Shown in pieces: positions 1 to 64,000 of a stretch of 64,000 bases of DNA. Source of the DNA: Guillardia theta CCMP2712 (Eukaryota; Protista; Cryptophyta). Made by a program: the position numbers and the translations under genes. The notes under the pieces were generated by a model that worked only from the letters and a program-made list of their open reading frames with translations, searched no databases and was not told the origin of the DNA. The stretch is from the NCBI RefSeq assembly GCF_000315625.1, contig NW_005434661.1, forward strand, positions 700,020 to 764,019. Direction: 5' to 3'. How positions within the stretch are numbered: the first letter of the stretch is position 1; each line of letters starts with the position of its first letter.

Positions 1-371
1 AACAACAGAAATTCAGTCGTGGCCAATTATGTCCCACCCAATCACAGCCGAAGGATGTCTCCTGTAGCTGATGTTATCTCTGGCCTTTCAGACCTGCTCA
101 ACAACTCAATGCAGTACTTCAACGCCCTGAGTTGCTTCTCTTTGCATGGCCCTTGCCAGAATTCCGTTTCGGTTTCGCAATACAAGTCACAAGGCCCAGG
201 GCTTCTCCGGTTCGTTAAGTGATGCTCTCGCAAATTTACAAAAAGCACGGAGCTGTCTGTGGAGGTGTCGTGTGGAAGATCGCACTCGTCAAGGCTGAGA
301 GATCCGAAATCAAGTTGTTCCTCCGATTGCATTGTAACAAGCTGTTCCACTTGGTCCTTGTACATTCTCAT
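1..371 (-). CDS. Hypothetical protein, probable 5' part of a gene running off the window start
   Basis: 109-aa ORF 42..371 starting at ATG (MRMYKDQVEQL...), divergent from the gene at 1024. No recognisable domain. Confidence 0.3.
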
Positions 372-1023
372 TGGTGCTCTCCTTACAAGAAGCGAGGAAG
401 CAGTGATCTTTCAGAGAAACGGAGAAGGGAAGCGGGGGGGTTGGCTGAAGGAGGGAGGGTGAGGTGTCAGAAAATGGGTCGAGGAGACGAAGTTCTGACG
501 AGGGATAGGGCGGTGGGGAGGATAGAAGGAGTGAGTACGGGGGAAACCAAGAAGCTTCTTTCGGGGAACAGCATGAGTGCAAGTACCCGTGGTTCCTAGT
601 ACAAGCCAGCTGTATATGGGTGGGGTCATGCACATGGTAGTCCCAAGCAAACAGCTGGCTCTGGACTTTCCAGTACCCTCACAAATACTATAAAGGTTGG
701 GGGTGGGGTTACACAAACAAAGCCAAATTTGGCCGGGTAACGTGACTATCTGACAGTCGGAGCTTAAAAATAATTATAAAGGTGCTGTCAGTCAAAGTGA
801 GTGACCCGGCGGGCCGAACCCGGTCAGGCCCGCCGCTGTGGCCGTGGAGGCGATTTTCTTTCTCAAATTTGGTTCAGCTTCAAAGACTCCTTACAATGAA
901 AAGTAGGTTGCAAGATTGAAGAATGTTTTGATGACCACTAGTTTACACGATCCACAACACACACGATGCTGGGGGGCGGAGCAGGAAGGAGAGGACTGAG
1001 GCTTATCTGATGCCCCTGCCTTG

Positions 1024-4000
1024 ATGAGGAGCATGAAAGCCCTCCTCCTGTTCTTCCTCAGAGCCCTTGCTCTCCATCGAACCGTCTGTTGGAGCTTCGA
1101 TGCCGAACATGAAGCCGATTTGCACTTGTGGGCCAGGCGTCATGCGTTCCCAGACAAAGTCACGACGTTGAAGCAGGAGGTTCTGTTGATCGGAGATGGC
1201 CAGCAGATGCGGTTCTGGCCTCTGTGGGGGTTTTATCAATATCTCTCAAGGGCCTCCTCCTCTTTCACCCCTTCGGTGAGATTGATTACTTCCTCCACCC
1301 CGGGTTTCCGCTTTGGGATGATGTGGGAAGAGATGGTTTACACCCTGTCCCGCTCAAGGCACCCGGTCTTGTACTTTCTTGTCAGCCCTGGTGATCGTCC
1401 GCTACCAGTGATTGGGCTCCGGCATTATCCAGGCATCAAGATCCTGGACGTGGAGGACATGGAGGGTCAGAGGAGGCTGGAGGACTTGATAGTCGGAAAT
1501 AAGATCGATTTTGTGACATTCAGGTACTTCAACGACGAGTTGGTCCATCTACAGGCTCTCTGCAAAGAGACGACCTTCCATCACATGCCGTTCTTCCTGA
1601 ATCCGTCGCACTTCTATCGCGGTGCTGGGTCGGGAGGAGAATGGATGAGGAACAGGGACATCGATGTGCTGGTGTATGGGAACACATGGTCGCACAGATA
1701 CCCTCTGAGGCATCGAGCTCTGAGAGCATTGACCACGATCAAGCATGGCATGTCGTTCGAGGTGATCGCGCATCCCGGGTATCATCTCGATCGCCGCAAG
1801 GCCGATGTCCACCAGCTCTTGTGCAGCGATATTGGCCCCGAGTTCTGGAACCTCTCGAGAGTGGATGCGCGTGATCTGAGGTGCTGCAAGGGCAGCAGAT
1901 GCATGCCCGATGACTGTGCACGAGTCTCCTGGAGGGTTATGCAAGGCCCGCTATCAAGCTGCGACGATGTGAAGACCTGTCCGTTGCCAGCGGCTGTGGA
2001 GGCCATGAACGCGCTGAAGACGTGTCTACCTGTCATCCGGGGCAAGCAGCTGGGGGACAAGCTGAGGAGGGCAAAGATTGTGATCACATGCTCAATCCAA
2101 GGATCGACAGACCATGGCTTCCACGTCTCTCACTCATACCTCGTTGCCAAGTATCATGAGATCGGGCTTTGCGGGGCGGTGATAGCAGGCGACATTCCTC
2201 TCTCTGGACATGGTTCAGGGCTGCAGGGCAGGATGATACATCTTGATCCCGAGATGAGCGACCAGGAGATCGTCTTGGCTCTGTCTGAAGCTGTCTCGGA
2301 TAGCCGTGAGATGGTGCGATTGGCAAACTCGTCGTTCGAGTACTTCCAGTGGAACACGTATGCGAGGGGAACGATTTACTGGACGAGTATGATACAGTCC
2401 ATGCTCTCTCGAAACTTCACTTCTCCTTCGCTGCTAGGCTCTGGTCTTGCAGAGACTGAGAGGCTGGGATTGAAGGATGGGAAAGAATATTCAAGGTTGA
2501 GGTTCAACGAGAGATGGCAGCATGTTATCCCAAGTGACCCAACGTACTTCCCTAACGAAGAATGTCTCCGAGCATTCTTTGAAGAGATCATAATCAAGCG
2601 CTCCAAGTCTGGGGTTGCCAAGAAGTCGAAGTTGGTGGATGTTGGAGCAGGAATGGGGACCGAAAGTTTGATCGCTGCAATGCACGGATGGGATGTAATT
2701 GCCATCGAGGCTCTGAAGGACAATGTTGCTGTCTTGCAAGAAGGCGCGAGGTCAAACAATGTCGAGGACAGAATTTGTGTCCTTCATGCAGCAGCGTATG
2801 ATTGTACAGGTTGACTTGTTACTACATGTCCTGTCCTTCTGACACTTTCAGTCAGGCAGAGAGAAGCTGTACAAGTCATCCGTTGAACTGCAAGACATGG
2901 GGCAAACTTCAGCTTGTCAGATGCACAACCTACATCTTCCGCCTTCATCGTTCACGAGTGCAGCCTTCACGTCGTCACGAGATTCACTACAAGGTTTCCT
3001 CCTGAACAGGAGTACCAAGGTGAGGAGGAAGGGGATTCGTCTGGCTGACCAGAAAGGTGATATGTTCGAGGTGCAGGTTGCAAACGAGGATGACATGAGA
3101 CGATGGAGTAGAGGTGCCGATGGAACCTTTCGGTTGTGTGGAGATGAGAGTTCAACTATCTGTTCCTCACTGTCCCCTCTCAGTCTGCAGGCTGCTGAAA
3201 CCATCGCCACCGAGCTTGTCAAAGTTGTTTGCCTTGACAACTTCCTCAACGTAGAAGAGGCCGTGGACGTGATGCTGATTCAGGATTTCCAGGAGAATGA
3301 CAAGGTCAGTCAGGAATCTCCGACAAGATCTCTCTAATATCAGCGCACAGGTGGTTGTCGGGAGCGCAAAGTTGTTGTCGTCCGGACTTGTCCACCTCGT
3401 CATCTTTGACAACAGGAGGAGGGAGCGGAGGAATTTCATCCATGAGATGCTCATGATGGATTTCTGTGTTGTCTCTCTGATTGATGTATCTGACAAGTGC
3501 GATGTCGTCGAGTTGGATGTTTGCCTGGACTTGCAAGGAGACTTGAAGACTGAGCAGCACGATTGGATCGTCTTCAAACACGTAGCTGCACCCTTGCAAG
3601 GCGAAGCAACACGTTCGCCAGCAGGTGCTGTTTTCACCATCTCGGAAACCAAGTTGCAGGCCTTCGCTAAGTTGCAGACGAGCATGTTCGATCCGCTGAA
3701 TCGGCAGGTCGACAGGAAGTTTCTCGTCCTCAGGTCCGGCCATGGCATCGCAAACACGATGCTCGAAGAGGTCTCTGCCCTCCTCCTCTCCCTCGCCTCC
3801 GGCAGAGCTCTTGTAGTATCCTACGACTCTGACATCTTCGGGCTCCAGAGGCCCAGCGACTGTTTCAACCGCCCTTTCCCCATGAGCCTGGAGGAGATTC
3901 AGAGCCTGCAGGAGGTCGCGGGGCTCAGTGGAAGGGCAGAGGAGCTGAGTGGCGACACAGCACGAGGGTACGCTAGGTACCACGAGCTCGCAGCCTGTGG

Positions 4001-5008
4001 CAACTTCAACGTCTCCCTCAAGGGGCCCTGGGCAGCGCTGCAGCACCTGTACAGCTTCCCCGCGCTGTTTCTCAATCCGAGCGTGACGGGGCTGCTTCAC
4101 CTGGAGGAGGAGGAGGAGGAGATGGATGTATTCCAGCGGCTGCATGCTTTCTTGCATCGGCCGGCACAATCGATCCTGAGGGAGGCCGAGCGGCTCTGGC
4201 AGACCTCGTTGGGCTCGGCTGCATGCTCGGTAGGCGTCCAGTTCCGGTGGCACCACCTCTCCGAGCACCACGGGGGAAGGAGCAACAAGACTCACCTGCT
4301 CCTCGTCTCTCGGATGTTCCTGGAGGCAGCGGTAGCCAGCTGCCAGCGCTACTTCTCCTCGCCCTCCCGGCCTCTTAACGAGAGATCCATTGCCATCTGG
4401 ATCGCCTCCGACTATTCTTTCGTGTACGACGTCTTCAGAGACTCTGCCAGGTCCATCAGCCAAAACTCCATCACTGTCCACCACCTAGATAAGGACGACA
4501 CCCGCATCCATGGAAGGTATGCCCTCCCCATCCCTCGGGTTCCCTCTTCTTCCTCTCCCTTCCTCCTCCCTAGCCTCCTTTCCTTTACCTCCCTTCTTCT
4601 CTCGTTGTTTGTTCATCCCCTGCTTGCCTGCCTGACTCCAGCTCGCGCAGGCCTGACGACGTCGGGGATCTCAGCGGGGATCATGACGACCATGAGGCCT
4701 CGCTCCTCGACCTCGAAATGCTGTCCAGCTGTCGCTTCCTCGTCTGCACTCGCCTGAGCACCTTCGGGTATGTCGCCTACGCCAGGAGGTCCAACGTCAA
4801 CGGGAGGAGCCACAGCCAGTACATGCTGTGCGATGCGGAGGGGAGAGGATGCAGGGAGGTCGTTGGGCGGATGGCTGGGCTCGTTGCCGGAGAGCCTCTG
4901 CATCAAGACTGGCCATGGACAGAGCAGAAGCTGAAGCAGGTCTCATGCTACAACAAGTCTGAGGGAGTCTTCACCTTCCTGAAGCGCAGCATCTTCAAAG
5001 CTGTTTAG
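1024..5008 (+). CDS. Secretory-pathway multidomain glycan-modifying enzyme: GT-B glycosyltransferase (Glyco_trans_1_2/CgeB-like) + FkbM-like SAM methyltransferase + GT37/GT23-like fucosyltransferase
   Basis: Hydrophobic N-terminus (MKALLLFFLRALAL). GT motifs DIDVLVYGN..RYPLR and LVAKYHEIGLCGAVIAGD. FkbM motifs LVDVGAGMGTESLIAAMHGWDVIAIEA and VCLDNFL..VDVMLIQD..GSAKLL. FucT motifs GHGIANTMLEEVSALLLSLASGRALVV, VGVQFR, IWIASD and LLDLEMLSSCRFLVCTRLSTFGYVA. Introns 2810-2855, 3305-3350 and 4517-4650 join the ORFs in frame. Confidence 0.75.
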
Positions 5009-5059
5009 AACAATGTTTCATTATTTCACTTTGCTAACACTGTAAATAAGATCGCGAAC

Positions 5060-6641
5060 TCAGATTAACATCGCCGTCAAGTGTATGGATGCATCTCGAT
5101 CTTGGCGGAGCAACGACCAAGGTTGAACGCTTCCCGTTGGAAGTAGGCCCTGCCATGTCACGTCACATCGCAACCTCAGCTGCACCTCTCCGCTCTCACG
5201 CGACAGTTGGCCAGTTGTCTGCCTTGTCCTTGTCCCTTGCTGCTGTCCCTCGCTTCACCACATCGTCGATGAAGATCGGCCTCGTCCGCGGCTTTTCCCT
5301 CCTCCGCTGCTCCTGCTGCTTCCTGCCAGCAACGAGTTAGCCTGTGGGTTTGCAAGGGAGGGGACAAACGCACTTGTACTCGATCGGGAGGTCGACGGAG
5401 AAGGACGAGGACTGGTAAGGCGAGTACTCGTCGAACCTCGGGCCCAGGGAGTCTGGGCTGGTTGTCTTGTACTTTCTCCTCTCAAACTTGCTCTTCATCG
5501 TCTTCCTTTCCCTTCCGGGCCTCACGATCCAGGACCTCGGCATGAGAGTTGCCTGCTGCACAGCTATCATCCTCCGAGACAACAGGGCCCCACACAAACC
5601 TCTTCCTCGTCCGAGTTCGCAGGGTTCAGACGCTCCTTCCACCAGCTGGACAAAAAGTCGGGCAGAGCTGGGTCAGGCAGTCGGCAGGGAGGCTGGACCA
5701 GGGCGCGCACCTGGTGTCGTCGAAACACTCCCCCTTGTCAACCTTGTCAAAGTTCCAGTTCCTCTTCTGGATCGGGAGGTTGTACTTCCCTGTCACTCGG
5801 TAGATCTGCCATGGTCCGCACCGTCAGCAACGGGAGGAGACGCTCGGAGCAACTGACAGGGACGCCGGCGGTTCGTTCGATGTCCTGCAAGTGCGAAGAA
5901 GCGAGAGAGGAGCGTTCTGTGCTGGAACTCTCCTGCGTGTCCTGCTGCTCTGACCTGCTCTCTCTCTCCTCCCCTCCTTGCTCCTCCCGCTCTCGATCCT
6001 CAGCCTCCAACCGTTTCAAGTCCCCTGCTCGCCTTGTGAGGGAGTTGTGATGCGGAGCAGGGAGGGAGTCACCTTGCAGTTTCTTGATTCTGATCCAGTC
6101 CTCTTCGTGTCCATCGTCGCTAGAGCCGCTGAGCCTGAAAGGTTTTCACTACGTCATGGAGGCTGCCGATGAGCACTCCCTGCCTTACCTGGGGTTCTCC
6201 CACGAAGACAACTCTGAGCACAACCACCTTCAGCGAGCGAACAAGATCATTCACATCTACCCTTGTGCTGCTCCCTCGCGCCGTCTTGCCCGACGGTCGC
6301 TGCATGGCGGCGGGGGGGGTCAGAGCCCTTGATGCGAGCCCGGTCCTCGAAGTGTCTGATCAACGTCTTGATCGCCTTCGGGCTCGAGGCCGGCGGGTTC
6401 CCTTTGGCGTCCCCATGATCTAGACGCTTCCCTCAGACGATCTAGACTCTCCTCTAGCCTTCTCACCTCTCAGAGATCTGCTGGGGAGCTGCTCGGCAGA
6501 CTCGTCCCCGCCCCCGTCCTCGTCCTCGTCTCTAACGGAATCTTCCTCGCTGGACGACTCGAGGGCGATGCGTCTTTCAGGCTTCTTGTAATGGAGAGCC
6601 TCCAGGTACTCGATGCGCTTGTTGATGGTCAAGTCGTCCAT
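5060..6641 (-). CDS. Hypothetical multi-exon protein with a possible C-terminal C2-like domain; ends approximate
   Basis: Exon-like minus-strand ORFs (MDDLTINKRIEYLEALHY...; LKVVVLRVVFVGEPQ; IAVQQATLMPR...RKYKTTSPDSLGPRFDE) separated by short GT-AG introns. Confidence 0.4.
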
Positions 6642-6668
6642 CCTCCTCCTCCTCCTGCACCTCCTCCC

Positions 6669-6699
<31 letters not shown>

Positions 6700-6893
6700 C
6701 TACCTAGCAAGCCCTGCCCATGTGCAGACACCGGGAGGGGGAGTAGGGCCGATCGCCGGTTAATGTCCTGAGAAACTTAAACAAAAAACGATCGGATGGG
6801 CCCACTGACTGTAAAGAGCGGCAGCGGCAGGTCAAAGGGCCTGAGAGCGCGAGATGTTGGAAGGAGAAACTGACTGATAGCAGACGGTGAGGT

Positions 6894-8909
6894 TTATTCG
6901 ATCTTGAACTCTTTCGCAAACTCCGTCACCACCTCAGTCTCTAAGATGTGACTGCGGTCGTTCTTGACGGGCGGGAGGCAGTAATATCGCAACCTGCCGC
7001 TGCTCTACTTGTTAGACGAGGTCACCCATCCACGTGGTCCTTGCCTGGTCCAGTCCTTGAGCACTTGACGCGCGGCCGTCTCAACATCAGTCTCTCCTCC
7101 CCTGAACAGCTTCCCTCGTTTCTGCCAACGTGTCAAGTGGTCGCGTGAAGAGCCGTGCATACTCTTGCGAGCGCCTGAAGGAATTCCTGGTAGTTGCTGA
7201 GAAATGTCAGGGAGCGGATGAGCAGTCAATGGGCGTACCTGAACTTGTCTATCCCGTACTTCTGCATCAAGACTTCATGTCCGCACCTTGGCAAGGTCTC
7301 AGGTGAAAGCGGAGAGAACCTGAGAGCTACTTGTCGATGATATCTTGCATGGGAGCAAGGAGGTCCTTTATCTTCGCTCAATGTCAGTGCTAATCTCTCG
7401 TAACCCGGAGCTAGCCGACCTTGTCGATGGGGATGCAGTTTCTCAGGACCAGCTGAGCTTCCGAGAGGCCTGCCTCTATGACAACCCCCGGGCAATCGAT
7501 CAGGGTTATTCCTCGCTCTAAGTGCAAGCTCTTCGAGCGTGTGAGGCCCCACCAGTCGAGGAGTCAAGAGGAACCTGGAGGGTCTTGGTGACCCCCGCTC
7601 TGTCTCCCGTCTGAGCCGCTCGAGTGCGCAGGAGGCTGTTGATGATAGAACTCTTACCCACGTTCGGCATCCCCAGAACTCCCACGTTGACCCTCGCCTA
7701 AGGATACCAAGTGAATCCCCACGGTCCGTCTGGAAAGCGTTCAAACCTTCCCGCCAAAACTTGAATCTTGTCTGGTCAAGGCCTTGATCATATTCACGAG
7801 CTCTTCTGCTCCGACGCAGTTCCCAGTCATCAACTGCCCGTGCGTTGCGTTGCTGACTTGGATTCTAGAATGGACGTAGGAGTCTCCTCTCCGAACTTGA
7901 GTGGCGGCCTTGAAAGCTGCGACGTGATTTTCTTCTTTGAGGTAATTCATCCAGTCGTCAAGTACGTTCTGTTTGCTTCAATTAGAGGCACAAACTGATA
8001 ATGAAAGAAGCTGTACCTTGGGCACTAGGTCGATTTTGTTCAGAACGAGTATGATCTTCAGCTCAGGGCGTTTCTTGTGGATGAAATCTTCAATCTGCAT
8101 CAACCAACGGCAGTGAGAAGCTGTAGAAGAAGCTAGTCAACACCTGCTTTGTACGGCATCCGTTAGGATCTCTGGCGTCAAGCACCTCCAGGATCAGATC
8201 TGCTTCATTCAGGATGCGATTCAGCGCCCCCGTGTACATCCTGCGAGAGCCATCACGGAAGCCTCCTGTCTCTGCCTCTGTCTCGGTCTGATGCACGTAT
8301 GACTCGTAGTCCACCTCTTGTCGCTGCATTCCATTCGCTTCCTTGCCCGATTCCAACCCTTCCTCGGCGATCAACCCTTCCCCCACATCTCCTTCCTCCC
8401 TGTCTGCACTCCTTCCAAAGCCCTGGAAGGAACCGGAGAATTCAAATCCCGACCGATGCTTCTGTCTCAGCACATTCACATCCACTTTCTGCGATGCCTT
8501 GTTGGGCCCTTTCTTCTCCTCCTGCTTCTTCTTCATCAGGATGCGTTTACGCTTCTCAGCTTCTGCCTCGAGCTTGCGCTGATAATGCTTCCCTTTCTTG
8601 GTACCGCCTCCTCGCAGTACAGCAACGTTGAGGAAGACCGCAGCTCTGCCGCAATGGCGGAGGGAAACCTCTTCTACTGTAGCCTGACAGACGCAGAGCA
8701 CAAGAGCGGCAACGAGGCTCAAGGACCAGCTCACACCCCGACAGCGGGACACCCGCTGGTGGCCGGGAAGACCCAACGTGATGACGAGGCGACGAGGCTT
8801 GAAACAGACGATGCTCGACCTGGACAGGATGTGAGGTTCTTAGCAAACGAGTCAACTCAGCTATCACACACGGTACTCTGCTTGAGAGCTTTACACGTGC
8901 CCCGACCAT
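6894..8909 (-). CDS. Circularly permuted YlqF-family GTPase, nucleostemin/GNL3/Nug1-like, with an N-terminal signal peptide and LRGG presequence; start codon uncertain
   Basis: Motifs [34 protein letters not shown] (G4), [18 protein letters not shown] (G1), [13 protein letters not shown] and [10 protein letters not shown]...[13 protein letters not shown] (stop at 6894). Basic [10 protein letters not shown] region. Upstream segment [17 protein letters not shown]...VAVLRGG. Confidence 0.85.
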
Positions 8910-9027
8910 CTCTCCCTCCTTCCCTCCCCCCCCCCCTTTCGTTGACTCATTTCAACTCCCTCGCACTCTGACCCTCTACCTCTCTCTCCCTCCCACACAT
9001 GATCTTTCTCCTTCTCTGTCCTTCTTG

Positions 9028-9122
9028 CTAACCACCTTAGCTCTCCTACTCTCTCTCCCTCTCTTGCTAACTACCTTAGCTCTCCTACTCTCTCTCCCTC
9101 TCTCGCTAACTACCTTAGCCCT
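9028..9122. repeat. 39-bp tandem repeat, about 2.4 copies, in a divergent intergenic region
   Basis: Unit ctaac(c/t)accttagctctcctactctctctccctctc(t/c)(t)g starts at 9028, 9067 and 9106. Confidence 0.85.
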
Positions 9123-9264
9123 CCCTGCATTTCTATCGTGAGCAGCCGCAACGAAAAAAACTTTCCTGTAAAACCTCTGATCAAGCACAGTTGCAAGTTG
9201 CTGTCGTTGAGATCGTAGCGCGGGAGAGCTGTCATGGAGGAGCAGGGAGAGTGAGACGACGGGC

Positions 9265-12200
9265 ATGTCGGGCAAGGCTGGAGGAAGAGCGGGGGAGGAC
9301 GTCGCAACCTTCGGGGCAGTCGAGAGGCTCGAGGCTGTCGACAGGATGCAGCAGCTGAAGAGGCTCCATCAACCCCGGGAGAGCGACAAGCCTGATGGCA
9401 GACATGCGCGGTTCTTGGAGGAGAAGGAGCCTCTGTCTTGCTCTGCCCCAGAGAGCCCAGACGTCGAGGACATGCACCTGGCGCTCATACAAGCTTACAA
9501 CAACCAGCTCGTCTTGAAGGCAGACCTCTTGCCAGCTGAGCTGTTGTGAGAGTTTGCGCAGGTGGTATGGAAGGTGAGGTACGACCTCCGTCCTGTCGTC
9601 CGGTTCGCGTGGTGGGACAGCAGCGATGGGAAGCACGGAGGGTACAAGATAAGAGTGGAGGTGTCTGAGAGTGAGGTGAACAGACTGAGGCATCGGAGAA
9701 CCTTGTTGAGTTTGCGTTCAGAGAAAGACAATCAACGAATACGACTTGTTCCCCGCTGAGAGAAGCTCCATAACGCTTGTGAGCATTTCTGATGTTCTCC
9801 TTCCGGCAATTCTCATGTTATGAACAGGTCACCGCAACTCATCAGAGCATTGAGCTACCGTACACTACATGCTCCTTTTGCAGTGCCGATAGTTTCGGGC
9901 CAGCAGGTACAGCAACATTCACAAGCTCTGTCTTGTCATATGTGGGTCAGGCTTTATCTTTGTTGCACCGAAGGGCATCTCATTTCCCATCAATGCTGTG
10001 CTGGTTCTGCCTTCGGTGGAGAAGCAGCTCCAGAGAGCGAGGCAAGAGTCAGAGAAGCGTTTCGTGGAGGTGACTTGCTGCCTGGTTGTACCCGATCATT
10101 CATGTGAGCTTTGCATGTGAATAGAGAGAATTGGAACGGCAGTACAAGATTCAAGATGATATGAATAAGCTCAGAATCAGACAGAGGCGTTTCGAAAGTA
10201 AACTTGAAGTGTTCCTTACAACGATCATCTTGACCTGTAACTGTTTACCAGGGAGGCAAGACATCGAATACAGGTTTCACAACATCCTTGAGCGATCAAG
10301 AAAAGAAGCAACCACACAGCCAATCGCACAAGCTCTCTATGAGTCCCAGGACTTTCCTTACATGCATGCTGTTTGGAAGCAGCTGAAGCCGGCCGGTGTT
10401 TATCCTCCTCCCGACAAGCATCCGATAGTCGTCAAGTATTATGCCGAGATGACTTCAGTGCAGGGGGTGGTGAGCGAGAGAAGGCCATGTTTCATCTGCC
10501 TCTGAGGTATCTTACCAGGAAGTGAACGTGTTGACGTTCGAGGTCTGGAGCAGGAGCTTTGACGTTAGGTACACCATCCACCTTCAGGTGCCACCCTTGC
10601 TCGCTATCCTCTCAGCGTGACGAGCCTGTCAAGGTTCAAGACGCGATCACAGGGAGAGTGATCAACACGTCTGTGCCAGGGATACTGCTGTACACATGGA
10701 GCAGGATACACGTACATCCTCTTGGCTCCTCCCTCCTCCCTTCATCCTCCTCGTCAGGTTTTCAACGCTGAGTCTGCCCCGAGTGCAAGGGACGCACCGT
10801 CACTCTGCTACGCCAAGTGAGCTCAACATCATCATCCTTGTTGGATCATGCCATGAGCTGCGAGTTAGGAGGAGGCTGTGGCTGTTCGGAGGGAAGACAA
10901 GGGGCGGGCAGTACAAGACATTCTACGATGACCTGTGGACATACGATTACGACACCGTAAGTTGGTTGATGAGGATTGATCTGACAGATTGATCGATGTT
11001 GAAGAACGAGTGGACTCTGTACACAAAGGCCGAGCAGATAACGAACGCTAAGGGAGAAATCAAGAGGAAGAAGGGCGTTCATGGGAAGCGACCTCCTGGA
11101 TCCAGCTCAGCCATACTGCTGTAACCTGCTGCGAGGACGTGTGCTGTCCTGACCGATGGATGGCAGGCACCGCAGAACTGAGAGCGGCGAGTTCTTGTAC
11201 CTTGCGGGGGGCAACACGCACAGCAGCAAGAGGAGTGAGAGGAGAGCAGTGTGGGAGGAGCAAGATGTGACAAGTGGGTAGGAGACGTCCGGAAGCTCGA
11301 CATTTCGAGGAACTCATCGACGTACCTCAAGTGGAGTGAGCTGATCGCGCACGGGGAGAGCCAAGTGGCGGCCATGGTCTCTACGTTGCAGGAAGGTCCA
11401 AGGAGGAAGGAGGAGGAGGGAGGTTGATGTTGCTGAGGGGATGTGATCATAGGAGATGAGGAGGTGAAAGGGGATCCGCCACTTAAGGGGTTCAGCCTCA
11501 AGACCCTGCACACCAGCCACCAGGTGTACTGCTCCTGCATCGAGGACGGAGAGGTCTACGAGCTGTGCCTGTCGAGCAAGAAATGGAGCAAGATCCCAGT
11601 GGAGAACGTGCTGCCGTGGAAGACCAGCAAGGTGCTCCTGGCCGACCTCAAGATCAAGGTCCGCTTCATCCTCGTCGACTTCTTCACCAAGTCTCCGAGC
11701 GAGGGGTGAGCCTGCAGTGTCTGAGAGTGACCGTGAGGCTCGAGGATGCGGCAGGTACCCGGCGGTTGAGACGGGGGAGATCTGGAGGATCTACTCTAAA
11801 GTGAACGCCAACGACGATCGTGAAGACGCCCGCAAGGAGTGGATGCTCTGCCCCAATCAGACCGTCCAGTTCGTGTCGGCTCCTTGCTTCGGAGACGTTC
11901 CCGGCATGCAGGAGGGAGAGGTCGGGCCTGCAGTGACTGCTGCTACCAGGAGCATGGGAGTCTGTTGTGATTTCGCACGGTCATACCTTCTATGACGCTA
12001 AAGTGTTCCGGACCATGACGAGGTAGGAGGGAGGCGAGCTGGGAGGCGAGCTGGAGGAGCCTGAGCCTGCTGACCTCAGGTACCTACTGATGGGGGGGAC
12101 ACGCTCGGGCGGCAAGGAAAGAGCAGCTCCAGACGTTGTCGGGTGAGGAAGAGGCGATGACGTGGCTGCTGGCTAAGTGGCTGATGCAGCCAAGACTGGG

Positions 12201-12457
12201 TGGTCGGGAGAGATGCGTACCCTCAAGTGGGGCTGCTCGTTCAGAGGCGGAAGGACAAGGGAGTAGGGGGCGGAGCAGGGCTGGTGATCGACGTGTTCAC
12301 CGTTGAGGATGCGGGGGGCAAGGAGGAGAAGGTCTGCAGAGTTCGATGGAACGAGACAGGTGAACCAAGGCATGTCTTGTTGAGTTTCACCCCACTGAGA
12401 GCACCTCAGGGGATGAAGAGAACTTCTCTCCCTCACAGCAAGGAGACTACGACTTGA
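9265..12457 (+). CDS. Kelch-repeat protein with many small exons and a possible C-terminal MIB/HERC2-like domain
   Basis: Kelch motifs GTHRHSATP, LWLFGGKTRGGQYKTFYDDLWTYDYDT..NEWT and YLLMGG. Last exon VGLLVQRRKDKGVGGGAGLVIDV...CRVRWNETG. Confidence 0.6.
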
Positions 12458-13274
12458 AGATGTGCATCGACAGTGATCTCTACGCAACGAGGTCATCTCA
12501 ACATCATCTTAGGAGGCAAGAGTTTGACAAGGCGTTGCAGGAATGCGTCGAATGAGTTGTGGTCACTTGATATCATCGAGCCCACAGATCATAAAGACAC
12601 CATGTGAGCAGCACTCGGGTTGTGGTTCAACGGTCAGTGTTCTGATAGCTGCTCCCTCCAGGTCAGAGCTGGAATCAATCAGGCTTGCTCAAGGCTTCAC
12701 AGATGCCAATGTCCTCAAGACGGTTTGCAACAGATACTTCGGTTCCAGCCGCCTCACATTCTTGGTTTCAGGTTCTGGGGAGAACCTTTCGCACAAGTTC
12801 TTCATCGTGAACTTGAAATCTCCATGTTGTTGCAATCTTGTATTATTTCTTTCGTTTTCAACTCGTTTGATTGTTGAGTGTGATATGTACCTAGACTCTC
12901 TCTTCTCCTGTATTATTCAGGGGGCAAGCATGCCGCTGATACCACAGCTCATGATCGAGGAAGTCGAGTGGCAGGGAGCAGTCCGAGGTCTTGCTCCTCC
13001 CGAACCTGCCTCAGGGACGATAAGGCTCAAAGTCTGATTCATCCCTCTCGCAAACTTGTAGACAAGTTGATCTCAAGCAACATCCACGTCTCCTCCTCCC
13101 ATTCACGCGCGTCCTCGCTCTCCTCTCCCTTAAACCCTCTGAAGGCCTCTTTGCAGCATCGCAGCGGAAGGTCGAGCGGTAAGATCGGACGAGTCTGTCA
13201 GCGCCCTTAACTAGGGAACGTGCGAGGCTGGGGGAACGAGGACGTGCTGGGGCCCCTGGACGAGGGGAAACCCT

Positions 13275-14125
13275 TCAGTCGTCTTCTGTGAGGTCAACTA
13301 CTTCTTCAGCTGAGGCTGTATGCTTCCATGATGGGTCAGGAGGGAGAGACAGTTGCAACTTCCTTCACCTTTCGCTTCGCTGGCGTCATGGAGTCTTCTG
13401 GTTCTATCAGATATCAACGAAGGAATGACTTTCAAGTGTCAAACTCACTCTCTCCACTGCGCGCTGCTGCTTCCCCCTTCAGCCGGGCTTCTGCCGCTCT
13501 GACCATGGGAATCTTGTCAGCTGGCCAGCCAGCAGAGATCGGAAGAGTGGAGCACCTCAGAGCCAGACGTCTCCTCTCCTCCACGTCAGGCTCTGCTGGT
13601 GCAGCCGACTGACCCTTGTCGCTGCCCACGACCTCCTGCCTGCTGCCTGCCGGGCCCTCCCACCTCATCCTTATCCCTACCCGAGACCGTGATCAGCTGC
13701 AGCAAGTCGAGCAGCTGCTTCCTCGTACCGAAGTGATCGCTGGGATGGAGGTCTAGCTCCGCGTCCTTCTCAATCCCCACCAACGACGTGCGCACGAGCT
13801 GGAGACCCTCCATGCTGCATTCAGGTTCGTCAGAGGATCGCTTCTGCAGCCCAGCATCTCCCCACCTCTTGCGGAAGAAGCAGCGATCGAACCGGCAGCG
13901 GGGCCCTCCTGCTCACCATGATTCCTCCTCCTGCGCCTCGCGTTCCTCCCTCACCGGATGTTTGCAAGCCCAACATGCGGCGCACGTTGACGTTTCTGAT
14001 GGCATCCCACGTGGGGACGGGATCATGTCCGAAGGCATCTATGAGCGTCCGAGTGATCCGAGGCCTGAGGAAAGTCAGCGTCGAATCCCGTATACAATGG
14101 GAGGAGGAGGAGGAGGAGGAGGAGG

Positions 14126-14156
<31 letters not shown>

Positions 14157-15410
14157 AATCAGCAGCAGCAGTGGGATTAGCGGCAGTGGAAGCAGTACAA
14201 GTATTTCTCGTCCGCCTTTGACAGGTTGAGGTCTCCCACGAGGAGGCTAAGGCCTGAGCAACGAGCGAAACGTCATTCAGGAACAGTGCAACGCTACATC
14301 GCACATGGCTCGCTCCCCTTCACCTGCTCCAGGTGATTTACAGCATGCTGCAGCTGCACTTCTCTGACCTGCCAGTTTGGCGACTGGGGGCAATCAGATC
14401 TTGGGAAAGGATGGGAAGAGAAAGAGAGGATGAAGGGATGGAAAAGTGCGAAGGAAGAGAGGAAGGGAAGGAAGGGGGGGGGTGATCCGTCAGGAGAGAA
14501 GAGGGGGGGGGGAAAGGAGGGAGCAGCTTGTCCACCTGGCTCTCTAGATGAGTAGTCGCTACTCGCACCATTCCGAGGAAGGGCACATGGATGTCCGCCT
14601 GGAGATAGTCTCTTCCCTGATTCTCAGCTCGTCAACTTCGCATGCACCCTGTTCGTCGCTCAACCTGCATGCTGCTGGGATAATCTTGCCTGAACGAGCT
14701 CAGTCGCCTCGTCCTCCCCTCTGCTTGCCGGAGGTACATCTTGGTGAAGTAACTCCCAGGAATCTCTCGCCCGGCCGGGATTCGAGCCTCCTCAACATCA
14801 ACATATCCGTTCCTGACAAGCCTGGCATGCAGCACTTCGATGGTGCTCGGAGTGACTTCCTGCCCTAAAGTGAGGAGGAGGAGGAAATGATCATGGTGCC
14901 TTTCCCACCTGAAAGCAGAGGACGTCAGGAAGAGCTCTCCCATCTTTGGTGTTGTCGAAGATTTCCTCCATTGCCAAACCAGCACGCTGGGATACAAGTA
15001 TTGGTAAGGAGCAAAAGGTAATGAGAGCACGGGTAAGAGCTGCTCACCTCCCGAGGCCGCATTCCTTCGCCGAGACCATCCAAGTTCCAACTGAGAACAT
15101 CGACATATGGAGCATTAGGGTCGATGAGCCCAGACACGTCGCACTTGTTCGTCTCAGGTTTCTGCGTTGTGGTAGACGACTTCTTCTGCTTCGTTCTACT
15201 CGCCATTGCCAGAGAACTACGTGCTTGAGTTGCCAACGGCTGTAGGGTTCGCAGAGCAGCTGTAAGGATGGTGAATGAGCTGATCAAGAGGAGGAGGAGG
15301 AGGAAGGAGAGGCTCTTGTTGTATCGTGTGATGTTTATCTGCAGAAAATTCAGATCCTGCCAACGAGAGTGGACACAGAGCTTTGGGACAGGAAAGCTAT
15401 GATCATGCAT
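13275..15410 (-). CDS. TDP2: Endonuclease/exonuclease/phosphatase-fold protein, tyrosyl-DNA phosphodiesterase 2-like; 5' end uncertain
   Basis: EEP motifs in order: VLSWNLDGL, QEVTP, YFTKMYL, VATTHLES, TWD, RFDRCFF, LVG...PSDHFG. The C-terminal exons end AKRKASAEEVVDLTEDD* (stop at 13275). Confidence 0.75.
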
Positions 15411-16143
15411 GTCGGTCTACATGATAAGAAGCGCACACACAGTCTCGTTGATTGCTTCCTACTCCTCCTCTTCCCGTTCAACCCTCCTCTTCTCAGCATC
15501 GGCTGCCGCGTGTAGGATGCCAACACGCCGCCACAGCAAAGTTCATGGATAAATTCCAAACCTTCAAATGAAATATTTAGCAATGTTTCGATTATTCCCT
15601 GTAAATTTCAACTTTTCACGTACACTTTCCGAATGGCCGCCTGTTTCAGCGGCCCGGCCCGGGCCCCGGCCCGGCCCCGATACTAGCCACGATGAAAGGC
15701 AACCCGGGCCGTTACGGCGGCTTTTACTACGGTAACGGATCTTAATTTCCGTTTCAGTCGCTAATGTAAAACCACAGTTTTAAGTGTCAAAAGTGGTCGA
15801 ACGGTTACTTGCTCACATACCGAAAATAATTTTTGATTTTTTTGCATAAAAATTGATATATCCATATCAAATATTGAAATACCTCTTTCGTTTTCGGCTC
15901 GAATCAAGTCCGAGAACATTTTTCCATCGTGTCCACCCCACCTGTCTTTTCCCAGACGTTTCCTGATGAACTAACGGGTAGTTCATGGAATCTTAGAACC
16001 CCCTACCCCATTATCAAGACTCTGCTCGGATGCGAAGATCCCGTCAAGCTCCGGAATCCGAACGGGGGCAACCTTAAAAGAAAGGGTTCAGGATAAGAGA
16101 TTCTTTAAGTCAGACCCTATGTAAAAATAGGTAAGGTGTATAC

Positions 16144-17890
16144 ATGGAGCGGCAGATGAGGTGCACGTTAGATATCAAAGGCAGGGGGGGGTAGTCGAAG
16201 CTCATAGGGCGGAACCAGAGGAGGGTCATCGATCCTGGGCCAGTTTACCGCGGTAGAGAGGGGAAGATGGCAAGCTGAGGAGATGAGAGGAGAGAGGAGG
16301 AGAGAGGAGGAGAGCAGAGGAGGAGAGAGGAGGAGAGAGAGGACGAGCCAAGGTAGAGGAGAGGAGAGAAACGAGAGTGCTTTTAGGCGATTCACGGATT
16401 TCAGGATGTTGGAGGAAACTTCTTCGTGGACTGACGACGAGTTGACGCCCGATATCGTGACGCTGTCTGGTGTGCAGTGAATGTCCACAAGCTTGGAACG
16501 TCAAGGAATCCTCAAGGTAAGGTAATGGCTGTTGATGGTTCGGGTACTTACTGGAGCCTGGGTGCAGAACCTGGCCAAAGTTCGAGCTGAAGCTGAAACG
16601 TTGTCCTTGGGCCTTAACAGGTGAAGGGACACGACTTGTGTTGATATCACGTGTTGACCGATTCGAGCAGATCTAGAATGATTACAGATCCTCTTGCTTC
16701 AGTCCCACGCTCGGTCACTCCCACCCTCGTTCCAGACTACGCCAGGTGCGTCTACGCCTCATCCTCGGCGTCGAGTGGAGGAGGGGGACTTGACTGAGCC
16801 AGCAGGAGCGTCGCGGTGTTCCCTGAAGGCCTCGGCTACCCCTACGTCTCCTACGAGGTCTCCCGTGACCTCGAGGTCCAGCACCTGCGAGCTCGCTGTG
16901 AGAGTCTAGAGCGCGAGCTACAAAACGCCAAGAAGGTTGGAGGAGGAGAAGGACAGGGGACGATCGTTGGGGTCTGACGTCCATGGCAGGAGGCGTATGA
17001 AGCAAAGGTGATGGAGGAAGACAGCAAGAGGAGGGAGATGGATGCCCTGCGCATCATCCGGCCGACCCAGGAGCAGGTGAGGCTGGTGCACGCAACTTGC
17101 TCCCAGCCTAACAGGGTGGTGCAGTCTGCAGTCCTGCAGGGACTTGCGGACGATCTTGCAATGGAGAACGAGAGGTGATGATGACTTGACTATCTCTCCA
17201 CCATCTGAAGGCACGTGAAGGCTGCGAGGAGCCGTCAACGACCACGTGACTGTCGAGCTGCAACACGAGGGCATCGAGATGCGCCTGACTCAGGACATTC
17301 AAAATCTGGAACAGCAGGTAGGAGGAGGAGGAGAGGAGTAGGAGGTGCTGAGGAGGATGGAGATGAAGAGGATGGAGGGCATGGGTGTGGAGTTGACTGC
17401 ATTCCAGATCATGGAGTTGAGGAGAATCAACGGCGATCTCCAGTTCAAGTGAGTAGGTTGCGAGGCTAGGTATGTGAGTTGACTGATGATTACAGGAATG
17501 ATGCCCTCGAGCAGAAGGTGCGGGAGAAGGACAACCTTCTCGTTTCGGTGAGATTGGCCTCTTCCTCCTGCTCCTCCCTCCATCACCTCCCCTTTTGCTC
17601 ACTGAAGGTTGATGTTAGACCGTGTCGGAGTTGGAGAGGAAGTGCGATCTGCACGCCCGAGCTCTCCAGGAGTCGCAGGACCGCGAGAAGCACGCGCAAG
17701 AGGTTCTAGGAAGAGAAGAAGGATGTTTCATGATCCTGAGGTTCCAACAGGAAGTCCGTGTGCTCCAAGAACGCCTGAGAAGGTCTCCAACTTTCTTATC
17801 TGCTCCTCCTGCTCCTCCTCCTTGCTTCGCGTCCATCCGCTTGGATCTCGTCCTTGCCACGTCTTACTGTACCGTTAGGTACGAGTGGAG
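16144..17890 (+). CDS. Hypothetical coiled-coil protein, multi-exon; end approximate
   Basis: Series of short E/R/Q/L-rich exons (e.g. SELERKCDLHARALQESQDREKHAQE) bounded by GT-AG introns. Confidence 0.45.
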
Positions 17891-18637
17891 TGTCGCTCAA
17901 AACGCAAGTTGGCCGTACGCGGCAACCACAGGTACATCCCTGTTGACAGGAGGTAGAGGTTCTGACAGCACGCAGCTGCCCTGCCGGTCGCCCCCTTGTC
18001 TCCCAGAGCAGCGGGTAATCTTCCTCCTTTCTCCGGTCCTTTGTCGGCTGATGAACTTGCTCTCCTCTCCTCGTCGACTGCCTTGTGTTTCGTCGGTCAG
18101 TTGTCACGACATCTCCTCGCCCCTCGCAAGTTGACTCTGTAGCCTCCCGGTGAGTTCTCGTCATGATCTACCTCCGCTCCCCAACTCTCTGTCCTCCTCC
18201 TCCTCCTCCTCCTCCTGTTTTTTTTCGTCGGTGAACGTTATTGCTAGCTTGGCTCAAGCTGAAATCTCCGTTGCTGCTCGCAACGCAGGTGTTGCTCTTG
18301 CCCTCCTGCATTGCTTTACTGACCATCATCGCAGAGCTCGCGGTCTTGCGCTCCAGGAGCATCTCTCCTCCTCCAAGAGCCAGCCTGGTGGATGCTCCTA
18401 TCATTGCATTTTCTCCTCCACCCTTCCCGTCTCCTGCTCCCTTCACTCCTGCTCCTGCTGCTGCTCCTCCTCCTCTTTATCCTCCTCGCCTTGACTGTTC
18501 TTACAGTCTCCCCGGGTTCGCGTGTCTCCCCCAGCTGGCAGCCTCTCCACAGTTGTCATCTAGTTGGCAACTCCACAAGCTCGTCGCAAGAGCCAAAATT
18601 TTGACAGGCCAACAACCGTCGCATCATATAAACATAA

Positions 18638-21600
18638 TCATAACTCATCAAACCGATTCTTGCCTTGCTCCTCCTTCGACTACTCCCGACTATCCTCCTT
18701 CCTCTCCCTCTCCTCCTTCCTCTCCCTCCCTCCCTTCCTTCTCCTCCTCTCCTCCCTCACGTGTCTTGTCCATATCCGAGTCTCCTCGCAGCAGTCATTC
18801 GACTTCATGTCTCCCAGCTCCTCGTTCTTCCCCACCTACCTCACCGTATTCGTGCCTCCTCCTCTTCCATCCAGCCTTCCATCACCCTTGCCGCCTCAAC
18901 CTGCCCCCTCGTCCTGGCCAGCGCCATCGCATCCATCCCGTACACCTTGCGGTGAGGATCTGCTCCTCCTCGCAGCAGCTTCACCATGCATGCAGCCTTT
19001 CCTTCCTCCGCCGCGTGCATGAGCGCAGTCTTGCCGTCCGCGTTGAGAGCGTTGACCGTGACCCCCATGAGCAACTGCCACGAGAATCAGAGGGAGGGAG
19101 GGGAGGGAGGGAGGGGAGGGAGGGAGGGGAAGGGAGGGGAGGGGAAAGGAGGGGAGGAGGAGGGAGGGAGGGGAGGAGGAGGGAGGAGGAGGAGGAGGGG
19201 AGGGAGGTGGAGGGGGAGGGAGGGAGGGAGGGAGGGTAGGGAGGGGAAGGTAGGGGAAGGGAGGGAGGGAGGGAGGGAGGGAGTGGTTATCAGCTGAGAT
19301 GCATGAGGAGGTAGGGATACCAATTTCTCGAGGACAGACAGTCTGCCGTATCTCGCTGCGTACATGAGAGGAGTGTTGAGGAGACGATCTCGCGCTTCCA
19401 TCTTCGCTCCTGCGTCTAGGAGGACAAGTGCCTGCACGAGAAGTGACGAGAGGGGGAGCAGGAGGGGAGGAGGTAGAGGGTAGAGGAGGAGGAAGACGAG
19501 GAGGTAGAGGGTAGAGGAGGAGGAAGACGAGGAGGTAGAGGGTAGAGGAGGAGGAAGACGAGGAGGTAGAGGGTAGAGGAGGAGGAAGACGAGGAGGTGG
19601 AGAAGGAAAGAAGAAACAGTGGGAAGGGGAGGAATGAAGGCATGATATAGTGAAGCATGATGATTCTTGGGAGGAAGACGGACAAGAAGGAAGGACGGGA
19701 CAGGCGGAAGTAGAGAGGAAGAGGGAGGGGGAGCAACGGAGGTATGTACAGCTTCCGAGCTTCCATTTTTGATGGCCCAATGCAGTGGCGTAGCCTGCTT
19801 GCCGTTAACGTCCTTGCCCCTCATCGTCTCTTGCCCTGTCCTCCTCGTCCTCTCCCCTTTCATTGCCACGACACTCGCACTGTCTTCGCTCTTCCCCTCT
19901 CACTCCCACCCACCTTCCTCGGCCCTCTTCCTGCCTTTGTTCCTTCCTCTCTCTTATCCTCTCCCTCCCTCTCCCCTCGCCTCTCCCTCCCTTCTCCTCT
20001 CCTCTCCCTCCCTCTCTCCTCTCCTCTCCCTCTCCTCTCCTCCCTTCTCCTCTCCTCTCTGCTTTCTCTTGCTCAACAACCTGCGACAGCTTCTCCATCT
20101 GGTTCGGATCGGCACAGAGTTTCAACAGCTCTTGGATCGCACTGACTTGGTTCCTCGTAGCTGCGCAATGCAGCGGCGTGTAGCCGTCACTGCGGGAGGG
20201 CGAGGGCGATAGGTGAGAAGAAACAGAGGGAGGAGGAGGAGGAGGAGGAGGAGGAGGAGGAGGAGGAGACAGTCAGTTGATGGACGCAGGGATATCACCT
20301 CCTACCTTGAACGAGCCTTTGGGTCCGCACTCATGGAGATGAGTGTAGAGATTGTGTGCGTGTTTCCCTGCCCTGCCCGTCACTCACCTGCATCTCCTGA
20401 TCGCTGCCTCCTCCCTCCTCACCACACCTCCTCCCCTTCCACTCCCCCACTCTCCTCTCCTCTTCCACTTCACCCTCCCTCCTATCTCTCCCTTGCTCCC
20501 TCAGTCCTCCGCCTTTGTCCTCTGCTCCTTCTTTGCCTCCTCTTCTATCTCTTCTCCTCCTCACCATTGCCTGCCTCATACCGATCGACCTCGCTACTTC
20601 TCCAACTATCGCTATTCTTCTCTAACCCCCTTCCCTGTTCCCGTCGTCCCACCTCAGTCGCCGCGAAGTGCAGGGCAGTCGCCCCTGAGCTCGTCGGCGC
20701 ATCTACTGGGATCTTGACTCTGTTGACTGATGTCCAGTGAGATGGTGGAGGAAGAGGTGAAGCAGAAAGGAGAAGCAGAAGGCAGGAGAAGCAGAAGACA
20801 GGAGAAGAGGGGAGGAGGAGGAGGAGGAGGAGGAGGAGGAGGAGGAGGAGGAGGAGGAGGAGGAGGAGTTTGGCAGCAAAGTGAAGGTCGTTGAAGACAT
20901 AGTCAGTACATCCAGTCTTGTTGGGCCCTGCCGATCCCCCAGAGACCTGGAGCACTGAAATGATGTTAGGGAAAGGGTAGAGAAGGACCAGGAGTAGGAG
21001 CGGTGGAGGACGAAGAGGAGGAGGAGTAGGAGCGGAGAAGGAGATAGAGAAGTAGGAGGAGGGGGAGGGGGAGAAGAAAGAAGAGCAGAGGAGGAGAAAG
21101 AGGAGGAACAGCGGGTGGAGGAAAAGGAGGAGATAGAGAAGGAGGTAGAGAAGGAGGAGGAGGAGGAGGAGAGGTTACCCTCGTTGATATCCTTCTGCCC
21201 ACTGATCTGCAGGCTTGCATTCTTCATCGCGCTCATGAACTCTGACCTCTCGATCTGCCAGCCTCTCACTCACCCCCCCCTTCCCCTCACCTCACAGCCG
21301 ACCCCTCACCGTGCCGCTCTCGTCCTCATCCATCTCCTTGGTCATCTTGTCGATCTCGCTGGTGGGGACGGGTCAGGAGGCGTCAAGGAGCAGGAGATGA
21401 AGTCGCGGCGTCGTGGTGTGCAGCATCAAAGCAGGGAGCTGCTACTTCCGAGGATGAGCGGGGATCGACGTCATACCTGGTGGAGAAACCAGCCTTAGTC
21501 AGTCCGTCATGAAGCTCCTCCTGCCCGCATGGACGACGTCAGGGGCAGCAGAACTGATATAACCGACGAAACAACGACGAGTCAGTCGTCTGAATCCTCA

Positions 21601-22645
21601 CCCTTGAAATGATCCCGTCCCCCGACGTGTCGATTGCATTGAACAAGGACTCTGCCTCTATCCTCCACAGCTCGTTCTTCCACTTCCTGCAACGCTGGCT
21701 CACAACCCCTGAAGCATCCTCCTCCTCCTCCTCCTCCTCCTCCTCCTCCTCCTCCTCCTCCTCCTCCTCACGTCTTCCGAAACTCCACTCTGCCGACATG
21801 CCCGAACCAGACGCGCGAGATGCTGACGGCAGACTCTGTGGATATTCGAGAAGTGAAGGCCATCTTTGACTTCTTGTACGCCTCAAACCCGCTGTCGGTG
21901 AAGCATTTCATTGCCTCCTGAACGACTGGCGTCAGGTGAACAACGTCCTCATGCAGGAAACCAAGCGCGATGGAGGCACTGCCAGTGGGTGGACAGAGGA
22001 GTTGAGAGGAGGGGAAGGAGCAGGAGGGTGAACCGAGAAGATAAGGGGAGGGGAATAAAGGGGAGCACAGCAGATGAGATCAGATCAGATCAGGAGAAAG
22101 GACTGGAAACTTACGTCGAAGAAGACTCGACCTTGGTAGAACTTCTTGGCGTCGATCGCCTTCACAGACTTTGCAAACAGTGCATCACCCTTGCTCTTGA
22201 GGACAAACTGCTTCTCTGCCCTGTAGACGATTCTCCTGGCACTATCTATCTCTCCTCTCACCTCCCTCCTCATGCGCATTAGCCGAAGCTCATCCTTCTT
22301 TTCCTCCGTGAATGTCACAGCATACCTCTCCGCGTCTGTCTCTGCCGCGATCTCATGCTGCTCTAGCCTCTTGAGAGTCTCTTTCTCCTCGTCGTCGAAC
22401 GCCTTCCCCATCCCGTCCGTCTCGAGGCTCGTCATCGCCTGCTTGAACAGTTCTCTCTGCTGCTGGAATGCGTCGTCAGGAGGGACATCCTCTGCGAGCA
22501 AGAGCTGGATGACTCTGACAGCGTCGGCGATCTGATCTCTCAGCTGCCTCACCACAGTGATCCTCTGGTTCTCCTCTCTCTCCTTCCTCCTCCTCTCCTT
22601 CTCCTTCTCCTTGGCTGCCCGGCTCTTGCCAAATATGCTCAGCAT
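18638..22645 (-). CDS. Coiled-coil + EF-hand pair + ankyrin-repeat protein, reconstructed as one spliced gene
   Basis: EF-hands FNAIDTSGDGIISR|EELHDGL and EIDKMTKEMDEDESGT|IERSEF. Ankyrin motifs TSSGATALHFAA, NGKQATPLHWA, NTPLMYAARYG and DGKTALMHAAEEGK. Probable stop after KNRFDEL at 18638. Confidence 0.75.
19470..19600. repeat. 31-bp intronic tandem repeat, about 4 copies
   Basis: Unit gaggtagagggtagaggaggaggaagacgag with period 31. Confidence 0.85.
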
Positions 22646-22837
22646 GCCCCGACAACTGACATTGCGTGAAGAAGGGGTAGGGGTGATAACGACCCTGTGG
22701 TGGTATACGCCAAATCACTTTCAAAGGGGTCCAATCGATAGGAAATGTCGTTAGGATTCAATGGGTACAACTACATATTATGGTAATGATAGGGGTGGGG
22801 GTACAAAAAGATGGGGTGGGGTGGACTTTTACTGCTT

Positions 22838-25037
22838 TCAGACATACTCTCCCCGACTGGCCCCAACATCCTCGAAATCGTCAGAGTCCTCCGAACCCTC
22901 TCGTGCCTTGATCTTAGAGCTACCTGCTCGACAAGATGCGTGAGAGGAGGAGGAGGAGGAGGAGGAGGAAGTCGAGGGAGAGGGGGAAGACGAGGGAGAG
23001 GAGGAGCGGGGAAGACGAGGGAGAGGAGGAGCAGAGAGGAGGAGGAGAGGAGGAGGAGGAGGACGAAAGAGAGGAGGAGGAGGAGGAGGAGGAGGAGGAG
23101 GACGACGACGATGAAAGAGAGGAGAAGGAGGAGCAGGAGGAGGAGCAGGAAAGAGAGGAGCAGGAGCAGGAGCAGGAGGGTGATAAGGGAAAGGGACGAG
23201 CACAGGACCGAACAGGAAAGGAAGAGATGGACAGAAAAAGAACAAGGAGGGGAGAAGAAGAAGAGGATGAAAAGAGAACTGGAGTGCAGGCGGAATGTGA
23301 AAAGGAGAGCTCCAAGACATGGGAGAATATAGGAAGGTTGCTGGTGAAGAACAAAACGGAGAACCATGATCGCAACGGAGCACGAGAAGGAGAGGACAAG
23401 AAAGAGGCAAGGGAACATGGAGGAGCGGAGCTGGCGTGATGGCTGACCAGCATGCTGACGTACAATCTCTTCTGAGTCTGCCACGTCATCCTGTAGAACA
23501 TCGTTGTCGTCAGCACCCCAGGCCGGAGCAGGTACCGACGGACTGCGAACCTCCTTACGATCTTTCTTCGACGCCTCCCCCGATGAATCCCAGGGCATGC
23601 TGATCCCCAGGAAATCTTTTCACCTCCAGTCAAGAGCAGGAATGAGGGAGGGAGGGAGGGAGGAGACTTGCCTGAACTGATCCGAGGGAATCGCAGGTTG
23701 TCGGTTACCACCTGCCAGGGTGCCATCCAGTTGAACTTGAACCCTGGCGACGAAGGCTCGCTGGAAGCTCGATTCGACTTCACTGCACGCGAGTCACGAA
23801 AGCATGCCGTGAACGCATCAAGGCCAACCGTCTTCCCACTCGTCCTGCGCCTTGGACGCCACAGGGAAGGTGGGAGGACTCTTGCTCCTCGCTTCAAACT
23901 TTGGGCTCGAAACCTCGTCGAACATGTGGAACTCGTGACTTAGGATGTCCCCGAGCTCGCCGTCCCTGTGCAAGAAGTGGGGGGGAGGGGGGGGATCATC
24001 AACGTCCTCATCGCCTCTGCCGCCGCTTCGCTACCTGCAAGGCCTCATCTCCTCCGGGTGAAACGTCGACTCCAAGATGCAGTCCGAGACCAGGAGCGCA
24101 AGGGCGACCTTTGGCAGCCTCCCGCAGCCGAGATTCAGCGCTGTCTTGAGGCTGTCTGGATGCCTTAGGATGGAAGCTGCGAAGACCTTGCAGAGGTTCG
24201 CAGCGCTCATCTTGTTCTCTACCTTGTGCTTCACCACCTCCCGCAGGAAGCGCAGTACGGTGCGGAGGATCTCGATCCTCGTCTCGGAGAGTGAGCAGAT
24301 CAGCCTCCGGAAGGTTGACAGCATCTGCGTGATGCTCGCGGAGTTGGAGATGGCCTCGATCAGGTCGTCGAAGATCTTGGGGGTGATGAGGGGAGGCTCC
24401 AGGTCAATCAGAGTTCGCTTCATCGCCCCTGCTACCGTATGCACGTCCTCATTGTCCAGCTCCACGCGATTCTTGGAGGAGGAGATCTCCTTCTGCATCT
24501 TTTCCACGAGCACTTGGATCTTTGCTACGGACCCTGGGACAAACATTTTCACAGGAAAATTGAAGGGCAGCGAAGCCCCTTACCGCTGATTCTGAATATT
24601 CCCTCTGTTTCTATCCTCTTCTTGTCCTTGACGATCCATCCAGTGCACTTGTGGATAATCCTGTTCCATGGCACAATGATGTCAGCCGAAAATCCGATCA
24701 CAACCCCTCGATTTGCTCCAAGTTTGCACATGAAACCAAAAGGCTAGTCAACAAAAGTATCCTCGTGAGACTTTTCGTCCTGCATCTTCTTGTCCTCTTT
24801 TGCTACCACGTTCGCACGATCCTCCCCTTGCGAGCAGCATGCTGCATATCTGATCCTACAAAGCTTCTATTCTGCTACAAACCCCATCTAAGCTTGACAA
24901 GGCTTCGACATCTATCTTGATACTTCATGCAACCGATCACAGCTGTCATCAACTGAGATTGTCTTCGACTTCCTAGAGCTCCTGCTGTTTCCCGTTGTCC
25001 TCCTCCTCCTCCTCCTCCTTGACTTACTGCAAGACAT
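22838..25037 (-). CDS. RhoGAP domain protein; start uncertain
   Basis: Arginine-finger motif IETEGIFRISG, plus DVHTVAGAMKRTLIDLEPPLI and ENKMSAANLCKVFAASILRHP. Confidence 0.85.
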
Positions 25038-25415
25038 GCTCGTCGCTTCTCCCAGCAGCCATAGCAGTGTAGCACCCGTTGAACCACCCCCTACCCATTA
25101 AATCAGACTAACAAAAATGTCACTTCACACCCCCCATTTTCTCATCAGAAGTACCCGTGTGACACCCACCCACCCACGCGAATTGTCGATTTTGTACTGT
25201 TGACCCACCCCACCCCTGGTGTGGTTTGTGCTTAGGCTAAGGGGTAGGGTACCCAATTCGAAGTAAAACGGGCCAAGGGGGTAGGTCCCTCCCATGCTGT
25301 AGTGGAGGGGTGGTGGATGGAGGAGTTGGTCAAGTAGTCTGGCAAGAATTTTGAAAACCAAAAAAATGAAAGCAGCGGTGGATTGGAGAGATAGAGGGGA
25401 GAGGAAGGGGCCCGG

Positions 25416-25713
25416 AGGACAGGAGGACAAGAGGGACAGGAGGACAAGAGGGACAGGAGGACAGGAGGGACAGGAGGACAAGAGGACAAGAGGACAAGAG
25501 GACAGGAGGACAAGAGGACAGGAGGACAAGAGGACAGGAGGACAGGAGGACAGGAGGACAGGAGGACAGGAGGACAGGACAGAGGACAGGACAAGAGGAC
25601 AGGAGGAGATGAGGACAGGAGGACAGGTGGACAGGTGGACAAGAGGACAGGAGGAGCGGAGGACAGGAGGAGCGGAGGACAGGACAGGACAAGAGGACAG
25701 GAGGACAGGAGGA
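25416..25713. repeat. Degenerate AGGAC(A/G)-based minisatellite with units of about 8 bp
   Basis: Iterated aggacagg/aggacaag units in a divergent intergenic region. Confidence 0.9.
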
Positions 25714-25889
25714 GGTGTTTCGAGTCTAGGAAAGAGGGCCAGGAGAGGAAGATGATCTGATAATCGGTGAGCAGGGTGCTTCGATGAAACGCAGCCCAAT
25801 CAACCATGATGCCGCAGGGGTAAGGTTTCCACATGCTCCTGCCTGACTGATCGGTTCATGGCCAGGGATCAGAGGAATCTTGGATCAAG

Positions 25890-28800
25890 ATGGCGCAAAG
25901 CTTCGCCTCTGTCGGAGGCTCCACCGTGCAAACGGCTCCGGCTCCCCAACATCAACAAGCCCCCCCTGCCAAGTCAGCTGATGCTCTCAAATTTGCACTT
26001 CCTATACCTCCTCCTCTGAGTCAGGCGGATGATGCAGCTGCTGAGGATGCCCTCCATGGCTCTAACTCACCAGCAGCCCAAGAGTCTCCAGGCCAGCTGT
26101 CCGTTCCTGCAAATTCATCAGGGCCACCTGCCCCATCTACACCCCCGACGGCTGAGAATCGAGTTCAGCGGTCAATGAATTCCAAAGAGGACGAAGCTAT
26201 GGAGGAGGCGAGCTCTTCTCCTCCTCCTCCTCCTCCTCCTGCTCCTGTGCCAGGGCCAGAAGATGCAGGAGGTCCTCCAACCGGTGAAAAGACGTCAGAA
26301 GAAGTGTGGAGCAGTCTTGTGAACTTTGCCAGTGGCCTCTGGCAAGATCTGAAAATGCCTTCGCAAGGAATAGAAGGAGGCGATGAGTTAGTCGCTGATT
26401 CCAAATCGAGCGGGCAGGTGCAGGCTACTTACACAAAGGATGTGGAGAGCTATGTAGAGGAACATGTGGTGTGGACAGAAATAAACGATAAGGACCCGGG
26501 AGAATCTGCACTGGTTGCCGGGGTCTCAAAAGGACTGGGAGGTGGTCAAATTCGCCCCATGGAGATCGTGGAGCAGTCGGCGGTGATGGCGAAGCCGGAA
26601 CAAGAGCCAGAGCAACTTGTTGGGGTGCGCAGCAAGCTAGGAGCCTCCGCTCCTGCCGAGCAGAAGCTCGAGAGCAGAGAAGACAAGAATCAAACTCTAC
26701 CAGAGGGAAAAGACGCGAAGAAACAGCAAGAGAGCCAGGCCAAAGGGAAGAAAGCAGATACCGACAAGGTGGAAGACTCCAGTGACAAGAACGAAGGGGT
26801 TCCGTTGGCATTAGAACACGTCGGAGAGCAAGCCAGCGAACACGATGTGAAGCACAACGGTGGCGATGATCTCAAGTCAAAGAAAGATTCATCGCAGAAG
26901 ACGACAAAGAAGAAGACTGGATGTTTCCCCTCCTTCTCCTTGTTCCGCAAGAAGGCCAAGGAGGCGGTGCGGGAGATCGAGGTCGTGGAAGAGGAGCCGG
27001 TCAGGGGTTTCCCTTACATTAGAATACTCATGGAGTTCGGATCGCAAGTGCCCAGGAATTCCTTGACAGCGGACGAGACGTCCGAGCGAGTCGCGCAAGT
27101 CATCGGGGCGGGCGCGGGCAACGTGATGGCATGTCGGCACCTCAAGTCCGGCGTCGTTGCTGAGATCCTGGTGAAGAAGGGAGTTTGTGGGGGTATGACA
27201 TCCCTGGAAGCTTTGCAGTTGCTGGAGAAGAAGGTCAAGACTGGGGATAAGACGCTGGGGAACGAGGTCTTCGAGGACCTCCTCTACAACGTCGTCACCT
27301 GGCCCGCTATCATCGACGCTTCAGTGAGGGTGCAGGAGATTCAGGTGGAGAACGGGCAGGAGCTGGACACGCAGTACGCGCGAGCAGACTTTTTCTTCGA
27401 CATGGATTTCCAGGAAGTCTACGGGGTCGAGCAGGACATTATGGGCGACCTCCATGATACCATCGTGTTAGCACTGTCGGCCGACGCCAACAAGCTCTGG
27501 GTGGCTGGGCTGAGGCCCACCAGCAACTTAGTCGAGATGGTGCTGGAGAGGGGAGAGGCGGGCAAGCTCGCGATGTCAGAGGTGGTGGAAAAGTTGTCGA
27601 GGGTGGTTCCGGATGGGGCGAGGAAGGAGGAGCAGGAGCAGGAGGATCAAACTTTCAAGGAGTGCAAGAGAGTTGTGTGCTGGGAGTCGAACTCGATGGG
27701 GTTCTTCGAGAAGGCGAGAAGGTCGCCAGAGGACTCGGCGAAGGAGCCGGTGGACGTCGGGGGCATGAGCGAGGGCCTGGTGTTGAGCCAGGACAAGAAT
27801 ATTCAGATCGATGAGTTCGACGAGGAGGCCCAGCTTGATGAGGAGGAGAGTCCTCGTCCTCCTGAAAAGAAATCAGCGACGGACGTCTGGGACGGGAGGC
27901 GATGGCTGAAGATGAGAGATTCTTTCATCCTCAATGGCAGGTTGGTCCCATTCTCTCCTCCCCCTCCTCTCGTCCTCATGGTTTTGTCCTCTGCTTTCTC
28001 CCTCAGACGCTTGTTCTCCTCATCCTGTTCTGTGCAGGTGGGAGCGAAGACTGGCAGAGGACAGCAAAGAGTAAGCTCCCTCTACCTCCTGCCCCTCGCT
28101 CCCCCTCCTCCCCCTTGCCCTTCCCCCTTCCTCCCCTCCCTCTTCCTCCCCCTCCCTCCTCCTCTCCCTCTCACGCCTCGCAGATTCTTCTACAACGACG
28201 AGCTCGGGCTGCTCACCACGAGTCTCCCGAAGAGCAGGGCGATCTACTTCTACGAAAAGGGCAAGGCGTTCTATGCTCGCAAGGAGTTTCACTACGCCCT
28301 CGCCAACTTCCGGCTCTCGAGGAAGGAGCAGGACCAGCTCGTCGCTGCCGCCAAGGAGGAGCCCATGTGCTTCGCCCAGGCGGTGCAGGCGCGAGCGAAA
28401 TGCCGATGGCTAGACCGCTACATGCAGAACTGCTTGAGGTATCTCTTCTCCTCACCTCTCCTCACCTCTCCTCTCCTCTCCTCACCTCTCCTCTCCTCTC
28501 CTCTCCTCTCCTCACCTCTCTTCCTCTCCTCTCTTCCTCTCCTCTCTTCCTCTTGCATCTCCCTCAACCCTCCCTCATCCCCTCCCCTCCTGCCAAAGTT
28601 TGTCCACCTGACTCCCTCCAGTCTCACCACAGAGGCCGAACAGGAGAGACAGCACGCCATCCTCTACAACAAGGGCGTCACCTTCCTCTGCGCCAACAAC
28701 CCTCTCCGTGCTCGGGTCCGCGACCCGACCTCAGCTCATCCCCAGCTGACAGTGAGATGGAGCAGGAAATCTTCAAGGAGCTCGAGGCCTCTGCTGGACT

Positions 28801-29250
28801 CGACTATCGGGAGCTGCGGCAGCTGCTCAAGGAGTTGGGTAAGGCTGACCTGCTCCTCCTGCTCCTCCTCCTGCGCCGCCCTCCTCTTCCTCTGCCTCTC
28901 TCCTGTTCCTCCTCATCCTCCGTCCTCCTTCCCCTCTGCGTCCTACTCGACCCTTCTCTGCCTCCTCCCTACCGCCTCTACATCGCTCTGTCGCTCTACC
29001 CAACAATTCTTCGTGTCCTCTCTCCTTTCTAAACTTTGGCAACTAACAGACTCCGACAAATTCAACAGAGCTCAGAAGAAACCGGTTTGATCCTCTCCCT
29101 CGTCTCCCCTCCTCCTCTCCCCTCCTCCCATCCCTCCTCTTGTTTTCACCCTTGTTCCAATCTTGTCACTTCCCCGCTCCCTCATCCGCTCCCCCCTGCC
29201 CCAGCCCCCCAACCTCTCCTCCTTTGTGTTCAACTCCCTCTGACATGATA
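25890..29250 (+). CDS. Large hypothetical protein with a disordered N-terminus and a TPR-like C-terminal part; 3' end approximate
   Basis: Exon of more than 2 kb (25890 to about 27920), followed by small exons such as FYEKGKAFYARKEFHYALANFRLS and ILYNKGVTFLCANNPLRA. The Pro/Leu/Ser runs in the ORF track are read-through of pyrimidine-rich introns. Confidence 0.55.
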
Positions 29251-29374
29251 ACAGATTACCTCATATGTCTTACAGAACGGAAACTTATAACTCCCTTCCT
29301 CCTCCTCCTTTGACCTTCCCCTCCCTTCACCTCTCCTCCTACTGTACATATAAACAACAGCGAGAGCGTCTACT

Positions 29375-32300
29375 TCACTTGCTGTCCAGTAGGCTCTCGA
29401 ACAGGTGGAGCTTCTGTGAATTGAAATTGATCCCTCCGTGCAGCAACACGTGGCTCCCGACACGTTCCGTCTCGTTCTCCTCCTCNNNNNNNNNNNNNNN
29501 NNNNNNNNNNNNNNNNNNNNNNNNNNNNNNNNNNNNNNNNNNNNNNNNNNNNNNNNNNNNNNNNNNNNNNNNNNNNNNNNNNNNNAGAAGGAGATTGAGG
29601 TCCGAGTGGAGGAGACGAGGAGAGGTGCGTGAGGAAATGGGGAGGAGATTGAGAAGGAGACCACGGCGAGGATACGAGAAGAAGAGACAGGACGATGAAG
29701 AGAGGAGGTGAAAGGGAGGAGATGCGACAGCAAGTAGAAAAAAAACTACCAAGGGATCAGGTGAGACACATGGTAGGAGGAAGGGAGATGAGGAGGGAGG
29801 AGGAGGGAGGGAGTCTTTCACCTTCTTGGAGTAGAAGGAGATGACAGTGTCAAGGTTGTCTGTCATTTCAAGGTTGTTGTTTTGCCCCCGAAATCTGAGA
29901 GAAGAAGAGAATCAGGAGGAGAGGAGGGAGAGAAGGTGGGGGAAGGACACAAGGAGAACTTTGAGAGGAGGAGCAAGAGGGGAGGGGATGGAGGAGGGCG
30001 AATCGCGCGGGGATAGGAGCAGGAAGCAGAGGAAACAAGCAGAAGGAAGTGTTGAAGGAGGAGGAGAAGGAGAAGGAGGAGGAGGAGGAGGAGGAGGAGA
30101 GGTATTTTCTGAGAAGCATTCTTGCTTGTGAATGAGGGCGTATATGATGTGAGGGTTGCGGGGGAGCGCGTAAGTCAGTGCGGAGTTGATGATCTAGTAG
30201 AGCATATCAGTTCGATGAGAGGAGGTGAAGAGATAAACCTCCAGACATGAAGTTTTCATCTCCTGACAGACTGAAAGTTTGGCCTGCAAGTTGCCATTCT
30301 TTGCTGTTGAGAGGAAGTTAGAGGAGAGGGAAAGACAAGGAGAGCAAGAAGAGGGGAAGAGAGTGGAGGGGAGGAGAAGGAGGAGAGGAGAGGAAAGGAG
30401 AGGAGAGGAGAGGAAAAGAGAGGAGAGGAGGGAAGGAGAGGAGAGAGAGGAAGTGAAAGGGAGGGAGATGAAGTGGAAGGGAAGGGGAGTGAAGAGGAGG
30501 AGGAGGTAGTCGTAGGGAGACGACAAGGGGGCAGGGCGGAAGACCGTTTGTCTGCGGCTTCTTCTCTATGTACTTGGAGAGGTATTCACTTCGCTTGCAG
30601 AGGATCTGAGCCAAGACAAATGAGATGCAAGACAAGGCGGGAGAGGATTGAGAACTGAAGGTGATGCAACAGGGGGAGGGAGAGGAGAGGAGGAAGATGG
30701 GAGGGAGAGGAGGCAGGGAGGGGAGAAGAGGGAAGGGGAACAGAGGAAAAGAAGGGAGGAGAAGGTAGGAGGAGAGGAGAGAATGGAGGAGAAGAAGGCG
30801 GGAGGAGAGGAGGAAAATGAGCAGGAGGGGTACTTCGAAGAGGAAGAGGAGAGGGGAGGGAGGAGAGGAGAGGAGAGGACAGGAGAGGAGAGGAGAGGAG
30901 AGGAGAGGAGAGGAGAGGAGAGGAGAGGAGAGGAGAGGAGAGGAGAGGAGAGGAGAGGAGAGGAGAGGAGAGGATAGGACAGAGGATGATAGGGGAGGGA
31001 AGGTGTGGAGAAGGGAGGAAAAGGAGGACAGGGGAGAAGGGAGGGGAGGCGAGGGGAGTATTCGGAGCTGACCTATTGTAATGTTTGCTAGCACGCGGTC
31101 TTTGAACCAAGCAACATTGTGCTGTGAGAGTGAAGATGATAAGGAAACAGTTGCTTCACTTGCTGTCACTCAAACCATCATGCAGTCGGGTGAATGAATG
31201 TTGGACGAGTAGATCGCGTCATTGCTGGTAGAACATGTGAGAAAACCAAACATTATGTGTGCAAAAATGATAGGCAAGGAATGAACAACTACCTTAAGAT
31301 GAGGAATATGACGAGCAACATGTAATTGCAATTCGGCTGCAGAACAAACAGGGTTTTCATTCCTTGAAATCACAGCTCGCACACTTACGGGTTTTGTTTC
31401 TTGCCTCGTACGCAAGTTTGAGCAGGGGTACAATGACAGCCTGTCGCAGCCATCGGTGTCAAGACGCTTCTCGATCCTCGTGACTCGCTGCAAAAAGGTT
31501 TCAAATCGTACCTGGGGCTCTGACTTGGCAAGAACATAATTCAAGAAGCGATGATTGTGATAAATCGTGTAGTAGAATAGCAAAACCTGACAAATATTCA
31601 TCAACGTCTTCATCATCATCATCTCCATATCTCCATCATTCATTCTCTTTCTCTTCCTTCTCCTCCTCCTCCTCCTCCTCCTCCTTCTCCTCCTCCTCCT
31701 CCTCCTCCTCCTCCTCCTCCTCCTCCAAGTGACTCATCATCTCTGTCACTCACCGTACGATCGTCGACCAGAGTTCTGTTTGGCGCCCGAGGCATCAAAA
31801 CCCATCACGTTCTCAGCACACCCATCAAAGATTCTCACTTTGCAAAGGCGTCGTGCAGCTTGCTGAAAGGAACATGCACGCACTGATCATCATGGCTGCA
31901 GTTCACCCACGTCATGCTCACAGCAGCATGCAGCTAGCGCGTCTACCTCAGCAGCATCACATGCGAGCTCTCCCCCCTCCCCTCCTCCACTAGTTCCGGG
32001 TCGCTGTCATGCATCTGCTGCAGTTCCGCTCTGCACGTCGCACTCATTTCAGGTGAGGAGCAGCATGGCGTCACGTTGAATGCTCCATCCTCACTTCAGC
32101 ATCCCTCCACCCCCACCCCTTCCCTACTCACCCTCATGCACCCTTCTCGCTTCCTCGCTTCTCGTGTTCACCATCTCCTCTCTCACCCACTCCTCTCCTG
32201 CACTCCTCCTCTAGTCTCCCCTCCTCCTACTCTCCTCGCTCTCTCCTCCTCTAGTCTCCTCTCCTCTTTCTCTCCTCGCTCTCTCCTCCTCTAGTCTCCT

Positions 32301-34390
32301 CTCCTCTTTCTCTCCTCGCTCTCTCCTCCTCTAGTCTCCTCTCCTCCTTCTCTCGCCCTCTCCTCCCTCCGTCGCTCCAATTCACCTGAACGGATTTTCC
32401 AGCGTGGGATGGGAGAAGTTCACGAAGATGAGGATGAGCAAAGAGCACTTCTCGGAGAGTTGGCTCAACGGCGGTTGTCCTGAGGCGCCCAAATCACGAG
32501 CAGCGCAGCGAGCAGGCAGCAAGCAACGCACGAGAGTCTGCTAACAGAAGCGGGATCTGCCAGGGAGGATGCTTTGAAGTGGAGGAGAGGGAGACGGAAC
32601 CTTCACCGACGTCAGCAACGCCTTGGTCAGCGCCACCTCCATGGCAACTGACCGAAGAGGTTGTATGGCTTGATTGCAGGAGCAACAGGAGCTGACATGA
32701 CAAGGTAAGAGACTCAGCAACGGACATTCTTCTCGAGGCACCTGCTTGTTGTTCTATCCATGTCTTGAACATCGCAAACTGCAAACAGAACAAGTCACGA
32801 CCTCTTCTGTGCATCGAGGCGTGTAAGTTCAAAAATGCCACCAACCATGAACGGACGGGCATATTCGCGTCTCGACATCAAATGGTCCAGGAACGGATTG
32901 CAAGGAGCCCCCAGCGCCTGTGTTCCCAGCTCAAAACACGCCTCAAACCTTCCCTCCTCCTCCTCCTCCTCCTCCTCACCTGCGTCATCTGCGTGGCCGA
33001 CATCTCCAGCAGCAGCCCAGCACACTCGAAGTGGAGGGAGTAGGTGTAGTAGGTGTGCGCCTGGGAGCAGCTCAGAACCTCCCGCAAAGTCAGGGGGTCT
33101 CACCTCCCGCACTTGCGACATGAGAAGGAGGGCAACGGCATCACAGAACGCCTGCAGCAGCGACTCCGTCCTGCTCGTCTCTTTGTGCCATGCCGGGACC
33201 TGCCGGCAGGAGAGGGTTCAGCAGGAGCCCGGCTCCTTACCCCACCGACCCACATGGCTGCCGTAGAGCTCCAGGAGACTCTCGGGCGTCAGCTCCTGGA
33301 CGTGGGTCTTGATCGTGTAACGGACCATGACGACTACGAGCTGCGTCACAGGACAAGCTCTCACCCTCCGCTCCTCACCGAGGTTCAATGCTCGTTGCAC
33401 GTCCTTCTCGCTCACCTGCGGGCTGCGGCTCAAACTTCTTTCTTCCTCCTCCTCCTCCCCCCCCCCCCCCCCCCCACCCTCCTCCTCCTTGTCCGCCTCT
33501 CCCTCACCCGCTCCCACCATGGGAACGTACCATCTTATGATTCCCGCTTGTGCAGAGAGCTAGCATGTGTATCAGGTGGCGAAGAAGCTGCCTGTTACCA
33601 GTTGAGAAGCCATCCCGCTCATCACCTGCGCTGACAACGTACCAGTAGTTCCCTGAATTCCTGTTCTCCGAGAACTGCTGGACAGGATGAGTGTGTTGGT
33701 CCAAGAGTTGTGCTCACTCCTCCTACCCGCATCGTCCATGACGCTGCTGTTCGCTCCAGCCAGTCTTTCACATTCTTGCGCGGCATCTCAATCTCTCCAT
33801 CACAAATTCTCCCCCAGATCCTGAAGTGTTGGATGAGGTTCAAACGTGGCAAAGGTGGGATGGCAGGATTATGGCAGGAGAAATCTTACTCGTCGTCAAA
33901 GTCCACAGCCTCCTCCCCAGCTATCCGATCGAAGTCCTTCTGTATCACAGACTAGGAAGAACAAGTTATCCCGCTTTTACGTGCCATGGATGACGAAGAT
34001 CCGACGCCCAGCCAGGAGGAAGCAATGCAACAAAGTCGGGAAGGCAGAGAGAAGGAGAGAAGGAGAAGGACCGAGGGAGAGGAAATGATGACAGTCGACG
34101 GGAAGGGATGGAATGAAGGGAGGACATGAGAGGACAGGGAAAGGTAGAGTGTAGAGCAGAGATACAACAAGTATACAGGAACAAAGTGCACAGCACAGGC
34201 AAGGGGTTGGAGCGACACCAGACCGAACGAGAAGAAAGAGGAGAGGATGGCAAATCAAGAGTAGAGGCAGAGTCAGAGGGAGGAGGAGGAAGAGGAGAGA
34301 GGAGAGAGGAGAGAGGAGAGAGGAGAGAGGAGAGAGGAGGGAGCGGTTGTTGCGAGGAGAACAAGCATTGAGTACCGCCTCTGCGCCCAT
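29375..34390 (-). CDS. DYM: Dymeclin (Dyggve-Melchior-Clausen protein) homologue; spans an assembly gap
   Basis: N-terminus MGAEA (myristoylation-type, as in dymeclin). Motifs QFSENRNSGNY, VLLFYYTIYHNHRFLNYVLAKSE, HNVAWFKDRVLANITIG, IINSALTYALPRNPHIIYALIHKQECF and DNLDTVISFYS. Confidence 0.8.
32211..32350. repeat. 40-bp intronic tandem repeat, about 3.5 copies
   Basis: Unit ctagtctcctctcctctttctctcctcgctctctcctcct at 32251, 32291 and 32331, with a variant at 32211. Confidence 0.85.
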
Positions 34391-34496
34391 GGTGTTCCCG
34401 AAATCGAAACTCAAATAGATTTATTAAATATTTATATTTTATTGCACATTCCCCTCTATCATCAATGAAATATGTTGGATTTAATTGTAAATTTAA

Positions 34497-36291
<1,795 letters not shown>

Positions 36292-36353
36292 TGAAGCTCT
36301 ATCCCCTCACCATGCCGCGCCGCTCAGTGGTCGATTGTACACCTGCTCCGTGA

Positions 36354-37688
<1,335 letters not shown>

Positions 37689-37914
37689 GTTCTCATGAAC
37701 TGAAAGAGCTCTTTCCGCTGTTGTGCGACGAAAAGAGACAATTTGATGTAACTGTAATTGTTACTTGCCCCTCTCGTTCTCTCATTCTTCTCGTTTAATA
37801 TACAGTGGGCAAGAAATAGGAGATGAACACTGACAAGAGAAAATTGAGCATGTCAATATCCATCTATACCTTGTATGTCTGCCAAGATCGAGGGCAGCAT
37901 CCAGCGCCTTGTCA

Positions 37915-38526
37915 TGAATTATAAGGGCGTCGGAGCGGCTGCAAGGCGATTGGATACTCCTAGAGCAAGTCATCACAAACTTCTCGCTGTTGGCATGCGG
38001 CAAACCTGACGCCCCATCCTCGGGCTTCTCAGATAGTCAGGAAAGTGATAATCCCCTCCGAATACATTCCGGTCCTGACCCTGCCACACCCGGCTCGTTA
38101 TCGTGATGCTGGGGCCCTCGAAGGCACTTGCGAACCTCATTGGGGTCGTCTGACTGGCCCACACTGTTGGGGGTGACAGACCATGGTGGGGTGAGAGGAA
38201 TGATCTGTAGAAAAGGAACTAAGCGCTAGGTTCAGGTTGCACATCACATACTACCTGTGTCAGATGGATAAGGTTGTGTTGACGCTGTTGCGGCACGTAA
38301 ACTATTCTACCTGGAAGCTTTCGAGAGAGTCAGAGCAACATCAGAAGAAATGGATTCTATCGAACTTGGTATGAGCCCAGGATGACATTGCGTGGAGCCG
38401 TCTGGTAAAGCACATTCCCCTGCTTTCTCTCCCCGGTTGTGTAGAGCGTTCCTGACCGAACTGTTCAGCATCCTCCTCTCCTCTTTACATCAAGATCGCT
38501 CGAGTCGATCCTCATCACCTGCCATG
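37915..38526 (-). CDS. Small hypothetical multi-exon gene; boundaries uncertain
   Basis: Exon WASQTTPMRFASAFEGPSITITSRVWQGQDRNVFGGDYHFPDYLRSPRMGRQ flanked by plausible GT/AG sites. Confidence 0.3.
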
Positions 38527-39093
38527 AAACACAACAGGAGCGAAGCGACCAGCCATCGAGGAGCCGTCACAGCATCACCGTGATGAAAGAGAGTGGATGA
38601 ATACCGTTTCAACGAGTTCTAACGGTTTGTCTTATTTGTAACGGCAAGGTCACTTCATTTGATTTGTCGGTGGCGGTCTTCGATCGATTGGATAGAATTA
38701 AATTCTCAATATTTTCCTGAAAATATTTGAATTTTTCTTTGAATGTTGTTCTGATATTTCAAATATTGGAAATGGGTGTTGTTATCTTTGAATCATTCAC
38801 TACCCCACCCCTGTGAATTGTAGGTGTAGAGGTTTCTAGATATACCCCCACCTCCTGATTTCCAATGCCTTTACCCCCATGACCCTACCCCTCCAATTCC
38901 TTCCCCAACCCCCCAAAATAACAAACCCACCCCAATTTTGCCACGAGGACTACCCCTACCCCTATCAAACTAATGCTCCGTACCAGACATGGCAACCCCT
39001 GACCCCCAGTTTGTAACTCGATCTTGACCATCACCCTACCATCTCGAGCCTCCTGGATAGCAAAGGGGTGGGGGTCCGTTGTCCTCTACCCAC

Positions 39094-39609
39094 ATGCTCC
39101 GCGCCGCTCGCCGCCTCGCAGTTCGCGTTCCTCGCGGCTTCCGCCCCCCAAGCCGCGGCCTCGCCGATGACGCAGCAGCCAAGGGAGGACCCATCCCCAC
39201 CAAGCTCACCTTCAACCTCCTTGCTCCTCACAAGGCCATCTTCAACAAGGCCGAGGTCGACCAGGTCATCGTCCCAGGGGCCGACGGTATGTTCGGCGTC
39301 CTGCCAGGGCACGTTCCCACCATCGCTGAGCTCCGTCCTGGCATGGTTGAGGTTACCGTCGCGTCTGGAGACGTGAAGAAGTACTTCCTTAGCAGCGGCT
39401 TCGCTTTTGTGCACGCTAACTCCACCCTGGATGTGTGCGGGGTGGAGATTGTACAGCTCGATGAACTGGATCCGTCGGCCGTGTCCTCTGGCAAGAGCGA
39501 GGCCGAAAATGCTCTTAGCTCAGCAACAGATGAGGTTGAGAAGGCAAAGGCACAGATAGCAGTTGACGTGTATACAACTCTCACAGAAGCGCTTGCTTCT
39601 AACAAGTAA
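39094..39609 (+). CDS. ATP16: Mitochondrial F1 ATP synthase delta subunit, intronless
   Basis: Arg-rich presequence MLRAARRLAVRVPRGF. Motifs KLTFNLLAPH, VPGADGMFGVLPGHVPTIAELRPG, KYFLSSGFAFVH and EKAKAQIAVDV. Confidence 0.95.
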   Translation: MLRAARRLAVRVPRGFRPPSRGLADDAAAKGGPIPTKLTFNLLAPHKAIFNKAEVDQVIVPGADGMFGVLPGHVPTIAELRPGMVEVTVASGDVKKYFLSSGFAFVHANSTLDVCGVEIVQLDELDPSAVSSGKSEAENALSSATDEVEKAKAQIAVDVYTTLTEALASNK

Positions 39610-39871
39610 TTCATAGTCTATTTGTGTTATGGCATGGGAACACACTTGGGAATGCACATTCTCGCAAGTTGCGCTTTCTGCTGATGTTTTTTTATGGAGA
39701 AAGGGCTATCGTTCAGGATGAGGAAGCAAGTTTTTGGAGCATGACTGACCACTTCCTTGGACATGCGACATGAACATGCAAGGGGCATTCAACCAGGTTG
39801 GCATCTCATCAGGGGCTTGTTGCTTCGAAGAAGAAAACTCTCATTAAATTGTTTCATTGGTTCATCTCTGC

Positions 39872-42458
39872 TCACTCCTCTCTGACCTCCCTCCTCCCGT
39901 TGAGAGCGAGGAGCTTCTCGAGCATGGTTGACACGGTGAACGTCCCAGCTGACTCCTTTCCCAAGCCGCTCATCTGCTTCTCTAGAAGCTGCCGCGTGTT
40001 TGCTATCTTCTTCTCGTTGCTTCCTCTTGCCTTCTCTCTGAGAATCTCTCCTGTCACTTTCCCTCCCTCCTCCCATGTCAACCATCATACCGTGTGAGCA
40101 CGTTGAACAAGAGCTCCAACAGCTCCACGTTGTAGACGAGTGTCAGCGTCTCCTTGGAAGCCAGCGAGTGCACATCGACCATGTCTGCCTGCAGAAACCT
40201 GCACATGGCAGAGAGGACATCAGATGATCCTTCCTCACATCCACCTCTTCTATCCTCCTCCTCTCCCACCTCTCCGCCATCTCCGCCAGCCTCGGCCATC
40301 TGACCTGTGCTCCCCGCACGTCAGCTCTGAATGAGCAACAGTCAAGGAGGACCTGAGCAAGGAGGAGGAGGTATTCAGCCGCTAGGCTCTTGGGAACCAC
40401 TTGTTGCTCGCAGCATATGATGGCATGAAGTAGAATCTCACTCCAGGTCTTCAAGAGCCAACAGGTCAGACAAGCACAGGCTGGTGGTCGCGAGGAGTTA
40501 CCAGGGGGAAGTGTTGGAATGTGTATCTGTCCTTGATCCCATGCACGGTGAAGATGTCGTTGTAGTCTTCGTTCTCATACCATTGTAGCTGCGAAGCAGA
40601 TAAGAACGAGATCTCATCTACGTCGCTCCTCTCACCTTGTTGGCGTGGCCACTGGAAACCGTTTCTTGCAATATTTCCCTCAACTGACAGACAAGGATCA
40701 GGGAGAAGATGAGATTAGGAGTCAATGTGCACAGAATCCGACAAACTTCCTTCCAGCTTCATGCTACTCGATGATTCAGTGAAAACCATCTTTTGAAGTT
40801 TAGTCCTCGCCTTTAGCAGCATCAAAATCAAATCGTGTTTCTTTGTACCGCGCAAGAACAATTTGAGCAAAACTCACTTTTTCGATGGGAGAAAGCGAGG
40901 AGAATGCGCACATTTTCGTCAACCTATCTTCGACGTCCTTCTTATCATTCCTGTGCCTGTACAATAGAGATGTCAACAGGAAACAATGTGACGGCTATGA
41001 TCAACTGACCATGCGATGTGCATCATGACGTCATTCAGCTGCGAGAACGCAACCCCCCACTGACTCTGCATCTTCACATGATCGCTTGCGAGGTTCTTAG
41101 GGAGATTAGAATGAGCCAGATACAGCACGACACAGTCGAGGTACCTGAATGGCCGGATCCATGAAGGCTTCCCAGATTGAGGAGAGCGTCTTCAACTGTC
41201 GTGAGAGGGACATCTGAATATCTTTCCTCCATCCGTTGGCTCCCGCTGTGGTAACAGCAGAAGTGAATCCTTCTTCTGCCCCCGCTCGCCCTCTCTTCCC
41301 GAGGGCGGAGGGCTCAGCGGAATCATGCACTCCCTCCTTCTCCTTGTCCGCGGACTCCCGCGGGGTTTCGCCGGGGGTCAGGTAGAACCATCCCGAGAGC
41401 ACGGATGCTCCTTCATGGCTGTTGTCCGCAACCTCCTGAGCTTCTGAGACGGACGAGCAGGTAGCATTCAGGCTCACTGTATCTTCGCTGCCGTACCTAC
41501 AGAAGAGGGAGTACCTCAACAGGTCCACCAGATACGAGCCGAGCAAGCATAGGTACCCCACGACCGGGTGCAAGTCCCCTAGACCTGACTTGGAGCTCAG
41601 ACTCTGGCAGACTGCGTTGGTTATGGAGGAGGAGACCAATCTCGAGCTGGCCAGATGCTGGTTTGGATGCTTTCCTGGCCCCCCTGTGGCCGCCCTTGGG
41701 GCCGGGGCATTGCGGAGCGGGAAATTCTTCAAAGCTTCAGGAGGGCAGCAGCCGACGAAAGATTCCATCAGGGATCGGATGGCAACCCAGTCGCCCAGCC
41801 CAAAGTGATGCAGGACAGATCTCTCTATATACGGTTGTACCTTGACCAGCTCCTCCTCCTTCAGGACCTCTCCCTTCATCACCTTGCCGACGCACTCCAC
41901 CGCCAGCAACTTGGACCACTCGGTGCAGAACGTCGAGAAAGGATCCTCTCCCATCATCTCCCCCCTCGCCCTCGTGTCGAGCTCAAAGGTGAACTCGCAC
42001 GCCCTCCACCACAGGGCTGTGCTGTTGTCCGTCAACTTGCCGAGGCTCAACAGGATGTTCCAGGTTGAACCATCGTCAGCCTCTTCCTTGCCGTCGAAGA
42101 GCAGAGAGAGGCACTTCTCCAACGGAGCCTCCACGTCTGTCTTGCTCGGTATCAAGATCCCTGATCGAACAAAGTTCCCTGCATCCTTGTTCCCCGCAGC
42201 GAACTGCCGTAGGTCCACCAGGATGAGCTCGCAGAATTGCGACAGCATGTCCTCCTTCTGGCAGATATCGCCGAGAAGGGAGTTGGCACGGGCGTCATCA
42301 CGAGCAAGGCAGCAGGCCTTCCAGAAGTCATAGTTGATCCTCGCGCTGTCAGGGAAAAGACTGATGGCAACGAGGAGGGAAGACCGTGCCTGACTGTAGT
42401 CACCCTGGTCGATCAATGCACGCCCTTCTTGAGCGAGATCCTCCTCCGTCACCGGCAT
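39872..42458 (-). CDS. Helical-repeat protein resembling Integrator complex subunit 10
   Basis: N-terminal ARSSLLVAISLFPDSARINYDFWKA resembles the INTS10 segment [23 protein letters not shown] as recalled. C-terminal exons LVYNVELLELL and TRQLLEKQMS fit loosely. Large first exon from 42458 to about 41145. Confidence 0.5.
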
Positions 42459-42839
42459 GCTCCTCCACTTCAACGGGAGATCCAGGATCGAGCAAGGAAG
42501 ATGCTTTCACGCAGTCATCACGGCATGCAGCACGTAGCGAGCTCCCTCTCCTTGTAGTCTCCCTCCTCTCTGCCAGGCTCTCCTGCGGGCGCCGTCGCAA
42601 AGCTGTTCAAGGTTGAATCTCTTCGGCCCGGCCAGGGTCACCGGGCCGGGGCCCCGCCGGGCCGCGTGACTCGCTGCACTGAGCAGCCCGGGGCCGCTGA
42701 GCCCGGCTGATCACTTGACGTTGCCGCGGCGAAGGAGTGCATGGGGGCCCCCGGCCCCCCAGGCCCCCCCCCCCCCCCCCCGCGCCGGACGCGTTGAGTC
42801 CGGGCCCACCCCGTTCTCCTGAGTTCTCACTGTCAACCG

Positions 42840-43850
42840 TTCAAGTTGACGCCTCCATCCGCGGCCTCCAGAACAGCTTCTGAGCTAGCCTTGAGAGCTT
42901 GGTCTTCTGCAAGCACTGACATTTAAGAGACCGTTGAGATGAATCGTACAAGATGTTTCATTCTAGGCCTGGCCCTTGCTTCGTCTGCAAGTCTGGGTCC
43001 CGTCATCGACGTGAACTCACTGGCTTCATCCTTACTTTACTCGTGTCGTTGACAATCTCCGTGTTGTGTATACAACAGTTGAAAGAGATAGGGCTACCGA
43101 TCACCGTGAAAGTTTGTGTTTTTATCTTCTACAGCAGCTGAAGAGGAGAAGAGTGATAGGATATGTTCACTGACTTTCTGTCTGAAAATAGATTACTTAC
43201 TTTTCTTTCAATCATCTCTAACCGTAGAACGTTGATTTGGAGTAAATTGCCGTTGGATTGTGCATTGCTCTCACACGCTTGCTCTTTGGTTTCTTGACGG
43301 GATCACTTACGGTGTGTCAACACTGGATCGAGAGATACTTGTAGGAAGTTTTTTCTAACATTTTGGTAGCGAAGGTTGGTGACCTTTCGGTTCGGGGATA
43401 AATCCATAGTTCTCAATGCATTGCTCGATACCGCTGCTGAAGAGTCGTTTATCAGCACGAAGGACTCAGTGCGCAAATTTGGTCTGTTGGCCCCACGGTC
43501 ACGGATGCAGAAGTTCGTAAACGAGTTATCATGGCCGACGGGACTAGTAGTACGGTTGTCTGATATACGGTTTTCCCGTGACTGGCCGGGCTCGGACAAA
43601 ATTGGGCCGCCGGTAGGCTCCACTGTCAAGAGTAGTGTCAAGAGTACTACGATGGCATTGACTATGATAAGCCAATAAAGGAATACCTATTCATTAGCAG
43701 AAGAATTGATGTAACTCCGCAATAATGCCTTGATTTCGTCAAGTGTCTTGTTTTGCCGCAGTGCTGCCCTCATTCAGCATGTCATCGCCCTCATCCGTCC
43801 AATCATCACCCTCATACCTTTCCAGTAAACGGTACATGGACAGGTACATG
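42840..43850 (-). pseudogene. Multi-exon gene of unknown function, probably degenerate; paralogue of the fragment at 48428-49132
   Basis: MYLSMYRLLER|AALRQNKTLDEIKALLRSYINSSANE followed by TAG immediately before a GT donor. Shares near-identical blocks with 48428-48570 and 49057-49132. Confidence 0.4.
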
Positions 43851-43999
43851 GATTCCAGTAGGTTTTGGACAATTTGTTTTTTCCCGAAAACTCCCCCTTT
43901 TTTTTCAAGTTTGCGTGGTTGGAGTAGCGGCTTTCGCTGCGGTTTGCCTTTTCTTTTCAATCAATAAAAAGCTTTAAAAAATAATAGCCAAACCAAAAC

Positions 44000-46432
44000 A
44001 TGCCGAAGCGCCGAAGGACCGAGGATCCAGACGACAGCAAGAGAGACTTAGTGAGCTTGCTGCTCGAGTCTGTCTCACAAACTCATGATATGATCAAGAG
44101 CTGCAAAGACCAGGAGCAGAAGCGATGGCTTAGTACACAACTTGAGAAGAAGGAGCTCGAGCTGAAGAATGCGGTTGAGAAGAAGGAGCTCGAGCAGAAG
44201 TATGCGGTTGAGAAGAAGGAGCTCGAGCAGAAGTATGCGGTTGAGAAGAAGGAGCTCGAGCAGAAGATCAAGAGCTGCAAAGACCAGGAGCAGAAGCGAA
44301 GGCTTAGTACACAACTTGAGAAGAAGGAGAGCGAGCAGAAGTATGCGGTTGAGAAGAAGGAGCTCGAGCAGAAGTATGCGGTTGAGAAGAAGGAGCTCGA
44401 GCAGAAGTATGCGGTTGAGAAGAAGGAGAGCGAGCAGAAGTATGCGGTTGAGAAGAAGGAGCTCGAGCAGAAGATCAAGAGCTGCAAAGACCAGGAGCAG
44501 AAGCGAAGGCTTAGTACACAACTTGAGAAGAAGGAGCTCGAGCAGAAGAGTGCGGTTGAGAAGAAGGAGCGCGAGCAGAAGTATGCGGTTGAGAAGAAGG
44601 AGCTCGAGCAGAAGTATGCGGTTGAGAAGAAGGAGCTCGAGCAGAAGTATGCGGTTGAGAAGAAGGAGCTCGAGCAGAAGATCAAGAGCTGCAAAGACCA
44701 GGAGCAGAAGCGAAGGCTTAGTACACAACTTGAGACGAAGGAGAGCGAGCAGAAGAGTGCGGTTGAGACCAAGGAGCACCAGCTCAAAGTGGAGAAGAAG
44801 GAGCTCGAGCAGAAATTCTTGATTCACAATTATATGGCTGGAGGTCGCTTACAGACAGGAGAAATAATGAAGTCGACTTCCGTGATTGATGCAATGGAGG
44901 ATCGTTTTGTGTACGATGAAACGAAGTTGTTTTTGGATATATCGGCAGACAGTGGGAAGGAGTCTGGGTTACGAGCATTTGAGGACGAGGATGTAAAGGA
45001 GAAGGGCATGAGAATTTTCAGCAGAAAGGGACTTCGGGAGCAGATGGACTTCATGCAAAAAAGAGTCATGCAAGCAGGAAGTTTGGGCTGGGTGTTGGGG
45101 GCACCAGGGACGGGAAAGTCTCTTACAGGCCTTGCATTCGCACTCTCCATTGACAGGGAGGTCTGGGGGGTGAGTTGGATGCATATCTCTCCTTATCCTG
45201 CAAAGGCTGTTCAGTGGATCGCTGCAAGGAAAACTGTATATGAAGCTGAATTGCAGACGACAAATGATGACTTTCTGTATGCTCTGCTGAATGGTGTGGA
45301 TGATGATTCTCAGCATGTATTCGTACTGGATGGTTTCGTGCAAGACTCGCACAAAATGTTGCAGCATATGTTGATGAGATGGCGTGAAAAAAAGAAAGAG
45401 AATAGAAGAGTGCTCTTGATTTCATCGATGCAGACCAGGTACAAGGTGAAGTGGGAAGATGATCAGGTTTGGGGCGTGGAGGTATTTCTCCTTGAGTCAT
45501 GGAGACTGGAAGAGTATAAAGAGGCAGTGATGGACGACCTGTTCTACTCTTCTGTTGAAAGGAAATTAGATGCAAACTTGTCTCGAGGATCGGTTGCTCA
45601 ACGGTCATTTTCGAGCAATCTGAGCCGAGAAGATCGAATACTGTCCAAGTATTATTATGCAGGAGGATCATCAAGATACATGTTTCAGATGAGTAGTCAA
45701 CAGATTATCGACGACGTTTCTAACACTGTCAAAAACGTGGGGTTTCTTGAAACTCTCTCCACAAAGATAGGGCAGTACAGTGGGGCTGCAATCAATCGAC
45801 TCTTTTCGATATACAAGGATCAAGACAAGTCAGAATATACTGTATTCTTAAGCAGGTATCTTACAGAGAAGATTTGCATTCAAACAGGGTGTGAACAATT
45901 TACACGGTCTTTGGTGCATTTCTGCACATTGCATCATCCAGTTGCCAAAGGACTCATGCTTGAAGATTTGTTCTTCATGGTGGTACATCACCAAGGTTTG
46001 GCATTGCACGTGCGAGGTGAAGACGCGCAAGAAGCTTGGCAGGCTGCCCCTGTCGTGACTTGCTTGATACCTCTTACGAAAGGAGTGGTGGAGAGTCAGA
46101 GCTGCGACTTTTGGGTGCGACCACCTGATTTCAACCATCCAGGATATGATGGGGTGTTTCTTAGTAGAAGCAGGAAATTAGTACGGTTTGTACAAGTAAC
46201 CGCAGCAAAAGATCATGATCTGAAACTACAATATTTCAAGGAACTCATTGACAATCTTGTTTTAGTAGGATTTCCGGTTCAACGAATAGAAATTTGTTTC
46301 ATCGTGCTCCGTAAGGATCTAGAGTGTTTCAAAGTTTCGAAAGTCTTTGGTCAAGGATCTCTTGAGCAATATGGTTTTGCGAAAGGAAACGAGCGAAGAT
46401 CTATCAGGGTGATGGGTGTTGAGCTTATCTAA
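44000..46432 (+). CDS. Crinkler (CRN)-type effector: NLS + repeat coiled-coil header + P-loop NTPase + PD-(D/E)xK restriction-endonuclease-like domain; intronless, 810 aa
   Basis: N-terminal MPKRRR. Walker A GAPGTGKS, Walker B VFVLDG and the CRN-NTPase motif KYYYAGGSSRYMF. REase motifs LMLE and WVRPPDFNHPGYDGVF...VRFVQVTAAKDHDLKLQYF. Confidence 0.85.
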   Translation: MPKRRRTEDPDDSKRDLVSLLLESVSQTHDMIKSCKDQEQKRWLSTQLEKKELELKNAVEKKELEQKYAVEKKELEQKYAVEKKELEQKIKSCKDQEQKRRLSTQLEKKESEQKYAVEKKELEQKYAVEKKELEQKYAVEKKESEQKYAVEKKELEQKIKSCKDQEQKRRLSTQLEKKELEQKSAVEKKEREQKYAVEKKELEQKYAVEKKELEQKYAVEKKELEQKIKSCKDQEQKRRLSTQLETKESEQKSAVETKEHQLKVEKKELEQKFLIHNYMAGGRLQTGEIMKSTSVIDAMEDRFVYDETKLFLDISADSGKESGLRAFEDEDVKEKGMRIFSRKGLREQMDFMQKRVMQAGSLGWVLGAPGTGKSLTGLAFALSIDREVWGVSWMHISPYPAKAVQWIAARKTVYEAELQTTNDDFLYALLNGVDDDSQHVFVLDGFVQDSHKMLQHMLMRWREKKKENRRVLLISSMQTRYKVKWEDDQVWGVEVFLLESWRLEEYKEAVMDDLFYSSVERKLDANLSRGSVAQRSFSSNLSREDRILSKYYYAGGSSRYMFQMSSQQIIDDVSNTVKNVGFLETLSTKIGQYSGAAINRLFSIYKDQDKSEYTVFLSRYLTEKICIQTGCEQFTRSLVHFCTLHHPVAKGLMLEDLFFMVVHHQGLALHVRGEDAQEAWQAAPVVTCLIPLTKGVVESQSCDFWVRPPDFNHPGYDGVFLSRSRKLVRFVQVTAAKDHDLKLQYFKELIDNLVLVGFPVQRIEICFIVLRKDLECFKVSKVFGQGSLEQYGFAKGNERRSIRVMGVELI
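44093..44815 (+). repeat. Coding higher-order tandem repeat: 33-bp units nested in 174/207-bp super-units
   Basis: 33-bp unit gagaagaaggagctcgagcagaagtatgcggtt (EKKELEQKYAV). The IKSCKDQEQKRRLSTQL block starts at 44093, 44267, 44474 and 44681. Confidence 0.95.
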
Positions 46433-46639
46433 TTGGACACTCCACTCATTTCAATATTTCAGTGGTGCTGAGTACCTGGAATTGAATCTGTTGAAGCAAT
46501 CATACTTCAGTAAACATGTTTGAACCTAGAATTACTATGACATTTTATTGCAAATACACATTCTAGTCATCTCTCTTTCTTCACCCTCTTGTTTGTAAGT
46601 GATTCTCCTGTCACTGTCCGAGGCTGATCTCTGAATCAA

Positions 46640-48314
46640 CACTACGCTTCGTAACTCTGGAAACATTCATATCTTCGTAACTCTGGAAAGCATTCGACAC
46701 TGCATCAAAGCCTGTTCACGTTGTCGAAGGGCTTTCAAAGACATCGACTTGACAACTGTACAGAATTATGCAGTGTTCACTGACGCAATGGTGCTGAAAT
46801 TGTTACATTTTCTGCAAAACATCGGGCACGAAACGTTGAAGGTAAGCGACACGCATGATAGCTTGCTACAAGCAGCGTCTATTTATCTCAAGCTGAGCCA
46901 GCATACCATGAACACTTCTCATGTACGAGCAAAGTTTACGCTTCTAGGAGACCTCTTTGGACAGAATGCTGACCTCATTGGACAGAATGCAGAGGGCTTC
47001 AAAAATTGTTTCCATCACTACTTCACCTCGTTTCAACATGGAGCAGATGCTAAAATGCTAGACGCGCATACTATTCGAGGTCAAGTAGAGAATCATCGGC
47101 AAAAGCACAAGTCATTTTGTAAGAAAATCAGACATTGGGGCACCTCGCACTATGACACTTTTGGTGAGTTACAAGAGCAAATACACGATTATCACTCAAG
47201 GTAACCACTGACATGCCTCCAATGCAGGTATGTAAGCCTGAACATATTAGCCAAGACCAGAACAGAACGATTGATTACAGATGGATTGGAAGAATTTGAT
47301 CCAAACAAGATTAGGTTTCAATTCAACGAGTACTTGTCAAACCCTCAGTTATCTCTCTAACAACAAAGAAGCTACATTTCTTTGCGCCATGTATCAATCA
47401 TTCACTGAAGAATGTCAGGCACACGGTTGGCTCGGGGAGACACCCGACTGCACAGCAAGAGGCTAAACAATGGCATGCTGCGTACACTGATATTGTCAAG
47501 GAGAATTCGTCATGGCTAACGCAGCTGCAAGTCGATGGGTGCACTGACCCTCAATCAGTGGATATCATGTTAAAAATGTTCAGCAGCAAGACCATATCGC
47601 TTCTGAATGCAGAGGGACACATTGAAACAGCAAGAATGGCAGAAGCAATGAACGGCCTTCACAGAGCTTTCGACGAGAGAGGCCTCACCAAGTCTGAAAG
47701 AAGAAATCTCATTCTTAGAGCTCGAACCTGGCTTCTAAGAGATGTGGATTGGATGAGGGTGGGCAAGAAGCACATGAGGGGGTTGTCATCTGTAACCTTC
47801 GAAGGACTGATTGTAGCCATGGACACACATCTACAGATACAGAGTTATTTGAGCAACAACGAAGGTGTGTTGGGTGAAAAGGAGTATGAGTTCAATGCAC
47901 GGACGCTCTGCACAGACAGCGTTGAAAACCTCTGGTCTTTGATAGGTCATTTGAACAAGAAAGATTTCTTGAGGAAATTCAACAAAGCATGCACTGAGCT
48001 CTCAAAAAAATTCGATCCCAATCTGCCTTTTGTGTATGACCACCAAAAAAGCGAATCATTCTTGGAAACCACGCGGGGAGAAGAAGCTTTTCAACGCTGA
48101 AGAAGGAACACGGGACAAAGAGAATGAGTGCAGGTCCCAACCTAGATCTCGTAAACGTATACATGCTCGATCTTTGGATACACGAGGAGGATTCACAGGA
48201 CAAATGCCTAGATTTCAGGGACTACGAACTGTGTCTGGTTGTAGGTCTACGGAAGAAGAGATAGAAAGGACAAAATGTCGAAAGTTAAGACGTGTACAAA
48301 GCGAACAAGTATAG
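46640..48314 (+). mobile_element. Degenerate DDE transposase of the C/DxxH group, P-element/THAP9-like
   Basis: Open frame from about 47315 to 48100: FFAPCINHSLKNVR (CxxH), DPQSVDIMLKMFS, AFDERG, RGLSSVTFEGL and NARTLCTDSVENLWSLI (catalytic-E motif like QDxLExFF). Apparent frameshift near 48040. No clear N-terminus. Confidence 0.6.
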
Positions 48315-48427
48315 AGAATGACAATTTGTATGTATCTCTGAATATAAAATGTCTGTTTTGCATTGTACTGATTTTCATTCTTGAGTTATTCATCCTCGAA
48401 ACAGTTAGTCGCGGGATCGCCATTGCG

Positions 48428-49152
48428 ATTTAAGAGACCGTTGAGATGAATCGTACAAGATGTTTCATTCTAGGCCTGGCCCTTTCTTCGTCTGCAAGTC
48501 TCTTTGCCCCTTGTGATGCCTGGGTCCTGTCATATCTGGGTCCCGTCATCGACGTGAACTCACTGGCTTCCGAGGCCAGCTGGTCTATGAGGATGGGTTT
48601 AGATCCTAGGTTCCAAAGCAGAGTACTTGCAAGCTGCTCAGCTGCCCGCGCGTGAGTACGAATCTTGGCAACAGGTGCTTCTAGCGTTGACGTGGCGATA
48701 TGCATGCTGCGAAAGGACATGGAGCATGACAAGCAGCTGCAGCTGCAGCAGTTGGAACGGGATAAAAGGAATCTTTCTTTCCAATCTTTCTTTCCAATTA
48801 CTACAAGCGCCAACTGTCCGCCATGACTCAAAGGTGTGTGTTTTGATTGATTGAAAGCGGCAGGATGATGGTGCAAACATAGTATCTGGTTGAGAGGCTG
48901 TCCATGAAGGTATTGAATGTTGCTTCCGTCGGCAAGGATAAGGTGGTCGAATCCGCGGTAGCAGAGTTGCCGCAGAGGGACTGAACCTGATTGAGCAAGG
49001 GCGGATCTCCATGAGTGACATGAATCAGCTCCTGAAAGACCTGGCAAGAAAGCAGTGTTGAAAGAGATAGGGCTACCGATCACCGGGAAAGTTTGTGTTT
49101 TTATCTTCAACAGCAGCTGAAGAGGAGAAGAGATTTTTCGGAGAGCTTGCAC
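48428..49152 (-). pseudogene. Gene fragment of unknown function; longer copy of the sequence at 42921-43153
   Basis: 240-aa ORF on the minus strand. Blocks 48428-48570 and 49057-49132 are nearly identical to 42921-43027 and 43078-43153. Confidence 0.4.
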
Positions 49153-49562
49153 GGCTTTTCAACAGGAGGGTAGACTATTTCGACCGGCGGCGTGGGATAG
49201 TGTCAAGCAGCTGCGGGAGAGCACTGAGGGCCATAAAACGAGGATGATGAATCCGAGCTACGGTACTGAGGTCATGAGGTTAGTCGCGGTGTCGGCCTTG
49301 AAAGCTTACAGCCCTTGTCATGCTGCACGGTTCTCAGTGACTAGTTCGAATCCGCGGGCCGGGCTGGCCCAGTGGGCCGGGCCACCCCGGGCCCCCGGGC
49401 CCGGCGGCTTGAAGTCACTGTCAAGTTCAGTTTACTGGTCTTTACTTTACTCAAAGTTAAGTTAAAAATCTGGTTTCCCCCAAACTTAACTGATACCTTG
49501 TACTGGTACTCCTGGCGATCGTCTTGATCGCCCCGCGCCGTATAGGGCCGGCGGTTGGCCGC

Positions 49563-51148
49563 ATGCCACCGGCAGGCAAGCAGGGTGACGGAGGCAACCG
49601 AGCAGACGACGGGAATCAGCGACGTGAAGGAGGCAGTGAGGAACGAGGGAGAGTGGCTGAGGGAAGAGACTCGGAGGGAGCCTGGGGGGAGAGAGCAGCC
49701 TTAGTCCCGATGGAGGAAACGAGAGGAGACAGAGGGATCGTTGGGTCAAGGGAGGGTCGGGGCACGCCGTATAGCGGCGGGTCACGGAAACGATCCCTAT
49801 CGGTAGCAAGTGGAGGAGAGAGATTCAGTGGCTACATCAAGAACTTTCCTTACTGCCAGAAGAAACCTGGGGAGGGAGGAGAGAGAGATCGATTCCGCAC
49901 GACATACACGCGGGTAAACGAGCACCGACTGAGCGAGGACGCGTTTAGACTAGCAGGGGGGACCGTGGTGGGCCATGCCCATCACGTGGGAGGGTTTTAC
50001 ACCGCGTCCAGTCCCAACAACTTCCGGAAGGTGATGGGACAAGGGGATGAGGTGCAGGAAGGAGTTTCTCCTTACTCCTCCCGCAGTTTCCGACGGAGTA
50101 CATGACTAGCTCGCAAGTGTCCTGGGTCGACCCAAAGCAGCAGGTGAGGTCAGAGTCGCTGATGCACGTCAGCGGGGGAAGAGCAGGAAGGTGCAAGGTG
50201 TTGAGTACGAGCACAGATGAGCGTGACGAGGAAGAGCCATCGAGGGATCGCGGCAGAGTTCATCCCGACAAGGAAAAACATCTCAAGTGGATGGAGAGAA
50301 AACAACGTGACTAGGTATAGCCGTTGCTTCGTGATCACTGTTTATCCCTTGTCCTTACCTCTGTTTTGGTAGAAATCTGTGGATGAGTCATGGAGATCAG
50401 TATTCGGTCGCTCCTTCACCATCAGCTTCATCCTTGTCACTGCCGGAGAGGCCAAGTACAGCTCAGGTCGAATCGGCTGCGCTATCCAGTAAGGAGCCGC
50501 TGTTAGATGTGAAGCCCGTTGACTCGATGAGAAGGTGGGTACTCGCGCTCTAGGGCGAAGATATGCCTGGGGAGCAGCGACGAAGAGTACTTGAGCACCA
50601 ACACCATCAACAGCATGAGAAACCTGGAAAACCTGCATGAAAACAACGCCATCTTCCCTCTAACTCCTGAGCTCCAAGAGGTCTGCACTAGCTGCCCCTT
50701 CCAGCAGTCGTTGACTTTGATCTTAGGAGCTGCGCGATTCTGGCTACAGCAAGAACGTCCCCATCACGACCCAACCCTTCGATGCTCACCGAAAGGTCCT
50801 CTGACGGTCAGCCGCACAGTGCCCCGCTGACGAGCTCTGCAGTCATTCCAGCCCCTGAGCAGCACAACCAAGGAGGACTACAAAGACCCCACGTCCTTCC
50901 GGAGGAAACAACACGTTGTCCGACCTCCCTCCACCTCGTCCTCCTCCTACGGGAGGATCTCCACAGCTCACAGGTTCGAAAAGATGAAGATGCCGTCCTT
51001 GGAGGACCTTCATCCTGCCGTAGCGAGTCTGTGGAGAGCGAGAGACCCCCTTTACTACAAGCACACGACCTTCAAGGTGACGGACGGCTTCAACTCTAGC
51101 AAGGACTTGAGGACTTACACGATCGAGGCGATGCGTGCGAGTATATGA
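49563..51148 (+). CDS. Hypothetical protein, possible ciliary microtubule-inner (SAXO/Mn-motif-like) protein
   Basis: Recurrent short motifs DRFRTTYTR, MTSSQVSWVDP, WRSVFGRSF, YLSTNT and LSSTTKEDYKDP. Stop at 51148. Confidence 0.45.
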
Positions 51149-51179
51149 AGCGGGACATTTTTCTATGAAGCTATGCAGC

Positions 51180-52037
51180 TCAATCATCGGAATCACTGTT
51201 ATCGACGATGAGGCGACGAGGTTTCTCTTCTTCCTCCTCGTCATCGTCCCCACGGTGCCTCCTTGAGCTCACGACAATGTTGGACGTCTCGATCCCATCC
51301 AACTCTCGGCTGAGTGCCACCTGGTCCCACAAACTTCAGCCCCTCTCCCCCGACTCCTCCAATCACCTTCCGCTTCAACTCAGCGATCTCCACACGGCTA
51401 GGATTCAATGACGGCAGCCCGCGCTCAAGGAGATATTTCCCGATCCTCCGAGCGAGCTCGTCACTATCAGGCTCACCCTTGAAGCAGTTCACAGGAACCA
51501 CTAGATCGCATTTCTTAGCCAACTCCTTCAGCCTCTGACATTCCTTGGAGAGCTCCGTCTTCACAGGCTCCTTGTCGGCCTTGTTGCTCTTTGTCTTGCC
51601 CTCCCTCGACTTCTTGCTCGCTTTGGGTCTCTCGTCCTCAGAGTCGCTCTCGCTTTCGCTCTCTAACTTTCGTTTCGAGGGTTTGACTCGCTTCTTCGCT
51701 GTCTCGGCGTTGCCTTTCTCCTCGCTACCATGGTGATCGGGATTCTGCCTCTTCTCCTTCACCTTGGACCTCGACTCGATCTCCTCTTGGACTTGGAGGA
51801 ACAAGCGCTGAACCTCGTCCTTGAAGTATTCCGAGTTCCCTTGGATGTCGTCCTCGCTCACTTGCTTCTTCTTCGCCATGTACTCCTTGATGTTTCTTCT
51901 CGCTGTGGTGTGAAGTCATGAGAGAGAACAAGACGATTGATTAGAGCCTCACTGATGCTGTCGATGGGAGCATTCTTAGTCAGAGCCCTCAGCGCTTCCT
52001 CGATCCCCTGCGAAAGTCTTTTCTTGATGTCTCCCAT
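51180..52037 (-). CDS. HIRIP3-like histone chaperone (CHZ-type C-terminus)
   Basis: Acidic/basic linker, then RLKELAKKCDL, YLLERGLPSLNPSRVEIAELKRK and LSRELDGIETSNIVVSSRRHR. Confidence 0.7.
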
Positions 52038-52365
52038 GCTTGTGATGGCTTCCTGGAGAAGCCGATTCAGATAAGGCGAACTGATTCGATGCTGAGCAGA
52101 AAGCAAGGATGGACGAAGAAGGCAAGCAAGAGGACTGATGCGATAGAAGTCTACCACAACCATGCACCAAAACTTGCTAGAAATGGGGGGGAGCACGAAA
52201 AAGTCCAAGAGGTGGGCGGGAGGTGTTGAAGGAGATGGAGGAGAAGTGAGAGGCTGCAACAGAGACATCTCCCCCCTTTCTTTCCCTCGAGCCAGCCTCT
52301 CTTCTGCTCTCCTCCTGCCCTGACCTCCTGCCCTCCCTCCCTCCCGCCTCTTGTTCCATTGCCAC

Positions 52366-52411
52366 TTTCCCGCCTACTTGAACGATTTCAATGAACTTCC
52401 GTTTCAAACGG
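52366..52411. promoter_or_regulatory. Candidate cell-cycle promoter module: E2F-like site + palindromic MYB/MSA sites overlapping a CHR-like hexamer
   Basis: TTTCCCGCC at 52366-52374 and CCGTTTCAAACGG at 52399-52411, between the divergent HIRIP3-like and Rid genes. Confidence 0.35.
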
Positions 52412-52455
52412 TTACAAAATTTCCCAGTGTGACCTCATGCCGACATCTGGACAAG

Positions 52456-52863
52456 ATGGAAATGCATGGAGGAGGTGAGGGAGGAGGAGGGGCGGTGAGG
52501 AGGCTGAGGACGGGGGATCCGAGATGTTCAGGGATCGTGTGTTATGGAGGGATAGTATACCTGACGGGTCAGACGTCGGATGAAGGGGAGGACATCCGAT
52601 CGCAGACTAGGAGAGTCCTCGAGAAGATCGACGCGTTGCTGGCAGAGGCCGGCAGCGATAAGTCGAGGCTTCTGACCGCCATGATATGGCTGAAGGACAT
52701 TCAGAGGGACTTCCATGGGATGAATGCCGTGTGGAACGATTGGGTAGATGCTGAAAACAAGCCCACGAGGGCGTGTGTAGAGGGGAGGCTGGCGAGGGAG
52801 AAGCTGCTGGTGGAGATTCAAGTTACAGCAGTGTCACCGCAATCGGCTCGTTCAAGGCTCTGA
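52456..52863 (+). CDS. Rid (YjgF/YER057c/UK114) family protein, YoaB/Rid2-like, intronless
   Basis: IVYLTGQ, IRSQTRRVLEKIDALLAEAGSDKSRLL, IWLKDIQRDFHGMNAVWNDW, PTRACVEGRLA (catalytic Arg retained) and LVEIQVTA. Confidence 0.9.
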   Translation: MEMHGGGEGGGGAVRRLRTGDPRCSGIVCYGGIVYLTGQTSDEGEDIRSQTRRVLEKIDALLAEAGSDKSRLLTAMIWLKDIQRDFHGMNAVWNDWVDAENKPTRACVEGRLAREKLLVEIQVTAVSPQSARSRL

Positions 52864-52888
52864 TAGGAGAATGGGGATGAAAACGCTC

Positions 52889-55800
52889 TCATGTTCCAAC
52901 GTGCGAAGGCTCACGAGATGAATCTAAGGAATCGTTTACCACTATCATGCATGAAGAGATCCAAGGCTTCGAATTAATAAACTTCACCACGCTTTGCTCC
53001 CTGCAGGTCGCATGAGTGTCCTTCTTCTCCTCCTTCACCACCACCACCATATCTTTCTCCTCCTCCTCCTCCTCCTCCTCCTCGATCAGGTTTGAGTTCA
53101 GTACCTTGAGCATGTTTTTGACGAAGTCGTTGAACTTGGAGTTGTCGATGAGGTCCTCCATCCTCTTGTGGCATCGCCAGATCCAGCAGCCGTCGGTGGA
53201 TCCGGGCCTGTTGATCATGTCGCTCTTGGGATTCTGCGACCTCATGTTCTCCCACATGTCAAGATAATCCTTGAGGGTGCAGCTCGTCAACAGCTCTGAC
53301 ACCACAGCAGATTCCTCACCTGGATGGGGTTGATGGTCCACATAGCTGAGCTCTCCGCGTGCATCTTGATGATCTTCTGGCTGATCCAGTCAGGAGGACC
53401 ACCCGGCATGTTTCCTTGCCCAATGAACTCATGGTAGAATCGCTCAGCCTCGCCCCAGTTCTCGTTCCACCAGAGCCTGCAAGGGCTGCAATCGTGGCAA
53501 GAGCTTGCTGCCACGGTCAAGTAGCCATAGTCCCACGTCTTTCCGTCGCACCACCTTTGAATCTTCAAACCTAAGATGCCCAGCTCAAGCAGGACAGGGC
53601 CAACCTGTGTGTCGTCAGAACATCCAGCGTTAAGACGAGTTTGCACGCTCACCTCTGGGGGAACATTACCCAGATCTTCACCACAGATCATCATGTTGGA
53701 GGCGGTCTGGATTGCTCGCAAGTTGCGGAGCCCGTTCTCACGAAGTCCACCGTTGGGTTCGTACCTTCCTCCACCACCACTCTTGGGGATTTCCCACATA
53801 CGGAAGAATCCAAGGACGTGGTCGATGCGGTACGCATGGAAATACTGCTCCATATGGGTGAGCCTGCGGCGCCACCAGCTGCAGCCATCACGATGCATCT
53901 GATCCCAGTTGTATGGAGGAAATCCCCAGTTCTGCTCCGGGTCACCGGGGGCTCCAGCGTTCCTGTCCAGCTTGAACAGGTTCGGCTCTGCCCACACATC
54001 CTGGCTGCAACGAGTAACGCCGATGGGCAAATCTCCTTTCAATGCGACACCCTGTCAGCGAAAGTGAGGAAGAACAAACGAATCCGGCAAGCATGAATAC
54101 CAGGCCCTCGGCATACTCTGAAGCTTCCTTCAACTGGCAGTGAAGATGGTACTGAGTGAAGTACACACGCACAACATGATCGTAATCTGGCCCGTTAGAG
54201 TTGACAATGTTCTCGGCCTCTGTGACCCTCTTCGACCATGTGGTGCAATCAAACCATTTGTTGTTGAAGCCCTTTTCCTTTTCCATTTGCACTTTGAATG
54301 CAGCATACACCTAACGAGTCGTTACATTCGGAAGAATCTTCGAGCTTTAGACCTTCAACCACTTGCTGTTCTTCTCAATCCAGTCTGTAAAATCTTTGTC
54401 GGAAAGGATCTGATTTCAAGCGAAAAAGTCAAAACAGCATGTTCCAAAGTCTTTCACATCAACCTTCTCTTTACCAACTGCGTCGAAGATTCCATCAAGA
54501 ATTTTCTTTTTCTCGTACAATATCTTGGGATAGTCTATCTTCCAGTTTCCATTCAGCTTGTCCACCAAACTCTGCAGTGACCCAATCAAACTGATTCACT
54601 TCGTTTGTTTCCACTTCACCTGAGCCCATCCAAGTGGCCCACTCATGTCCACACCAAATTTGGATGAATAATACGAGCAAACGCTCTTCGGCTGAACATA
54701 GATGGGGTGCAATGCAAATGCAGAGCAAGCGCTGTACGGGGATGGATCTTCGCCGGAATCATTGATGGGCAAAATCTGAACGAGCTGCAGGCCTGACGAC
54801 AAATCCATGTCAATTGTCAAAGAAACTTTTTGCGACTACAGATACCAGATCTGACGCACCAGTCTGCCATCTTCTTGATATCGAGGAATTCACCTGCATT
54901 GCACGTTAGAGGTCATGTGATAGAGTTTGGAAGTTGACGGGATTGGCTCACCAATTCCAGTAGAATCACGAGTCTTGATCCCAGAAACAGGAATAGCGAC
55001 ACCGGCTGCCTTGAAAACAGGATTGTAGTAATTGAATGCCTCATCCTGTTTGACCGAACCAATTAGAATGCTACCAGATTAGAGATTTGTCGGTTCGCTT
55101 GCCTTGAGGACGAATTTCGTGCCTGCATCTCCTCCATCAAGAGTCATTTTCCTGTTGCTCTTCTCGGAACAAACAGGCTTGCCATCGCTTAGATTTACAA
55201 AGTCACAAGGAAGGCAAACTGCAATTTGAAGTTTCACACCTATCCACGATGACATACTTGTACTCGAATGGAAATTCAGAGCGTGGGACCTCAACTTGAG
55301 CAATAAACACTTGACTTCCAATATTTGCCATCTTAATCTACGTATTTCGACGTTAAAACACCCACGGCAAACAAACATTAGCATTACTTTGCTTGAGTCG
55401 CTGAATGATCCCATGGCAGCGGGCTTTCCCTGAGGATGTAGAAGTAAGGGAAGACAACAACAGCATCTGAGCCGAGACTACCTGGACCCACACGCTGTGT
55501 CCAGCATCCATACGTGGAGCAAACAAGGCAAACCTCACGGTGACTCCATCAGAGTCAGACTTTCCGTTTGGACTCCAGGTGATCTTGGCATGCTCCACTT
55601 CTGGGTTCTGCGTTTCGAGAGTTTTGGAAGTCTTCCCCTTTCCAAACACTGCACGCGAGAAGCATGATGTGGCCAAAGTAGCAGGCTAAGAAGAGTAGGG
55701 TCACTGACGCGTGGAGGGAAATGAAGCAATTTCACCTTGGGTGAACGGAAAGAATCCTGTACGTAGACCTTAGCACCGTCAGGCAAGCCTTGGACGTTGA

Positions 55801-56608
55801 TGGATCTGTCCGCAATGCGAGCTTCGTATCGATGCGTCTTAGCGAGCACAACGTAGTGGTACTTCACAACTCCCTCAGTCAGCGGCACCTGTACTGTGCC
55901 TTCCCATTTCTCTCCCTCCTTCCTCTGCAGTCGCGGAGCTGGGAAGGATAATCAATGAAACCCGGGGGTTTGAAGAGATGGGATCTGCTACCTCTATTGA
56001 TATCATTGTTGCCAAAGCAGCTTGCAGGGCCAACAGCTACAATGCTTCCACCATCTACACCGTAGTTGATGGATAGCTTGAGGGTTACAGTTCCTGTAGA
56101 AGCTTCTCCCGGAGTCTTCGTGATTGGGAGTCCCTCCAAGGATTGCTCGCCGCCCCTCAAACTTTGCACTCGAAAACGTGAAGGAACGAGCCTCGCTTGA
56201 AAGGGAGCAGAGAATCCTCTCGGATTGTAATGTTGCAAAGAAACAGCCTGCCAAGAGGTTAGATTCAAAGCTGAGAGCTTGACTCGAGATTCGGACAAGC
56301 TGGGGGAAGAGATCTCACAAGTCGAGGTAAGTAGGATGAGTCACGATGTTCAACATGCGTGTACAGAGGGAACCAATCAAGTTGAGCAAGCCATTCAAGG
56401 GTAGGATACGAAGGTGTACGATGAAAAGTGCCAGGATGGTCAGGATCAGGGACAAGGGGCAACAAAGAGGACAAGAATGATCGTTTGAAACACGGGGTGC
56501 AGGTCATCGAAGCAGGAGGAGGAGATGTGCTGGGAGTACCTCAGCAGAGGCGACGAGGAGAAGAAGGGAGACTAAGACCGAGCATGCAAGCGACTCGCGC
56601 CGCGCCAT
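52889..56608 (-). CDS. DPE2: 4-alpha-glucanotransferase (GH77, DPE2-type) with CBM20-like domains and a bipartite presequence
   Basis: GH77 motifs LVQILPINDSG..SPYSACSAFALHPIY, KGDLPIGV, QNWGFPPYNWD, AYRIDHVLGFFRMWEIP, ICGEDLGNVP, SSCHDCS, INPIQDYL and INRPG. Exon 1 (56608-56540, MARRESLACSVLVSLLLLVASAE) splices in phase 0 to 56247 (AVSLQHY...QSLRGG). Confidence 0.92.
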
Positions 56609-56629
56609 GCCGAGAGTGTCCATCCGCAG

Positions 56630-57870
56630 GGGTGGGGTACTGCAGTTGAAGGGTGAGGATCGGGGAAAGGGGGTGTGCGACATATTCAGGGGGTACAAAG
56701 CACCTTTATTACTGCCATAACCCCTGAATTCATATTCAAAATTTCTTCAAAGTAGGGGGTATATTTGTAAACACACCGGTATATATCCAAACCTGGGGGT
56801 GAGGGTGAGATACATAACCCACCATTTGGATGAGGCGCACGTACGGGTGGGTTCAGTCGTAGGCAAGGGGTGCAAGGGGACGGTAGAATTTCACTTGGGT
56901 ACTATCTAGACCGCAGGGGTGGACTTGTGCTTGTGGCCTTACTTGACTCTATATGGTGGGTACTATGATGACAAAAAGGGGGTACAGCCTCATGTATACG
57001 AAAAAAATGGGGTACACTCACGAGACTAACGGACTCGGATGGGTGGGGTGATTACCCCTACCCCATGTTAAAAGGGGCATGCACGGGTTAGTCGATGGGA
57101 GGACGCAACTGTAGGGTGCTGGGCGACTGGGGTGAAATGAGGGAATGAAGGGGGTAGTGTAGCAAGGGGTAGAAAAGCGGGGTGTAGATCAACAAGTCCG
57201 AGGTCGAATCATTTGTGGGGTGGTATGAGGAAAGGTGGGGTGGATGGCTGAATAGATAGGGTGGGGTATATAGGTGGCTCTTTCAATCAGGTAGAAAGGT
57301 GGGGTATATGCTAGGAAAGTTTAGGGTACAGAATTCAACAAGTGGGGTACCTCGTCCAAAAGAGCACCTTGGCAAGGTGACTCATAATCAGCTCGATGCT
57401 GACATCAGGGGTACTTCAATCACCCCCGCTTTCCGTCGATATTTGGTGGTAGGGGTTAAAAAATTGTGTCCAATGGGGTAGGGTGATAAATGGGAGGGTA
57501 TTTCATAATGAAAACCAGGTTGATAAGGGGGTGGGTAGGGTGGAGGAGGCCGCTGCATAACAAAAAAAAATGAAGATGGGGCGGGCTTGCAAGCCACCAT
57601 ATGATGGGTCCGCCCCAGCATTCATCTTTTTTTCTTTTACAGATATAAAATCTTTTTTTTTGCATTATAAGCTGTACGGTTGGTGTACCATCCCAGCAGG
57701 TAGGGGTGCTTCAACCACCCTGTTCTTCATGGGGTACAACCCCATAGTGTTTCTAATTTCCTTTTATCACCGGTACTTTTTCGATCTTATTCGGGGGATA
57801 AGTGGGTACCTCTTTGCAGGTAGCAGGGTAGTGGTAGGTAGATGAAGGGTGGGATGGTTTGGGTAGGGTA
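56630..57870. repeat. Non-coding tract densely seeded with strand-biased GGGGTA/GGGGTG motifs
   Basis: More than a dozen GGGGTA(C/G/T) occurrences on the + strand within about 1.2 kb. No credible ORF. Confidence 0.7.
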
Positions 57871-58408
57871 CCTTGGTGGTATGTGTTTGATCGGGAGGAG
57901 TTGAGATTATGGCGACGGATGAAAGGAGGATGCGAACAAGGACCAGGGGAGGGAGGGAGGGGAAGGGGAGAGAGAAGGGGAGGAGTATACAGTGAGATAT
58001 ATAACCTTTCAGACAAGTCTGAGAGGCGAAGAGTGGGAAGTTGAAGGCGGCAGAGAAAGAAATTTCCAGCCGAAGTTATGCTGGTGAAACAATAGCTGAG
58101 GAGAGGTTTAGGAGGTTAGTATACAAATTCTCGATCTGGCAGATATTGAGAAGTGAGGTATCGATTGATAAAAGGACAAATGAGCATAGTCGAAGCATTT
58201 GACTGAATGATAAAAAGTTAGGCTATTCGAGGTCAGCCAAGGTCTGACCATTCCCGGCAGCATTTGAAGTGGGTGGGATGGGTTTTCTGTGTACAGTTTG
58301 CCATGCAATTGGCAATTTATTGCTAGCATCGTGTGAAAGATGCTGATATCCGCATACTCCAAGACACTCAACTTGAGGGACGGTTCCGTTGCTACCAACT
58401 AGCAAGCA

Positions 58409-64000
<5,592 letters not shown>

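What the first reader, a model, noticed from the sequence alone, without database searches (positions are those of the whole stretch)
42840..49152. Effector-carrying mobile island: intact Crinkler NTPase-nuclease plus decayed P-like transposase, bracketed by direct repeats
Seen in the sequence: this block lacks the CCT/GGA microsatellite introns of flanking genes and looks more AT-rich. It sits between two housekeeping-type genes. Its order is gene fragment X (-), intact CRN ORF (+), transposase relic (+), second copy of X (-). Established: CRN/RHS-type NTPase+REase effectors are linked to transposons and are best known from oomycete, fungal and trypanosome parasites. Inference: this is a DNA-transposon-associated cassette spreading a nuclear-acting nuclease toxin or defence effector in a free-living alga, with X a recurrent passenger gene of the element.
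Basis: partly seen in the sequence, partly recalled or inferred. Interest (0 to 1): 0.8.

Follow-up and report, generated by a model that had tools for sequence, protein, structure and literature searches.

The report
Crinkler nuclease gene amid transposon scraps
In the alga Guillardia theta an intact, transcribed gene of the Crinkler family (a predicted DNA-cutting toxin best known from plant pathogens) sits among scraps of repeats that differ in copy number, so the block is likely a repair-built patchwork rather than one transposon carrying a toxin.

Summary
The parts are real; the cassette reading is not supported. The AT-rich block (GC 0.456) holds an intact 810-aa Crinkler-type NTPase+REase gene with all conserved motif residues, a P-like transposon relic, and partial direct repeats. 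The pieces differ in estimated copy number: Crinkler about 4, X about 4, P-like 10-15, left repeat Y 11-15, spacer 1. The majority Crinkler contig runs from the gene's 3' flank into X without the transposase. Other P-like copies continue past the X junction into other DNA. The relic is internally deleted, frameshifted and cut before its right end. I found no terminal inverted repeat, target duplication or empty site. Junctions show 1-4 nt overlaps, as break repair would leave. Only the Crinkler-X link recurs; X has no identified product or strand. This copy's allele dominates the 3' RNA reads, and its coiled-coil header is repeat-expanded. Crinklers in free-living eukaryotes are already published. 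No assembly was available, so other copies were seen only through contig tables. The scan noted similar repair patchworks elsewhere in this genome, but not this gene.

The parts
41106..42506 (-).
   Evidence: 466-aa ORF; TPR_11 E 0.0012; X1 contig 38000-42631 at 63.9x with 0 differences
42921..43027 (.). Copy of the first 143 nt of X, lacking 36 nt; overlaps repeat Y by 4 nt
   Evidence: blastn and alignment; loose ends before 43024 in X2 and X7
43024..43520 (.). Repeat Y: truncated piece of a high-copy family (about 11-15 copies) of unknown class; holds the 76-nt stretch also found in X; weak aspartic-protease-like motif at 43370-43500
   Evidence: X1 contigs at 672x and 922x against 63x; Asp_protease_2 E 0.12 only
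43521..43939 (.). Spacer upstream of the Crinkler gene, single-copy at the 88-90% level
   Evidence: X1 contig of 419 nt at 47.9x, 0 differences
44000..44821 (+). Crinkler header: basic N-terminus (MPKRRR), then a charged coil built of 33-nt units inside a 207-nt unit repeated 3.1 times (44142-44777); about 275 aa here, about 80 aa in copy P0142
   Evidence: no LxLFLAK or HVLVxxP motif and no strongly hydrophobic N-terminal stretch
44822..46432 (+). Crinkler core: STAND/AAA+-like NTPase (GAPGTGKS 367-374, D444, R559) plus predicted REase (E655, D717, Q732, H739); about 4 copies; this allele is transcribed
   Evidence: depth 248-277x; RNA reads of X24 and contig of X7
46433..46669 (+). Crinkler 3' flank shared with other copies; ends beside a 17-nt direct duplication (46648-46664 and 46674-46690)
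   Evidence: majority contig aligns to 46669 and then leaves; sequence
46670..47265 (+). 5' coding piece of the P-like element (about 15 copies), with small internal deletions
   Evidence: P0064 joins 47152-47265 to the N-terminus of P0014; contig at 931x
47265..48430 (+). 3' part of the P-like transposase (CxxH, GTP-binding-like insert, last catalytic Glu) after an internal deletion of about 460 codons; frameshifted near 47346, 48043 and 48067; cut before the element's right end
   Evidence: tblastn covers only P0014 449-684 and P0007 519-845; indels and loose end at 48430; contigs at 615-742x
48428..49161 (.). Repeat X (about 4 copies), linked to the Crinkler 3' flank in other copies; product and strand unknown
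   Evidence: bins at 236-238x; joint 46669 to 48687 in X1, X2 and X16; single-copy contig starts at 49132
49162..50757 (.). Right single-copy flank
   Evidence: X1 contig 49132-50757 at 62.2x, 0 differences

Best explanation
The block holds an intact, transcribed Crinkler-type gene of about four close copies, predicted to encode an NTP-gated DNA nuclease, among scraps of higher-copy repeats, and the cut-down P-like transposon piece was likely patched in behind it by break repair rather than carrying it. Step 1 (shown): the Crinkler gene and X are linked and amplified together about fourfold, three annotated copies on one scaffold and one on another. Step 2 (inferred): they spread by ordinary segmental or tandem duplication. 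Step 3 (inferred): at this copy, template-switching repair brought in a piece of Y upstream and a dead P-like piece plus the start of X downstream, leaving 1-4 nt overlaps, a 17-nt duplication and partial direct repeats. Step 4 (inferred from motifs, fold and the Crinkler literature): the protein stays in the cell, enters the nucleus by its basic N-terminus, and its ATPase gates a restriction-fold nuclease aimed at invading DNA; it is not a secreted, host-entering effector.
For: Depth over single-copy flank contigs (63x) in X1: Crinkler 3.9-4.4, X 3.7-3.8 (bin sums), P-like 9.8-14.8, Y 10.7-14.6, spacer 0.8. The Crinkler figure matches 4 CCMP2712 models in the 90% cluster. The majority Crinkler contig leaves at 46669 and rejoins at 48687 in 3 of 3 non-RNA contig runs (X1, X2, X16); 1 of 400 shuffled 69-mers gives a match of 18 of 20 or better. 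Other P-like copies go on past 48430 with non-X DNA in X1 and X7; the junction here is a 3-nt overlap. The relic lacks the conserved DG aspartate and has three frameshifts; the transposase contig in RNA-like run X7 is another copy that continues 5' (19 differences). No convincing terminal inverted repeat or target duplication. 0 of 9 other P-like models on the two scaffolds of the close Crinkler copies. 0 of 20 metagenome loci with Crinkler relatives carry the transposase, X, Y or the 5' piece (loci only 1.0-7.4 kb). Sense 3' reads in X24, with 72 of 94 carrying this copy's base at 46390.
Against: No assembly was held, so the other copies were seen only as short contigs and capped tables (44 loose-end rows and 193 piece rows hidden). 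About 49 letters between 46669 and 48687 in the majority form are unknown, so loss of the P-like piece from the other copies is not excluded. Y and the 5' P-like piece have nearly equal contig depth (922 and 931 in X1; 62.7 and 58.1 in X2), which would fit Y being the element's left arm with the Crinkler gene inside it. A distant Crinkler (P0004) and a distant P-like fragment (P0019) lie 9 accession numbers apart on a 127-kb scaffold; chance about 0.03 under uniform placement. Unannotated relics beside the other copies cannot be seen. Selection on the gene is not shown: 8 replacement and 3 silent differences, p 0.71 against neutrality. The nuclease fold was not confirmed by structure search. 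X1 and X2 may be one strain.
Confidence: 0.63

Rival explanations
1. One reading: a P-like DNA transposon captured the Crinkler gene and carried it. Y would be the left arm and 46670-48430 the decayed right part; the other Crinkler copies would have lost the transposase part later.
For: Near-equal depth of Y and the 5' P-like piece; same strand and only about 240 nt between the Crinkler stop and the relic; a second loose Crinkler/P-like neighbourhood on another scaffold; published precedent of a Crinkler-like gene moved by flanking hAT and mariner elements in fish (PMC12957317, section 8 read).
Against: Both ends are cut, since other copies continue beyond 43024 and 48430; no inverted termini or target duplication; the spacer before the gene is single-copy; P-like copies outnumber Crinkler copies about threefold; none of 148 proteins held links Y to the transposase.
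Confidence: 0.17
2. The Crinkler-X unit is itself the selfish element: its ATPase plus nuclease would cut chromosomal DNA, and repair from a sister copy would multiply the unit and scar its surroundings, without any DDE transposase.
For: Four copies at about 98% amino-acid identity, three on one scaffold; Crinkler and X share depth and linkage; repair-type junctions on both sides; the NTPase fold is tied at the top with MuB (Z 11.1, rmsd 4.8, 197 aligned) and TnsC (Z 10.9, rmsd 4.0, 198 aligned); such domain pairs are linked to prokaryotic mobile elements (PMC5289972, section 11); no sign of purifying selection between copies.
Against: No defined termini; the MuB and TnsC matches are tied with non-mobile ATPases (PAB2304 Z 11.9, DAP3-type mitoribosomal chains, SSO1545 Z 11.4); four copies are few; other repair patchworks in this genome lack a Crinkler (scan notes e1-10635698 and e1-10681626, unchecked).
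Confidence: 0.13
3. A KolobokP-like composite element: X is a long terminal direct repeat and the interior encodes a transposase and a nuclease.
For: X is about 730 nt and the left side shares both its first 143 nt and a 76-nt stretch near its end; KolobokP has 450- or 660-bp terminal direct repeats around a DDE transposase and a nuclease (PMC9587614, abstract).
Against: No inverted repeat at the ends of X; the left copy is not a deleted X, as its middle belongs to Y; the majority X form skips the 76-nt piece; the transposase is P-like, 10-15 copies, and not joined to X elsewhere.
Confidence: 0.05

Closest known systems
Crinkler/RHS-type (CR) proteins with NTPase + HTH + REase C-terminus (Zhang et al. 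2016, seen only through the review PMC5289972); nearest named relatives from Lagenidium, Phytophthora, Chytriomyces, Aphanomyces and Thraustotheca
   Same: 25-32% identity over 85-97% of the core; all conserved NTPase and REase motif residues kept; a helical header in place of the ubiquitin-like one is a known option, as is occurrence in free-living eukaryotes.
   Different: No LxLFLAK/HVLVxxP ubiquitin-like header; a tandem-repeat coil instead, whose length differs between copies; host is a photosynthetic cryptophyte; on a long branch with no supported sister beyond its own paralog.
P-element superfamily transposons and their internally deleted derivatives (PMC7776569, passages)
   Same: Atlas neighbours carry PF21787, PF21788, PF21789 and PF12017 (score 0.95); conserved DG aspartate, C/DxxH and final Glu; internally deleted copy.
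   Different: No direct Pfam hit; relatives are a divergent group, 11 of 34 with a YqaJ nuclease domain; no THAP domain seen; termini and 8-bp duplication absent at this copy.
AACRNL of teleosts (PMC12957317; abstract, introduction and section 8 read)
   Same: Crinkler-like gene in a free-living eukaryote, without the classical targeting header, multi-copy and near DNA transposons.
   Different: AACRNL is an ADP-ribosyltransferase with flanking inverted repeats reported; here the enzyme is NTPase+REase and no flanking termini were found.
KolobokP composite-like transposons (PMC9587614, abstract only)
   Same: Superficial layout: direct repeats around a nuclease and a DDE transposase.
   Different: Repeats here are partial and mosaic, lack their own inverted ends, and are not tied to the transposase in other copies.

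Membership tests
CR (Crinkler/RHS) NTPase+REase protein | Full-length homology of the core to named Crinkler C-termini | tested here: met
   Profile search gave 25 hits; 5 are named crinkler/CRN and 5 carry PF20147, E 1e-106 or better
CR (Crinkler/RHS) NTPase+REase protein | P-loop NTPase with intact Walker A, Walker B and conserved Arg | tested here: met
   G372 31 of 31, K373 30 of 31, D444 31 of 31, R559 31 of 31 rows; model pLDDT 83.8; AAA+/STAND-like folds, top Z 11.9, rmsd 4.5, 238 aligned
CR (Crinkler/RHS) NTPase+REase protein | C-terminal restriction-endonuclease-fold domain with catalytic residues | tested here: inconclusive
   E655 31 of 31, D717 30 of 31, Q732 31 of 31, H739 30 of 31; the REase reading of these motifs is recalled; the fold search was filled by the NTPase part and barely tested residues past 326
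Canonical oomycete Crinkler effector | Ubiquitin-like header with LxLFLAK and HVLVxxP | tested here: not met
   No motif match; no PF20147 hit; header is a repeat coil
Canonical oomycete Crinkler effector | Delivery into another cell | not testable with these tools
   Highest 12-residue hydropathy in the N-terminus is 1.1; delivery needs experiment
P-superfamily transposase (the family of the relic) | RNase H DDE core with C/DxxH and GTP-binding insertion | tested here: met
   In intact relatives: second Asp in 19 of 19 rows with letters, His in 22 of 22, Glu in 22 of 22; PF21787 above cut-off in 1 of 34 relatives and below it in 1 more; Atlas 0.95. The first Asp did not align and rests on analogy
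P-superfamily transposase (the family of the relic) | Fold match to the solved P transposase | tested here: inconclusive
   Model of P0007 unusable (pLDDT 41.5); no PDB sequence hit
Mobile P-like element at this locus | Terminal inverted repeats and 8-bp target site duplication | tested here: not met
   None at the island, relic or Crinkler-X ends; right end cut at 48430
Mobile P-like element at this locus | Intact transposase in this copy | tested here: not met
   P0014 residues 1-448 absent, three frameshifts
Cargo-carrying cassette (Crinkler + transposase + X) | Same order and shared boundaries at other loci | tested here: not met
   Unequal depths; majority Crinkler contig skips the transposase; P-like copies do not run into X. 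Indirect: no assembly held
Cargo-carrying cassette (Crinkler + transposase + X) | Empty site in another strain | tested here: inconclusive
   No joint across the block among those listed for X1, X2, X7 and X16; contigs are short and 7 rows were hidden
KolobokP-like composite element | Two full terminal direct repeats with their own short inverted ends | tested here: not met
   Left copy shares only 107 + 76 nt; no terminal inverted repeat in X

The most novel reading that the evidence does not exclude
The Crinkler-X unit is a self-copying nuclease element: a eukaryotic NTPase+REase gene that still spreads by cutting DNA and being copied in repair, with no DDE transposase. It would be a living example of the mobile ancestor proposed for Crinkler effectors, in a culturable free-living alga, with the most expressed copy marked by a repeat-expanded header.
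Probability: 0.13. Interest if true: 0.75.

Novelty: new member of a known kind. Interest (0 to 1): 0.3.

Why it matters
As found, it is a modest result: an expressed, catalytically intact Crinkler-type gene in a culturable photosynthetic cryptophyte, annotated only as a hypothetical fragment. It offers a simple system for the open question of what Crinklers do in organisms that infect nothing. The header varies from about 80 to 275 aa between copies, and similar charged repeat headers occur in several environmental relatives, which points to a recurring non-secreted architecture. A toxin-carrying transposon would matter more, but the evidence points away from it.

Tried and rejected
Whole-genome tests were impossible, as no assembly is held. 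DNA patterns from X (metagenomes), the transposase and the Crinkler gene (viral contigs) found nothing. Protein scans of viral contigs with X and the transposase alignment found no relative; the scan with the Y ORF reported 2 related stretches but returned no locus. No prokaryotic relative by one peptide pattern (weak). No Rfam family in 42000-50000. The transposase model was unusable and was not used for a fold search. PDB sequence searches: nothing for the transposase, E 0.84 at best for the Crinkler core. The codon model for the strand of X was weak, and one of nine training stretches was on the wrong strand, so it is not used. No RNA holder was on record in the run list; X7 lacks cover over X, which is no proof of silence. 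Joints 42783 to 49442-49449 were rejected as an empty site: 20-nt sides, unknown letters between, a poly-C tract on one side and a short high-copy motif on the other. The 9-mer shared by 42893 and 49141 was rejected as a target duplication: it is near chance level, and other X copies run through it. No REase structure was listed in the fold search, which barely tested that part. Zhang et al. 2016 is not held, so whether it or its supplements already list these Guillardia proteins is unchecked. Paper searches listed no paper with both Crinkler and Guillardia (one search showed 15 of 967).
Full report
SOURCE AND LIMITS. The closest protein to the ORF is 98% identical and is named from Guillardia theta CCMP2712. 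Two proteins encoded by the window are recorded on a contig of 1,062,263 nt (P0010; P0018). No assembly was held, so other copies were studied through annotated paralogs and through public contigs and reads laid on the window. Copy numbers below are contig depths divided by that of the two flank contigs with 0 differences (63.9x and 62.2x in X1). The tool warns that summed depth is no copy number. I used single-contig values except for X, where only bin sums were shown. The Crinkler estimate agrees with the annotation.

OBSERVATION. The block has GC 0.456, the lowest 6.3-kb window in the 64 kb, and its genes have GC3 0.46-0.51 against 0.64-0.71 for six other ORFs. The missing microsatellites are not diagnostic, because both flanks lack them too. 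Three direct repeats of 74, 36 and 76 nt exist. The 810-aa ORF is open.

THE CRINKLER GENE. A profile of the core found 25 proteins, 5 named crinkler or CRN and 5 with the Pfam Crinkler header PF20147. In 31 aligned rows the Walker A (367-374), Walker B D444, R559, E655, D717, Q732 and H739 are conserved in 30 or 31 rows for the key residues and are intact here. The model (pLDDT 83.8) matches AAA+/STAND-like ATPases: PAB2304 Z 11.9, SSO1545 11.4, MuB 11.1, TnsC 10.9, all tied (Foldseek agrees on AAA+). The nuclease part was barely tested by fold, so REase rests on motifs and on the known NTPase+REase architecture (PMC5289972, passages and section 11 read). The header has no LxLFLAK motif and no strongly hydrophobic start. 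It begins MPKRRR, which resembles a nuclear localisation signal (recalled, untested), and is a coil made by a 33-nt unit inside a 207-nt unit repeated 3.1 times. Copy P0142 has a header of about 80 aa. Charged repeat headers also occur in L002, L003, L013, L014, P0004 and P0121. The 90% cluster holds four CCMP2712 models, three on this scaffold and one on a 213,589-nt scaffold, plus two ENA proteins; depth gives 3.9-4.4 copies. Between this copy and the majority contig there are 8 replacement and 3 silent differences among the 11 listed places used, which cannot be told from neutrality (p 0.71); four listed places in the header end were left out.

EXPRESSION. RNA run X24 has depth 47.7 on the sense side against 0.75 in the bin with the gene's 3' end; the strand was read from neighbouring genes of known orientation. 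Reads with this copy's base are 56 of 78 at 46342, 72 of 94 at 46390, 68 of 109 at 46444 and 35 of 40 at 46535. At 46390 the three other CCMP2712 models have another residue. A 1,561-nt contig of X7 (RNA by guess) matches this copy with 0 differences where the DNA majority contigs differ. This copy is therefore probably the main transcribed one. The strain of these runs is not shown to be the same.

THE TRANSPOSON RELIC. Intact relatives P0014 and P0006 (90-92%) and P0007 and P0015 (65%) match only 47265-48311. The Atlas places P0007 beside P-element transposase clusters (0.95). A profile search found 104 relatives. Among 22 aligned rows the DG aspartate is kept in 19 of 19 rows with letters, the C/DxxH histidine in 22 of 22 and the final glutamate in 22 of 22. 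Of 34 relatives scanned, 2 hit PF21787 (1 above cut-off) and 11 carry YqaJ. The piece 46670-47265 is the same element's 5' part: P0064 joins its end to the N-terminus of P0014, and the X1 loose end at 47265 reads into the same peptide. The relic has thus lost about 460 codons with the DG aspartate (D347 of P0007), at a 1-nt overlap, and has frameshifts near 47346, 48043 and 48067. The transposase contig in X7 comes from another copy, with 19 differences and a 5' continuation like P0014. At 48430 other copies go on with non-X DNA in X1 and X7, so the right end of the element is missing here; the junction with X is a 3-nt overlap.

X AND Y. X (48428 to about 49161) has about 3.7 copies, like the Crinkler gene. 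The majority Crinkler contig leaves the window at 46669 and, after about 49 unseen letters, matches X at 48687 over 20-26 nt in X1, X2 and X16; 1 of 400 shuffled 69-mers reached 18 of 20 matches. So Crinkler and X are linked elsewhere without the transposase. The left repeat is the first 143 nt of X less 36 nt, fused at a 4-nt overlap to Y, a family of about 11-15 copies with other left neighbours elsewhere. A 188x contig of X skips 49031-49112, so the 76-nt repeat likely belongs to Y and entered X locally. The spacer 43521-43939 is a single-copy contig. X has no identified product. A 242-codon frame is open on the minus strand and a few X24 reads lie on that strand near its end (depth 2.6); the plus strand has an ATG with a hydrophobic start at 48446. 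The strand is unresolved.

CASSETTE TEST. No convincing inverted repeat or target duplication was found at the ends of the island, the relic, X or the Crinkler-X unit; P elements have terminal inverted repeats and 8-bp duplications (PMC7776569, passages). Nine other annotated P-like models lie on nine scaffolds, none being the two with close Crinkler copies; only clusters of my queries were read, and unannotated relics are invisible. None of 20 short metagenome loci with Crinkler relatives carries the other parts. No empty site was listed. Against my reading: Y and the 5' P-like piece have nearly equal depth in X1 and X2; the direction of change at 46669 is unknown; and the distant Crinkler P0004 lies 9 accession numbers from the distant P-like fragment P0019 on a 127,488-nt scaffold, with chance about 0.03 under uniform placement over 23,640 models, an underestimate if repeats cluster.

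MECHANISM. Shown: the parts, their unequal depth, the Crinkler-X link, the truncations and overlaps, transcription. Inferred: the Crinkler-X unit was duplicated a few times recently, and this copy gained Y and a dead P-like piece through template-switching repair (0.63). Rivals: cargo of a P-like element (0.17), a self-copying nuclease unit (0.13), a KolobokP-like composite (0.05; PMC9587614, abstract only). For the protein I favour a cell-internal, nuclear, ATP-gated nuclease acting on invading DNA, in line with the proposal for non-secreted CR proteins in the review; this is untested.

NOVELTY. CR proteins in free-living eukaryotes are published, as is a Crinkler-like gene spread by flanking transposons (PMC12957317; abstract, introduction and section 8). 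My searches listed no paper on Guillardia Crinklers, but the key survey and its supplements could not be read. The scan's notes hold no look-alike of this DNA and two unrelated repair patchworks in this genome. Verdict: new member of a known kind; interest 0.3.

Noticed in passing
P0004 (EKX34136) and P0019 (EKX34127), 127,488-nt scaffold: A distant Crinkler (32% identity) and a distant P-like fragment (47%) lie 9 accession numbers apart: a second, loose neighbourhood of the two families.
   Followed up: partly
P0006, P0007, P0013-P0016 and relatives P0022-P0120: G. theta holds at least two subfamilies of a divergent P-like transposase with no Pfam hit, with intact-looking models and transcripts; 11 of 34 distant relatives scanned carry a YqaJ nuclease domain before the core. 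Termini are unknown.
   Followed up: partly
window 44142-44777: Nested 33-nt and 207-nt coding repeat that lengthens the header from about 80 aa (P0142) to 275 aa in the copy that seems most transcribed.
   Followed up: partly
window 43370-43500: LLDTAA motif with a weak retropepsin-like Pfam hit (E 0.12) inside repeat Y; Y may be an LTR-retrotransposon scrap or the P-like left arm. The viral-contig scan reported 2 related stretches but gave no locus.
   Followed up: partly
window 49440-49470: Short AT-rich motif beside a GC-rich intergenic tract with very high summed depth (bin 940x in X1); many unrelated contigs touch it. Possibly a small dispersed repeat or promoter element.
   Followed up: no
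window 42826, 43624, 49417: The word CACTGTCAA recurs next to GC-rich intergenic tracts and upstream of the Crinkler gene; possibly a promoter motif (seen, not tested).
   Followed up: no
run X16 laid on 38000-54000: A freshwater metagenome holds a diverged Guillardia-like strain (0.7-7% different in flank contigs) with the Crinkler-X link and fewer P-like copies; useful for an empty-site test.
   Followed up: partly
window 25851-29090 (+): A 1,079-codon open frame with no Pfam hit at E 0.01.
   Followed up: no
window 54000-58500: Second, milder low-GC stretch (0.45-0.51) around the 4-alpha-glucanotransferase gene.
   Followed up: no
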